In this document: positions 1-31,556 of the stretch, piece after piece
How the letters are laid out: each line of letters begins with the position of its first letter
Position numbering within the stretch: position 1 is the stretch's first letter
From: a virus
Lineage: Duplodnaviria; Heunggongvirae; Uroviricota; Caudoviricetes
Length of the DNA stretch: 31,556 bases
Direction: 5' to 3' (one strand)
Virus record (IMG/VR): IMGVR_UViG_2917849834_000001
Location: 1 to 31,556 of that record
Position numbers and translations under genes: made by a program
The notes under the pieces: model-generated
Told to the model about the DNA's origin: nothing
Databases searched by the model: none
The model's input: only the letters and a program-made list of their open reading frames with translations

Positions 1-405
1 TTATTTTGGGGACCGGACTTTGCGCGAGGACTTGCCGGGCCGCTTTTTTACGATACTCACCCCGTAATCATTTTTCAGGACATTGATAACTGATTCAAAA
101 AACTCAGCTTTCTGGTTCGCCAGCTCAAGCTGCGTTTCAAGTTCCCTGATTCTTTGCTCGGGTGTGAGCGGGATAGTTGTCTGAGTCACAGGCAGTTTCC
201 TCTTCACCAGGTCAGGAAGTCCAGGACTCCAGTCAAGCCGGCCATATTTACGTAACCAGACAAGAACGGTGGAGCGCCCCTGAATGCCATACCGCTGCTG
301 GGCCTGTTTATAGGTCATCTCGCCTTTTTCAACCTGCTCAACAACAGCTATTTTAAAAGATAGAGGATAATCACGTTGGGTGCGTTTGAGCTCAGTCATC
401 ATCAC
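1..405 (-). mobile_element. IS-family transposase OrfA-like protein (HTH domain), 134 aa; only this ORF is in the window, remainder of the element would lie beyond position 1
   Basis: Complete ORF with RBS-like GGAGAA upstream of the ATG at 405; translation (LKRTQRDYPLSFKIAVVEQVEKGEMTYKQAQQRYGIQGRSTVLVWLRKYG, then coiled-coil-like ELETQLELANQKAEFFE) has the HTH plus leucine-zipper organisation typical of IS3-type OrfA proteins. Family assignment is from memory, not a search. Confidence 0.5.
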
Positions 406-461
406 GTTCTCCAGATTTAAGTCAGGAACGTGTCAACGCTATTCAGGACGGGTCAGGACCA

Positions 462-485
462 ATAAAAAAGCCCGCATCAGCGGGC
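462..485 (-). terminator. Rho-independent terminator (minus-strand sense), probably the native terminator downstream of ssrA
   Basis: Minus strand reads GCCCGC-TGAT-GCGGGC followed by TTTTTTAT; 6-bp GC stem, 4-nt loop and T-run, about 125 nt downstream (minus sense) of the tmRNA 3'-end copy. Confidence 0.6.
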
Positions 486-609
486 TTTAATGTCACAGGG
501 AGTCGCGACTCCGTTGCGTATCCTTTTTTGTCTCCTCACCGTCTGGTCGGTGTCCTGATGAGACTTCTAACTTCCTGTTTTTGTTGTGATAACACCATCC
601 AATCATGAT

Positions 610-654
610 TGGTGGAGCTGGCGGGAGTTGAACCCGCGTCCGAAATTCCTACAT
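610..654 (-). other. Prophage attachment-site core: 45-nt copy of the 3' end of tmRNA gene ssrA (minus-strand sense ATGTAGGAATTTCGGACGCGGGTTCAACTCCCGCCAGCTCCACCA), not a complete ssrA gene
   Basis: Reverse complement of 610-654 matches the 3' terminus of enterobacterial ssrA as I recall it, including the acceptor-arm and CCA end; sequence 5' of it (655 onward) diverges from ssrA and runs into the integrase gene, so this is the phage-host junction carrying the core, with the intact ssrA expected at the other prophage end outside the window. Confidence 0.7.
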
Positions 655-771
655 ACCATTTTTACACTAACGAAATCATATTTTATCATTTTAAATCATG
701 ATGTTAGTGTTAATCTGTATTTGCTTGTTTTACTTGTTTTTAGTGTTCCGCCGCCAAAATGCCGCCATTTA

Positions 772-1797
772 TTAGCGATGCCAGTTGAGGTTATGAAGTG
801 GGTTTTTGGTAACGGCATCTTCCAGATGATCCGGTGCAAAATGGGCATAAATCATGGTCATTTTAATATCAGCGTGTCCTAAAATATCCCTCAATACCAA
901 AATGTTTCCGCCGTTCATCATAAAGTGGCTGGCGAAAGTGTGGCGCAGAACGTGGGTACATTGACCTTCAGGTAGTTCAATTCCAGCTCGTTTTACCGCA
1001 CGCTCAAAAGCCTTTCGGCATGGTGTGAATAACTTTCCTCTATTTTTGGGTAATTCTTCATACAGTTCCTGAGAAATAGGAACTGTTCGGTTTTTCTTTC
1101 CTTTTGTTTTGGTATAGGTAATTCGATACTTTGATATCTGGTTACCTTGCAGGTTTTCGGCTTCGCTCCATCTTGCCCCGGTTGCCAGGCAAATCTTGGC
1201 AATCATTAGCAGACTGGGACTTTGAGATTCAGCACATGCGTCAAGCAGGCGTTTGATTTCATCAGCAGCAAGGAACGCCAGTTCACCCTCTGCAATTTTG
1301 AACGTTGGCAGACCGGCGAGGGGGTTGGGTGCAGACCAATGTCCCAGCTTTTTCAATGTGCCAAAAACTGAGGATAGGTTACGTTGTTCAAGGTTCACCG
1401 TTCTGGGCTTAACTGGTGACATGAGCACGCCATCTTCGTTTTTGACCTCACCTTTTAATCTGGCTTCCCGGTACTTTGTGAAATCACCTGCTGTCAATTC
1501 AGAAGCGATGGGATCACCAAGCCCATTACAAATGATTTTTAACTTAGCCATTAATCGCTTAGGGTCAGCGAGTGTCTGACCGTACAGGGAATACCATTGC
1601 TCAATCACTTCTGACAGTTGTCGTCGATCTTCCTTTTCTCCCAGCCAAGGTTTCTTGTTTACCTCGTCCATGGTGAAATTCTCAAACGCAATGGCTTCGC
1701 CTTTCGTCGCAAATTGTTTGCGTACGCGTTTGCCATCTCGCCCGTTTGGGTAGCATTCACATAACCACTTTCCGTTCGGCTGTTTTCTGATCGTCAT
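772..1797 (-). CDS. int: Tyrosine integrase, P2/186 family
   Basis: 341-aa ORF; N-terminus (GKWLCECYPNGRDGKRVRKQFATKGEAIAFE) and C-terminal catalytic region (LATGARWSEAENL...HVLRHTFASHFMMNGG...LGHADIKMTMIYAHF) align with P2 Int from memory; adjacent to att core and transcribed toward it as in P2/186. Confidence 0.92.
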   Translation of the reverse strand: MTIRKQPNGKWLCECYPNGRDGKRVRKQFATKGEAIAFENFTMDEVNKKPWLGEKEDRRQLSEVIEQWYSLYGQTLADPKRLMAKLKIICNGLGDPIASELTAGDFTKYREARLKGEVKNEDGVLMSPVKPRTVNLEQRNLSSVFGTLKKLGHWSAPNPLAGLPTFKIAEGELAFLAADEIKRLLDACAESQSPSLLMIAKICLATGARWSEAENLQGNQISKYRITYTKTKGKKNRTVPISQELYEELPKNRGKLFTPCRKAFERAVKRAGIELPEGQCTHVLRHTFASHFMMNGGNILVLRDILGHADIKMTMIYAHFAPDHLEDAVTKNPLHNLNWHR

Positions 1798-1799
1798 GA

Positions 1800-2438
1800 T
1801 TAGATACTCTTAATCACTTTTACCACACGCCCTACAACGTCTACGTCATCAACTGCACATTCAAAGGTTGTTTCTTCCTGATGAACAACAAGTTTATTTC
1901 CGGGAATTCGAGCTACTTTTACGATGCTTTTCACTCCATCAATATCAACAAGCCAGGAGCCATTACTGATCTGTTTTACAGATACATCAACAATAAAACT
2001 TTCTGTTGTCGTTTGTATGAATAGATAGTTTGACGAGTCGCCCTCAACCAATCTGCTATCTAATAAAATTTCGTCATATGATTGAAGTTCACCATTTCTT
2101 AACTCTGTGTATTTGATACTGGGAGCTACGATTTTAGAAAGTGGTCTAATTGTGACGTCATTATCATTTTTGAGAATGTTTGCGTCACCGTTATCTGCAT
2201 ACATATCACCCTGTCCGGTTGCCAACCAAAGAAGCGAGATCCCGGTTTCTAGAGCACATTGAATTACCCATTCTGCTGGGAAACTATCTCTTAAGTATCT
2301 GTTTGCCATGGTGCTTTTTGATACTTTTAAGTGTTCGCAGAGCTGTTGGCGTGAGCTGAAATTGTAGGCTTTTATCAGCCTGTTGATGGCATCACGACCC
2401 CCACTATCATTTCCACCCTTGATTAGACTCATAATCAA
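1800..2438 (-). CDS. cI: 186-type CI immunity repressor
   Basis: 212-aa ORF directly upstream of int on the same strand; shares recognisable blocks with coliphage 186 CI (CALETGxxLxWLxTGxG; SWLVDIDGVKSIVKVARIPGNKL; FECAVDDVDVVGRVVKV). Confidence 0.85.
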   Translation of the reverse strand: MIMSLIKGGNDSGGRDAINRLIKAYNFSSRQQLCEHLKVSKSTMANRYLRDSFPAEWVIQCALETGISLLWLATGQGDMYADNGDANILKNDNDVTIRPLSKIVAPSIKYTELRNGELQSYDEILLDSRLVEGDSSNYLFIQTTTESFIVDVSVKQISNGSWLVDIDGVKSIVKVARIPGNKLVVHQEETTFECAVDDVDVVGRVVKVIKSI

Positions 2439-2443
2439 ACTCC

Positions 2444-2472
2444 TTGACGTATATAAAATGCGATCTTAATAT
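2444..2472 (+). promoter_or_regulatory. Candidate rightward early (lytic, pR-like) sigma70 promoter: TTGACG-N17-TAATAT
   Basis: Near-consensus -35 (2444-2449) and -10 (2467-2472) hexamers with 17-bp spacer in the cI/apl divergent region, about 45-75 nt upstream of the first rightward ORF. Confidence 0.55.
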
Positions 2473-2515
2473 CCATTCATGGTTTGAAAAGCAAAACCAA
2501 ACCACATAAAACGAG

Positions 2516-2797
2516 ATGAGACGATTACAAACTAAGAGATACTGCACTATGAGCAACGACATTTCAATTCGTGTACCAAAAGTGATGGCGACACCAGCAG
2601 AGTTCGCGGAATGGGAAGGCTACTCTCGCGGTTCGGTATATCAAATGATTCATAATGGAAAGCTCGCTAAATTCATGGAAAAAAAGGAAAAAGTAAAAGA
2701 CAGAGTATGTATACGTTACCTTGAGTACAAAAAGGAACAAGTCAGGAAAAATATGGGCCAATCCAATTTCAACTTTAATGTCATCGTTGGTGACTAA
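2516..2797 (+). CDS. Apl/Cox-like HTH regulator (excisionase/early repressor class); true start may be the ATG at 2546
   Basis: Small basic ORF at the Cox/Apl position (first rightward gene opposite cI); HTH-like segment ATPAEFAEWEGYSRGSVYQMIHNGKL. Confidence 0.7.
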   Translation: MRRLQTKRYCTMSNDISIRVPKVMATPAEFAEWEGYSRGSVYQMIHNGKLAKFMEKKEKVKDRVCIRYLEYKKEQVRKNMGQSNFNFNVIVGD

Positions 2798-2829
2798 GTT
2801 CAATTATGAGAACTTTCTAAGGGGGCAGC

Positions 2830-3339
2830 ATGTTTGATTACAAGATTTCCAAACATCCGCATTTTGATGAAGCCTGTAGAGCTTTTGCATTACGTCACAA
2901 TATGGCGAAGCTGGCAGAACGTGCAGAAATGAATGTTCAGACACTGCGAAACAAACTCAACCCAGAACAACCGCATCAGCTTACTGCACCAGAAATTTGG
3001 CTGCTTACTGATCTGACAGAAGACTCAACACTGGTAGATGGTTTTCTGGCACAGATTCATTGTCTGCCATGTGTACCGATTAATGAGGTAGCAAAAGAGA
3101 AACTGCCACATTACGTCATGAGTGCAACCGCAGAGATCGGGCGTGTTGCTGCAGGTGCTGTTTCTGGCGATGTAAAAACCAGTGCAGGCCGTCGTGATGC
3201 GATCAGCAGCATTAACTCTGTTACACGACTGATGGCGCTGGCTGCTGTTTCATTGCAGGCCCGTTTACAGGCTAATCCTGCGATGGCGAGTGCAGTTGAT
3301 ACCGTGACTGGCCTCGGTGCTTCATTCGGTTTGCTGTGA
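2830..3339 (+). CDS. cII: CII-like lysogeny-establishment regulator (186 CII family)
   Basis: 169-aa ORF with RBS GGGGGCAGC upstream, at the position and of the size of 186 CII; HTH-like N-terminal region. Confidence 0.7.
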   Translation: MFDYKISKHPHFDEACRAFALRHNMAKLAERAEMNVQTLRNKLNPEQPHQLTAPEIWLLTDLTEDSTLVDGFLAQIHCLPCVPINEVAKEKLPHYVMSATAEIGRVAAGAVSGDVKTSAGRRDAISSINSVTRLMALAAVSLQARLQANPAMASAVDTVTGLGASFGLL

Positions 3340-3346
3340 GGTGCTT

Positions 3347-3547
3347 ATGCTGACGAAAGAACCATCATTTGCATCGCTGCTGGTAAAACAGAGCCCGGCA
3401 ATGCACTACGGTCACGGCTGGATCATGGGGGAGGATGGTAAACGCTGGCATCCGTGCCGTTCACAAGATGAATTGCTGGCAGAACTATCTACGAAAAAAC
3501 GGGGGAACAAATGGCTATTGAAGGCGCTGCGGCGACTGTTCCATTAA
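3347..3547 (+). CDS. Hypothetical small early protein (position of 186 fil)
   Basis: ATG at 3347 preceded by GAGGTG; 66 aa; the ORF track's longer version starts at a GTG at 3317. No recognisable domain. Confidence 0.45.
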   Translation: MLTKEPSFASLLVKQSPAMHYGHGWIMGEDGKRWHPCRSQDELLAELSTKKRGNKWLLKALRRLFH

Positions 3548-3852
3548 GCCCCGGTGAACGCCTGAATGGACTTAACCACATTGCGGAGTTAAGGGCGAAA
3601 GTATTTGGCCTGAATATTGAGTCAGAGCTTGAGCGGTTTATTAAAGATATGCGTGATCCACGGGATATCAATAACGAACAAAATAAACGAGCACTGGCAG
3701 CCATATTCTTTATGGCAAAAATTCCGGCTGAACGTCATAGCATCAGCATCAATGAGCTGACCACTGACGAAAAGCGGGAGTTGATTAAAGCAATGAATCA
3801 TTTTCGTGCAGTGGTGAGCTTATTTCCCAGACGGCTAACCATGCCGAATTAA
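3511..3852 (+). CDS. Hypothetical early protein, 113 aa
   Basis: ORF with GGGGGA RBS, overlapping the end of the previous ORF; position corresponds to 186 dhr/P2 B region but no similarity recognised. Confidence 0.45.
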   Translation: MAIEGAAATVPLSPGERLNGLNHIAELRAKVFGLNIESELERFIKDMRDPRDINNEQNKRALAAIFFMAKIPAERHSISINELTTDEKRELIKAMNHFRAVVSLFPRRLTMPN

Positions 3853-3919
3853 CCAACTAATGAAATTAATGGCGTAAACCCGCCGGGCATCCCTTTATCT
3901 AAATTCAGGAGAATTGATT

Positions 3920-4153
3920 ATGCGTAATATTGAAATCCTCACGACTAAAACCGGACCGGATGATGCAGGGCTTAATATTTTACTGACAGAGGCTCGTCTG
4001 GAAGAACGCCGGGCAAGGGCTGAAGCAATGGCAGCTCGCCTTGATAGCCTGGCGTGTCATATCTCATCCCGTCAGCTAAACCACGTGGAAGCGGCAGAAC
4101 TGCTGCGTGTGACTGCTGAAGCAATCCAGAACGAAGCGCAGGAGATCCACTAA
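3920..4153 (+). CDS. Hypothetical small early protein, about 77 aa
   Basis: ATG at 3920 preceded by CAGGAGAA; Ala/Glu-rich helical protein; ORF track start at 3914 is a TTG. Confidence 0.5.
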   Translation: MRNIEILTTKTGPDDAGLNILLTEARLEERRARAEAMAARLDSLACHISSRQLNHVEAAELLRVTAEAIQNEAQEIH

Positions 4154-4380
4154 TGGCTGATGCAATGGATCTCGTACAGCAGCGCGTTGAAGAAGAACGC
4201 CAGCGCCATATCCGTGCTGCCCGTGCCAAAACACCGGGCGTGTCTCGCGTGCTTTGCATTGAGTGTGAAGCGCCAATTCCGCCAGCACGCCGCCGTGCCA
4301 TTCCGGGTGTGCAGCTTTGCATTACCTGCCAGGAAATTGCAGAGCTGAAAGGCAAACATTACAACGGAGGTGCTGTATGA
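4153..4380 (+). CDS. TraR/DksA-family C4 zinc-finger protein
   Basis: 75 aa with CxxC...CxxC (CIECEAPIP...CITCQ) arrangement typical of phage TraR/DksA-like proteins (P2 orf82 class); start overlaps previous stop. Confidence 0.75.
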
Positions 4381-4679
4381 CAAGGGCAGTACGTATCCAT
4401 CAATTAAAAATTGCACCTAAGTATTTCAACGCTGTGGTTGCAGGTCAAAAGACGGCTGAACTTCGTAAAGACGATCGTGGCTATAAAGTTGGTGATGTTC
4501 TTTCTCTTTGCGAATGGAAGCATGGCGTATTTACGGGTAGAGAATGGGCTGCTGTTATCACTCATATACTTCCGGTTAATGACGTCATGGTAGTTTCAGA
4601 ACAATGGGTGATGCTATCAATTCGTCCATTAACCCCATTGGAAGCTTTAGGATATGTTATTGCAGGAGGTGCTGTATGA
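4377..4679 (+). CDS. DUF3850/ASCH-like small protein
   Basis: ATG at 4377 overlaps the TraR stop (ATGA); about 100 aa; assignment to the DUF3850/ASCH-like family is from memory of similar phage proteins. Confidence 0.5.
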
Positions 4680-5533
4680 GCACCATCCTGAAATGGGCGG
4701 GAAATAAAACCGCCATTATGTCCGAACTGAAAAAACATCTTCCTGCTGGCCCGCGACTGGTTGAACCTTTCGCGGGTTCCTGTGCTGTGATGATGGAGAC
4801 GGATTACCCCAGCTATCTTGTTGCGGATATTAATCCTGATTTAATCAACCTCTATAAAAAGGTTGCTGCTGATTGCGAGGCGTTTATATCTCGTGCCAGA
4901 GCTTTATTTGAGGAAGCAAACAGGGATGTGGCTTATTACAACATAAGGCAGGAGTTTAATTACTCCACTGAAATTACTGATTTCATGAAAGCGGTATATT
5001 TCCTGTATCTCAATCGTCATGGTTACCGTGGGTTATGTCGCTATAACAAGAGCGGGCATTTCAACATTCCGTACGGTAATTATAAAAATCCGTATTTCCC
5101 TGAAAAAGAAATTCGCGCATTTGCAGAGAAAGCCCAGCGGGCAACGTTTATCTGCGCCAGCTTTGATGAAACGCTGGCGATGTTGAAGGCGGGGGATGTG
5201 GTGTATTGCGATCCGCCTTATGACGGTACGTTTTCCGGCTATCACACTGACGGCTTCACTGAAGATGACCAGTATCACCTGGCATCCGTTCTTGAACATC
5301 GGTCATCAGAAGGACATCCGGTCATTGTTTCTAACAGTGACACATCCCTGATCCGTTCGCTGTATCGCAATTTTACTCACCACTACATCAAGGCAAAACG
5401 CAGCATCGGTGTAGCAGCTGGTGAGAGTAAATCTGCAACAGAAATCATCGCTGTTTCCGGGCCGCGCTGCTGGGTGGGATTTGATCCTTCGCGTGGCGTG
5501 GATAGTTCTGCCGTGTACGGAGTGCGTGCATGA
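4676..5533 (+). CDS. dam: DNA N6-adenine methyltransferase (Dam-like orphan MTase)
   Basis: ATG at 4676 overlaps the preceding stop; SAM-binding motif I (EPFAGSCAV) near the N-terminus and catalytic DPPY motif (YCDPPYDGT) later, the order expected for Dam-class enzymes. Confidence 0.85.
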
Positions 5534-7944
5534 GCCATGCTGATATGAACAACTGCAGCGGCTTTAACGAGGTCGCCGCAGCATTCTCATGGAACAGCCC
5601 GAAAAAGGCCATTAACCCTTATCTGGACCCGGCGGAAGTTGCGCCGGTTTCTGCGCTTTCAAACCTGATCACTCTGTACGCTACCGATAACGAGAAGGAA
5701 CAACTGCGCCGCGAGGCACTGAGTGATCAGGTCTGGGAGCGTTATTTCTTTAATGAATCCCGTGATCCTGTCCAACGCGAAATGGAGCAGGATAAGCTAA
5801 TTAGCCGGGCAAAGCTGGCGCATGAGCAGCAGCGTTTTAATCCGGACATGGTCATTTTGGCGGACGTTAACGCCCAGCCTTCCCATATCAGCAAGCCGCT
5901 GATGCAACGTATTGAATACTTCAGCAGCCTGGGCAGGCCAAAGGCTTATTCCCGCTATTTGCGTGAGACGATTAAGCCATGTCTGGAACGGCTGGAGCAT
6001 GTCCGCGACAGTCAGCTATCCACTTCTTTTCGCTTTATGGCGAGCCATGAAGGGCTGGACGGCCTGCTGATCCTGCCTGAAATGAGTCAGGATCAGGTGA
6101 AACGCCTGTCTACTCTTGTCGCTGCGCATATGAGCATGTGTCTTGATGCCGCTTGTGGTGATTTGTATGCCACCGATGACGTTAAGCCAGAAGAAATCCG
6201 CAAGACATGGGAAAAGGTGGCAGCAGAAACCCTGCGACTGGATGTTATCCCGCCTGCGTTTGAGCAACTCCGTCGGAAAAGAAACCGCCGTAAACCCGTG
6301 CCCTATGAACTCATTCCGGGTTCGCTGGCGCGTATGTTATGCGCCGACTGGTGGTATCGGAAATTATGGAAGATGCGTTGCGAATGGCGGGAAGAGCAGT
6401 TGCGTGCTGTCTGCCTGGTCAGCAAAAAAGCATCTCCCTATGTCAGCTATGAAGCCGTGATGCATAAACGTGAGCAGCGCCGTAAGTCGCTGGAGTTTTT
6501 TCGTTCTCATGAACTGGTGAACGAAGACGGCGACACGCTGGACATGGAGGATGTGGTAAACGCCAGCAGCAGCAACCCTGCGCATCGCCGCAATGAGATG
6601 ATGGCCTGTGTTAAAGGCCTGGAGCTTATCGCGGAAATGCGCGGTGACTGCGCCGTTTTCTACACCATCACCTGTCCGTCACGTTTCCATTCCACGCTAA
6701 ATAACGGCAGGCCCAACCCGACCTGGACAAATGCGACGGTAAGACAAAGCAGTGATTATCTGGTCGGCATGTTTGCTGCATTTCGTAAGGCAATGCATAA
6801 AACCGGGCTGCGCTGGTATGGCGTGCGGGTGGCTGAGCCGCACCATGACGGTACTGTGCACTGGCATCTCATGTGTTTCATGCGCAAAAAAGACCGCCGC
6901 GCCATTACTGCATTGTTGCGTAAGTTTGCCATCCGTGAAGACCGCGAGGAGCTGGGCAATAACACGGGGCCACGCTTTAAGTCTGAGCTGATAAACCCGC
7001 GCAAAGGAACGCCGACAAGCTACATCGCGAAATACATCAGTAAGAACATTGACGGACGTGGTCTGGCTGGCGAGATCAGCAAGGAAACGGGTAAATCCCT
7101 GCGTGATAACGCCGAATACGTTAATGCCTGGGCGTCTCTGCATCGTGTTCAGCAGTTCCGCTTCTTTGGTATTCCGGGGCGTCAGGTGTACCGTGAACTT
7201 CGCTTGCTGGCTGGTCAGGCGGCAAGGCAACAGGGTGACAAAAAAGCAGGTGCGCCAGTACTGGATAACCCGCGCCTTGATGCCATTCTGGCTGCTGCTG
7301 ATGCTGGCTGTTTTGCCACCTACATTATGAAGCAGGGCGGTGTACTGGTTCCCCGTAAATATCACCTCATCAGAACCGCTTATGAAATCAACGAAGAGCC
7401 GACCGCCTATGGCGATCACGGTATTCGTATTTATGGCATCTGGTCACCCATTGCAGAGGGCAAGATCTGCACTCATGCGGTGAAGTGGAAAATGGTTCGT
7501 AAGGCCGTTGACGTTCAGGAGGCGGCAGCCGACCAGGGCGCTTGCGCCCCTTGGACTCGTGGCAATAACTGTCCCCTTGCTGAAAATATGAACCAACAAG
7601 GGAAAGACAAATCAGCTGATGGGGATACCAGAACGGATATCACCCGCATGGATGACAAGGAGTTGCACGATTACCTGCACAGTATGAGCAAAAAAGAGCG
7701 CCGGGAACTGGCAGCAAGATTACGCCTGGTTAAACCGAAACGGCGTAAAGACTACAAACAGCGAATTACAGAGCGTCAGCGTCAGCAGCTCGTCTATGAA
7801 CTGAAGTCCAGAGGATTTGATGGCAGCGAGAAAGAGGTCGATTTACTCCTTCGCGGCGGCAGTATTCCGTCAGGAGCAGGCCTGCGTATCTTCTATCGGA
7901 ACCAGCGTATCCAGGAAGATGATAAATGGCGGAACCTGTATTAA
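5530..7944 (+). CDS. A: Replication initiation endonuclease (P2 gpA / 186 RepA family, rolling-circle)
   Basis: 804-aa ORF at the P2 gene A position; HUH-type motif region (VHWHLMCF), large size, start overlapping the dam stop. Confidence 0.85.
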
Positions 7945-8037
7945 TTACGCTGATTAACAATTAATGCTCTAAATAATAAGCAAAGGATAAATCCTATTGA
8001 TTTTAAAAAAACTTTTTACTTTAACGATATTATTATG

Positions 8038-8057
8038 TACTGTATGTAAAACCAGTG
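8038..8057 (+). promoter_or_regulatory. Candidate LexA (SOS) box TACTGTATGTAAAACCAGTG, with a second ATACAGTA half-site at about 8064-8071
   Basis: Fits CTG-N10-CAG with an AT-rich centre, in an AT-rich promoter-like region immediately upstream of the small ORF/DinI-like pair. Confidence 0.55.
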
Positions 8058-8102
8058 GTTAAGTATACAGTATTATCTACCCACAGTGAGATAGGAGGGA
8101 AG

Positions 8103-8291
8103 ATGCAGGATTATTTTTTAGAGTCGTTGAAACTCCAGCGAATTGATTTTTTTCTTAAGCTTGTAGTGGCCAGTGAATGTAGTGATCAGGAAAAAGAGCT
8201 TGCGCTGCTTTGGATTTCAGAACTGACGGATGAACTCATGGCAAAAATCAGAACCCACGAATATAACCGCTCAATGGATGTTGTTAACTGA
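8103..8291 (+). CDS. Small hypothetical protein (62 aa), first gene of putative SOS-controlled pair
   Basis: ATG at 8103 with strong RBS GGAGGGA (8094-8100); the ORF-track start at 8055 is a GTG lying inside the LexA-like box. Confidence 0.55.
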   Translation: MQDYFLESLKLQRIDFFLKLVVASECSDQEKELALLWISELTDELMAKIRTHEYNRSMDVVN

Positions 8292-8301
8292 GGGGTAATT
8301 T

Positions 8302-8535
8302 ATGCGCATTGAAATAATGATCGATAAAGAGCAAAAAATTAGCCAGTCTACCCTGGATGCCCTTGAATCCGAGCTTTACCGCAATCTGCGCCCCCTGTAT
8401 CCAAAAACGGTAATCCGCATCCGCAAAGGTAGCTCTAACGGTGTGGAACTGAGCGGACTGAAACTGGACGAAGAAAAAAAACAAGTGATGAAAATTATGC
8501 AGCAGGTATGGGAAGACGACAGCTGGCTGCATTAA
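8302..8535 (+). CDS. DinI-family protein (Tum-like candidate antirepressor module)
   Basis: 77 aa; MRIEIMIDK...YPKTVIRIRKGSSNGVELSGLKLDEEKKQVMKIMQQVWEDDSWL aligns with E. coli DinI (MRIEVTIAK...ETWESADDWF) from memory; RBS GAGGGG 8 nt upstream. Confidence 0.75.
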   Translation: MRIEIMIDKEQKISQSTLDALESELYRNLRPLYPKTVIRIRKGSSNGVELSGLKLDEEKKQVMKIMQQVWEDDSWLH

Positions 8536-8543
8536 GAAACGTT

Positions 8544-8572
8544 GCCCCCAGGAGGATTCATTCTGATGGGGG
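8544..8572 (+). terminator. Possible hairpin/weak terminator after the DinI-like gene
   Basis: GCCCCCA ... TGGGGGC 7-bp stem with about 15-nt loop followed by TGGTTTG; loop is long, so efficiency is uncertain. Confidence 0.3.
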
Positions 8573-8687
8573 CTGGTTTGGGCAACGAGTGAAACGAGGC
8601 GTAAGGTGGGCGGATATTTTGATAAGCAATAGTCCGTTTAGAGTCAGAAGCGAACGTTACTGACATCAAACTGGTGAGGAGTTCAGT

Positions 8688-9467
8688 ATGTATAATGCTT
8701 TTACTCTTCCCATATGGAGCCCTAACATGAATCGTTTGACTGAGATTGGTTTTATCAAGGTAGGATTCTGGCAGATTATAGACGGCAGCCTGAAATATCA
8801 TCTCGATGACAGATTCACAGATGTGAAGAACAACCTCTATGCATTTGTTTGTGATGGTGAGGTAAAGTACGTTGGTAAAACCACTCGTCTACTACGTAAC
8901 AGGATGTACCATTATTCACGTCCTGGCCCTTCCCAATCTACGAATATAAAAAATAACGCTAACATTATTGAGATGCTATCTAACAATGTTGCCGTAGATA
9001 TCTTGGTGCTTCCAGATTCAGGACTAATGCGCTATGGGCAATTTCACTTGAATCTTGCTGCTGGGCTTGAGGATTCAATCATTAGTCTTATCCGTCCTGA
9101 ATGGAATGGAATTCAGAGCCCAGTCTTGAAGAGTGAGGAATTAGTATCATCTGAAACTGAAATCATCACACATAGCAGTATCAAACAATTCACTTTCAAT
9201 ATGACAGATACGTACTGGCGTAGAGGATTCTTCAATGTGCCGGTAGTAAGTTCTCAACATTTTGGTAAAGACGGAGAGAACATTAAAATTGTTCTTCGTG
9301 ATGGTACGTCTTCCATCACTGCAATGATTAACCGAACTGCCAATCAGACTGGTTCACCCCGCATTATGGGGGGCGTTGAGCTCAGACAGTATTTTCAACT
9401 CAATTACATAATTGGTGATATCGTTCCTTTCGAAGTGATCACACAAAACATGATGAAGCTAAAATAA
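8688..9467 (+). CDS. GIY-YIG-like nuclease-domain protein with an uncharacterised C-terminal domain (possible B3/EcoRII-N-like DNA-binding fold); cargo gene
   Basis: 259-aa ORF with RBS GAGGAG; residues about 50-145 show GIY-YIG spacing (NLYAF ... KYVGKT ... RLLRNRMYHY ... E ... PEWN). Visibly AT-richer than flanking phage genes. Confidence 0.6.
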   Translation: MYNAFTLPIWSPNMNRLTEIGFIKVGFWQIIDGSLKYHLDDRFTDVKNNLYAFVCDGEVKYVGKTTRLLRNRMYHYSRPGPSQSTNIKNNANIIEMLSNNVAVDILVLPDSGLMRYGQFHLNLAAGLEDSIISLIRPEWNGIQSPVLKSEELVSSETEIITHSSIKQFTFNMTDTYWRRGFFNVPVVSSQHFGKDGENIKIVLRDGTSSITAMINRTANQTGSPRIMGGVELRQYFQLNYIIGDIVPFEVITQNMMKLK

Positions 9468-9740
9468 AAAGTGTTTCTTCCTTCCTACGGTCGTATCAGC
9501 CTGAAAAGTTCTGTGGGGCGATCTGAGCACTTCCAATCAAATACGCAGATATTATCAAAGCACATCGGGTAGCAGCAGACCGTGAACTTCCGCCCCTGAC
9601 TCACAGCATTCCGTTAGCTTTGATAGCTCGAATGTGTCGGTTTTCAAGTGGTCAATCAGATACGTACCTTCACCCCACTCGTTAGTGCATGTCTATGCCG
9701 CATGAATCCGCATGATCGTTTGAGGATCGTTTTTGCTGAG

Positions 9741-9768
9741 GCCCGCCAGAACTGGCGGGCTTTTGCTT
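9741..9768 (+). terminator. Rho-independent terminator
   Basis: GCCCGCCAG-AA-CTGGCGGGC followed by TTTTGCTT. Confidence 0.65.
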
Positions 9769-9809
9769 ATGTCATGCAGGTGCATGAAAATCACTACATA
9801 AAGCGGGCA

Positions 9810-9828
9810 GGCGTGGCGGGGATACGAG
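9810..9828. other. Candidate cos site (19-nt cohesive-end region) GGCGTGGCGGGGATACGAG
   Basis: Resembles the P2/186 cohesive end as I recall it (GGCGAGGCGGGGAAAGCAC, then GCGCGC...ACGG); located between the cargo locus and the 3' end of the portal gene, where cos lies in P2. Confidence 0.4.
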
Positions 9829-10083
9829 CGCGCGCAACGGGGTAAAATGGCCAAAATCCGGCACAGCCTCTGGCCCGCTGGCGGCCTCATTTGATGGGGG
9901 GGGGAAGATGTCAGGGCAAAAAGAAACGCCCCCGCAGAATGCTGCTGAGGCGCTTAGGTTGGTGTTATCGTTTCCTGGGGGGCGGTAAATAATTTTTGGT
10001 AGTGTTACCTTTCGAGCATGGCTGGTATCCGGGACAGCCTTTGCGCTGTCGTTCGCAGCCAGGGCAACTGCATTTATCAGTCA

Positions 10084-11124
10084 TCAGTCTTTTACAGAAA
10101 TATCTAATGTGTAGGGTTCGAAGCGGACCACTTCTTCACCCAGCCAGTCATTCAGCTCCTGCAGTCGCTTTTGCAGTGGCATCAGTTCATTGCGGACGAA
10201 GACACGGCTCGCTTTTTCCACATCACCAAAGCCGCCAGTGTTGTTGGGAATGATGCCCATCATTTGCGGCGGTACGCGGTGAGCCGCCATCATGTCATCG
10301 CGGCTGACGTTCTTGATGTTCAGAAATTCATCCTTCGCCGCGACTTCCGACAACGGGATAATCTGAATGCCATCTTTTTTGCCGTTAGGCGAGTACATAA
10401 ACAGGTTGCGGAAGTTGCCCGGTCCTTTAGCACTTTTCATTGCCTTGCGGATGTTGTTCACATCCTCCTGGTTCTGTGCGGCGTCGGTCATATACATGAT
10501 GAAGCCTGCGTGGCTGCCGTTAATGTAATACTTGCGGCGGAACAGCGTGGCGGATTCGTTGAGCAGAGCTGACGGAATGGCAGAAAGGTAACCCGGCAGA
10601 CCATAAATCTCCTGGTTGATATCCGGCTCCATCAGGTGGAAGACGTTACCTTTTGTGAACTGATACGGCTGTGTAGTCAGGCTGTATTGCACAAACCAGT
10701 ATGTTTCAAGGTCAAGCCCGCGTCGGGTGTATTTTGCCAGTGCAGGCTCCAGCAAAATAACTTCACCAAAGCGGTTCGTGCGTTTCTCCAGGTAGGCGTT
10801 ACCAAAAACCAGATAGTCCTGCACAAAACGGGTAAATGCCTGCTGGCTGAGAAGGCGATGTGGAATATAGGTACTGCTGATAATGTCACGCTTAACACTG
10901 ATCGGGGAGCTGTGGTGCACGGCGGCGCGGAAGGTGCGCGCCAGTCCGTCAAAGCTGACGGGCGGCTCATACCAGCGATCCATCTGTACGCATTCCACAT
11001 AGTCCAGCAGTTCGCGGCGGTCCAGTACAGGAATGGGATCACCAAAGCTGAAAGCCTCCGCAACGGATTTTTTAGTTTCTTCTGCAGTTACGGTTTCGCC
11101 TGGCGCGATATGTTCTTTCATCAA
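10084..11124 (-). CDS. Q: Portal protein (P2 gpQ)
   Basis: 346-aa ORF, same size and position as P2 Q, transcribed leftward toward cos; start overlaps the stop of the upstream terminase gene. Confidence 0.88.
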   Translation of the reverse strand: MMKEHIAPGETVTAEETKKSVAEAFSFGDPIPVLDRRELLDYVECVQMDRWYEPPVSFDGLARTFRAAVHHSSPISVKRDIISSTYIPHRLLSQQAFTRFVQDYLVFGNAYLEKRTNRFGEVILLEPALAKYTRRGLDLETYWFVQYSLTTQPYQFTKGNVFHLMEPDINQEIYGLPGYLSAIPSALLNESATLFRRKYYINGSHAGFIMYMTDAAQNQEDVNNIRKAMKSAKGPGNFRNLFMYSPNGKKDGIQIIPLSEVAAKDEFLNIKNVSRDDMMAAHRVPPQMMGIIPNNTGGFGDVEKASRVFVRNELMPLQKRLQELNDWLGEEVVRFEPYTLDISVKD

Positions 11125-12887
11125 AAAATCTCCACAATATTGCTGGTATTGGCGGACTCGCCCTGCAGCGGTTCGTTAAACAGTGCGTGCATTGTTGCCC
11201 AGGCCAGATCGGCATGGCTGGCTTCTTCGCTGCGGCTGGCTTCATAGGTCGGGCGGTTGCCGCTGGCGGTGGTGGCGCGACGGATTGCCATGAATGACTG
11301 CGCAATGTCGGTGTGCCCGGCGTCAAACTCCAGACGGCGGTGGCTGATAATGTCGTAGGCCTTGAGCACCAGGGCATTTTTAACGTTGGGGTTGTAGACA
11401 AACTCCCGGACGGCAGGAAAGAACGCTTTCACGTTCTCATAAACCCCGTGACCAACGCCGGTCGAGTCGATACCGATATAGGTCACGTTGTACTGTTCGG
11501 TCAGTTTTTTGATCGCGTCAGCCTGGGCGCGGAAGTCCATCCCACGCCACTGGTGACGCTCAAGAATGCGGAACTTACCGCCCGGCACGGCTGGCGGTGC
11601 CACCACCACGCATCCGGCGCTGTCGCCGTTCTGCGTACCTTTTGCCGGGTCATAACCGATCCACACTTCGCGCCAGCCAAACGGGCGTAGCGCCAGTGCA
11701 TGAAAGTCGGTCCAGACTTCCCAACTGTCCACCATGCACGCCTGCAGCTCGCTGAGCGGGAACACGGATGCGAGATCGTCCACGAACTCACACATCAGCA
11801 GGTTCTGGTATTCGTCCGGGCTGTACTCCATGCGCAACTGGTCGAGATCGAACAGGTTACAGCCGCCGCGCACCGCATCTTCCACGGTGACTATCTGGCG
11901 GTATTGCCCGTCTGCGCACAGCAGGCCGGGGGCCAGATTGTTGTGGGACAGGTCGATGTCCACCTTATCGGCTTTGTTGCGCCCACGGTTGAACAGCGCA
12001 CCGGACCAGAACGGATAAGCACTGTGGGTCAGGCTGGATGGCGTGGAAAAATAGGTTTGTCGCCATTTTTTGTGAATAGCCATACCGGAAGCTACTTTGC
12101 GCAGCTCCTGGAATTTCGGTATCCAGAAATATTCATCCAGATACAGGTTGCCGTGGTAACTCTGGGCAGTGCGGGCATTGGTGCCGAGGAAATACAGTGT
12201 GGCCCCGTTAGGAAGCACCATCGGATCGCCTTTCAGCTCCACTTCCACTTCTTTGGCGAAGTCGATGATGTACTGTTTAAAGACGTGGGCCTGAGCCTTG
12301 CTGGCGGAAAGGAAAATCTGGTTACGCCCGGTAAGCAGGGCGTCAATCAGGGCTTCACGGGCAAAGTAAAAGGTCGCGCCGATCTGGCGTGACTTCAGCA
12401 GGTTGCGGATGCGGTTGGTTTTTCCGGCTTCCCACCAGTGGCGCTGGTAGTTGAACATGGAGGAATGGAAGATTTCTTCCAGCTTCTCAATCTGTTCATC
12501 GGTGAAGACATTCTTTTCCGGCTGACGGCGCGGGCCTTTGTTGCGGTTGGCGACGTTAGGGTTTAAGTCGGCTTCGTTGCCGCCATTGTTAAACTTGCCG
12601 ATCCGCGCGTGGCGCTCCGACTGGCGCGCCAGCAGGTCAATCTCTTTGAAATCTTTCCCTTCTTTGTGCTCCTTCATAATGAGCTGGCAGTAGCGTGCGG
12701 CGGTGGTGAGCTGCATCTGATCCAGCGGCCCATAGTCACCCCACTTGTCGCGTTTTTTCCAGCTGTGAACGGTTGCAACTTTCTCGCCCAGCATTTCAGC
12801 AATGCGGGCGACGCGGTATCCCTGAAAGTACAGCAGCATGGCCTGCCGACGGGGATCGAGATCTGCGGGTGTCAGTGTGGTGTTCAT
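11121..12887 (-). CDS. P: Terminase large (ATPase) subunit (P2 gpP)
   Basis: 588-aa ORF (P2 P is about 590 aa), divergent from the O-N-M-L operon as in P2. Confidence 0.88.
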   Translation of the reverse strand: MNTTLTPADLDPRRQAMLLYFQGYRVARIAEMLGEKVATVHSWKKRDKWGDYGPLDQMQLTTAARYCQLIMKEHKEGKDFKEIDLLARQSERHARIGKFNNGGNEADLNPNVANRNKGPRRQPEKNVFTDEQIEKLEEIFHSSMFNYQRHWWEAGKTNRIRNLLKSRQIGATFYFAREALIDALLTGRNQIFLSASKAQAHVFKQYIIDFAKEVEVELKGDPMVLPNGATLYFLGTNARTAQSYHGNLYLDEYFWIPKFQELRKVASGMAIHKKWRQTYFSTPSSLTHSAYPFWSGALFNRGRNKADKVDIDLSHNNLAPGLLCADGQYRQIVTVEDAVRGGCNLFDLDQLRMEYSPDEYQNLLMCEFVDDLASVFPLSELQACMVDSWEVWTDFHALALRPFGWREVWIGYDPAKGTQNGDSAGCVVVAPPAVPGGKFRILERHQWRGMDFRAQADAIKKLTEQYNVTYIGIDSTGVGHGVYENVKAFFPAVREFVYNPNVKNALVLKAYDIISHRRLEFDAGHTDIAQSFMAIRRATTASGNRPTYEASRSEEASHADLAWATMHALFNEPLQGESANTSNIVEIF

Positions 12888-12933
12888 GGCACAAACCTAC
12901 AGCCTTGAATGAAGGCTTTCCCCGCCTGCGGTT

Positions 12934-12951
12934 TGTGTGGTTGTCGGTACA
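12934..12951. promoter_or_regulatory. Late-promoter activator site TGT-N12-ACA in the P/O divergent region (Ogr/B-type zinc-finger activator target)
   Basis: TGTGTGGTTGTCGGTACA: TGT and ACA separated by 12 nt, the dyad characteristic of P2/186 late promoters, between divergent late operons. Confidence 0.5.
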
Positions 12952-13029
12952 AATACCGCGCATTGTTTCACTGCCCCCATCACCGCAACCATAAGGCTCC
13001 AGTAAGTTTTTTCTAACGGAGCACGGCTC

Positions 13030-13863
13030 ATGACAGTGAAAGCAAAGCGTTTTCGCATCGGGGTGGAAGGTGCCACCACCGACGGACGCGAAATCCAGCG
13101 TGAATGGCTGGAACAGATGGCAGCCAGCTACAACCCGGCGGTGTATACCGCGCTGATTAACCTTGAGCACATCAAGTCTTATCTGCCGGACAGCACCTTT
13201 AACCGCTACGGCAAGGTGACGGCGCTGTTTGCTGAAGAAATCACGGAAGGTCCGCTGGCAGGCAAGATGGCGCTGTATGCCGACGTTGAGCCAACGGAGT
13301 CCCTGGTGGAACTGGTGAAAAAAGGCCAGAAATTATTCACATCTATGGAAGTCAGCCCGAAGTTCGCTGATACGGGCAAAGCCTACCTGGTCGGCCTGGC
13401 TGCCACTGATGACCCTGCCAGTCTGGGTACGGAAATGCTGACATTCAGCGCCAGTGCAGCCCATAACCCGCTGGCAAACCGCAAGCAGAATCCTGCCAAT
13501 CTCTTTACCGCTGCAGAGGAAACGGTGATCGAACTGGAAGAAATCCAGGAGGACAAGCCGTCCCTGTTTACCCGTGTCACGGCGCTGTTCACCAAAAAAG
13601 AGCAGTCCGACGATGCCCGGTTCTCTGATGTGCATAAGGCCGTGGAGCTGGTCGCCACTGAGCAGCAGAACCTGAACGCACGCACCGAAAAATCCCTGTC
13701 TGAGCAGGAAGAACGCCTGTCTGAGCTGGAGACTGCTCTGCAGGAGCAGCAAACCGCCTTTAACGAACTGGTGAATAAGCTGAGTCATGAAGACAGCCGC
13801 CAGGACTACCGCCAGCGTGCAACAGGCGGTAACGCCCCCGCTGACACTCTGACCAATTGCTGA
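13030..13863 (+). CDS. O: Capsid scaffolding protein (P2 gpO)
   Basis: 277 aa (P2 O is about 284), first gene of the rightward head operon; Glu/Gln-rich coiled-coil C-terminal half. Confidence 0.85.
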   Translation: MTVKAKRFRIGVEGATTDGREIQREWLEQMAASYNPAVYTALINLEHIKSYLPDSTFNRYGKVTALFAEEITEGPLAGKMALYADVEPTESLVELVKKGQKLFTSMEVSPKFADTGKAYLVGLAATDDPASLGTEMLTFSASAAHNPLANRKQNPANLFTAAEETVIELEEIQEDKPSLFTRVTALFTKKEQSDDARFSDVHKAVELVATEQQNLNARTEKSLSEQEERLSELETALQEQQTAFNELVNKLSHEDSRQDYRQRATGGNAPADTLTNC

Positions 13864-13879
13864 TGGAGCACAAAACCTG

Positions 13880-14938
13880 ATGAAGAAGAATACCCGCTTT
13901 GCTTTTAACGCTTACCTGCAGCAGCTGGCACGTCTGAACGGTGTGGCAGTTGAAGAACTGTCCAGCAAATTCACCGTGGAGCCGTCTGTACAGCAGACGC
14001 TGGAAGACCAGATCCAGCAGTCCGCCGCTTTCCTGACGCTGATTAACGTCACGCCAGTGACTGAACAGTCCGGTCAGCTGCTGGGGCTGGGTGTTGGTAG
14101 TACCATTGCCGGAACCACTGATACCTCCGCGAAAGAGCGTGAACCCGTCGATCCGACCCTGATGGTCGATGTGGAATATAAATGCGAGCAGACCAACTTT
14201 GACACGGTGCTGACCTACGCGAAGCTGGATCTGTGGGCGAAGTTTCAGGATTTCCAGGTGCGTATCCGTGACGCCATCGTGAAACGTCAGGCACTGGACC
14301 GCATCATGATCGGCTTTAACGGCGTGAAGCGCGCGAAAACCTCTAACCGTAGCGAAAACCCGCTGCTGCAGGATGTGAACAAAGGCTGGTTGCAGAAAAT
14401 CCGTGAGGATGCACCGGATCACGTCATGGGAAGCACCACCACGGGCGGTGAAACCACACCGGGCGCAGTGAAAGTCGGCAAAGGTGGCGAATATGCCAAC
14501 CTGGACGCTGTAGTGATGGATGCGGTCAATGAGCTTATCGACGTGGTCTACCAGGACGATGACGATCTGGTGGTGATTTGCGGTCGTGAACTGCTGTCTG
14601 ACAAGTATTTCCCGCTGGTCAACAAAGAGCAGGAGAACAGTGAAAAACTGGCTGCAGATATGATCATCAGCCAGAAACGCATGGGTGGCCTGCAGGCCGT
14701 GCGTGCGCCGTTCTTCCCGCCGAATGCGCTGCTGATCACCCGTCTGGATAACCTGTCCATCTACTGGCAGGAAGACACCCGCCGCCGTTCAGTTATCGAC
14801 AACCCGAAACGTGACCGGATTGAAAACTTTGAATCCGTTAACGAAGCCTATGTGGTTGAGGACTACCGCTGCGCTGCACTGGTGGAAAACATCCAGATTG
14901 GCGATTTTAGCGCCGCCGCAGCAGAAGCCGGAGCGTAA
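13880..14938 (+). CDS. N: Major capsid protein (P2 gpN)
   Basis: 352 aa (P2 N is about 357), follows the scaffold gene. Confidence 0.88.
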   Translation: MKKNTRFAFNAYLQQLARLNGVAVEELSSKFTVEPSVQQTLEDQIQQSAAFLTLINVTPVTEQSGQLLGLGVGSTIAGTTDTSAKEREPVDPTLMVDVEYKCEQTNFDTVLTYAKLDLWAKFQDFQVRIRDAIVKRQALDRIMIGFNGVKRAKTSNRSENPLLQDVNKGWLQKIREDAPDHVMGSTTTGGETTPGAVKVGKGGEYANLDAVVMDAVNELIDVVYQDDDDLVVICGRELLSDKYFPLVNKEQENSEKLAADMIISQKRMGGLQAVRAPFFPPNALLITRLDNLSIYWQEDTRRRSVIDNPKRDRIENFESVNEAYVVEDYRCAALVENIQIGDFSAAAAEAGA

Positions 14939-14941
14939 CCC

Positions 14942-15592
14942 ATGAGCCTGAGTCCCGCACGGCAGCATCGCCTGCGCGTTCAGGCTGAACAGGCCGCCCG
15001 TGAGGGCGGCAGCGTTCGCCACGCGTCGGGCTATGACCTGATGCTGCTGCAACTGGCGGAAGACCGCCGCCGTCTCAAGGGCGTTCAGTCCACGGTCAAA
15101 AAAGCGGAAATCAAAGTGGAGCTGTTGCCGAAGTACGCCGCCTGGGCGGAGGGTGTTCTGGCTGCCGGAGGCGCTCAACAGGATGACGTGCTGATGTACG
15201 TGATGCTGTGGCGTATTGATGCCGGAGATTATGCCGGGGCGCTGGAGATCGGGCGTCATGCCCTGCGTCATGGCTGGGTGATGCCGCTGGGTAACCGCAA
15301 CGTGCAGACCGTGCTGGCAGAGGAAATGGCAGACGCCGCGCAGAGCGCAATACTTGCCGCCACCGGCTTTGATGCCGATCTGTTGTTGCAGACGCTGGAG
15401 CTGACAGACGGTCTGGATATGCCGGACCAGTCACGGGCGCGTCTGCATAAAGCGATTGGCGCTGTCCTGAGTGAAAGCAATCCGGCTTCCGCCCTTAATC
15501 ATCTCAACCATGCGTTACAGCTCGATCCCCGCTGTGGCGTGAAAAAAGACAAACAGCAGCTGGAGCGCAGACTGCGCAATGACAGCCGCTGA
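14942..15592 (+). CDS. M: Terminase small/endonuclease subunit (P2 gpM)
   Basis: 216 aa at the gpM position immediately after the capsid gene. Confidence 0.8.
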   Translation: MSLSPARQHRLRVQAEQAAREGGSVRHASGYDLMLLQLAEDRRRLKGVQSTVKKAEIKVELLPKYAAWAEGVLAAGGAQQDDVLMYVMLWRIDAGDYAGALEIGRHALRHGWVMPLGNRNVQTVLAEEMADAAQSAILAATGFDADLLLQTLELTDGLDMPDQSRARLHKAIGAVLSESNPASALNHLNHALQLDPRCGVKKDKQQLERRLRNDSR

Positions 15593-15687
15593 CAGAACGT
15601 GCCCCCGCGCACGGGCGGCACGGGGTGGCGAAAGGCACTGCCACATCAAAACCCCGTCCACCGCCCTCTATTTCAGGAGAAAGCAGC

Positions 15688-16152
15688 ATGAAGTTTGTTG
15701 CGCCAGAACAGGCACCGGAACAGGCGGAAATCATCAGGAATACGCCGTTCTGGCCTGATGTGGACTTGTCGGAGTTTCGCAGTGTCATGCGCACTGACGG
15801 CACGGTGACGCAGCCGCGTTTAAAGCAGGTTGCGCTGTCGGCAATTTCGGAGGTCAACGCAGAGCTGTATGAGTTTCGCAGACGTCAGCAGATGCTGGGG
15901 TATGCGTCGCTGGCTGAGGTTCCGGCGGAACAGCTGGACGGCAAAAGTGAGCGCATTCAGCACTATTTCAACGCGGTTTACTGCTGGGCACGCGCCATGC
16001 TCAACGAACGATACCAGGACTATGACGCCACGGCATCGGGTGTGAAGCGAGGCGAGGAACTGGCGGAAGCAAGCGGTGATTTGTGGCGTGACGCCCGCTG
16101 GGCCATCAGCCGGGTACAGGATGCGCCGCACTGCACAGTGGAGCTTATCTGA
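15688..16152 (+). CDS. L: Head completion/stabilisation protein (P2 gpL)
   Basis: ATG at 15688 preceded by CAGGAGAAAGCAGC; about 154 aa; the ORF-track start at 15625 lacks an RBS. Confidence 0.8.
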   Translation: MKFVAPEQAPEQAEIIRNTPFWPDVDLSEFRSVMRTDGTVTQPRLKQVALSAISEVNAELYEFRRRQQMLGYASLAEVPAEQLDGKSERIQHYFNAVYCWARAMLNERYQDYDATASGVKRGEELAEASGDLWRDARWAISRVQDAPHCTVELI

Positions 16153-16355
16153 TGAAAGTGCGTGCGCATCAGTATGACACGGTGGACGCGCTTTGCTGGC
16201 GTCATTACGGGCGCACGCAGGGTGTCACGGAGCAGGTACTGAAGGCAAACCCGGGGCTTGCCGAATACGGCCCCTTTTTACCTCACGGGCTGCAGGTGGA
16301 GCTGCCGGACATTCCGACTACCACCACCGTGCAGACCGTCCAGCTATGGGACTGA
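16152..16355 (+). CDS. X: Tail protein X (P2 gpX)
   Basis: 67 aa, the same length as P2 gpX; ATG overlaps the L stop. Confidence 0.8.
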   Translation: MKVRAHQYDTVDALCWRHYGRTQGVTEQVLKANPGLAEYGPFLPHGLQVELPDIPTTTTVQTVQLWD

Positions 16356-16358
16356 ATT

Positions 16359-16574
16359 ATGACGCTTGAGCGAATCAGCGCCTTTATCACGTATTGCATC
16401 GCCGTCGTGCTGGCCTGGCTGGGCGATTTGTCCATCAAGGATGCCTCAACGCTGGGCGGCCTGATGATCGGTGTGCTGATGCTGGCTATCAACTGGTACT
16501 ACAAACACAAAGCCTACCAGCTTCTGCGCGACGGGCAGATCTCGCGGGAGGACTATGAATCCATCAATCGTTAA
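16359..16574 (+). CDS. Holin, two-TMD class (pinholin-like)
   Basis: 71 aa with two hydrophobic segments (ISAFITYCIAVVLAWLG; LGGLMIGVLMLAINWYY) and a charged C-terminus; immediately upstream of the endolysin. Confidence 0.7.
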   Translation: MTLERISAFITYCIAVVLAWLGDLSIKDASTLGGLMIGVLMLAINWYYKHKAYQLLRDGQISREDYESINR

Positions 16575-17067
16575 ACGCTGCCTTATCGGGGCCGTGCTGG
16601 CTATTGCTGCCACGCTACCGGGTTTTCAGCAGCTTCACACCTCCGTGGAGGGGCTGAAACTGATTGCTGATTACGAAGGCTGTCGTCTGCAGCCGTATCA
16701 GTGCAGCGCGGGTGTCTGGACCGACGGCATTGGTAATACATGGGGCGTCATTCCCGGCAAAACAATCACGGAACGACAGGCAGCAGAAGGGCTGATCTCC
16801 AACGTGCTGCGTGTGGAGCGGGCACTGGAAAGGTGTGTGAAGCAACAGCCACCACAGAAGGTGTATGACGCTACGGTGTCGTTTGCCTTCAACGTGGGAA
16901 CTAGCAATGCCTGCAGTTCCACACTGGTGAAATTGCTCAATCAGCGGCGCTGGGCGGATGCGTGCCGACAGTTGCCGCGCTGGGTGTATGTAAAAGGTGT
17001 GTTTAATCAGGGGCTGGATAACCGCCGTGCGCGGGAGATGGCCTGGTGCTTACAGGGAGCAAACTGA
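16555..17067 (+). CDS. Endolysin (lysozyme-type), probably SAR (signal-anchor-release)
   Basis: 170 aa; N-terminal weakly hydrophobic segment CLIGAVLAIAATLPG followed by an E...D...T lysozyme catalytic region (ADYEGCRLQPYQCSAGVWTDGIGNT). Confidence 0.8.
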   Translation: MNPSIVKRCLIGAVLAIAATLPGFQQLHTSVEGLKLIADYEGCRLQPYQCSAGVWTDGIGNTWGVIPGKTITERQAAEGLISNVLRVERALERCVKQQPPQKVYDATVSFAFNVGTSNACSSTLVKLLNQRRWADACRQLPRWVYVKGVFNQGLDNRRAREMAWCLQGAN

Positions 17068-17068
17068 A

Positions 17069-17446
17069 ATGAAAAAGAAAGTAATCAGCGGACTGTTTCT
17101 GATGTTATGGATAGCGCTGTTAATCGCCGCAATGGTGTATCCGCAGGGGATTTTTCCGGTACTGGCAGCATCTGGTGTCTGGGTAGCCTGTCTGCTGACA
17201 TGGGCGGTAATTCCGGTATCACTGGCTGCGTTAATTAAGAACGGCCCGCTTTGGCAGGAGTTGAGGGCATCTTTGCTGAAGACAATTACCCGAAAAGAAA
17301 ACGTATTTATCAGCTGGATGATGCGATTGCTGATTGTCGTCAGTCTCGCCTGGACGGGGTGGGCTATTACCCTGGTCTTTTATCTACTGACCGTTATTGC
17401 CTTCTGGATCACCCGTAATCAGATGGCGCAACAGGTAGCAGCATGA
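17069..17446 (+). CDS. lysA: LysA-like lysis-timing membrane protein
   Basis: ATG at 17069 overlapping the endolysin stop; 125 aa with four hydrophobic segments. Confidence 0.65.
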   Translation: MKKKVISGLFLMLWIALLIAAMVYPQGIFPVLAASGVWVACLLTWAVIPVSLAALIKNGPLWQELRASLLKTITRKENVFISWMMRLLIVVSLAWTGWAITLVFYLLTVIAFWITRNQMAQQVAA

Positions 17447-17871
17447 ACCGGTTGCTGCTGGTTGTGCTGGCGTTATTACTGGCGGCGCTGGGCTGGCAGA
17501 CGTGGCGGCTGGCTGATGCCAGCCAGACCATCAGCACGCAGGCAGACGAGCTGCAGAGCAAAAGCCAGGCACTGGCAAAGAGCAACAGCCAGCTTATCAG
17601 CCTGTCCATTCTGACTGAAACCAATAACCGGGAGCAGGCGCGGCTCTATGCCGAAGCTGAACAGACCAGCGCACTGCTGAGACAACGACAACACCGGATT
17701 GAGGAACTGAAACGTGAGAACGAGGATTTACGCCGCTGGGCTGATACTCCTTTGCCTGCTGACATTATCCGGCTGCGGGAACGCCCCACACTCACCGGAG
17801 GTGCAGCTTACCGTCAGTGGTTGTCCGCGAGTGACGCCGTGTCGGTTGGGGCAGGCAGCGCCGCGCACTAA
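17443..17871 (+). CDS. lysB: i-spanin (LysB / Rz-like)
   Basis: 142 aa; N-terminal TMD (LLLVVLALLLAALGW) then coiled-coil periplasmic domain. Confidence 0.75.
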   Translation: MNRLLLVVLALLLAALGWQTWRLADASQTISTQADELQSKSQALAKSNSQLISLSILTETNNREQARLYAEAEQTSALLRQRQHRIEELKRENEDLRRWADTPLPADIIRLRERPTLTGGAAYRQWLSASDAVSVGAGSAAH

Positions 17872-18004
17872 CGGTGACCTGAACGCGTTGCTGGATGAAA
17901 CGGAGGCCGCCTGGGCGGTCTGTGCAGACAAAGTGGACATGATTATTGCGTGTCAGGAGAGAAACAGTGAACAAACCACAATCCCTGCGCCACGCCCTCA
18001 ATAA
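17714..18004 (+). CDS. lysC: o-spanin lipoprotein (LysC / Rz1-like), partly embedded in lysB in another frame
   Basis: 96 aa; lipobox LLTLSGC near the N-terminus; overlaps the 3' part of lysB out of frame. Confidence 0.7.
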   Translation: MRTRIYAAGLILLCLLTLSGCGNAPHSPEVQLTVSGCPRVTPCRLGQAAPRTNGDLNALLDETEAAWAVCADKVDMIIACQERNSEQTTIPAPRPQ

Positions 18005-18398
18005 AGCGGTGCCTTATGTCCGCAATAACCCGGACAAACTGCATCTGTTTGTGGATAACGGTTCGCTGGTTGCCACGGGGGCCAGCTCCATGTCGTGGGA
18101 GTACCGTTACACCCTGAACGCGGTGATTGAGGATTTCAGCGGCGACCAGAATCTGCTGATGGCCCCGGTTTTGCTGTGGCTGCGTGATAACCAGCCCGAT
18201 GCCATCAATAACCCGGCGTTACGGGAAAAGTTATTCACCTTTGAGGTGGATATTCTGCGCAATGATGTCTGTGATATCAGCCTGAACCTGCAACTGACGG
18301 AGCGTGTGCTGGTCAGCACTGACGGGAGTGTGTCGAGTGTTGAAGCGGTAGCGGAACCCGATGAACCTGATGAAATGTGGACGGTGAAACGTGGCTGA
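17946..18398 (+). CDS. R: Tail completion protein R (P2 gpR); start may be the GTG at 17966
   Basis: About 150 aa; KPQSLRHAL...LHLFVDNGS...VLLWLRDNQPD aligns with P2 gpR from memory. Confidence 0.8.
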   Translation: MRVRRETVNKPQSLRHALNKAVPYVRNNPDKLHLFVDNGSLVATGASSMSWEYRYTLNAVIEDFSGDQNLLMAPVLLWLRDNQPDAINNPALREKLFTFEVDILRNDVCDISLNLQLTERVLVSTDGSVSSVEAVAEPDEPDEMWTVKRG

Positions 18399-18837
18399 AC
18401 TGCAGAAGGTGGACGACTGGCTGAATGCCTTGCTGGCGAATCTGGAACCAGCCGCCAGAAGCCGCATGATGCGCCAGCTGGCGCAGGAACTGCGCCGGAC
18501 ACAGCAGCAGAACATCAGGATGCAGCGCAATCCTGATGGCAGCAGCTATGAACCGAGGCGAGTAACAGCACGCAGTAAAAAAGGCCGTATCAAACGTCAG
18601 ATGTTTGCAAAGCTGCGCACCACAAAATACCTGAAAACTGCCGCCAGCGCCGACTCTGCCAGCGTCCAGTTTGAAGGCAAGGTACAGCGCATTGCCCGTG
18701 TTCATCACTACGGCCTGCGCGATCGCGTCAGTCGTAAGGGACCGGAGGTCCGTTACGCAGAGCGTCGCCTTCTGGGTGTAAATGATGATGTTGAGGCAAT
18801 GACCCGTGACATGATTCTGCAATGGCTGGCGGGGTGA
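18391..18837 (+). CDS. S: Tail completion protein S (P2 gpS)
   Basis: 148 aa (P2 S is about 150) at the expected position, overlapping the R stop. Confidence 0.8.
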   Translation: MAELQKVDDWLNALLANLEPAARSRMMRQLAQELRRTQQQNIRMQRNPDGSSYEPRRVTARSKKGRIKRQMFAKLRTTKYLKTAASADSASVQFEGKVQRIARVHHYGLRDRVSRKGPEVRYAERRLLGVNDDVEAMTRDMILQWLAG

Positions 18838-18841
18838 TCTT

Positions 18842-18859
18842 TGTATCAGCACTGATACA
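18842..18859. promoter_or_regulatory. Late promoter activator site, perfect dyad TGTATCAGCACTGATACA (TGT-N12-ACA) upstream of gene V
   Basis: Perfect palindrome with TGT/ACA arms, about 50 nt upstream of the V start, the position of P2 promoter PV. Confidence 0.6.
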
Positions 18860-18905
18860 AGTTGCAGCACTGCCGCCTTTCTTCCCCTGATGGCAACCTT
18901 TCCCT

Positions 18906-19484
18906 ATGAACGCACAATTAACCGAAATCATGCGCCTTATCACCAATCTGATCCGCACAGGTGTAGTCACCGAAGTGGACCGGGAAAACTGGCTGTGTCG
19001 GGTGAAAACGGGCGACCTTGAAACTAACTGGATCAGTTGGCTGACGCTGCGTGCCGGGAATGCCCGCACATGGTGGCGACCATCGGAAGGTGAGCAGGTG
19101 GTACTGCTGAGTCTGGGAGGCAATCTGGAAACCGCCTTTGCGCTGCCCGCTGTCTATTCGAATCAGTTCGCGCCACCGTCGACGTCGGCGGAAGCCTGCG
19201 TGACAGAACATCCTGACGGTGGCTGGTTTGAATACGAACCCACCACCGGGCGCTGGTATGTCAGGGGCATCAAATCCATGGTCATTGAGGCTGCCGACAA
19301 CATAACCCTGAAAACCAGTGAGTTTGTACTGGATGCTGACCGCACACGTATTAACAGTGAAGTGGTGATCAATGGTGGCGTTACCCAGGGCGGCGGTGCA
19401 ATGAGTTCTAACGGGATCGTGGTTGATGCACATCAGCATACTGGCGTCCTGAAAGGCGGCGACACAACCGGAGGTCCGGTATGA
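18906..19484 (+). CDS. V: Baseplate spike/assembly protein V (P2 gpV)
   Basis: 192 aa at the P2 V position. Confidence 0.8.
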   Translation: MNAQLTEIMRLITNLIRTGVVTEVDRENWLCRVKTGDLETNWISWLTLRAGNARTWWRPSEGEQVVLLSLGGNLETAFALPAVYSNQFAPPSTSAEACVTEHPDGGWFEYEPTTGRWYVRGIKSMVIEAADNITLKTSEFVLDADRTRINSEVVINGGVTQGGGAMSSNGIVVDAHQHTGVLKGGDTTGGPV

Positions 19485-19840
19485 CGCTTTATAGCGGGAT
19501 GAACAATACCAGCGGTAAAGCCATTACTGATATTGACCATCTGCGCCAGTCGGTGCGGGACATTCTGCTGACACCGCAGGGTAGCCGTATTGCCCGTCGT
19601 GAATATGGTTCCCTGCTGTCGGCACTGATAGATCAGCCACAAAATCCGGCGTTACGCCTGCAGGTCATGTCGGCAGTGTATGTGGCGCTGAGTCGCTGGG
19701 AGCCACGGCTGACGCTGGATTCCATCACCATCAACAGCAATTTTGACGGTTCAATGGTGGTGGCGCTGACCGGGCGGCGTAATAACGGTGTGCCTGTGTC
19801 ACTTTCCGTATCAACAGGAGCAGAGAATGGCAGTGATTGA
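19481..19840 (+). CDS. W: Baseplate wedge protein W (P2 gpW, gp25-like)
   Basis: 119 aa (P2 W is about 115); start overlaps the V stop. Confidence 0.8.
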   Translation: MTLYSGMNNTSGKAITDIDHLRQSVRDILLTPQGSRIARREYGSLLSALIDQPQNPALRLQVMSAVYVALSRWEPRLTLDSITINSNFDGSMVVALTGRRNNGVPVSLSVSTGAENGSD

Positions 19841-20735
19841 CCTTTCGCAGTTGCCTGCGCCGCAGATTGTCGATGTGCCAGACTTTGAGACGCTGCTTGC
19901 CGAACGCAAGGCAGAATTTGTGGCGCTTCATCCGAAAGATGAGCAGGAAGCAGTGATGCGTACGCTGGAACTGGAATCTGAACCCGTCACTAAATTGTTG
20001 CAGGAGAACGCTTACCGTGAGTTGCTTCTGCGCCAGCGCATTAACGAAGCCGCGCAGGCGGTGATGGTGGCTTACGCGATGGGCGGCGATCTGGACCAGC
20101 TCGCTGCCAACTACAACGTGAAGCGCCTGACGGTGACGCCTGCTGATAATGACGCTGTGCCGCCCGTTGCGGCAGTGATGGAAAGCGATGAAGCGTTACG
20201 CCTGCGTGTGCCTGCAGCCTTTGAGGGGCTTTCAGTTGCGGGACCAACTGCCGCTTATGAATTTCATGCCCGAAGCGCCGACGGTCGGGTGGCGGATGCC
20301 AGTGCAACCAGTCCGGCACCTGCAGAGGTGGTACTGACTGTCCTGAGCCGTGAAGGCGACGGAACAGCAGAAAAAGATTTGCTGGATGTGGTGGAGAAAG
20401 CCCTGAACAGTGAGAATGTCCGCCCGGTGGCTGACCGTCTGACGGTTCGCAGCGCAGAAATCATCCCGTACCGCGTGGAAGCCACCATTTTTCTCTATCC
20501 GGGGCCGGAAGCAGAGCCGGTAATGGCTGCGGCAAAAGCCAGTCTGCAGAAGTACATCGCCAGTCAGACGCGGCTTGGCCGGGATATTCGCCGTAGTGCC
20601 ATCTTTGCCGCCCTGCATGTTGAGGGGGTGCAGCGTGTGGAGCTGGCTTCCCCGCTGGCGGATGTGGTCCTGAACAAAACACAGGCGGCATCATGTACGC
20701 AGTGGAGCGTAACCAACGGAGGAACGGATGAATAG
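19827..20735 (+). CDS. J: Baseplate assembly protein J (P2 gpJ)
   Basis: ATG at 19827 preceded by CAGGAGCAGAGA; about 302 aa, matching the P2 J size. Confidence 0.82.
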   Translation: MAVIDLSQLPAPQIVDVPDFETLLAERKAEFVALHPKDEQEAVMRTLELESEPVTKLLQENAYRELLLRQRINEAAQAVMVAYAMGGDLDQLAANYNVKRLTVTPADNDAVPPVAAVMESDEALRLRVPAAFEGLSVAGPTAAYEFHARSADGRVADASATSPAPAEVVLTVLSREGDGTAEKDLLDVVEKALNSENVRPVADRLTVRSAEIIPYRVEATIFLYPGPEAEPVMAAAKASLQKYIASQTRLGRDIRRSAIFAALHVEGVQRVELASPLADVVLNKTQAASCTQWSVTNGGTDE

Positions 20736-21333
20736 TCTGCTGCCACCGGGTTCAACACCACTGGAGCGCCGACTGGCGCAAACCTGCAGCGGGATTTCTG
20801 ATTTGCAGGTGCCTCTGCGTGACCTGTGGGATCCGGCTACCTGTCCGGTCAGTTTCCTGCCTTATCTCGCCTGGGCGTTCTCTGTGGATCGATGGGACGA
20901 GGACTGGACGGAAAGCGTCAAACGCCAGGTGGTAAAGGATGCCTTTTATATCCATCAGCATAAAGGAACCACCAGTGCCGTGCGGCGGGTGGTGGAGCCG
21001 TTCGGCTTTCTGATCCGCATTATTGAGTGGTGGCAGACCGGATAAGCACCCGGCACGTTTCGCCTGGACATTGGTGTGCAGGACCAGGGCATCACTGAAG
21101 ATACCTATCTGGAACTTGAGCGGCTGATAAGCGATGCCAAACCATGTAGCCGTCACATGATCGGCATGTCCATCAATCTGCAGACCAGTGGCCCGCACTG
21201 GGTGGGGGCCGCCAGTTATCTTGGCGAAGAAATCACGATTTATCCGTATATCAACGAAACGATTATTTCTGGCGGCACCGCGCATGAGGGCGGGGCAGTC
21301 CACGTTATTGACACAGTGAGAGTGAATCCATGA
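20728..21333 (+). pseudogene. I: Baseplate/tail protein I (P2 gpI) interrupted by an in-frame TAA at 21043-21045
   Basis: ORF 20728-21045 (EWWQTG, stop) and ORF 21076-21333 are in the same frame; translation across the stop continues APGTFRLDIGV, matching the middle of P2 gpI (about 176 aa as one protein). Confidence 0.6.
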
Positions 21334-22757
21334 GCACAAAATTTTATACCCTGCTGACGGAGATTGGTGCGGCGAAACTTGCCAGCGCCACTGCACTTGG
21401 TGTGCCGCTTAAAATTACCCATATGGCGGTAGGCGATGGCGGCGGAACATTACCAACGCCGGACGCAAAGCAGACGGCACTGGTAAATGAGAAACGCCGG
21501 GCTGCGCTGAATATGCTCTATATCGACCCGCAGAACAGCAGCCAGATTATTGCTGAACAGGTGATCCCCGAAAACGAGGGCGGTTGGTGGATCCGTGAAG
21601 TGGGCCTGTTTGATGAATCAGGGGCATTGATTGCCGTGGGAAACTGCCCGGAAAGCTATAAGCCGCAACTAGCTGAAGGCAGCGGGCGCACCCAGACCGT
21701 GCGCATGGTGCTGATTACCAGCAGTACCGATAATATCACACTGAAAATTGACCCTTCAGTGGTGCTGGCAACCCGCAAGTATGTGGATGACAAGGTGCTT
21801 GAGCTTAAGGTGTATGTGGATGACCTGATGGCAAAGCATCTTGCTGCTGCAGATCCTCATACGCAGTATGCGCCCAAAGACAGCCCAACATTGACTGGCA
21901 CGCCGAAAACGCCAACAGCACCGGCGGGAACTAACACGACTCAGATTGCTAGCACGGCATTTGTGCAGGCGGTGGTCACTGCGCTAAATAACGCACTGGC
22001 GTTGAAAGCTCCACTGGCAAGTCCGGCCCTGACCGGAACGCCGACGGCTCCGACTGCAGCGCAAACGGCGAACAATACGCAGATTGCCACCACGGCATTT
22101 GTGAAAGCGGCAGTTGCCGAGATGGTCGGTTCATCGCCGGAGGCGCTGGATACGTTAAATGAATTGGCTGCTGCGCTGGGGAATGATCCTAACTTTGCGA
22201 CAACAGTAATGAGTGCGCTGGCGGGAAAAATGAACAAAGCAGCTAATGGCGCTGATATTGCCGATGTTTCTGCTTTTCTAAAAAACCTTCATCTTGGGGA
22301 GGGCAGTGCGTTGCCAGTCGGTGTTCCTGTTCCGTGGCCTACTGCAATACCGCCGGAAGGTTGGTTGAAGTGTAATGGAGCATCATTCAGTTCCTCGCAA
22401 TATCCGAAACTGGCGCAGGTTTATCCGTCATTAAAATTACCAGATCTACGCAGTGAGTTTATTCGCGGCTGGGACGATGGGCGTGGCGTAGACGCTGGAC
22501 GTCAGGTTCTAACGTCTCAGACTGATGCTATGCAGCCGATTATCGGCTCCATTGGCTATGGTACAAACGGTATGTTTACTTATGCTGATGGAGCTTTTAC
22601 GGGTATAGATCGTGAAAGCGGAGACGGTATTGTTACACAGGCAACAAGCATCTCACAATATAAACAGGCTCACTTAGATTCAAGTACGATAACACGAACA
22701 GCGGCAGAAACACGTCCACGGAATATTTCATTTAATTACATTGTGAGAGCAGCATAA
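21330..22757 (+). CDS. H: Tail fibre protein (P2 gpH family) with variable C-terminal receptor-binding region
   Basis: N-terminus (MSTKFYTLLTEIGAAKLA...MAVGDGGG) matches P2 gpH; internal tandem repeats (about 21879-22140); the conserved LNELAAALGNDPNFATT block; C-terminal third unlike P2 and AT-richer. Confidence 0.85.
   Translation: MSTKFYTLLTEIGAAKLASATALGVPLKITHMAVGDGGGTLPTPDAKQTALVNEKRRAALNMLYIDPQNSSQIIAEQVIPENEGGWWIREVGLFDESGALIAVGNCPESYKPQLAEGSGRTQTVRMVLITSSTDNITLKIDPSVVLATRKYVDDKVLELKVYVDDLMAKHLAAADPHTQYAPKDSPTLTGTPKTPTAPAGTNTTQIASTAFVQAVVTALNNALALKAPLASPALTGTPTAPTAAQTANNTQIATTAFVKAAVAEMVGSSPEALDTLNELAAALGNDPNFATTVMSALAGKMNKAANGADIADVSAFLKNLHLGEGSALPVGVPVPWPTAIPPEGWLKCNGASFSSSQYPKLAQVYPSLKLPDLRSEFIRGWDDGRGVDAGRQVLTSQTDAMQPIIGSIGYGTNGMFTYADGAFTGIDRESGDGIVTQATSISQYKQAHLDSSTITRTAAETRPRNISFNYIVRAA
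21879..22140 (+). repeat. Two tandem copies of an about 40-aa tail-fibre repeat within gene H
   Basis: Protein segments SPTLTGTPKTPTAPAGTNTTQIASTAFVQAVV and SPALTGTPTAPTAAQTANNTQIATTAFVKAAV. Confidence 0.6.
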
Positions 22758-23353
22758 TGACAGAAGCGAAACTAAATAATGAGTTTATAGCTGTGGAATC
22801 TGGCAATATAACGGTGTTTAACTTTGATATTGAAACTCGTGAATATCTTTCTTCTAGTGTTGAATTTCTTGCTGTAGGGGTTGGGATTCCAGCTAATTCA
22901 TGCATTGATATGCCGGGTAAAAGTAAAAAAGGGTTAACCATTTGCCGGACTAAGGATCTTACCGCGTGGGAATATATTGCTGATCATCGAGGTGAGACTG
23001 TTTACAGCACCGAAACTGGCAAAAAAATAGCTGTAACAGTGCTCGGCGATTACCCAGAAAAAACTACGAAACTACCTCCTGCTACACCATACGATAAGTG
23101 GAACGGTAGTGCATGGGTGACAGATACCGAGATGCAGCACGAGGTTGACGTGGAAACTGCTGATCAGAAGAAAGCGGAGCTTCTGGCAAAGGCTCAGCTA
23201 ACAATCAATCTATGGCAGACAGAACTACAATTAGGAATTATCAGTGATGAAGATAAAGTCAGACTAATCACTTGGATGAATTACATCAAAGCGGTGCAGT
23301 TGGTAGACACGTCAACTGCGCCAGATATAACGTGGCCGAGGAAGCCCGAGTGA
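22757..23353 (+). CDS. G: Tail fibre assembly chaperone (P2 gpG / Tfa family)
   Basis: 198 aa immediately after the fibre gene (ATGA overlap). Confidence 0.8.
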   Translation: MTEAKLNNEFIAVESGNITVFNFDIETREYLSSSVEFLAVGVGIPANSCIDMPGKSKKGLTICRTKDLTAWEYIADHRGETVYSTETGKKIAVTVLGDYPEKTTKLPPATPYDKWNGSAWVTDTEMQHEVDVETADQKKAELLAKAQLTINLWQTELQLGIISDEDKVRLITWMNYIKAVQLVDTSTAPDITWPRKPE

Positions 23354-23378
23354 CTGAGAATTAAATGGTTAGTATCAT

Positions 23379-23420
23379 CCTCCCCCACACTGCCTATATG
23401 GTATGAATACGAGGGGGAGG
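23379..23420 (+). terminator. Possible hairpin after the tail-fibre operon
   Basis: CCTCCCCC ... GGGGGAGG 8-bp stem with about 26-nt loop, followed by a T-rich stretch; loop is long, so uncertain. Confidence 0.3.
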
Positions 23421-23480
23421 CTGTTTGTTGTCTGTTTCTGTGATAATATTAGATTCTCGTTTTTTAATAAAAAAATCAAT

Positions 23481-24491
23481 ATGAAAGAGAATAAAATACG
23501 TTCTGCCGATGGCGTGAGAGGTTTCGCTTTGATGATTGTTGTGGTGATGCATGCTACGGGACTATTCTTTCCCTCACTTCATGATCATCTTGGAGGTACG
23601 GGGCAGCCCGGTGTTTGGTTGTTTTTTGTTCTTAGCGCCTTTTTGTTGACACATAAATTTATTAATTCTGGTTTTTCGTTTTTGAATGTGTTGAGTTATC
23701 TTTTAGGGCGAACAATAAGGATATTACCGATTTTTTATATTGCAGTATTAATTTATTACCTTATGGGATTTTATGATTTAGAGAAAATGAAATCGATAAT
23801 TTCATTTGATAGTACTTACATCCATCTCTGGACTATTCCGATAGAATTCAAGTTTTACTTTTTGTTGCCGATTGTGGTTTATCTCGCATCTAGTATCCAG
23901 AAAGTTGCAGGTAGAAAATATTCTTTGTTGTTTTTGATATTGTTAACCTTAGCGTTCGCTTTTATATACCCTTATACGGATGACGAAATCAACGGTAGGC
24001 TACCGTATTATATTCCTGTTTTTATGTATGGAATTATAATTGCGTTTATGTATAACTATTTTCAAATTAAAATATCATCTCTCGTTAGTGATGGGGTGTC
24101 AATTGCGATTATATTAATATTTATAATGTTGACCCCTCCTTTTCAGGGGGCTAATGGTTGGCTGGGTAATAAATTTGTGGTATTAGGGCCATTTATTGCT
24201 CTCTTTGTATATCTGCAAGTAAATTCCAGTGGGTATGTAAGCGCGGTTTTATCTTCAAAAATCATGGCGGATTTGGGGAAATATAGTTTTTCAATTTATT
24301 TGTTTCATATAATGATAATTTTTATTGTTTATCCTAAATTTTTGGATAATGTTACTGCATACTTAGTTACTATAGCTTTATGTATTGGCGGTGGGGCTAT
24401 TGCCTATCATTGCATTGAATCTCCCTTGGAATCGTTCAGACATAAGCTTATGAAAAGAATAACGCAGGCTTATCAGAATCAAAATATTTAA
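23481..24491 (+). CDS. Acyltransferase family 3 (OafA/Oac-like) integral membrane protein; candidate lysogenic-conversion gene
   Basis: About 336 aa from the ATG at 23481; N-terminal RSADGVRGFALMIVVVMH motif typical of acyltransferase-3 proteins; about 10 hydrophobic segments; strongly AT-rich; located between G and FI. Confidence 0.75.
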   Translation: MKENKIRSADGVRGFALMIVVVMHATGLFFPSLHDHLGGTGQPGVWLFFVLSAFLLTHKFINSGFSFLNVLSYLLGRTIRILPIFYIAVLIYYLMGFYDLEKMKSIISFDSTYIHLWTIPIEFKFYFLLPIVVYLASSIQKVAGRKYSLLFLILLTLAFAFIYPYTDDEINGRLPYYIPVFMYGIIIAFMYNYFQIKISSLVSDGVSIAIILIFIMLTPPFQGANGWLGNKFVVLGPFIALFVYLQVNSSGYVSAVLSSKIMADLGKYSFSIYLFHIMIIFIVYPKFLDNVTAYLVTIALCIGGGAIAYHCIESPLESFRHKLMKRITQAYQNQNI

Positions 24492-24505
24492 GTAAAAGCA
24501 AAAAA

Positions 24506-24534
24506 GGCTCTCGTCAACCGACGAAGCCTTTTAA
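24506..24534. terminator. Hairpin terminator flanked by A-run and T-run (possibly bidirectional)
   Basis: AAAAAA-GGCTCTCGTC-AACC-GACGAAGCC-TTTTAAAA; stem has one bulge. Confidence 0.55.
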
Positions 24535-24625
24535 AACGAGTATTAATTCCCGTCCTGTAAAGTGCCCCCTATCCCAGAACAACGTTTTTAGTTATCAACG
24601 CCGTTCCGAAAATTTCCTGCGACGT

Positions 24626-24643
24626 TGTGTGATTAACCGTACA
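24626..24643. promoter_or_regulatory. Late promoter activator site TGT-N12-ACA upstream of the tail sheath gene (PF-like)
   Basis: TGTGTGATTAACCGTACA, about 75-95 nt upstream of the FI start. Confidence 0.5.
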
Positions 24644-24719
24644 ACGCACATCAGCTGTCTGCATGGCGTAATCAATACAACATAGGGCGAAGCCTAAACC
24701 AATCAGGAGGTTCGCCACT

Positions 24720-25892
24720 ATGGCTCAGGATTACCACCACGGGGTGCGCGTTGTTGAAGTCAACGAAGGCACCCGATCCATTACCACGGTGAGCACCGCC
24801 ATCGTGGGCATGGTCTGCACGGGCGATGATGCCGATGCAAAAATGTTTCCTCTTAATAAACCCGTGCTGATCACTGATGTACTGACCGCCAGCGGTAAAG
24901 CGGGTGAGTCCGGCACGCTGGCCCGTTCGCTGGATGCCATCGCTGACCAGGCAAAACCCGTGACCGTTGTTGTGCGTGTGCCACAGGGTGAAACGGAAGA
25001 AGAAACCACAACCAATATCATTGGCGCAGTGACCGCCGAGGGTAAAAAAACAGGCATGAAAGCCCTGTTATCTGCCCAGTCACAGCTCGGCGTTAAACCG
25101 CGCATTCTCGGCGTGCCAGGTCACGATAACAAAGCCGTTGCGACTGAGTTGCTGAGCGTGGCGCAAAGCCTGCGCGGGTTTGCTTACCTGTCGGCGTATG
25201 GCTGCAAAACAGTGGAAGAAGTGCTTACCTACCGCGAAAACTTCAGTCAGCGTGAAGGGATGCTGATCTGGCCGGATTTTATCAGCTGGGACACGGTGCT
25301 GAATGCCGAAGCAACGGCATATGCCACCGCGCGTGCGCTTGGCCTGCGCGCCAAAATTGACGAGCAGACCGGATGGCACAAAAGCCTGTCCAACGTGGGC
25401 GTGAACGGTGTCACCGGAATTTCTGCTGATGTGTTCTGGGATCTGCAGGACCCGGCAACAGATGCAGGTCTGCTGAACCAGAACGACGTCACCACGCTTG
25501 TGCGCAAAGACGGTTTCCGCTTCTGGGGGTCCCGCTGCCTGAGTGATGACCCGCTCTTTGCCTTCGAAAACTACACCCGCACGGCGCAGGTACTGATGGA
25601 CACGATGGCAGAAGCGCACATGTGGGCGGTGGACAAACCGCTGAACCCGTCGCTGGCCCGCGACATTATCGAAGGTATCCGCGCCAAAATGCGTAGCCTG
25701 GTCAGTCAGGGCTATCTCATTGGTGGTGATTGCTGGCTGGACGAGTCGGTGAACGATAAAGACACTCTGAAAGCCGGGAAGCTCACCATCGATTACGACT
25801 ACACGCCAGTGCCGCCACTTGAAAACCTGATGCTGCGACAGCGCATCACCGATCAGTACCTGGTGAATTTCTCCAGCCAGGTCAGCGCGTAA
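24720..25892 (+). CDS. FI: Contractile tail sheath protein (P2 gpFI)
   Basis: 390 aa; long stretches align with P2 FI from memory ([33 protein letters not shown]); RBS CAGGAGG. Confidence 0.9.
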
Positions 25893-25901
25893 GGGGACAA
25901 C

Positions 25902-26417
25902 ATGGCTTTACCACGCAAATTAAAACACCTGAACCTGTTTAACGACGGGAACAACTGGCAGGGGATCGTTGAGTCGCTGACGCTGCCGAAATTCACCCGC
26001 AAATATGAGAAGTATCGCGGCGGCGGTATGCCGGGGGCGGTGGATGTGGATCTGGGGCTGGATGACGGCGCACTGGATACAGAATTTTCCATTGGTGGTA
26101 CTGAACTGCTGCTGTTTAAGCAGATGGGCAAAGCTACGGTGGATGGCATCCAGCTGCGCTTTACCGGCTCTATCCAGCGTGACGATACCGGGGAAGTGCA
26201 GGCCGTGGAGCTTGTGGTGCGTGGACGTCACAAAGAAGTGGATTCCGGCGAGTGGAAGACGGGCGAAAGCAACACCACCAAAGTGACCAGCACCAACAGC
26301 TACGCGAAGCTGACCATCAATGGTGAGGTGCTCTATGAAGTGGACCTTATCAACATGGTGGAAATTGTGGACGGAGTGGACCTGATGGAAGCGCACCGCA
26401 ACGCCCTCGGCCTCTGA
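25902..26417 (+). CDS. FII: Tail tube protein (P2 gpFII)
   Basis: 171 aa (P2 FII is about 172) immediately after the sheath gene. Confidence 0.88.
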   Translation: MALPRKLKHLNLFNDGNNWQGIVESLTLPKFTRKYEKYRGGGMPGAVDVDLGLDDGALDTEFSIGGTELLLFKQMGKATVDGIQLRFTGSIQRDDTGEVQAVELVVRGRHKEVDSGEWKTGESNTTKVTSTNSYAKLTINGEVLYEVDLINMVEIVDGVDLMEAHRNALGL

Positions 26418-26471
26418 AGTATCTGAACGGCGCGGAATACCGCGCCAGAACCCAATTTACAGGACAACAAA

Positions 26472-26774
26472 ATGAGCGATAAGCAGACTGAAAAGACCAT
26501 TCAACTGGATACCCCCATCATGCGCGGTAAAACAGAAATTACCGAAATTGTGCTGCGTAAACCGCAGTCTGGTGCGCTGCGCGGCACACGCCTGCAGGCC
26601 ATTATGGATATGGATGTGAACGCGATGATGACCGTGATCCCCCGCATCTCCAGTCCGGCACTGACTGCACAGGAAATCGCAGAGATGGACCCGGCAGATC
26701 TCACTGCCATGTCGGTTGAGGTTGTCACTTTTTTGTTGAAGAAGTCGGTGCTTGCCGGTTTACCGACAGCCTGA
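26472..26774 (+). CDS. E: Tail assembly chaperone E (P2 gpE)
   Basis: 100 aa; contains the PRISSPALT...MDPADL block shared with P2 gpE. Confidence 0.8.
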   Translation: MSDKQTEKTIQLDTPIMRGKTEITEIVLRKPQSGALRGTRLQAIMDMDVNAMMTVIPRISSPALTAQEIAEMDPADLTAMSVEVVTFLLKKSVLAGLPTA

Positions 26775-26908
26775 CGGTTGACGATCTGGTGGCAGATATC
26801 GCCACCATCTTTCACTGGCCGCCATCCGTTACTGACGTTATGCCGCTGACCGAAGTGCTGGAATGGCGGTATAAAGCGATTCAGAGAAGCGGGGCCAGCC
26901 ATGAGTGA
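26472..26908 (+). CDS. E': Tail assembly chaperone frameshift product E+E' (programmed -1 frameshift at T-TTT-TTG, 26729-26735)
   Basis: Slippery heptamer positioned X-XXY-YYZ in the E frame; the -1 frame continues open for about 58 codons (…CRFTDSLTVDDLVADIATIFHWPPSV…) to a TGA at 26906-26908 overlapping the T start. Confidence 0.7.
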
Positions 26909-29900
26909 CAATAACCTGCGTCTGCAGGTGATTCTGAATGCGGTTGACAAGCTCACCCGCCCATTTCGATCCGCGCAGGCCAGTTCAAGAGAACTGGCTG
27001 CTGCTGTCAAAAAATCCCGCGATGCAATAAAGCAGCTTGATCAGGCCGGGAGCAGTCTGGACAGCTTCCGAAAGCTGCAGGCAGAAAATCAGAAATTAGG
27101 CGACAGGCTGAACTATGCCCGCCAGCGTGCAAATTTACTCAGTCATGAACTGGGATCAATGGGGCCGCCTTCGCAACGTCAGGTTGTTGCTCTGGGCCGT
27201 CAACGGCTGGCTGTTCAGCGCCTGGAAGAACGCCAGAAAAAGCTGCAGCAGCAGACGGCGCTTGTGCGTGCAGAACTTTATCGTGCTGGTATTTCAGCTA
27301 ATGATGGCGCCAGTGCGACGGCCCGCATTACCCGTGAAACGATGCGTTATAACAGGCAGCTTTCTGAGCAGGAAGCGAGGTTACGACGTGTCGGGGAGCA
27401 ACAGCGAAAAATGCACGCCGCCCGGGGGGCTTACGCCAGGCGTCTTGAAGTAAGGGATCGGATTGCAGGTGCCGGAGCCACCACCACGGCTGCAGGGCTG
27501 GCAATGGGCGCACCAGTGATGGCGGCAGTAAAAAGCTATACCAGCATGGAAGATGCCATGAAAGGTGTGGCAAAGCAGGTCAATGGTCTGCGTGACGATA
27601 ATGGCAACCGCACTGCGCGTTTTTATGAAATGCAGGATGCCATCAAGGCTGCCAGCGAACAGTTGCCGATGGAAAACGGTGCGGTGGACTTCGCCGCACT
27701 GGTTGAAGGTGGGGCGCGCATGAACGTCGCAAACCCTGACGACAGCTGGGAAGACCAGAAACGTGACCTGCTGGCCTTCGCCAGCACGGCGGCAAAGGCG
27801 GCAACAGCCTTTGAACTGCCAGCGGATGAACTGTCAGAAAGTCTGGGGAAAATCGCCCAGCTCTACAAAATCCCTACCCGCAATATTGAACAGCTCGGTG
27901 ATGCGCTGAACTATCTGGATGATAACGCCATGTCGAAAGGAGCGGACATCATTGATGTCATGCAACGCCTGGGCGGTGTGGCTGACCGTCTGGATTATCG
28001 TAAAGCGGCGGCGCTGGGTTCCACCTTCCTGACACTGGGCGCTGCGCCGGAGGTTGCAGCCAGTGCAGCAAACGCGATGGTGCGTGAATTGTCCATTGCC
28101 ACCATGCAAAGTAAGAGTTTCTTTGAAGGAATGAATCTGCTGAAACTCAATCCTGAAGTGATTGAAAAGCAGATGACGAAGGATGCGATGGGAACTATCC
28201 AGCGTGTGCTGGAGAAGGTGAACGCACTGCCGCAGGATAAGCGTCTGTCTGCCATGACCATGTTGTTTGGTAAAGAGTTTGGCGATGACGCGGCGAAACT
28301 GGCAAACAACCTGCCGGAACTGCAGCGCCAGCTAAAACTGACAGCGGGCAATGATGCGCTCGGCTCCATGCAGAAAGAATCCGACATTAACAAGGATTCA
28401 CTTTCTGCGCAGTGGTTGCTGGTCAAAACCGGAGCGCAGAACACCTTCAGCAGCCTGGGCGAAACGCTGCGCCAGCCGCTGATGGATATTCTGTACACGG
28501 TGAAAAGCGTCACGGGGGCGTTGCGCCGCTGGGTGGAAGCTAACCCGGAACTGACGGGCACACTGATGAAAGTAGCAGCGGTTGTGGCTGCGGTGACAGT
28601 GGGCCTCGGCACCTTAGCGGTGGTGTTGGCTGCAGTGCTGGGGCCGCTGGCAGTGATCCGTCTGGGATTCTCTGTGCTGGGTATCAAAACGTTACCTTCC
28701 GTTACGGATGCAGTAACACGAACCAGCAGCGCGTTGTCCGGGTTGGCAGGCGCGCCACTGGCAGTGCTTCGACGCGGGCTTGCTTCATCGGGGAGCACTG
28801 CGGGTTTACTTACTGCGCCGTTGTCGTCTTTGCGCCGCACGGCATCACTGACGGGGAATGTCCTGAAAACTGTAGCAGGTGCGCCGGTTGCACTATTGCG
28901 GTCTGGATTATCCGGTTTACGTGCTGTTGCTGTGATGTTTATGAATCCTCTGGCAGCACTACGCGGCGGGCTGACTGCCACAGGCGCGGTGCTTCGTGTG
29001 CTGGCATCCGGTCCGCTGGCGATGCTGCGCGTGGCCCTGTATGCCATATCTGGTCTGTTAGGTGCTCTGCTCAGTCCGATAGGTCTTGTGGTTACTGCAC
29101 TGGCAGGCGTGGCGCTGGTTGTCTGGAAATACTGGCAACCCATCACCGCATTTCTCGGTGGCGTGGTGGAAGGATTCAAAGCAGCGGCTGGTCCCATCAG
29201 TGCCGCATTCGAACCACTTAAGCCTGTGTTCCAGTGGATTGGAGACAAAGTGCAGGCGCTGTGGGGCTGGTTTACTGACCTGCTGACGCCTGTTAAGTCG
29301 ACCTCTGCCGAACTGCAGAGTGCAGCGGCAATGGGGCGACGATTCGGGGAGGCACTGGCGGAAGGGCTGAATATGGTCATGCATCCGCTGGACTCGCTGA
29401 AATCCGGCGTTTCCTGGTTGCTGGAGAAACTCGGCATTGTCAGTAAAGAGGCTGCAAAAGCGAAACTGCCGGAAAGCGTGACGCGTCAGCAACCTGCGAC
29501 GGTGAATGCAGACGGTAAAGTGATGATGCCATCGGGTGGTTTTCCGTCATGGGGATATGGCTTTGCGGGGATGTATGACAGCGGCGGGTATATCCCGCGC
29601 GGGCAGTTCGGCATTGTCGGTGAAAACGGGCCTGAAATTGTTAACGGTCCGGCAAACGTGACCAGCCGGAGAAATACAGCTGCACTGGCTGCGGTTGTTG
29701 CCGGAATGATGGGTGTTGCTGCCGCGCCAGCAGAGCTTCCACCGTTGCACCCTTTGGCACTTCCCGCGAAAGGCGGCGAAGCGATGGTGAGTCGCGCAGC
29801 TGCTGTGCCGCCCGTTCACCGGATTGAGGCACCGACGCAGATCATCATCCAGACGCAGCCAGGACAAAGTGCGCAGGATATTGCGCGGGAGGTGGCACGC

Positions 29901-29978
29901 CAGCTTGATGAACGTGAACGCAGACTGAAGGCAAAGGCCAGGAGTAACTACAGCGATCAGGGGGGATACGACGCATGA
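26901..29978 (+). CDS. T: Tail tape measure protein (P2 gpT)
   Basis: 1025-aa ORF with coiled-coil N-terminal part and Ala/Gly/Leu-rich hydrophobic repeats in the middle, after the E/E' chaperone genes. Confidence 0.88.
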   Translation: MSDNNLRLQVILNAVDKLTRPFRSAQASSRELAAAVKKSRDAIKQLDQAGSSLDSFRKLQAENQKLGDRLNYARQRANLLSHELGSMGPPSQRQVVALGRQRLAVQRLEERQKKLQQQTALVRAELYRAGISANDGASATARITRETMRYNRQLSEQEARLRRVGEQQRKMHAARGAYARRLEVRDRIAGAGATTTAAGLAMGAPVMAAVKSYTSMEDAMKGVAKQVNGLRDDNGNRTARFYEMQDAIKAASEQLPMENGAVDFAALVEGGARMNVANPDDSWEDQKRDLLAFASTAAKAATAFELPADELSESLGKIAQLYKIPTRNIEQLGDALNYLDDNAMSKGADIIDVMQRLGGVADRLDYRKAAALGSTFLTLGAAPEVAASAANAMVRELSIATMQSKSFFEGMNLLKLNPEVIEKQMTKDAMGTIQRVLEKVNALPQDKRLSAMTMLFGKEFGDDAAKLANNLPELQRQLKLTAGNDALGSMQKESDINKDSLSAQWLLVKTGAQNTFSSLGETLRQPLMDILYTVKSVTGALRRWVEANPELTGTLMKVAAVVAAVTVGLGTLAVVLAAVLGPLAVIRLGFSVLGIKTLPSVTDAVTRTSSALSGLAGAPLAVLRRGLASSGSTAGLLTAPLSSLRRTASLTGNVLKTVAGAPVALLRSGLSGLRAVAVMFMNPLAALRGGLTATGAVLRVLASGPLAMLRVALYAISGLLGALLSPIGLVVTALAGVALVVWKYWQPITAFLGGVVEGFKAAAGPISAAFEPLKPVFQWIGDKVQALWGWFTDLLTPVKSTSAELQSAAAMGRRFGEALAEGLNMVMHPLDSLKSGVSWLLEKLGIVSKEAAKAKLPESVTRQQPATVNADGKVMMPSGGFPSWGYGFAGMYDSGGYIPRGQFGIVGENGPEIVNGPANVTSRRNTAALAAVVAGMMGVAAAPAELPPLHPLALPAKGGEAMVSRAAAVPPVHRIEAPTQIIIQTQPGQSAQDIAREVARQLDERERRLKAKARSNYSDQGGYDA

Positions 29979-30459
29979 TGATGGTGCTGGGATTGTACGT
30001 GTTTATGCTGCGCACCGTACCGTATCAGGAGCTGCAGTATCAACGCAGCTGGCGACATGCGGCAAACAGTCGGGTAAATCGTCGTCCGTCCACGCAGTTT
30101 CTGGGACCGGACAACGACATGCTGACGCTTTCCGGTGTTCTTATGCCGGAGATAACAGGCGGCAGGCTGTCGTTGCTGGCACTGGAGCAGATGGCAGAAC
30201 AGGGGAAAGCATGGCCCCTGATTGAAGGCAGCGGCACGATTTACGGCATGTATGTGATTGAGGGACTGAATCAGACTAAAACGGAGTTTTCCGCGACGGT
30301 ATGCCGCGCCGGATTGAGTTCACCCTGTCGCTCAAACGGGTGGATGAATCCCTGTCCGATATGTTCGGTGATCTCAGTGCGCAGCTGAATAATCTGCAGG
30401 ACACGGCAACATCTGCATTAAGCGATATCAGTAAAACGGTGGGAGGGCTGCTGTCGTGA
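29975..30459 (+). pseudogene. U: Tail protein U (P2 gpU) with an apparent -1 frameshift (single-base deletion) at the T4 run 30287-30290
   Basis: Frame starting 29975 matches P2 gpU N-terminal half (WPLIEGSGTIYGMYVI) then ends at 30388; the -1 frame from about 30280 encodes the conserved C-terminal part (PRRIEFTLSLKRVDESL) and ends with a TGA overlapping the D start (GTGA, 30456-30459). Confidence 0.6.
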
Positions 30460-31556
30460 ATTTCAGCTCTGAACTGCTTAACAAAGGCAACAAAACTCCG
30501 GCATTCAGCATCAGTATTGAGGGCAGGGATATCACCACTGTGCTGGACAACCGCCTGATGGGGCTGACGCTGACGGATAACCGGGGCTTTGAAGCGGACC
30601 AGCTTGATCTGGAACTGGATGATGCCGATGGAAAAATCGTGCTGCCGCGTCGTGGTGCGGTCATTACGCTGGCGCTGGGATGGAAAGGGCAGCCACTTTT
30701 CCCGAAAGGGGCATTCACGGTGGATGAAATTGAACACACTGGCGCACCGGACCGCCTGACTATCCGGGCGCGAAGTGCTGATTTTCGGGAAACGCTGAAT
30801 ACCCGCCGTGAAAAATCGTGGCACAAGACCACTGTCGGGGAAGTGGTGAAGGAAATAGCTGCGCGGCACAAACTGAAGATGGCTCTGGGTAAAGACCTGT
30901 CTGATAAACCCGTGGATCATATAGACCAGACTAATGAGAGTGATGGCAGTTTTCTGATGCGGCTGGCGCGCCAGTACGGTGCTATTGCGTCGGTGAAAAA
31001 TGGCAATCTGTTATTTATCCGGCAGGGACAGGGTAAAAGTGCCAGCGGTAAACCACTGCCGGTGATCACTATCACACGTAAGGACGGCGACAGTCACCGC
31101 TTTACCCTGGCAGATCGCGGAGCCTACACGGGCGTCATTGCCAGCTGGTTGCATACCCGCGAACCCGCGAAGAAAGAAAACACTACGGTGAAGCGTAAGC
31201 GCAGGACCAAGAAGCCGAAGAAAGAGCCGGAAGCGAAGCAGGGCGATTACCTGGTGGGTACGGATGAAAACGTGCTGGTACTTAATCGCACTTATGCCAA
31301 CCGGAGCAACGCTGAACGGGCAGCGAAAATGCAGTGGGAACGCCTGCAACGCGGTGTTGCGTCATTCTCGCTACAACTGGCGGAAGGGCGGGCAGATCTC
31401 TACACGGAAATGCCTGTGAAGGTCATTGGCTTTAAACAGCCGATAGATGATGCGGAATGGACTATTACGACTCTGACACATACCGTCAGCCCGGATAACG
31501 GTTTTACGACCAGTCTGGAGCTTGAAGTGAAGATTGACGGTCTTGAAATGGAATAA
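30456..31556 (+). CDS. D: Tail protein D (P2 gpD, late-control/tail formation)
   Basis: 366 aa (P2 D is about 387), GTG start overlapping the U stop; stop codon at the window end. Confidence 0.85.
   Translation: MNFSSELLNKGNKTPAFSISIEGRDITTVLDNRLMGLTLTDNRGFEADQLDLELDDADGKIVLPRRGAVITLALGWKGQPLFPKGAFTVDEIEHTGAPDRLTIRARSADFRETLNTRREKSWHKTTVGEVVKEIAARHKLKMALGKDLSDKPVDHIDQTNESDGSFLMRLARQYGAIASVKNGNLLFIRQGQGKSASGKPLPVITITRKDGDSHRFTLADRGAYTGVIASWLHTREPAKKENTTVKRKRRTKKPKKEPEAKQGDYLVGTDENVLVLNRTYANRSNAERAAKMQWERLQRGVASFSLQLAEGRADLYTEMPVKVIGFKQPIDDAEWTITTLTHTVSPDNGFTTSLELEVKIDGLEME

Follow-up and report, generated by a model that had tools for sequence, protein, structure and literature searches.

Attachment site of a P2-like prophage at ssrA, with a host flank homologous to phage attP arms and an IS3-family element inserted past its terminator

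How do an integrase gene, a copy of the 3′ end of the tmRNA gene ssrA, a strong terminator, a perfect palindrome and a transposase gene come to lie within a few hundred nucleotides of one another? They do so at one end of the stretch of DNA analyzed here (the window; 31,556 nt), where a sequence-only reading had seen a prophage junction at ssrA, suggested that a second mobile element or tandem island abuts the same site, and left the palindrome unexplained.

The junction itself can be delimited precisely. Positions 610-654 match the 3′ terminus of E. coli ssrA (ATGTAGGAATTTCGGACGCGGGTTCAACTCCCGCCAGCTCCACCA) on the minus strand at 45/45 nt; this copy occurs once in the window and has no match in 100 shuffles, in agreement with the 45-nt ssrA copy that the sequence-only reading had placed just past int. 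It represents a fragment of the gene rather than the gene, since ARAGORN detects neither a tmRNA nor a tRNA gene across the window and Rfam returns only a partial tmRNA (610-754, 33.7 bits vs. a gathering score of 47). When the junction is aligned with the attR and attL of the prophage in E. coli LS4 and with an unoccupied attB, the four sequences share an identity block of 46 bp, ATGTAGG...CCACCAA, at 609-654. This block is the att core (minus strand) and consists of the last 45 nt of ssrA plus base 609. On its prophage side lies an AT-rich arm (655-771, minus strand) with two repeats of GCCGCCA, at 750-756 and 761-767, i.e. with a period of 11 bp. The pair matches the 186-type arm-repeat consensus, tgccGCCActt (Nilsson et al., PMC3448106), and inverted copies of the repeat (GTGGCGGCAAAATGGCG) are found at the attL of LS4.

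The arm is followed by the genes of the prophage. The tyrosine integrase (341 aa) is encoded at 772-1797 on the minus strand (Pfam Int_N, E 2e-28; Phage_integrase, E 8e-26), and its homologues in E. coli LS4 and T28R are annotated as ‘site-specific integrase’. Next to it, an ORF at 1800-2438 (minus strand) corresponds to a CI repressor of the 186 type, its homologue at the same position being annotated as ‘phage repressor protein CI’. In both LS4 and T28R, the int, CI, CII and Fil genes stand beside the same core and flank, and CI, CII, Fil, gene D and ogr are all annotated in relatives of the window prophage. The window copy is approximately 95-96% identical to the prophages of E. coli LS4, T28R and 13P477T; matches in the phage database are P2-like, Felsduovirus included, with 80-81% coverage and 93.5-94.5% identity to P2-like prophage records. 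In LS4, the far end of the prophage reads tail genes, gene D, ogr, one ORF, and then the intact ssrA, smpB and ratA, and the layout is the same in 13P477T (CP019275). The last 3.5 kb of the window are 95.4% identical to both of these genomes and end exactly at the stop of gene D, with the intact ssrA lying 920 bp farther on in each. Inside the window, which stops about 0.9 kb before the position of ssrA in these relatives, there is no second core copy and no intact tmRNA gene.

The placement of the prophage at ssrA is upheld by the exact core, by the adjoining integrase and CI genes, and by the presence of the same prophage at the same place in LS4 and 13P477T. Going by these close relatives, positions 406-771 are best assigned as the attR of a Fels-2/186-type P2-like prophage in ssrA, in keeping with the fact that the exact ssrA copy adjoins the stop codon of a tyrosine integrase gene. 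[quoted passage not shown] Pieces of the window were also placed by megablast against 5,426 complete E. coli genomes, in none of which this attR and the insertion sequence (IS) described below occur together at this spot.

Beyond the core, positions 456-608 (minus strand) constitute the displaced native 3′ flank, or trailer, of ssrA. A homologue of this segment directly follows the unoccupied ssrA gene in E. coli FDAARGOS_536, AR96.3A and KY177 (in KY177, an IS aside), so that comparison with empty loci finds flank and gene contiguous. In K-12 and EDL933, the flank is found at the distal end of the resident islands, 10 bp from the stop codon of the convergent gene ypjA. It is present in 4,184 of the 5,426 E. 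coli genomes, and its alleles in this species differ by about 16%. Such divergence is far above the usual level within E. coli, and fits an import of the flank from phages or an exchange with them. The window allele additionally has a 6-nt deletion near its start, which destroys one upstream GGAC repeat. No second copy of the core was found downstream of the host flank.

The flank contains a predicted intrinsic terminator at 464-488 on the minus strand, detected by a pattern scan (match at 488-467). It is made up of a GC stem (470-475/480-485) with three additional A-T pairs, a loop (476-479) and a T-tract (464-469, minus strand), and covariation is seen in the stem when E. coli alleles are compared (GCCCGC/GCGGGC vs. 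GCCCAC/GTGGGC). The sequence features of the strong minus-sense terminator in the sequence-only reading are thereby confirmed, and its designation as host-type is supported, given that bases 456-608 directly follow the unoccupied ssrA in three E. coli strains. In the present arrangement, it most likely ends transcripts of the integrase gene and not those of ssrA. When 456-608 was compared with known RNA families (Rfam, E up to 1), the sole matches were the partial tmRNA and a chance match to a permuted tmRNA. Two small ORFs in the flank were considered and set aside: one on the minus strand that starts just past the CCA is interrupted in other alleles, while a 22-aa ORF on the plus strand (MSQGVATPLRILFCLLTVWSVS) is open in the K-12 allele but lacks a ribosome-binding site, and its ATG is missing from AR96.3A and from the phage trailers.

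On the other side of the terminator, the transposase ORF noticed previously encodes the OrfA protein (134 aa; 1-405, minus strand) of an IS3-family element, as identified by NF033516 (E 2.8e-11) and Pfam HTH_28, with OrfB falling before the start of the window. A slippery heptamer for -1 frameshifting, A-AAA-AAG, is located at 43-49, and homologues in RefSeq as well as full copies carry the description ‘IS3 family transposase, programmed frameshift’; the name given to the element in RefSeq and PLSDB is simply ‘IS3 family transposase’. Alignment with a copy located at aspC/gloC and with IS-free sites places the left terminal inverted repeat, TGACCCGTCCTGAATAGCGTTGACAC (TGACCCGTCC...), at 430-455 on the minus strand, position 455 being the tip of the IS. 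The right inverted repeat, TGACTAGTCCTGATATACGTTGACAC (TGACTAGTCC...), is seen in L001 and L004, and the terminal inverted repeats end in 5′-TG...CA-3′. Immediately past the tip, the 3-bp target GGA (456-458) flanks the IS of KY177 as a duplication; this strain has the same IS at the same spot and ordinary DNA from upstream of glaH beyond it. The target duplications observed are GGA and AGG; full copies are 1,312 bp long, and 3-bp duplications flank 11 of the 19 full metagenomic copies. Its size, its 3-bp duplications and the ordinary DNA on its far side in KY177 do not support the tandem island at ssrA that the transposase had been taken to suggest.

Nor is ssrA its target. A metagenome scan for the exact 26-nt end of the IS yielded 76 distinct flanks. 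Counting from the tip, A occupies each of the positions +9 to +13 in 46-55 of these, and a GC-rich hairpin follows. Terminator-like sequence is present in 40/76 of these flanks, compared with 1/86 control stretches taken 300 nt away. The window fits the pattern exactly: from the tip at 455 there are 8 nt, then AAAAAA, then GCCCGC. As the spacing between tip and T-tract found in the window recurs at about 70% of the 76 independent insertion sites, the terminator and the IS are probably causally linked. Unoccupied E. coli sites carry, at the same position, a 17-nt copy of the IS tip (CTATTCAGGGCGGGTCA; 16/17 identical; seen in LS4, FDAARGOS_536 and KY177), which we read as the putative scar of an earlier insertion of the IS. 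Insertion directed to an inverted repeat beside a look-alike end, as with IS911, was considered and rejected; the aspC copy has no look-alike next to it, and the 8-bp spacing is general. We tentatively propose, at somewhat less than even confidence, that this IS selects intrinsic terminators, landing at a fixed 8-bp offset past the T-tract, co-oriented with the transcript, in very different hosts, and re-inserting where an old copy had been. Terminator-like sequences are known to be enriched just upstream of ISs in general (2026 survey, PMC13548323); in the literature searched, we found no description of a fixed terminator spacing for this element.

A different mobile connection of the locus emerged from the flank itself. 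BLAST against phage genomes aligns it with phage LLS (83% over 152 nt) and with phages phiNP and Ayreon (86% over 84-109 nt). The lambdoid phages phiNP and LLS are published ssrA integrators (PMC6456863; PMC12315714). The LLS genome is ordered xis, int, one ORF, a segment annotated as ‘tmRNA pseudogene’/attP, and then a module resembling the flank and closed by a terminator; in phiNP, the module begins right after a 25-bp core of the ssrA type. In LLS, phiNP and the window alike, it starts immediately after the CCA. The integrase of LLS has a domain for binding arm DNA (Pfam Arm-DNA-bind_2). In Ayreon, the module is not accompanied by an ssrA core, and the integrase is another one, of the P4 type. 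Lambdoid genes are found beside the flank neither here nor at the unoccupied E. coli sites, where it is bordered by the IS or DNA from upstream of glaH, or by ypjA; the flank is therefore a homologue or a relic of the attP arm of phiNP and LLS and not a member of that group. The suggestion that several elements are arrayed in series at ssrA is not supported for the transposase, and survives in spirit for the flank, whose homology is to the attP arm found in another family of ssrA phages.

The host flank is likely a relic of a phage of the LLS/phiNP type, or the product of an exchange with one; transfer in the opposite direction, with phages capturing the host flank, may also have occurred. That the flank is ancestral Enterobacterales DNA was rejected in view of a survey of trailers anchored on smpB in 80 species. 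Downstream of most ssrA genes, this survey found one out of a small set of element-borne trailers, namely: a CP4-57-type, a Fels-2-type with its own terminator, and the type found in the window. The window-type trailer is also located 3′ of ssrA in Yersinia, Proteus, Providencia, Xenorhabdus, Arsenophonus and Enterobacter soli, and is followed by ORFs resembling phage tail-fibre genes in Providencia, Yersinia and Enterobacter soli. Under a weaker reading of these data, host chromosomes and phages of the phiNP/LLS type may share the 150-bp ssrA trailer as a mobile module for recombination.

This leaves the palindrome. The perfect 14-bp palindrome between the terminator and the core (GGAGTCGCGACTCC; 499-512) is exactly as the sequence-only reading gave it, and occurs once in the window. 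By statistics within the window it is unremarkable, as there are three perfect 14-bp palindromes (starts at 499, 599 and 18471) against a mean of 1.9 in mononucleotide shuffles; its reality rests on its conservation in other genomes. One of the other two, CCAATCATGATTGG at 599-612, spans the CCA end of ssrA and the start of the flank and had gone unlisted in that reading; analogous palindromes are present in the trailers of Proteus (CCACCAAATTTGGTGG) and Xenorhabdus (CCAAATTTGG).

The palindrome at 499-512 overlaps a larger regular structure. On the minus strand, five 7-mers follow one another at an exact period of 11 bp within 505-555: GGACACC (555-549), AGACGGT (544-538), AGACAAA (533-527), GATACGC (522-516) and GAGTCGC (511-505). 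The palindrome is made up of the last 7-mer of this array and an inverted half. Trailers of other genera and viral contigs have the same architecture. LLS, phiNP and Ayreon all carry GGATACG(C/T)AA(A/G)GGAGCCGCGGCTCC, at about 95-120 nt from the ssrA-like core in the case of LLS and phiNP. The int-proximal arm of phiNP, LLS and several viral contigs has a similar pair of 7-mers, separated by an A-rich spacer of 4 nt, at -77/-66 from the core. Furthermore, the last two 7-mers change together across Yersinia, Proteus, Providencia, Xenorhabdus, Arsenophonus and Enterobacter soli: they read GATACGC twice in Yersinia, GACACGT/GACACGC in Proteus, and GCACGTG twice in Xenorhabdus and Enterobacter soli. 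In E. albertii, the first 7-mer is lost. On the basis of sequence comparison, the 7-mers are probably arm-type integrase sites of the LLS/phiNP family, although their binding by a protein is something that we infer.

Among 83 unique trailers gathered without requiring that the palindrome be present, its left half (GGAGCCGCGG) is nearly invariant, while the right half reads CTCC in 55, CTCT in 12, AGCT in 7 and otherwise in the remaining 9. A near-invariant left half, a variable right half and the loss of the inverted arm in one lineage favour phased protein-binding sites over a hairpin. The palindrome is plausibly explained as the terminal 7-mer unit, plus its inverted half, of a putative array of arm sites.

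Three other explanations were weighed against this one. The palindrome could act as RNA, forming a hairpin of 5 bp and a CGCG loop either in pre-tmRNA, within the 3′ trailer of strains that still have the flank behind ssrA, or, in the present genome, in read-through transcripts of the integrase gene; there it might serve processing or stability ahead of the terminator. Transcription of the flank together with ssrA would indeed be expected, as the terminator bounds it. The hairpin persists under RNAalifold, where one pair shows compensation (C-G to U-A); the outer pair has likewise undergone a compensatory change (G-C to A-U). The trailers include two double changes that preserve the symmetry, GGAGTCGCGACTCC, which is the T/A allele of the window, and AGAGC...GCTCT, and single changes mostly yield a G-U pair in the ssrA sense (12 variants of the CTCT type and one TTCC variant). 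Symmetric double changes in DNA palindromes can, however, also be produced by templated (quasipalindrome) mutation without any selection. Folded as minus-strand RNA, the trailer as a whole does not stand out (z = -1.3), and all four bases occur at the last position of the palindrome. Moreover, a lineage of seven members (GGAGCCGCGGAGCT) has wholly lost the inverted arm but kept the left half, and in the more distant genera it is the direct repeat that is conserved and not the hairpin. We therefore consider an RNA function unlikely.

Even less probable, in our estimation, is that the region forms a plus-strand intrinsic terminator for convergent transcription, as from ypjA in a K-12-type arrangement, acting in tandem with the main hairpin or bidirectionally with it. 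The plus-strand RNA of 456-560 does fold unusually well (z = -4.3), into AGGGA-GU-CGCGAC-UCC-GUUGCG-UA-UCCUU followed by UUUU, and a pattern scan of this strand reports CGCGACTCCGTTGCG and then TATCCTTTTT. In K-12 and EDL933, ypjA does end 10 bp ahead of the flank. However, it is precisely in the K-12 allele, where ypjA is present, that the inner stem is weaker (CGCGGC/TTTGCG); phages, as well as strains in which no convergent gene occupies this place, have conserved the module, and the plus-strand T-run corresponds to the conserved A-rich spacer of the 7-mer array read from the other strand.

The third possibility, that the palindrome is a product of chance or neutral within a flank undergoing decay, and serves no function in the present genome, strikes us as doubtful, though less so than the previous two. 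The number of perfect palindromes in the window, given above, is compatible with it. Signs of decay are evident in the 6-nt deletion of the window flank, which kills one GGAC repeat, and in the missing first 7-mer of E. albertii; if the flank is a relic, no selection on the palindrome is needed here. On the other hand, the 25-mer GGATACG(C/T)AA(A/C)GGAG(C/T)CGCG(G/A)CTCC, with four variable positions, persists in trailers whose remaining sequence diverges strongly, and in free phage genomes too. Such conservation implies that the sequence is functional in some setting, though not necessarily in the host copy seen here.

Returning to the palindrome as part of an array of arm sites, the features of the locus can be arranged into a single history. 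A tyrosine recombinase would have inserted the prophage by exchange inside the terminal 45 nt of ssrA, the phage supplying a replacement 3′ end for the gene, which would now reside at attL, outside the window. The native 3′ end (609-654), together with the flank (456-608) and its terminator (464-488), would thereby have been moved to the far side of the prophage. Later, the IS3-family element would have inserted 8 bp past the T-tract of the terminator, co-oriented with it, repeating its behaviour at most of its other sites. The palindrome belongs to the displaced flank, itself homologous to the int-distal attP arm of LLS and phiNP, and comprises the last unit, GAGTCGC, of the array of 7-mers phased at 11 bp plus the inverted half. 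We hold this joint account of an attR, a displaced flank, a later IS and a palindrome that is a putative arm-site unit of a flank of likely phage origin with considerable confidence. Within it, the junction, the identity of the flank, the boundaries and target bias of the IS, and the homology to phage attP arms are direct observations, and the relic origin of the flank is an interpretation of ours.

The junction itself is ordinary and already known; P2-like prophages in ssrA are textbook material, and near-identical E. coli copies have been annotated before. The wider interest of the locus is limited to two of its components, namely the terminator-homing IS and the phage-like ssrA trailer. With respect to the latter, the homology of ‘host’ DNA 3′ of ssrA to a phage attP arm shows how repeated integrations can replace the 3′ flank of a gene along with its terminator, and cautions against taking such flanks as ancestral. 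As for the IS, its phasing after intrinsic terminators offers a concrete and testable case behind the genome-wide enrichment of terminators upstream of ISs. If true, this would be a structure- or process-directed choice of target of a kind that, in the literature searched, has not been described for a specific member of the IS3 family.

Finally, each part of the locus can be set beside a known system. The window prophage shows no essential difference from the Fels-2/SopE-phi group of prophages in the ssrA genes of Salmonella and E. coli. Like them, it has int, CI, CII and Fil at its left end, arm repeats of the 186 type, an integrase gene at the end that, going by its relatives, is distal to the intact ssrA, and, at the close of the window, gene D; like them, it entered at the 3′ end of ssrA by way of a long core that would restore the gene. 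CP4-57 and other islands of the ssrA hotspot use the same host gene, and in K-12 it is between the distal end of CP4-57 and ypjA that the 150-bp flank is found. However, the integrase of CP4-57 is of the P4 type, the segment shared at its attR is far shorter (only CCACCA in the K-12 alignment), and the trailer that it brought is a different one (AAATTCTCCATCGG...). The IS resembles IS1397 and ISKpn1, IS3-family elements that target REP hairpins, in its OrfA/OrfB frameshift, TG...CA ends, 3-bp duplications and hairpin-associated target; it differs from them in that the target is an intrinsic terminator, approached at a fixed 8-bp offset from the T-tract, and not the loop of a REP element. The attP regions of phiNP (Citrobacter rodentium) and LLS (E. 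coli) have the same 7-mer array, palindrome and closing terminator as the flank at 456-608, whereas the module in the window, which has lost 6 nt close to its start, bears the palindrome as the T/A allele and stands, without a lambdoid phage, on the host side of the attR of another phage.

In this window, the end of a 1,312-bp IS3-family element (positions 1-455) directly adjoins the flank stretch that holds an intrinsic terminator (456-488). At most of the 76 independent sites found in the metagenome scan (loci L096-L193), the tip of the element's left terminal inverted repeat lies 8 bp from the A/T-tract of an intrinsic terminator, and high-GC hosts are among the sites having this spacing. 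Terminator-like flanks accompany the element at 40 of the 76 sites, compared to 1 of 86 controls. On its opposite side, the element often begins directly at a stop codon at these loci; thus, its insertion leaves a gene parted from its own terminator.

IS-free E. coli sites carry CTATTCAGGGCGGGTCA exactly at the insertion point, equivalent to window 455/456 (L002, 4002-4018; L001, 3127-3143; and L009). This stretch is identical to the IS tip at 16 of 17 positions, and it resembles a scar left by an older, mostly deleted IS copy; the element would then have inserted a second time at the same 3-bp target (GGA, 456-458).

The DNA directly 3′ of ssrA was also compared across Enterobacterales (80 species, loci L012-L091), where it sorts into a handful of element-borne types that recur: one of CP4-57 type (AAATTCTCCATCGG...), one of Fels-2 type (AATAAATCAAGGGGTTACG...) and one of the type seen in the lambdoid phages phiNP and LLS. 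Each type brings its own terminator, and survival of a truly native ssrA trailer in this order may be rare. The trailer module, i.e. the ~150-bp DNA shared by the flank (456-608, minus strand) and phiNP/LLS, is also found in phage Ayreon (L093, 3491-3610), with 86% identity over 109 nt that include the 14-bp palindrome (window 499-512). There it adjoins a P4-type integrase, and no ssrA-like core is present in front of it. The Ayreon record annotates part of the module as a promoter.

Only 7 complete-genome records of E. coli show 95-99% identity over this window's flank; most matching complete genomes fall below 95% (best listed, 91.9%). In the alignment, a 6-nt deletion and substitutions at 575-600 (GGATGGTGTTATCAC vs. 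GGACGGTGTAAGGACTACAC in other E. coli alleles) destroy the second unit of an upstream GGAC-type 11-bp repeat pair.

One phage-collection record, CP019275.1 (L006), is labelled as the 37.4-kb E. coli plasmid p13P477T-2. It is made up of a prophage of the window's type together with ssrA, smpB, ratA, bamE and recN. Frameshifts affect many genes of the record, which probably represents a chromosomal segment, either misassembled or excised.

A second perfect 14-bp palindrome, CCAATCATGATTGG (window 599-612), covers the CCA end of ssrA and the first flank bases. Such CCA-end palindromes may represent core-type inverted sites or a 3′-end hairpin; analogous CCACCA-based palindromes, CCACCAAATTTGGTGG and CCAAATTTGG, are found in the trailers of Proteus and Xenorhabdus.

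Follow-up and report, generated by a model that had tools for sequence, protein, structure and literature searches.

A probable SOS operon of the split tumA-tumB type under a double LexA operator in a Fels-2-like P2/186-family prophage

The region following gene A in the window, i.e. the whole stretch of 31,556 nucleotides analysed here, is very probably an SOS operon, carried by a Fels-2-like P2/186-family prophage and split, as is common, into a tumA-like gene and a following tumB-like gene. The window itself is a Fels-2-like (Felsduovirus-type) P2/186-family prophage, and its two small ORFs, ORF1 and ORF2, would constitute the equivalent of the LexA-repressed tum locus of coliphage 186, as the sequence-only reading had proposed. 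This equivalence is supported by the same genomic position, the same promoter layout, the homologies of both ORFs, the presence of a 186-type CI repressor and the deletion of the orthologue in the DuoHS prophage. That 186-like phages are induced through LexA, Tum and CI has been textbook knowledge since the 1990s, and the DNA-damage switch of Fels-2-like prophages is an ordinary and already known one, whose two-gene layout is common.

Regarding the genome context, int, cI, apl, cII and A were called as full-length ORFs in the window, and long ORFs, mostly without identification here, extend on both strands up to its end. Gene A (5530-7944) lies just upstream of the spacer preceding the tumA-like gene, and the same order of gene A then tumA is found in 186, PSP3, Fels-2 and DuoHS. 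The presumed target of TumA is a 186-type CI repressor encoded on the minus strand (1800-2432), where the ATG at 2432 is the same start as in Fels-2 CI; the protein is 80% identical to Fels-2 CI and 31% identical to 186 CI by BLASTP (E 3e-36). Its Pfam matches, Phage_CI_repr and Phage_CI_C, are both above cut-off and include no S24 peptidase family. On account of a weak match to a "UmuD-like" PHROG (E 7e-4), a self-cleaving repressor was considered and rejected, as Pfam places the region concerned in Phage_CI_C (E 2.4e-35) and not in S24.

The spacer after gene A (7945-8102) has 28.5% G+C against 52% for the window, and it is in this AT-rich region that a LexA-box-like sequence and a second half-site had been noticed at the outset. 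The former was borne out, box 1 (TACTGTATGTAAAACCAGTG; 8038-8057, no strand assigned; core CTG-N10-CAG at 8040-8055) scoring 22.1 bits with a 20-bp weight matrix made from 28 E. coli SOS boxes, i.e. the top score in the 31.5-kb window, where the maximum over 200 shuffles was 20.0. The half-site is also present but is only the right half of a full second box, box 2 (CAGTGGTTAAGTATACAGTA; 8053-8072, likewise unstranded; core GTG-N10-CAG at 8055-8070), which is the second-ranked matrix site in the window with 14.1 bits; its left half is the non-canonical GTG and its score is near the bottom of the known-box range (minimum 13.0). The 16-bp cores of the two boxes share a single base, G8055, in a 15-bp register. 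The weight matrix was needed because box 1 departs from the idealised palindrome at 5 positions, so that a search with the perfect-consensus 20-mer allowing at most 3 mismatches found no match. Fels-2, SopEphi, the E. coli HS prophage DuoHS and Yersinia phage MLG42 all keep both boxes in the same register, and the boxes are conserved in relatives although their flanks diverge. Among 120 matches to the double-operator pattern in IMG/VR, tumA lies directly downstream in 88, of which 80 also have tumB. Taken at the level of sequence, the boxes at 8038-8072 form a colicin-type double overlapping LexA operator conserved in Fels-2-type phages, at which, by analogy with the colicin operators, two LexA dimers would bind. 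A literature search found no paper on this doubling of the LexA box in tum promoters of the Fels-2 type, which is absence of evidence only. The third-best LexA-like site of the window (8669-8688, 9.1 bits), just before the downstream cargo ORF, was considered as a second SOS operator and rejected as being below the known-box range; this site exists only through a 12-nt deletion relative to the homologous regions in Raoultella and Enterobacteriaceae B14.

On the plus strand, the SOS promoter, equivalent to p95 of 186, would comprise a putative -35 hexamer TTTACT (8015-8020) and a putative -10 hexamer TACTGT (8038-8043), the latter falling within LexA box 1 with the same overlap as annotated for the -10 of 186 p95. 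The two hexamers are 17 nt apart, p95 being annotated with the same geometry (TTCACA...TACTGT), and the -35 position is kept as TTTACA in Fels-2 and DuoHS. These hexamers are weak and were not called by a simple sigma-70 consensus scan.

Downstream of a GGAGGG ribosome-binding site (8094-8099, plus strand), kept as AGGAGG in relatives, the tumA-like gene ORF1 runs on the plus strand from the ATG at 8103 to the TGA at 8291 and encodes a predicted antirepressor of 62 aa. It is 90% identical to STM2728 of Fels-2 and 87% identical to ECHS_RS04495 of E. coli HS, matches phrog_698 (E 4e-36) and has homologues in 385 protein clusters at E <= 0.001. BLASTP against 186 Tum gave a low pairwise similarity, 25% identity across 36 aa (E 2e-5), and ORF1 and the N-terminal part of 186 Tum both match phrog_698, phrog_8554 and phrog_1993, the last of which is also matched by PSP3 TumA. 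Such similarities support ORF1 as a predicted remote homologue of the N-terminal part of 186 Tum. As ORF1 and PSP3 TumA showed no similarity by BLASTP, they can be linked only through the profiles, with 186 Tum in between. Searches of Pfam, NCBIfam and PADLOC gave no family for ORF1. An AlphaFold2 model of TumA is a two-helix hairpin (pLDDT 90), for which sequence and fold searches of the PDB returned only generic helical hairpins. In the comparison of ORF1 with its Fels-2 counterpart, differences at codon positions 1, 2 and 3 number 3, 3 and 19, respectively, and an excess of third-position substitutions is seen for both ORF1 and ORF2 against four relatives; this marks both as real genes subject to purifying selection. 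Every phage record listed names the 62-aa gene "hypothetical protein", "unknown" or "levan regulatory domain protein", and its orthologue is a "hypothetical protein" in the RefSeq record of E. coli HS. The practical value of the present analysis is one of annotation, and this 62-aa gene should be named a TumA-type antirepressor.

The succession of a 62-aa ORF and a 77-aa ORF of the DinI family, as first read from the letters, was confirmed by the coordinates and by the Pfam search. The tumB-like gene ORF2 (8302-8535, plus strand, ATG at 8302) follows ORF1 after a tight gap of 10 nt, with a GAGGGG Shine-Dalgarno sequence overlapping the ORF1 stop codon. Its product covers positions 1-63 of the 63 of Pfam DinI (PF06183; E 3.9e-23, 82 bits for a cut-off of 24.2) and can be aligned along its whole length with residues 1-77 of E. 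coli DinI (1GHH). It is 95% identical to the Fels-2 protein, 83% identical to PSP3 TumB and about 40-41% identical to the C-terminal DinI-like part of 186 Tum (E 1e-23), whereas it scores 43.9 bits against a cut-off of 111 for the NCBIfam equivalog of chromosomal DinI, PRK10597. By these similarities, ORF2 is a phage TumB-type paralogue and not an orthologue of the host dinI.

That two separate ORFs would be an unusual organisation, as initially supposed, did not hold, since the split form is described in Fels-2 and PSP3 and is commoner than the fused one in the phage collection. A 2011 paper reports tum as split by a stop codon in Fels-2 and PSP3 (PMC3121763, citing Bunny, Liu & Roth 2002) and attributes the antirepressor activity to the upstream PSP3 gene. 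The GenBank record of PSP3 labels tumA "UV induction of prophage" and tumB dinI-like. In the phage collection, the Fels-2-type ORF1 was found in 66 records, compared with 28 for full-length 186 Tum (at least 90% identity). Of 5426 complete E. coli genomes, 1285 (about a quarter) carry the locus, some in up to 4 copies. As a discovery, the present locus carries little weight, the split form having been noted in 2002 and the requirement for a close orthologue shown genetically in 2025.

In an undamaged lysogen, the double operator (8038-8072) would be occupied by two LexA dimers and the promoter would be silent, since both the -10 region and the probable start of transcription lie under the operator. 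Upon DNA damage, activation of RecA would lead to LexA self-cleavage and the promoter would fire. TumA, as a helical hairpin of 62 aa, would then bind the 186-type CI, which has no self-cleavage domain among its Pfam matches, and lift its hold on the lytic promoter, giving way to lytic growth. TumB, made from the same transcript, would act on RecA filaments and tune the strength or the duration of the SOS signal, as suggested by its family membership and by analogy with DinI and with truncated 186 Tum products. We infer direct binding of TumA to CI in the present phage; 186 Tum binds CI, relieves repression and is needed for SOS induction in the account given by PMC3121763 (citing Shearwin 1998). 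In E. coli HS, ECHS_RS04495 was deleted as "tum" with the DinI gene left intact, and both the tum mutant and a lexA(Ind-) strain showed neither lysis nor virions after mitomycin C (PMC12055606, 2025).

A first alternative is that the features are intact but that the prophage or the module is functionally dead, i.e. a cryptic remnant in which the operon no longer takes part in induction. Defective members are frequent among P2-family prophages, and completeness or excisability cannot be read from the window alone. However, int, cI, apl, cII and A are full-length with long ORFs reaching the window end, neither tumA nor tumB is disrupted and both show purifying selection when compared with active phages, and the same module is found in Fels-2, RE-2010 and DuoHS, each of them either inducible or isolated as a phage, all of which makes a dead remnant improbable. 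It is very unlikely, for its part, that the module is SOS-regulated with ORF1 as a mere accessory beside a DinI-like modulator, induction proceeding via CI degradation or another antirepressor. The lack of any Pfam, NCBIfam or PADLOC family for ORF1, its lack of BLASTP similarity to PSP3 TumA and the other names it bears in some sources, e.g. "levan regulatory protein", would fit such an accessory role, but the 87%-identical orthologue is needed for induction in E. coli HS, the Pfam matches of CI include no autocleavage domain, profiles link ORF1 to the N-terminal part of 186 Tum, and the window holds no other well-scoring LexA-like site.

A chance match to LexA boxes in AT-rich DNA next to a spurious ORF1 is effectively refuted and retains hardly any probability. 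While the bare CTGT-N9-CAG core is found 6 times in the window for 4.2 expected, which is not significant, and the promoter scan was empty here, box 1 outscores all 200 shuffles with a second box beside it in exact register, the boxes are conserved where the flanks have diverged, and ORF1 shows both the third-position bias and the 385 homologous clusters.

TumA hardly varies (81-97% identity) among prophages in which CI shows an overall identity of only 43-80%, and the CI of these same prophages share a nearly identical N-terminal segment, RDSFPAEWVIQCALETG. It is tentatively suggested, as an idea more doubtful than probable, that Fels-2-type phages have rewired the 186 design by combining a double LexA operator with a TumA acting on the shared N-terminal segment of CI, a combination seemingly unexamined before. 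If true, the double operator, where 186 and PSP3 have a single box, would set a higher and later damage threshold for induction, and, if TumA targets RDSFPAEWVIQCALETG, the TumA of one prophage could induce co-resident relatives in trans. Both this operator and the co-variation of TumA with CI as opposed to the conservation of TumB offer modest, testable refinements regarding induction thresholds and cross-talk in this prophage family.

On the plus strand, a G+C-rich hairpin with a poor T tail, GCCCCCA...TGGGGGC (8544-8573), stands 3' of tumB; with an RNA fold z-score of only -1.3 and no call by the terminator consensus scan, it might possibly act as a partial terminator, its position matching the partial terminator t95a of 186. 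It is followed by a cargo gene on the same strand (8688-9467; true start probably the ATG at 8727), located between gene A and the portal gene, i.e. in the P2 defence hotspot. This gene encodes an uncharacterised nuclease that combines a GIY-YIG domain with a B3-like DNA-binding domain, a domain reading that relies on an AlphaFold2 model and PDB matches; the protein matches the endonuclease family phrog_1111, and its homologues, mostly of 245-246 aa, are named GIY-YIG nuclease family protein. The cargo gene may be co-transcribed with the SOS operon by read-through. The first strong candidate stop for plus-strand transcripts past the SOS promoter would be an intrinsic-terminator-like hairpin read from the sequence, GCCCGCC-AGAACT-GGCGGGC followed by TTTTGCTT (9741-9768, plus strand), which the consensus terminator scan did not call. 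An Rfam search of positions 7800-10200 gave no credible RNA family.

Compared with known systems, the closest counterparts are STM2728/STM2726.1 of Fels-2 and ECHS_RS04495/ECHS_RS04500 of DuoHS, where gene A, an AT-rich spacer and a double LexA operator are likewise followed by a 62-aa ORF, about 10 nt and a 77-aa DinI-like ORF, with 87-90% identity for TumA and 95% for TumB. The differences from both consist of a few substitutions in the operator spacers, 4 extra nucleotides between box 2 and the ribosome-binding site, and another cargo gene downstream. The CI of DuoHS is only 43% identical overall to the present one, mostly because its C-terminal domain differs.

Salmonella phage PSP3 also has a split two-gene SOS module after gene A, with 83% identity for TumB, but its TumA belongs to another subfamily (phrog_1993 and not phrog_698) with about 20% identity and no BLASTP match, and it has a single LexA box and a longer CI of 286 aa. 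Against the Fels-2-type proteins as a whole, PSP3 TumB is 78-88% identical and PSP3 TumA only 12-20%. In terms of sequence, the TumA type varies with the CI type and TumB is conserved across types; the contrast would fit a conserved host target for TumB and a phage-specific target for TumA.

Coliphage 186 shares the position after gene A, the LexA-repressed promoter with its TACTGT -10 overlapping the LexA site, and another operon gene further downstream (orf97); like the present pair, 186 Tum combines an N-terminal antirepressor part and a C-terminal DinI-like part, with a 186-type CI as target. It differs in having one LexA box instead of two and a fused Tum of 146 aa, from which annotated internal starts still give a separate DinI-like product, the TumA part being 23% and the TumB part 41% identical to the present proteins.

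Outside this phage family, the operators of colicin Y (pCol-Let) have cores that also overlap by one base and are 88-90% identical to the present one across 42 nt. In colicin double operators, two LexA dimers are bound and untimely expression is prevented (PMC2994835). The colicin operator drives an operon of toxin and lysis genes whereas the present one would drive a phage antirepressor, and their similarity may reflect the constraint of two consensus sites rather than common descent. As for the Gifsy prophages, their operons differ in that dinI comes first, in the antirepressor and repressor families and in belonging to lambdoid phages, yet GfoA/GftA rely on the same scheme as here, namely a LexA-repressed operon associating a DinI homologue with a small antirepressor directed against a non-cleavable repressor (PMC3121763).

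Between gene A, the P2/186-type replication endonuclease gene ending at 7944, and ORF1 lies a 158-nt spacer with 28.5% G+C, as against 52% for the window, in which a sequence-only reading had placed a LexA-box-like sequence and a second half-site. While the bare CTGT-N9-CAG core occurs in the window at a non-significant frequency (6 matches vs. 4.2 expected), a 20-bp LexA weight matrix built from 28 E. coli SOS boxes ranked box 1 (TACTGTATGTAAAACCAGTG, 8038-8057) as the top site of the window with 22.1 bits, which exceeds both the median of known boxes and the best score in 200 shuffles (20.0 bits). The second-highest score across the entire window, 14.1 bits, belongs to the adjoining box 2 (CAGTGGTTAAGTATACAGTA, 8053-8072), so that what had been taken for a half-site is the 3' part, or right half, of another box. 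The 16-bp cores of the two boxes (CTG8040...CAG8055 and GTG8055...CAG8070) have one base in common and together form a double operator. A putative -35 element, TTTACT (8015-8020), stands 17 nt 5' of a putative -10 element, TACTGT (8038-8043), which overlaps the LexA site as the annotated -10, also TACTGT, does in p95, the SOS promoter of coliphage 186. Since a consensus promoter scanner gave no call for this pair, its assignment as the SOS promoter is inferred by analogy.

Downstream of the operator, ORF1 runs from ATG 8103 to TGA 8291 (62 aa, with a GGAGG ribosome-binding site 5') and ORF2, starting 10 nt further on, from ATG 8302 to 8535 (77 aa). The GAGGGG Shine-Dalgarno sequence of ORF2 overlaps the stop codon of ORF1; tight as this packing is, translational coupling is no more than plausible. 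In both ORFs, comparison with four relatives revealed a strong third-position substitution bias. The assignment of ORF2 to the DinI family was borne out by a Pfam match to the entire domain (E 3.9e-23, 82 bits for a cut-off of 24.2) and by an end-to-end alignment with E. coli DinI (PDB 1GHH). The suspected kinship with the Tum antirepressor of 186 was also supported for both parts. ORF1 aligns by BLASTP with residues 7-42 of Tum (25% identity, E 2e-5) and matches the same PHROG profiles as the N-terminal 70 residues of Tum, namely phrog_698, phrog_8554 and phrog_1993, while ORF2 is 41% identical to the C-terminal part of Tum, 83% to PSP3 TumB and 95% to the Fels-2 DinI-family protein. Closer relatives of ORF1, hereafter TumA, are found in Fels-2 (STM2728, 90% identity), the E. 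coli HS prophage DuoHS (ECHS_RS04495, 87%) and SopEphi (orf10, 81%). PSP3 TumA matches phrog_1993, and direct BLASTP of ORF1 against it detected no similarity; judged by these comparisons, the TumA family is real but divergent. The AlphaFold2 model of TumA is a two-helix hairpin (helices 2-23 and 28-61, pLDDT 90), for which PDB searches returned generic hairpins only.

The need for such a protein follows from the type of repressor. The early genes comprise those of an integrase (772-1797) and CI (1800-2432), both on the minus strand, of Apl (2516-2797) and of CII (2830-3339), besides gene A. A mechanical ORF call gave CI as 1800-2438 on the minus strand, with a TTG start and 212 aa; the ATG at 2432 is the likelier start, yielding 210 aa and the MSLIK... 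beginning of Fels-2 CI. The protein carries Phage_CI_repr and Phage_CI_C, both domains of 186 CI, the S24 peptidase family being absent from its Pfam matches, and is 31% identical to 186 CI (BLASTP) and 80% to Fels-2 CI. As is established for 186, a repressor like its CI cannot be inactivated by RecA-stimulated self-cleavage, and an antirepressor is therefore needed. In the mechanism that we propose, LexA would keep the promoter shut, probably with two dimers bound at the double operator, until DNA damage leads to the removal of LexA; TumA would then inactivate CI, presumably by binding to it, and TumB would modulate RecA.

This division of labour fits one comparison: between PSP3 and Fels-2-type phages, TumB is conserved (78-88% identity) and TumA divergent (only 12-20%), as would be expected if TumB had a conserved host target and TumA a phage-specific one. 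Among Fels-2-type phages, TumA is 81-97% identical and CI 43-80% overall, with a nearly invariant N-terminal segment in the latter, RDSFPAEWVIQCALETG, whose equivalent in 186 CI is RGAISYDFAAHCALETG. This pattern hints that TumA may recognise the N-terminal domain of CI and that its action could extend, in trans, to relatives resident in the same host; a common origin of the early region accounts for it equally well. Comparison of PSP3 (L009:3135-3554) with the window (8103-8535), where TumB is 83% and TumA about 20% identical, the latter with another PHROG, gives a module that seems mosaic, as if recombination had swapped the antirepressor half and kept the DinI half. Besides, a TumA-like ORF follows gene A in Escherichia phage ESSI2_ev015 (L007:1501-1713) and in Cronobacter phage ESSI-2 (L008:1501-1668), being wholly unannotated in the latter. 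Neither record has an annotated DinI-like gene there, and the annotated genes that come next lie on the other strand, which suggests that TumA is able to work without TumB.

The double operator recurs in the same register in Fels-2, SopEphi, Yersinia phage MLG42 and the E. coli HS prophage, whereas 186, PSP3 and ESSI-2 have one box at that position. Scanning IMG/VR with the loose pattern CTGT-N9-CAGTGG-N8-ACAG returned at least 120 matches; among the 120 listed, 88 are followed by a TumA homologue no more than 700 nt away, 80 of these 88 have TumB as well, and most of the remaining 32, having G+C-rich spacers, look like chance matches. A 51-nt operator query (8030-8080) also hit 1009 records of plasmids; over 42 nt, identity reached 88-90% in the best of them. 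In the two examined, pCol-Let (L010:970-1011) and a pCol-Let-like plasmid (L011:1501-1542), the match lies immediately 5' of the colicin Y gene and aligns in the same two-box register as the phage operator. This likeness could be convergence imposed by two LexA consensus sites, and common descent is not claimed; exchange of a regulatory cassette would be the alternative.

Beyond tumB, a G+C-rich hairpin whose T tail is poor (8544-8573) occupies the place of the partial terminator t95a of 186, and a cargo ORF (8688-9467) precedes the portal gene. Most homologues of its product having 245-246 aa, translation probably starts at ATG 8727. The protein belongs to no Pfam or PADLOC family and had no match in the phage collection; its homologues, named "GIY-YIG nuclease family protein", form 819 protein clusters and occur elsewhere as stand-alone genes in unrelated contexts across several phyla. 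When its AlphaFold2 model (pLDDT 81) was compared with the PDB, the N-terminal domain proved similar to GIY-YIG nucleases (T4 EndoII, Hpy188I, the UvrC N-terminal domain) and the C-terminal domain to a B3-like DNA-binding barrel (plant B3 factors, the BfiI recognition domain, the LlaJI.R1 N-terminal domain). In P2-like prophages, the interval from gene A to the portal gene is a hotspot for anti-phage genes (PMC9519451), which makes this cargo a candidate for an anti-phage or restriction-like nuclease encoded by a single gene. The third-best site of the LexA matrix, AACTGGTGAGGAGTTCAGTA (8669-8688, 9.1 bits), overlaps both the ribosome-binding site of the cargo ORF and its first ATG. It owes its existence to the loss of 12 nt in comparison with homologous upstream regions of other genomes, has a score below those of known boxes, and is probably due to chance. 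The first strong terminator-like hairpin on the plus strand, GCCCGCC-AGAACT-GGCGGGC followed by TTTTGCTT (9741-9768), which a simple terminator scan did not call, is found some 270 nt 3' of the cargo ORF. A read-through transcript from the SOS promoter would end there, and the SOS transcript may thus read into the nuclease gene, in parallel with the SOS operon of 186, which includes orf97.

Much of this pathway has precedents. The PSP3 GenBank record describes tumA as "similar to 5' end 186 tum; UV induction of prophage" and tumB as "similar to dinI and 3' end of 186 tum", and to Lemire et al. (2011; PMC3121763) Tum looks like a fusion of an antirepressor with DinI. According to a 2002 paper, known here through its citation in that article, Fels-2 makes lexA null mutations lethal in Salmonella LT2. 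In the Phollow study (PMC12055606), the primers join the ATG of the 62-aa ORF to its TGA and retain the downstream ATGCGCATTG... of the DinI-like gene; the deleted tum, ECHS_RS04495, is the 62-aa "hypothetical protein" encoded between the replication endonuclease and DinI-like genes. After mitomycin C, neither this deletion nor a lexA(Ind-) strain gave lysis or virions (PMC12055606), and the pathway put forward in the sequence-only reading has therefore already been demonstrated by genetics for an orthologue of 87% identity that has the same operator. In public databases, the ORF1 protein is named 'hypothetical protein', 'unknown' or 'Levan regulatory protein' (UniRef), and 'levan regulatory domain protein' in two Klebsiella phage records; judged against the deletion of tum in DuoHS and the tumA entry of PSP3, the gene looks wrongly annotated, or not annotated, in such records.

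What is not supported is the expectation that two separate ORFs would be unusual. By tblastn, ORF1 is found in 66 records of Klebsiella, Escherichia, Salmonella, Cronobacter and Yersinia phages, as against 28 phage records that match 186 Tum over its full length with at least 90% identity, every one of the matches listed being a single uninterrupted, hence fused, piece, and the A-tumA-tumB stretch is present in 1285 of 5426 complete E. coli genomes, in up to four copies per genome. The two-gene form is therefore the usual one and the 186 fusion the minority. ORF1 homologues make up 385 protein clusters (E <= 0.001), one of which, "MULTISPECIES ... [Escherichia]", is identical to ORF1 over 62 aa and stands on 137 contigs. 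The module itself is widespread and was known before; only three details are new, namely a double operator of the colicin type that is conserved in Fels-2-type tum promoters, the co-variation of TumA and CI vs. the conservation of TumB, and the uncharacterised nuclease cargo. Even 186 Tum, though fused, has annotated internal starts that give a separate DinI-like product.

Follow-up and report, generated by a model that had tools for sequence, protein, structure and literature searches.

The question raised by this locus is whether a stop codon inside the baseplate gene I of a P2-like prophage marks a genuine loss of the gene, an error in the sequence, or a form of the gene that still supports an infectious phage. 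Regarding its reading frame, gene I lies on the plus strand at 20728-21333 of the window (the whole stretch of DNA analysed here, 31,556 nucleotides), and translation in that one frame gives 105 sense codons, a stop, another 95 codons and the normal stop at 21331-21333; codon 106 is the ochre triplet TAA at 21043-21045. The local sequence is ...GAG TGG TGG CAG ACC GGA TAA GCA CCC GGC ACG..., translated as ...EWWQTG*APGTFRLDIGV..., and the base after the TAA is a G (TAA-G context). The span measures 606 nt, as does the intact gene in relatives, and alignment with four of them revealed no indel.

As for the protein, it is assigned to PHROG 48 (tail protein), and its gene occupies the expected place in the V-W-J-I-H-G late operon, where the gene junctions overlap: the gene I ATG lies over the end of gene J (8 nt overlap), and the I/H overlap is ATGA. 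The part of gpI before the stop matches the Pfam family Tail_P2_I (PF09684) with 147.7 bits at profile positions 1-100 of 139, and the part after it matches the same family with 26.9 bits at positions 105-138 of 139 (cut-off 20.6 in both cases); since both halves match, the stop falls within a single conserved domain. The 95 codons beyond it are identical or nearly identical to those of intact relatives, a conservation that, to judge from the sequence, is not due to chance. The uninterrupted frame of about 200 codons expected for the gpI family is broken in the window, and gene I would here be a pseudogene of the Tail_P2_I family and no functional member of it. A long antisense ORF at 20752-21396 was considered as well and is regarded as a shadow of the GC-rich coding strand. 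The features around the stop are as follows.

19827..20735, plus strand: gene J, intact, for the gp6-like wedge protein that joins gpI in the wedge heterotrimer
20728..21045, plus strand: N-terminal gpI fragment (baseplate wedge/triplex protein), 105 sense codons and the premature TAA; PF09684, PHROG 48
21043..21045, plus strand: ochre TAA at codon 106, with T replacing the G of all 118 relatives (GAA/GAG, Glu)
21046..21333, plus strand: gene I remnant (C-terminal, untranslated), frame unchanged, with 95 codons up to the normal TGA; this TGA overlaps the gene H ATG
21076..21333, plus strand: 85-codon ORF from an in-frame GTG inside the gene I remnant, called by gene finders
21330..22757, plus strand: gene H (tail fibre, 475 aa), intact

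The state of gene I elsewhere was established from five relatives with annotation, from nine contigs in which gpJ is identical and from about 100 proviral contigs of IMG/VR. An ungapped comparison with 118 full-length relatives, representing 99 distinct sequences, leaves one private base in the 606 nt of the gene, the T at 21043, and all 118 have a G at this position; since no other private base occurs, the lesion reads as a single G-to-T transversion that turned GAA (Glu) into TAA, without further drift. The intact allele GAA GCA CCC is found in relative L016, which differs locally from the window by one base, and the neighbouring differences G59D and T107A are ordinary polymorphisms, with the D59 allele present in L015, L020, L022 and L023. 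At the protein level, column 106 is occupied by Glu in 83, Asp in 15 and Thr in 13 of 113 homologues, and it is flanked by the invariant motifs EWW (residues 100-102) and PGTF (residues 108-111).

Pattern scans of IMG/VR, exact and degenerate, returned no TAA, TGA or TAG at codon 106, and the positive control, GAR at the same codon, was recovered from at least 120 IMG/VR contigs. The result was also zero in the species-representative genomes (TAA and TGA tested) and in the JGI metagenomes (TAA tested); in 5,426 complete E. coli genomes, the best match to the 71-nt neighbourhood of the stop had 95.8% identity, and none carried the stop. The gene annotated as 'phage tail protein I' is 606 nt long in more than 1,000 E. 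coli genomes and in 34 phage records. A sense codon in all relatives, together with a frame and a sequence conserved beyond the stop, is what a pseudogene created by a nonsense mutation would leave, and this is the pattern found.

These comparisons also bear on whether gpI might naturally end at residue 105, with the downstream part a separate gene. Gene finders do call two ORFs, of 105 and 85 aa, and a fragment of 105 aa (P0003) exists in the protein collection. Against this, all 113 homologues are 199-206 aa long, with 74-98% identity, 102 of the 103 full-length IMG/VR copies are single intact ORFs, and each of the nine other contigs with an identical gpJ encodes an intact gpI of 201 aa; P0003 itself is labelled 'partial' and sits in a 231-member cluster, where the members read are mostly fragments of many lengths, so that one of 105 aa would turn up by chance. 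P0003 carries D35N and was examined as a possible second carrier of the stop; its equal length is treated as a coincidence. Relatives with two genes and a downstream start with a ribosome-binding site, as a naturally split gpI would have, were not found, and this reading is refuted, with next to no probability left to it. The first-pass annotation had claimed that a single in-frame ochre splits gpI with conserved sequence on both sides, which is confirmed by the translation, the Pfam matches and the relatives; the comparison with close relatives that it proposed gives Glu in 118 of the 118 full-length copies and no natural end of gpI at codon 105.

Whether the T itself can be trusted depends on the origin of the DNA. 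The window is 100% identical to the NCBI contig PDIA01000049.1 of GCA_004745155.1, in which position 21043 corresponds to 43945. PDIA00000000 belongs to the Escherichia cryptic clade II strain E4702 from intertidal sediment of Hong Kong, which was sequenced on the Ion Torrent platform with single-end reads of 35-400 nt at about 50x coverage, and assembled with MIRA and SPAdes followed by manual gap closure (PMC6639607). Contigs assembled independently by Logan from run SRR6148340 agree with the window at 100% identity in three stretches, 10728-21148, 21150-25757 and from 27674 to its end, where they run on for about 950 nt; they show the same T at 21043. This run, probably that of the E4702 experiment SRX3260360, very probably also supplied the reads of the deposited assembly. 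The TAA is therefore very probably in the reads, and this independent agreement makes an artefact of the assembler or of manual editing unlikely, but not a systematic artefact of base calling.

The characteristic error of Ion Torrent concerns the length of homopolymers and not substitution, and position 21043 is outside any homopolymer. The reading in which an error in base calling or consensus hides an intact gene I, with GAA as its true codon, draws on the nature of the source, a single-end Ion Torrent draft, on the change being confined to one isolate and the gene's only private base, and on a one-base homopolymer deletion in gene U of the same prophage that looks like a platform artefact; in addition, the lack of further drift in gene I is what an error and a very recent mutation would equally give. 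What speaks against it is that a substitution outside any homopolymer, at about 50x coverage, is not the error typical of this platform, and that a second assembler working on SRR6148340 gives the same base. Moreover, only one indel-type lesion occurs across the 37 genes of the window, and the host genes in the 8 kb flank have called lengths that are normal for E. coli; the consensus is therefore generally good. We consider such an error unlikely and hold it highly probable that the stop is real. The choice set out in the first-pass annotation, a defective prophage or a sequencing/assembly error, was well posed, and its assembly-error branch is made unlikely by the 100% identical Logan assembly. 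The stop is carried by one isolate only, and the exact gpH protein is found only in E4702; therefore, sister isolates cannot be used for testing its inheritance.

The lesion in gene U, absent from the first-pass annotation, deserves separate treatment. It is a -1 frameshift, with a run of four T where the relatives checked have five, and it splits the gene into two frames at 30289.

29975..30388, plus strand: gene U (tube initiator), present reading frame of 137 codons, shifted beyond codon 105
30287..30290, plus strand: T4 run in gene U, T5 in Cartapus and 12 IMG/VR contigs

In the window gene U spans 29975-30459 (485 nt), and its product has 137 aa instead of 161 aa; the run corresponds to positions 53189-53192 of PDIA01000049.1. 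The gene is 486 nt long in all the E. coli matches listed and 486-487 nt in 23 of 23 full-length IMG/VR copies, with T5 confirmed in the 12 that have a matching flanking motif. The same 137-aa frameshifted gpU is also encoded by a Logan contig of the unrelated run SRR12298613, which over 1.35 kb lacks another four single bases that the window has, with at least three of these losses in short homopolymers; since this error-rich contig shows the same T4, the T run seems prone to under-calling. The change from T5 to T4 fits the error type of Ion Torrent, and with 137 homopolymers of at least 5 nt in the window, a single mis-call is plausible. The chances that the frameshift is real or a homopolymer artefact are about even; if real, it would be a second knockout of a tail gene.

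The rest of the element looks functional. It is a P2-like prophage of about 32 kb (Peduoviridae, Elveevirus-like) integrated at ssrA in E4702, bounded on the left by the following feature.

609..654, no strand: attL core, a 46-nt copy of the ssrA 3' end

An identical 46-nt copy, attR, is located 920 nt past the window end, where it completes an intact tmRNA gene adjoining smpB. With tblastn, 37 of the 41 proteins of Escherichia phage Cartapus were matched in the window. Relative to Cartapus, the genes Q, P, O, N, M, L, X, holin, endolysin, LysB, R and S are full length and without stops, and so are V, W, J, FI, FII, E, E', T, D, Int, the regulators, Dam and gpA; genes H and G are intact ORFs as well, with only partial-length matches to Cartapus. 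Apart from genes I and U, the 35 genes compared with this phage are without stops or frameshifts.

Some further traits of the window can be recorded here. Directly outside attL, window positions 1-475 hold a fragment of an IS3-family element (HTH_28 transposase N-terminus, minus strand), which adjoins the displaced ssrA 3' end. A CI-type repressor (Phage_CI_repr and Phage_CI_C; 1800-2438, minus strand) has 55% identity to that of Cartapus, and its flanking genes have 93-98%; at the sequence level, this divergence indicates a different immunity type on a shared backbone. Between gene G and the sheath gene FI, positions 23403-24491 hold a gene of low GC content (about 39-42%) for a 362-aa membrane acyltransferase of the Acyl_transf_3 family, which is absent at this place in Cartapus and has no PADLOC match; it is probably an accessory (moron) gene for acetylation of surface polysaccharides. 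A 259-aa ORF (8688-9467) is found where P2 usually carries accessory genes, in low-GC sequence that separates the replication genes from cos; neither Pfam nor PADLOC matches it, and its one match, a weak one, is to PHROG 1111 'endonuclease' (E = 1.4e-9, residues 43-140). Some part of window positions 1-25000 is matched in 5,426 of 5,426 complete E. coli genomes, in 695 of them at 99% identity or more, and the first 620 nt have only 97-98% identity to E. coli genomes.

Regarding the consequences for the tail, classical amber-mutant genetics of P2 defined gene I as essential. The components of the P2 baseplate are V, W, J and I, and gpI is related to the type VI secretion protein TssG (PMC4604203). 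In a P2 cryo-EM preprint (2026), each of the six wedges consists of two gpJ and one gpI (10.64898/2026.09.14.750843), and the C-terminal region of gpI binds the gpH fibre (bioRxiv 10.64898/2026.09.14.750843). The intact gpI is homologous to the R2 pyocin protein Tri2 (PA0619; PDB 6u5b, 6u5k) over residues 3-174, with E = 2.5e-46. Truncation leaves 105 of 201 residues: the N-terminal helical part is kept, and the invariant PGTF/LDIGV strand, the next helix and the entire C-terminal region are lost. The secondary structure was taken from an AlphaFold2 model of an intact homologue with 98% identity, of low confidence (pLDDT 55) and too poor for fold searches, so that only its pattern was used, with caution; the structural argument rests on sequence homology and on the published structures. 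From these comparisons, a gpI of 105 residues should not support tail assembly.

The stop also affects what lies downstream. The ATGA overlap couples the start of gene H to the normal stop of gene I, and gene H itself has weak Shine-Dalgarno pairing (-4.0 kcal/mol); expression of gene H is likely to be reduced by lost coupling or polarity. As for re-initiation, the GTG at 21076, in frame and 31 nt past the stop, is the only plausible site in the gene I remnant. Its Shine-Dalgarno pairing is -3.7 kcal/mol, compared with a median of -6.7 for the real genes of the window, and its product would omit gpI residues 106-116, including the invariant PGTF motif. The sequence at this GTG is present in relatives with an intact gene I as well; therefore, nothing here evolved for re-initiation. 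No promoter-like site was found around the stop in a promoter scan, and four terminator-like pattern matches in this area are judged weak and are not tied to the mutation.

It could then be asked whether a real stop is compatible with an infectious prophage, through an ochre suppressor tRNA of the host, low-level readthrough, re-initiation at GTG 21076 giving a gpI in two pieces, or complementation in trans. In E. coli, a TAA with G as the next base terminates strongly and is among the least leaky stop contexts, and the window holds neither a tRNA nor any Rfam family. The stop is not conserved among relatives, as it would be in programmed readthrough or recoding, and it has neither a leaky context nor a stimulatory RNA element. 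An in-frame GTG does exist, with the weak pairing and the incomplete product described above, and the stop is placed in a turn that connects two predicted strands, where pyocin Tri2 has an insertion of two residues, although the break is inside one Pfam domain. E. coli genomes carry up to five copies of gene I. The Logan assembly breaks at 21149 and between 25757 and 27674, with otherwise identical sequence, and these breaks may reflect a second, partly identical P2-like prophage in E4702 that could complement gpI in trans. On the whole, the routes around the stop look poor, and an infectious prophage with a real stop is very unlikely. One version of it, in which the ochre is tolerated, assumes either a host ochre suppressor or a gpI made of two non-covalently joined pieces, residues 1-105 and the GTG 21076 product; the latter is conceivable because the break lies in a surface turn. 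If this were true, the prophage would stay inducible and infectious despite the stop, an outcome for which we see only a slim chance.

The reading we prefer is that gene I has suffered a nonsense knockout that is evolutionarily very recent, and that the prophage is in early decay and not an old remnant; we regard this as likely. A recent G-to-T change (GAA to TAA) at codon 106 would truncate gpI, which we infer to be the single-copy member of a (gpJ)2-gpI wedge with a C-terminus that anchors the gpH fibre. Since gpI would be present once per wedge and would hold the fibre, the wedges are predicted, from the P2 and R2 pyocin structures, neither to form properly nor to carry fibres, and the prophage would be unable to make infectious virions on its own. 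Termination 285 nt ahead of the ATGA junction would in addition uncouple gene H and lower its translation. Because the rest of the prophage looks functional, with a frameshift in gpU as a possible second lesion, the stop would be the first step of decay.

Regarding its significance, the ssrA prophage of E4702 is predicted to be defective in tail assembly, and surveys of prophages in Escherichia clade II, which is rarely sampled, should not count it as intact or inducible. The case also shows how a probably real substitution can be separated from a probably artefactual homopolymer indel in Ion Torrent drafts. The significance is local only, and no new mechanistic question is raised: inactivating point mutations in prophage structural genes are commonplace, and this is an ordinary, already known kind of event, with no indication of recoding, of a split gene or of a new system.

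Other disrupted copies of gpI place the lesion in context. Sporadic inactivation is seen in other P2-like prophages: in one of the 103 full-length IMG/VR copies (L129), gpI is interrupted by another in-frame stop, W49*. Public proteomes hold truncated gpI products (P0009, P0019 and P0021), and in P0009 the frameshift comes immediately after the same Glu codon. For P0018, a C-terminal gpI ORF of 85 aa, 199 contigs are on record, among them chromosomes of S. Typhi and E. coli. Loss of gpI may be recurrent in some clonal lineages. Unlike these other disrupted copies, the lesion of the window is at a different codon and private, in an element that is otherwise essentially intact.

Among intact systems, the closest are Escherichia phage Cartapus and Klebsiella phage 4LV2017 (Elveevirus, Peduoviridae), which have the same gene order, a gene I of 606 nt and about 94% nucleotide identity over about 78% of the window. 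Their genes I and U are intact, unlike those of the window, and they differ from it in the immunity repressor, the fibre C-terminus, the fibre assembly protein and the accessory (moron) genes. The homology to R2 pyocin Tri2 covers the EWWQ...PGTF region that the stop splits; Tri2 differs in its length of 177 aa, in its origin from a tailocin and in having its two-residue insertion exactly at the loop of codon 106. P2 gpI has 176 aa, compared with 201 aa in the lineage of the window; the two share the Tail_P2_I family, the V-W-J-I-H-G order and the role of a single-copy wedge protein that holds the fibre. A nonsense codon in gene I is the kind of lesion by which P2 gene I was defined genetically; unlike the amber mutants of P2, the stop described here is a spontaneous ochre in a wild prophage of another genus-level group.

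Follow-up and report, generated by a model that had tools for sequence, protein, structure and literature searches.

An acyltransferase gene between the tail-fibre and sheath genes of a P2-like prophage

The window analysed here, i.e., the whole 31,556-nucleotide stretch of the virus record IMGVR_UViG_2917849834_000001 (positions 1 to 31,556), carries a P2-like prophage, with the gene order V-W-J-I-H-G-AT3-FI-FII-E-T-U-D (in which AT3 stands for an acyltransferase-3 gene) next to int, CI, gpA, portal, terminase and gpO. The initial annotation had placed the acyltransferase gene between tail-fibre and sheath genes, and these neighbours were rightly named, with H, G, FI and FII each identified by profile. 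The genes at the locus are as follows:

21330–22757, gene H, with the Pfam domains Phage_tail_fib and Collar
22757–23353, + strand, gene G, encoding a tail-fibre assembly chaperone of 198 aa (Pfam Caudo_TAP, E = 2e-33), upstream neighbour of the acyltransferase gene
23481–24491, + strand, gene for an AT3-only integral-membrane acyltransferase (336 aa plus stop; identified via PF01757, phrog_3333 and sequence motifs)
24720–25892, sheath gene FI (Pfam)
25902–26417, tube gene FII (Pfam)

Only one long ORF is present between G and FI, running from 23403 to 24491 on the + strand. Its start at 23403 was rejected in favour of the ATG at 23481, since homology to a non-phage copy of the gene begins at 23480, since the 23403 ATG (which sits in the loop of the hairpin upstream of the gene) is missing in the related locus L009, and since the homologues measure 333–340 aa. 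The acyltransferase CDS thus begins 127 nt downstream of G, in the orientation of the late operon. The 356-aa call of P0001 was rejected as well, as only L002 has the ATG on which it depends.

A full-length acyltransferase-3 protein

The encoded protein matched the Pfam profile PF01757 (Acyl_transf_3) with 94.1 bits (curated cut-off of 31 bits; E = 1.1e-26) over profile positions 3–324 of 326, and the PHROGs family phrog_3333 (“O-acetyltransferase”; E = 8e-42), so that the family membership proposed from the sequence by the initial annotation was borne out strongly. An NCBIfam search yielded no match, and hence no equivalog for the acyltransferase. PF01757 was the only Pfam domain in the protein, which ends ca. 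25 residues past helix 10 and therefore has an AT3-only architecture, i.e., devoid of an 11th helix and of a fused SGNH domain; no SGNH partner gene was found nearby either.

The N-terminal R…H motif that had been noticed earlier is indeed present, as R13-X10-H24, and the RXXR motif reads R77-T-I-R80, aligning with RARR of the Oac protein. Among 66 homologues, R13 is conserved in at least 90%, and H24, R77, R80, W117, T118, E122, S269, S271, Y273, H276, E313 and R320 are invariant (with residues 117–122 reading WTIPIE). The FFXISG motif position reads FFVLSA (residues 48–53), in which F48, F49 and S52 are invariant across the family and Ala takes the place of the Gly. Oac critically requires this Gly (G53), but OafA tolerates the corresponding change (G46A; PMC7448272). 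OafA, OafB and Oac all strictly depend on the R/K-X10-H and RXXR motifs (PMC7448272, PMC9833829).

The presence of ca. 10 hydrophobic segments agrees with the multi-pass membrane protein originally proposed, and the AlphaFold2 model (pLDDT of 93, pTM of 0.91) is all-helical. To our knowledge, no AT3 structure has been solved, and a PDB sequence search with the acyltransferase protein returned no match. The best fold match of the model among solved structures was human HGSNAT of the TmAT superfamily (probability of 1.0), a published structural relative of AT3 proteins (PMC12423673). The gene thus encodes a full-length and intact AT3 family member with ca. 10 transmembrane helices and conserved catalytic motifs.

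The gene is foreign in composition and under purifying selection

The strong AT-richness reported earlier was evident from the composition of the acyltransferase CDS (GC of 0.338, GC3 of 0.326), which forms the lowest-GC stretch of the window (0.52 as a whole), as compared to 0.569 and 0.662 for FI and to ca. 55% GC for the flanks of the gene. The same pattern recurs in seven other contexts, where the GC content of the acyltransferase gene amounts to 0.32–0.38 vs. 0.49–0.55 for its flanks. Such foreign composition, together with the lack of a close characterised orthologue, could be expected of a decaying passenger gene without any current function. This reading is contradicted by the selection analysis (dN/dS of 0.09–0.10, with dS up to 1.4), and the intact frame, the invariant motifs and the 100% conservation of the protein in three further viral contigs leave it scarcely credible. 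The acyltransferase gene is therefore compositionally foreign, intact and under strong purifying selection.

Putative expression signals set the gene apart from the late operon

The following features surround the acyltransferase CDS:

23350–23378, + strand, candidate sigma-70 promoter P1 (GTGACT-17-TATCAT; 9 of 12 matches in a consensus scan), overlapping the G stop codon
23379–23420, + strand, hairpin after G found by folding, with the arms CCTCCCCC and GGGGGAGG forming an 8-bp G+C stem around a 26-nt loop, followed by a T-rich tract
23439–23447, + strand, TGTGATAAT, an extended –10-like motif recognised by its conservation and ending 34 nt upstream of the ATG
24502–24532, both strands, terminator-like hairpin found by folding between an A-run and a T-run (i.e., the bidirectional form), closing the acyltransferase unit

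Hairpins had initially been described on both sides of the gene. For the downstream one this description held, as none of 200 shuffles were equally stable (z-scores of –3.7 and –4.1 on the + and – strand, respectively) and as a terminator scan flagged it on the – strand. L002, L009 and L011 all preserve its stem, which in L011 has changed on both sides at two places, and visual inspection also revealed a terminator-like hairpin with a T-run behind the gene in L012, L023, L024 and L025. The upstream hairpin failed on folding energy (z-score of –1.1, not significant on its own), though L002, L009 and L011 also preserve its stem through wobble changes and one two-sided (compensatory) change. It probably marks the end of the late V-W-J-I-H-G transcript.

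As for transcription of the gene itself, the P1 hexamers suggest a candidate promoter, and a similar pair (TTGACG…GATTAT) was noticed by eye at the same place in L009; sigma-70 consensus sites were no commoner in the scanned region than expected by chance. A transcript from P1 would start within the 5′ arm of the hairpin after G. The TGTGATAAT motif occurs once in the window vs. 0.71 times expected by chance, and is not significant by itself. Nevertheless, a TGTG(A/G/T)TAAT-like motif was found 32–42 nt upstream of the start in eight contexts, i.e., here, in L002, L009, L011, L023, L024 and L025, and in the non-phage L012 (with TGTGATAGA and TGTGGTATT as the variants in L023 and L012, respectively), and it has been kept although the DNA around it diverged. 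Equipped with a terminator of its own and with a conserved promoter-like motif that may serve as its promoter, the acyltransferase gene has the appearance of an autonomous moron.

GATC sites, which Dam-dependent, gtr-like phase variation requires, are absent upstream of the acyltransferase gene. An Rfam search returned sub-threshold noise only.

The position of the gene also invites the view that it mainly serves the late lytic stage, in which read-through from the H-G late operon would lead to modification of receptors on infected cells and debris, so that progeny would not be wasted. Its orientation is that of the late operon and only 127 nt separate it from G, while the weak folding energy and long loop of the intervening hairpin may render termination leaky. 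However, even the non-phage copy has retained the promoter-like motif, which is separate from the late operon, and the gene is kept in L009, a degraded prophage from which most structural genes are gone. A mainly lytic role consequently appears quite unlikely to us.

The G-FI junction is a variable cargo site

The variability attributed to the G-FI junction by the initial annotation is apparent from the closest sequenced relatives, which hold an invertible fibre segment and a DNA invertase there. Where homology to acyltransferase-less relatives resumes, the following feature was delineated:

24606–24719, + strand, right-hand junction, formed by the conserved FI upstream region with a TGT-N12-ACA dyad

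We take this dyad upstream of FI to be of the P2 late-promoter type. Homology to phage 500465-1 (94%) resumes at 24625, only past the stop codon of its invertase gene, while homology to E. coli prophages resumes at 24606, in the last ca. 30 nt of their invertase gene. When an invertase remnant was looked for downstream of the acyltransferase gene, at most ca. 30 nt (24606–24636) matched the invertase 3′ end of some E. coli prophages. Direct or inverted repeats flanking the gene were looked for and not found, and insertion via a transposon or IS element was therefore rejected. In the E. coli prophages L026 and L027, a homologous fibre tip and chaperone are directly followed by the next tail gene, without AT3, and it is at this empty junction that L024 has an AT3 gene inserted.

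On the genome map, the acyltransferase gene lies where P2 has its Z/fun locus, a hotspot for cargo and defence genes between G and FI (PMC13586616); the cargo itself differs, being Z/fun in P2 and an acyltransferase here. Since anti-phage genes accumulate at this locus and since AT3 proteins form a transmembrane pore (PMC9833829), the gene might be imagined to defend the host without acylating any glycan, e.g., as a membrane pore that aborts infection. A PADLOC search gave no match, however, and the catalytic and CoA-binding motifs are strictly conserved, which favours enzymatic acyl transfer and makes a non-acylating defence gene very unlikely. By annotation, the acyltransferase gene is an ordinary lysogenic-conversion gene, of a type with ample precedent, at a site already known for its cargo.

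Relatives of the gene neighbour receptor-binding genes in unrelated phage backbones

Relatives at 61–97% identity immediately followed a tail-fibre assembly gene in every case, both in P2-like and in unrelated myovirus prophages. More specifically, an AT3 gene directly 3′ of a Caudo_TAP gene was encountered in P2-like loci, in L024 (P2-like, its tail operon being inverted) and in L023 and L025, which represent other types of myovirus. Relatives at 39–53% identity directly follow tailspike genes, in podovirus-type prophages as well as in viral contigs, and a chaperone or tailspike gene lies immediately upstream on the same strand in nine of the ten closest IMG/VR loci. Physical linkage of the acyltransferase gene to receptor-binding genes therefore recurs across several backbones of unrelated temperate phages. 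The collections of complete phage and E. coli genomes yielded nothing near-identical to the gene, and a scan of genome contigs returned distant relatives only (26–28% identity). Proteins with 100% identity are present in the IMG taxa 2565956724 and 2917875804.

The upstream genes vary along with the acyltransferase gene. G is 71–74% identical in the AT3-carrying loci L009, L024 and L025, and the fibre tip, chaperone and AT3 gene co-vary. Moreover, the block formed by these three is 98–100% identical to that of L028–L030, as compared to 91–95% for the backbone. Judging from these identities, the fibre tip, chaperone and acyltransferase appear to travel together and to be more conserved than the phage backbone. 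A tentative extension would be that they constitute a mobile “bind-and-mask” cassette, in which a Collar-type fibre tip and its chaperone are combined with a matched receptor-modifying enzyme and swapped as a unit between unrelated temperate-phage backbones; we regard this as possible, with the odds somewhat against it.

Of two other relatives, the 60% identical one in Ewingella is a chromosomal gene standing by itself, without a phage in its surroundings, and the 38% identical one in Yersinia is paired with a SASA-domain gene. Both would suit an enzyme with the same chemistry whose target is unrelated to the phage receptor (capsule, enterobacterial common antigen, LPS core, periplasmic glucans or peptidoglycan) and whose benefit goes to the host, as immune evasion or as resistance to lysozyme or serum. 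AT3-only proteins are moreover known to act on many glycans, such as WecH on enterobacterial common antigen (PMC9558356). Nevertheless, the repeated placement after fibre-chaperone or tailspike genes across unrelated backbones, and the co-transfer with the fibre tip, are hard to square with a receptor-unrelated target, which we consider rather unlikely on balance.

Comparison with characterised and position-equivalent acyltransferases

The O-antigen O-acetyltransferase Oac of the Shigella phage Sf6, which is grouped with OacB, OacC and OacD, is, like the protein described here, an AT3-only protein of a temperate phage, with ca. 333 aa and ca. 10 transmembrane helices, and an alignment showed that both share the catalytic His in helix 1 and the RXXR, FFxxS and LWT.P.EF motifs. 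The FFXISG Gly of Sf6 Oac is an Ala in the present protein, and the identity of 23% over 227 residues (E = 3e-5) indicates a relation at the superfamily level rather than orthology to a characterised member. Sf6 oac also adjoins a receptor-binding gene (that of the tailspike), and it has its own annotated promoter and terminator, as compared to the own terminator and putative promoter of the present unit. Sf6, however, is a P22-like podovirus in which oac is convergent with the tailspike gene, whereas the present gene follows a fibre chaperone gene in the same orientation in a P2-like myovirus. Sf6 Oac confers serotype conversion and immunity to superinfection (PMC9558356).

OafA and OafB (BTP1 GtrC) of Salmonella have the same AT3 domain, the R-X10-H and RXXR motifs, and a location in phages or phage remnants, with the AT3 domain of BTP1 GtrC being 27% identical over 95% of the query. 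BTP1 GtrC moreover protects against the phage that encodes it. Unlike the present protein, which ends after helix 10, OafA and OafB have an 11th helix as well as a fused periplasmic SGNH domain, by which the final transfer is carried out.

The nearest phage-borne relatives outside the Tfa-linked clade (40–45% identity) were those of the E. coli phage vB_EcoP-611R6 and of L013–L015, whose AT3 genes have the same size and, as here, directly follow a receptor-binding gene on the same strand. Compared by position only, ORF16 of SPC-P1 (S. Paratyphi C; very AT-rich, with 31.65% GC) and hyp24 of Kapi1 are equivalent. The P22-like AT3 genes, including these two, belong to podoviruses and are situated between the tailspike gene and int, thus next to a tailspike instead of a fibre and chaperone gene. 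In the case of Kapi1, over-expressing candidate genes singly, including the equivalent gene, left the basis of the LPS change unidentified according to its authors.

Proposed function

Taken as a whole, we consider it probable (roughly 65%) that the acyltransferase O-acylates a surface glycan of the lysogen, probably the receptor of the prophage’s own fibre, and would thereby cause serotype change and superinfection exclusion. This lysogenic-conversion reading, which the initial annotation had already put forward, is strengthened by the constant position of the gene beside receptor-binding genes across several unrelated backbones of temperate phages, and it fits the experimental precedents of Sf6 Oac and BTP1 GtrC/OafB, which acetylate O-antigen and block the phages’ own tailspikes (PMC9558356).

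By analogy with OafA, OafB and Oac, the enzyme would reside in the inner membrane of the lysogen, its N- and C-termini both being cytoplasmic. Acetyl-CoA or another acyl-CoA would enter a central pore lined by R13, R77 and R80, after which His24, predicted to lie towards the periplasmic side of helix 1, would hand over the acyl group, at the periplasmic face, to a hydroxyl on one of the sugars of an envelope glycan. The most likely acceptor would be undecaprenyl-linked O-antigen repeat units, or else some other glycan of the LPS or capsule. Since the classical target of P2-type fibres is LPS core and not O-antigen, the acceptor may not be O-antigen. The modified glycan would be the receptor or access route of the fibre encoded just upstream, so that the prophage would change the surface antigen of its host and shield it from superinfection, both by the same phage and by others whose fibres are related.

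Prophage-borne surface-glycan acyltransferases alter serotype, vaccine and antibody targets, and phage susceptibility. The present clade, which holds no characterised member, is distributed over P2-like, other myovirus and podovirus-type prophages of Enterobacterales, and its genes invariably neighbour those for receptor binding. If the putative cassette does move as a unit, a phage would gain a new host-range determinant and receptor-specific superinfection exclusion in one event, its lysogens should resist phages with the matching fibre, and the acceptor glycan could point to the receptor of a widespread Collar-type fibre. Such a pointer, if true, would aid host-range prediction and the design of phage-therapy cocktails.

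Identity and composition of the acyltransferase gene

The junction between chaperone gene G and sheath gene FI holds an intact, selected, AT3-only acyltransferase gene (AT3 gene) that is linked to receptor-binding genes. By profile matches of its gene content, nearly the whole window is a P2-like prophage, which also encodes a CII-like regulator, gpO, baseplate genes, a tape-measure gene and gpD. The nearest sequenced phage is Escherichia phage 500465-1 (Peduoviridae, Wadgaonvirus; 94%), with a Klebsiella prophage set at 93%. Its main landmarks are:

772–1797, minus strand, integrase
1800–2438, minus strand, CI repressor
4604–5533, D12-class Dam-type N6-adenine methyltransferase gene, in the early operon, immediately 5′ of gpA
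5530–7944, gpA replication protein
10084–12887, minus strand, portal and terminase genes
21330–22757, fibre gene H
22757–23353, chaperone gene G
24720–25892, sheath gene FI
25902–26417, tube gene FII

The G–FI interval contains a single long ORF (23403–24491), and the acyltransferase-3 identity proposed in the initial annotation was borne out by a profile search, in which Pfam Acyl_transf_3 matched the protein over nearly its full length (94 bits, E=1.1e-26, profile positions 3–324 of 326). PHROG 3333 ("O-acetyltransferase") matched as well (E=8e-42), and NCBIfam held no model for the protein. The gene is also AT-rich, as had been claimed, with the lowest GC value in the window (GC 0.338 and GC3 0.326, vs. 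0.57 and 0.66 in FI). Since this low GC persists in every context compared (32–38% vs. 49–55% in the surroundings), AT-richness is a stable property of the gene and not the mark of a very recent arrival.

The correct start codon is the ATG at 23481, yielding a 336-aa protein; homologues are 333–340 aa long with the N-terminus MKENKI..., and nucleotide homology with a chromosomal, non-phage copy in Ewingella (L012) starts at 23480. The ATG at 23403 was rejected as a start: it sits in a hairpin loop and is absent from the Enterobacter asburiae copy. Because dN/dS against three orthologues is 0.09–0.10 (dS up to 1.4), the gene is functional.

Architecture of the AT3 protein

Hydropathy indicated ca. 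10 membrane segments, and an AlphaFold2 model built from 66 homologues was all-helical (pLDDT 93.1, pTM 0.91), in line with the multi-pass membrane protein initially described. A PDB sequence search with the protein detected no solved AT3 structure; the top PDB fold match to the model was human HGSNAT (8vlv_A; probability 1.0, TM 0.46), for which an AT3 fold was recently reported (PMC12423673).

The N-terminal R...H motif spotted earlier corresponds to R13-X10-H24 in helix 1, while helix 3 carries the RXXR motif as R77-T-I-R80. Both motifs (R/K-X10-H and RXXR) are essential by mutagenesis in the O-antigen acetyltransferases OafA, OafB and Oac (PMC7448272; PMC9833829). The 66 aligned sequences all have H24, R77 and R80, and at least 90% of them have R13; W117, T118, E122, S269, S271, Y273, H276, E313 and R320 are further invariant residues, the first three of which form a WT..xE motif that Oac also has. 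At the FFXISG motif the protein reads FFVLSA; the glycine of this motif is critical in Oac, whereas OafA can do without it (PMC7448272). Because the protein stops soon after helix 10 and lacks an SGNH domain, it is an "AT3-only" enzyme, as is Oac. It agrees with the AT3 family on every feature that could be tested; as for the narrower Oac type, architecture, setting and motifs would place it there but orthology would not (23% identity to Oac, and 27% to the AT3 domain of BTP1 GtrC).

Flanking hairpins and candidate promoters

Of the hairpins that had been placed on both sides of the gene, the downstream one (24502–24532, bordered by an A-run and a T-run) was upheld, with z=–3.7 and –4.1 on the two strands, beating all 200 shuffles on each. 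Its stem is kept in relatives, including compensatory changes (two pairs altered on both sides in L011, a Silvania MAG), and by eye, four unrelated contexts besides this one also show a terminator-like hairpin with a T-run 3′ of the gene. The upstream hairpin (23379–23420, with an 8-bp G+C stem 3′ of the G stop codon, followed by a T-rich tract) is unremarkable in energy against shuffles (z=–1.1), but it is preserved in relatives, with one compensatory pair. It may mark where the late fibre operon ends.

An extended –10 element-like sequence, TGTGATAAT, is located at 23439–23447 and ends 34 nt 5′ of the ATG. Eight contexts, the non-phage copy among them, have a TGTG(A/G/T)TAAT-like motif 32–42 nt 5′ of the start (e.g., TGTGATAGA in L023, a prophage beside yfdC, and TGTGGTATT in L012), and the DNA around it has diverged between contexts. 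Since the one copy of TGTGATAAT in the window equals chance expectation, the promoter argument rests on the conserved position and not on the match. A consensus scan yielded a second candidate promoter (23350–23378), whose start would fall in the 5′ arm of the upstream hairpin, so that its transcript could, speculatively, escape termination. No repeats were found in the region flanking the gene, no Rfam family at the locus and no GATC site in the upstream region. At the right junction, homology with relatives lacking the gene restarts at 24606–24625, in the FI upstream region. With its own flanking elements, the AT3 gene looks like an autonomous unit.

Linkage to fibre, chaperone and tailspike genes

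The initial view of the G–FI junction as a variable cargo position agrees with its being a known cargo site (PMC13586616). Acyltransferases go unmentioned in two recent surveys of P2 hotspots (PMC13586616 among them). Escherichia phage 500465-1 (L001) carries there an inverted alternative set of fibre tip and chaperone, together with a DNA invertase (4913–6345 of that locus), which is a host-range switch; the window phage has the AT3 gene in its place and no invertase.

All 79–97% identical orthologues reside at the G–FI junction of P2-like prophages. The Enterobacter asburiae prophage (L009) is degraded, with most structural genes deleted and the AT3 gene (79% identity) intact; positions 1–9000 of that locus retain int, CI, truncated H, G, AT3, partial FI, D and ogr. 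In L011, fibre and chaperone differ from those of the window, and the region 5′ of the AT3 gene (6629–6870) duplicates 55 bp of the FI 5′ end (98%) and keeps ca. 180 bp of a window-type G 3′ end as a remnant; this is a recombination scar of module acquisition. Three more settings have orthologues of 61–71% identity immediately 3′ of a Caudo_TAP chaperone gene: L024 is a P2-like prophage whose tail operon is inverted, and L025 and L023 (the latter integrated beside yfdC) are prophages in which the baseplate is of another type. The gene is dispensable nonetheless. It is missing at the equivalent junction of E. coli prophages that have a homologous tip and chaperone, and in the Ewingella chromosome a 60% relative occurs on its own.

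A 39–53% identity clade is found immediately 3′ of tailspike genes. The upstream tailspike has a Head_binding domain in P22-like E. coli prophages (L013–L015, phage vB_EcoP-611R6); other podovirus-type contigs have, at this place, a gene with Tail_spike_N or a 758-aa ORF without a Pfam match. A chaperone or tailspike gene is immediately upstream on the same strand in nine of the ten closest IMG/VR loci, and by Pfam in at least 15 of the 41 IMG/VR relatives for which an ORF lies upstream. SPC-P1 ORF16 (31.65% GC; PMC3022927) and Kapi1 hyp24 occupy equivalent positions, and Sf6 oac is similarly placed beside its tailspike gene but convergent with it.

Among distant relatives, a copy near smpB in Yersinia enterocolitica overlaps the SASA-domain gene that follows it (L021, 6001–7436), a viral contig has an AT3-SGNH gene immediately 5′ of an AT3-only relative (L039, 1667–5000), and in three more viral contigs GDSL-lipase genes lie 5′ of the relative. 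These neighbours are possible periplasmic partners, of which the window has none.

AT3 is accompanied by the fibre tip (H residues ca. 290–475, Collar domain) and the 198-aa chaperone, which in L009, L024 and L025 are 67–73% and 71–74% identical, respectively, to those of the window. Three IMG/VR contigs (L028–L030) encode an AT3 protein 100% identical to that of the window; their H-G-AT3-terminator block is 98–100% identical to the window, whereas the neighbouring J/I baseplate, FI sheath and tape-measure genes are just 91–95% identical. A P2-like relative (L002) follows the same gradient (AT3 96%, backbone 79–84%). As the block is more identical than the backbone, its exchange would be more recent than backbone divergence, and it appears to have passed recently between diverged backbones. 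The single mildly new point is that fibre tip, chaperone and AT3 seem to move together, as one unit, among unrelated phage backbones.

Proposed function

By analogy with OafA, OafB and Oac, both protein termini would be cytoplasmic (PMC7448272; PMC9558356; PMC9833829), R13, R77 and R80 would line the pore that acyl-CoA enters, and H24, near the periplasmic face, would pass the acyl group to an envelope-glycan sugar. Judging from gene position and the Sf6 and BTP1 precedents, the acylated glycan may be the receptor, or access route, of the neighbouring fibre, and a lysogen would alter its own antigen and become resistant to superinfection. Among possible acceptors the O-antigen is the strongest candidate, with LPS core, capsule or ECA as alternative candidates; LPS core is the classical target of P2-type fibres. 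The lysogenic conversion by surface-polysaccharide acylation first proposed is thereby supported as the probable role of the gene. Phage-borne AT3 acetyltransferases adjoining receptor-binding genes are already classic, and the biology is ordinary and cleanly documented.

Prophage end and a second low-GC island

The left end of the window (1–654), beside the integrase gene, contains an IS3-family transposase fragment (1 to ca. 493) and then an ssrA 3′ fragment (to ca. 654); ARAGORN found no complete tmRNA. These remnants suggest that the prophage integrated at the tmRNA gene, in the manner of Fels-2, and that an IS inserted alongside.

A second low-GC island (8000–9500, GC 0.40–0.43) is located at the cos-proximal P2 cargo hotspot and comprises:

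8055–8291, ORF, phrog_698, function unknown
8302–8535, ORF, DinI-like
8688–9467, ORF of 259 aa with an N-terminal endonuclease-like region (phrog_1111, E=1.4e-9)

Pfam and PADLOC gave no match for the third ORF, which may be uncharacterised defence cargo.

Follow-up and report, generated by a model that had tools for sequence, protein, structure and literature searches.

The tail gene module and its surroundings

The window, by which we mean the whole 31,556-nt stretch of DNA analysed here, holds a P2-like (Peduoviridae) prophage that is colinear with prophages of E. coli and with phages of the genera Elveevirus and Wadgaonvirus. Placement of 39 reference prophage proteins by tblastn gave the colinear tail gene order FI-FII-E-E′-T-U-D, and relatives are annotated alike. 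Within this set gpU alone is split, and the 37 proteins other than gpU and the product of gene I are encoded intact. The features that bear on the two interrupted genes, together with some further genes of the window, are collected in Table 1.

The last codon in the window is the gpD stop, and ogr and a 160-aa ORF, which lies between gpD and smpB in the flank, hence fall outside; the window is therefore not the whole prophage. The opposite boundary falls at the stop codon of orfA, which belongs to an IS3-family transposase (HTH_28); here the gene table of the deposited contig has a product of 418 aa that reaches past the window, as would fit a frameshifted orfAB fusion. A gene for a 362-aa Acyl_transf_3 acyltransferase, which is likely to be lysogenic-conversion cargo, lies between G (tail-fibre assembly) and FI (sheath); some relatives have at this position an acyltransferase on the other strand, or an invertase/fibre cassette. 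DinI and the portal gene enclose a variable region (8545-10112) with a 259-aa ORF that gave no match to Pfam or PADLOC and a weak match to PHROG 1111 'endonuclease' (E = 1.4e-9); the variable cargo position of P2-like phages often holds defence genes. A DUF3850/ASCH-domain gene between a TraR-like gene and dam is lacking in L126 and L127, the E. coli prophages closest to this one, but occurs in four other loci (L138-L140 and L142).

Table 1. Positions in the window of the interrupted genes, their neighbours and other features named in the text
Feature	Position	Strand	Remarks
IS3-family transposase orfA	1..405	-	HTH_28
DUF3850/ASCH-domain gene	4317..4679	+	
259-aa ORF	8688..9467	+	in variable region
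Gene I, baseplate wedge / fibre-anchoring protein	20728..21333	+	in-frame TAA at 21043-21045; GAA (Glu106) in four relatives
Acyl_transf_3 acyltransferase	23403..24491	+	362 aa
T_TTT_TTG slippery heptamer, tail-chaperone genes E/E+E′	26729..26735	+	intact; internal positive control
E′ ORF	26789..26905		
gpT tape-measure gene	26901..29978	+	intact; stop overlaps gpU start (ATGA)
Frameshifted gpU ORF	29975..30388	+	137 aa; PF06995 profile positions 1-102 of 120
T4 homopolymer, one-base deficit	30287..30290	+	T5 in relatives
gpU C-terminal 56 codons (residues 106-161), -1 frame	30289..30459	+	TGA end within GTGA overlap with gene D
gpD baseplate hub gene	30456..31556	+	intact, 366 aa; window ends at gpD stop codon

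In the record, the gpU gene lacks one T of a Phe-Phe codon pair

The reading frame that opens at the gpU ATG encodes residues 1-105 of native gpU (29975-30289), after which it runs on for 32 out-of-frame residues to a stop at 30386-30388; the rest of the protein, FRDGMPRRIEFTLSLKRVDE...GGLLS, is encoded in the -1 frame. The break falls in a run that reads TTTT in the window. In relatives the corresponding T5 forms the codons TTT TTC for two phenylalanines, close relatives reading FFRDG at this site, and the window is short by one base there. All five aligned relatives (two E. coli prophages and the phages 500465-1, Cartapus and 4LV2017) have T5 and a single ORF of 486 nt, and the missing T is the sole gap across the 182 columns of the alignment of these five with the window. 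The earlier note had proposed both that the gpU frame switches by -1 at 30287-30290, with an upstream stop at 30388 and the C-terminus in the -1 frame, and that one T is missing from the TTT-TTC pair, and the alignment to intact relatives bears out both points. Its description of the overlap with gene D as ATGA-type needs correction: the overlap is GTGA, gene D starting with GTG at 30456, and it is the T/U junction (29975-29978) that reads ATGA.

Addition of one T yields a gpU of 161 aa that is identical to a common E. coli prophage protein, and each of the two halves is 100% identical to the corresponding part of the 161-aa BE2-5 gpU (WP_000980391.1). In place of a single uninterrupted ORF of about 160 codons, the window has one that is split at 30289/30290, against 161 aa in all relatives; the intact protein was found on at least 1000 contigs. 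Downstream of the break, one relative (L121) shows zero differences from the window, and the nearest relatives with any change (L062, L001 and L126) show 2-3 substitutions, all of them synonymous. Such a lack of decay past the break fits a sequencing artefact or a very young mutation equally well.

The restored 161-aa protein matches the Pfam family PF06995 (Phage_P2_GpU) over the entire profile, from position 1 to 120 (150.5 bits, where 27.5 is the cutoff; E = 2e-44), and it also matches PHROG 76 'tail protein' (E = 6e-84) and residues 159-287 of PA0626 (E = 8.5e-7). PA0626, the 'ripcord' of an R-type pyocin (PDB 6u5b), is the sole gpU relative with a solved structure, and the pyocin homologue has since been renamed baseplate central protein (PMC10811340). 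According to a 2026 cryo-EM preprint on P2, gpU is the tube initiator and stands in six copies between the tail tube and the hub, a trimer of gpD, and the C-terminal helix of gpU touches the wedge (bioRxiv 10.64898/2026.09.14.750843). The gene in the window resembles P2 gpU and PA0626 in its full-profile match to PF06995 and in the T-U-D order with overlapping stops and starts, but differs from them in being split at codon 105/106. A break after residue 105 removes profile positions 103-120 along with the wedge-contact helix, and, if it is real, the protein should be non-functional.

The record derives from an assembly made with Ion Torrent reads only

The window is 100% identical to positions 22903-54458 of the contig PDIA01000049.1 (76,090 bp; GCA_004745155.1), in which the T run lies at 53189-53192. 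For the NCBI contig, the listing gives 4 samples in which it occurs. [quoted passage not shown] The chromosomal flanks of the prophage are about 96% identical to E. coli, fitting a cryptic clade. Ion Torrent's characteristic error is a miscalled homopolymer length. When Illumina and Ion Torrent data of the same strains were compared, a mean of 14.5 core alleles per 1,748 loci were discrepant, and of the variants 77% were deletions and 13% mismatches, the mean length of the affected homopolymer being 5.5 (PMC12046094). A T5-to-T4 deletion is the modal Ion Torrent error. The gpU lesion thus resembles the undercalls of Ion Torrent and 454-type platforms in that one base is gone from a 5-nt homopolymer, the assembly rests on Ion Torrent reads alone and the displaced frame is kept in full, and in that the same class of deletion occurs in a second assembly of the strain and in a neighbouring core gene (see below). 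It differs from them in that both assemblies agree on the short gpU run and in that the deposit is otherwise accurate at homopolymers. The likeness is one of class and does not prove an error at this particular site.

Calibration of the deposited and Logan assemblies

There are 137 homopolymer runs of at least 5 nt in the window. For 96 of them, 31 of these being at least 6 nt long, an alignment to intact relatives is possible, and in every case at least one intact relative has a run of equal length; among the 97 alignable sites (these 96 runs and the gpU run), the gpU T run is the only one whose length is private to the window. At the DNA level, positions 10112-21972 align gap-free to two E. 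coli prophages. In the flanks of the deposited contig, GabP, GabT, GabD, LhgO, GlaH, SmpB, RatA, YfjF, BamE, RecN, NadK, GrpE and YfjD are all intact. In the core gene ypjD, about 9.4 kb downstream of the window (PDIA01000049.1 ~63877; L136 ~20520), the loss of one base (TTTAAC>TTTAC) interrupts the frame; the 21 C-terminal residues thereby displaced show 100% conservation, and the three substitutions that follow the deletion are synonymous without exception. A scan of genome contigs for the deleted and undeleted ypjD alleles matched neither. Two origins come into question for the ypjD split: an Ion Torrent error left in the consensus, or a pseudogene specific to the strain or the clade.

A further view of the same strain came from the Logan contigs of run SRR6148340 (SRX3260360), which overlap the deposit over 29.3 kb and are identical to it except at 4 sites; given this identity, they almost certainly derive from the Ion Torrent reads of E4702. 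All four differences are single-base deletions in the Logan contigs (AA>A twice, GGG>GG and A5>A4), located within PDIA01000049.1 16377-30476 (L144 at 2751 and 6784, and L148 in gpA and int). They break glaH, gabT and gpA and lengthen int, all of which are intact in the deposit. In the reads of E4702 such deletions are therefore frequent enough to prevail in a k-mer assembly at a rate of about one in 7 kb, and the pipeline of the original authors removed most of them, not necessarily all. We rejected the agreement of the two assemblies as independent proof of T4, because they almost certainly share the same reads and the Logan assembly is more error-prone than the deposit. Logan assemblies of Ion Torrent runs are unfit to corroborate frameshifts.

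The T4 allele is absent from the complete E. coli records searched

An exact search with a 68-mer carrying T4 found it in 0 of 1,044 complete-genome E. coli records. In IMG/VR the T4 31-mer occurred on no contig, against at least 120 contigs with the T5 32-mer, and no GTDB species representative had the T4 allele. The exact 137-aa product was found only in the two assemblies of strain E4702 and on one noisy contig that is 95.6% identical, and the exact gpD of the prophage was found only in strain E4702. At 90% identity, the 137-aa product falls into a cluster of 22 distinct sequences; nearly all of the 15 members listed are 137 aa long, and 13 of these 15 share the junction TKTEF|SATV on different amino-acid backgrounds. 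By comparison, 1,907 members make up the cluster of intact gpU, and several of these each occur on 1000 contigs or more. The DNA of two other T4 carriers was readable. One (L132, from SRR12298613) has 4 further one-base deletions in 1.35 kb, and the other (L143, a gut-metagenome node with a coverage of 1.33) has about 20 one-base indels in 4.4 kb. Two more cluster members (P0003 and P0014) have indels in the adjacent A run.

The stop codon in gene I is a substitution

The earlier note had coupled the gpU break with a stop in gene I. This stop is real in the record: the TAA, which replaces the GAA of relatives and corresponds to positions 43945-43947 of PDIA01000049.1, lies within three substitutions in 10 bp (GGAGAAACACCG>GGATAAGCACCC) and truncates the protein at 105 of 201 aa, and it is present in both E4702 assemblies. 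It cannot be pooled with the gpU lesion as a homopolymer error, since it arises by a G-to-T substitution and not by an indel; it is not a typical error of the platform, though mismatches make up 13% of Ion Torrent discrepancies (PMC12046094). In P2, gpI is a wedge subunit whose C-terminus holds the tail fibre (bioRxiv 10.64898/2026.09.14.750843), and loss of this part through truncation at residue 105 of 201 should therefore be disabling. The prophage may thus really be defective through gene I.

A second gpI of 105 aa with the same end residue (P0018, carrying D35N) is present at NCBI and JGI (TFX17870.1 / WP_135271767.1 / MDZ3977492.1, annotated 'partial'); its end may reflect a contig that ends at the variant base rather than a shared stop. 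Searches with TAA patterns did not find the gene I TAA haplotype in IMG/VR, a 75-mer around the stop was not found in complete E. coli genomes, and an 85-aa gene I fragment revealed no sharers of the lesions beyond strain E4702.

A residual sequencing error or a recent mutation

We consider it probable that Ion Torrent sequencing undercalled the homopolymer and that the error was carried over into the consensus deposited for E4702. In that case the strain's own gpU would have TTTTT and would be an intact tube-initiator gene of the ordinary kind, encoding 161 aa. Several results point this way: the sequence comes from a flow-based platform without polishing by another; a one-base homopolymer change displaces 56 residues that match intact gpU at 100% identity; the read set gave further errors of this kind, namely 4 Logan deletions in 29.3 kb, to which the ypjD deletion in the deposit can be added; gpU is free of decay; and the two other readable T4 carriers are plainly noisy. 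From the provenance, the platform, the occurrence of such errors in the read set and the lack of T4 in clean data, we infer that the gpU site in particular is one of the residual errors. Set against this are the deposited consensus itself, which is clean at 96 of 96 other alignable runs and in which no other of the 39 prophage genes is frameshifted, and the occurrence of T4 in both the deposited and the Logan assemblies. Most reads presumably signal T4, which is what one expects of a real mutation; for an artefact to give this, the site would have to be strongly biased. In addition, the gene I nonsense mutation makes relaxed selection on the tail genes plausible, and the ypjD lesion could itself be real.

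The main competing explanation, which we hold to be possible though distinctly the less likely, is a real and very recent loss of function, in which slippage during replication shortened T5 to T4 in the E4702 prophage. This prophage would then encode a gpU without the last strands of the tube-like domain and without the wedge helix and, with the nonsense mutation in gene I, would be tail-less and decaying. That two assemblies call T4 is the main point for such a mutation, yet their reads are very probably shared and the calls are hence not independent. The accuracy of the deposit at the 96 other alignable runs of at least 5 nt also favours it, as do the independent G>T nonsense change at 21043 in gene I, seen in both assemblies, and the fact that the allele is private to E4702, as expected of a dead-end mutation; a truncation at residue 105 should disable gpU, given its hub-tube-wedge role in P2. 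On the other side, the E4702 read set demonstrably produces identical lesions, there is zero secondary decay downstream of the break, and the only other T4 carriers inspected are artefacts. If real, the lesion would liken the prophage to defective P2-like prophages with pseudogenised tail genes, as a private frameshift in an essential tail gene accompanied by a nonsense mutation in gene I. It differs from older defective prophages, which usually bear such marks, in that deletions and IS insertions are missing and non-synonymous changes have not built up.

The two explanations can also be compared through the number of events that each would lead one to expect, given one private indel in the prophage. 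Consensus indels left by the platform would amount to about 0.3-0.8 per 31.5 kb at the published rate, or to about 1.7 if the ypjD lesion is an error, and real new frameshifts were taken as about 0.1-0.5, given possible relaxed selection; this is rough reasoning and not a measurement. Residual Ion Torrent indels (about 0.3-1.7 per 31 kb) are by this reckoning expected at least as often as new real frameshifts, which counts against the latter. Of the two possibilities that the earlier note had left side by side, a decaying prophage and a homopolymer error, both survive, and the weight moves to sequencing error on account of the Ion Torrent provenance, the single-base deletions in Logan and the noise in the other T4 carriers. 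To everything besides an artefact and a real recent frameshift we assign only a very slight share of the probability.

Unlikely alternatives: a recurrent hotspot or programmed recoding

The different backgrounds on which the TKTEF|SATV junction recurs in 13 of the 15 listed members of the 22-sequence cluster could be read as a sign that the T5 run of gpU is a real slippage hotspot, at which P2-like prophages are repeatedly and independently disarmed. We think this highly improbable: both members with readable DNA (L132 and L143) are laden with errors, the neighbouring homopolymer indels of P0003 and P0014 are typical of noisy platforms, and the intact cluster numbers 1,907 members while T4 was found in 0 of 1,044 complete-genome records. 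The recurrence of T4 across backgrounds as a natural allele is accordingly unsupported, both carriers with readable DNA being noisy. Were the hotspot true, P2-like prophages of Enterobacteriaceae would become tail-less yet still give immunity and lysogenic conversion, and E4702 would be one such event atop its gene I nonsense mutation.

We also reject programmed recoding, in which full-length gpU, possibly with a truncated product besides, would arise from the split gene through a -1 shift of the ribosome, or slippage during transcription, at the T run. The downstream frame is indeed -1 relative to the upstream frame, the break lies inside a T run, and P2-like phages use a programmed -1 frameshift at E/E+E′ in the same operon; however, T5 and one continuous ORF are found in every relative examined, and the fetched loci include 123 gap-free full-length comparators. 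No X_XXY_YYZ heptamer occurs anywhere in the zero frame of gpU, whereas the same scan recovers T_TTT_TTG in gene E, the known programmed -1 site of P2-type tail chaperones. By inspection of the sequence, pairing at the codons GAG_TTT_TCC would not be regained once the frame had slipped by -1, and the predicted folding energy of the RNA downstream (MFE -32.8 kcal/mol) is close to that of shuffled sequences (mean -30.4; z = -0.71). Four T's are also far below the run lengths known for transcriptional slippage. The gpU site shares with the P2 E/E+E′ frameshift, which is analogous to lambda G/GT, its operon, the -1 direction and a T-rich character, but has neither the canonical heptamer nor the conserved two-ORF arrangement of the latter, the E and E′ ORFs both being annotated in all relatives. 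A conserved programmed frameshift at this site in relatives, raised in the earlier note, was looked for and not found; with heptamer, downstream structure and conservation all wanting, neither programmed frameshifting nor transcriptional slippage accounts for the break.

Implications

None of the surviving explanations implies anything new, and the biological weight of the finding is small. If the gpU frameshift is a real mutation, it is an ordinary inactivating one that involves no new mechanism, and it could predict that E4702 releases no infectious P2-like particles. If, as we favour, the missing T is a sequencing artefact, then frameshifts in the E4702 record and in its 15 sister Ion Torrent assemblies (PRJNA412557) are not safe to read as prophage decay or pseudogenisation unless the reads bear them out.
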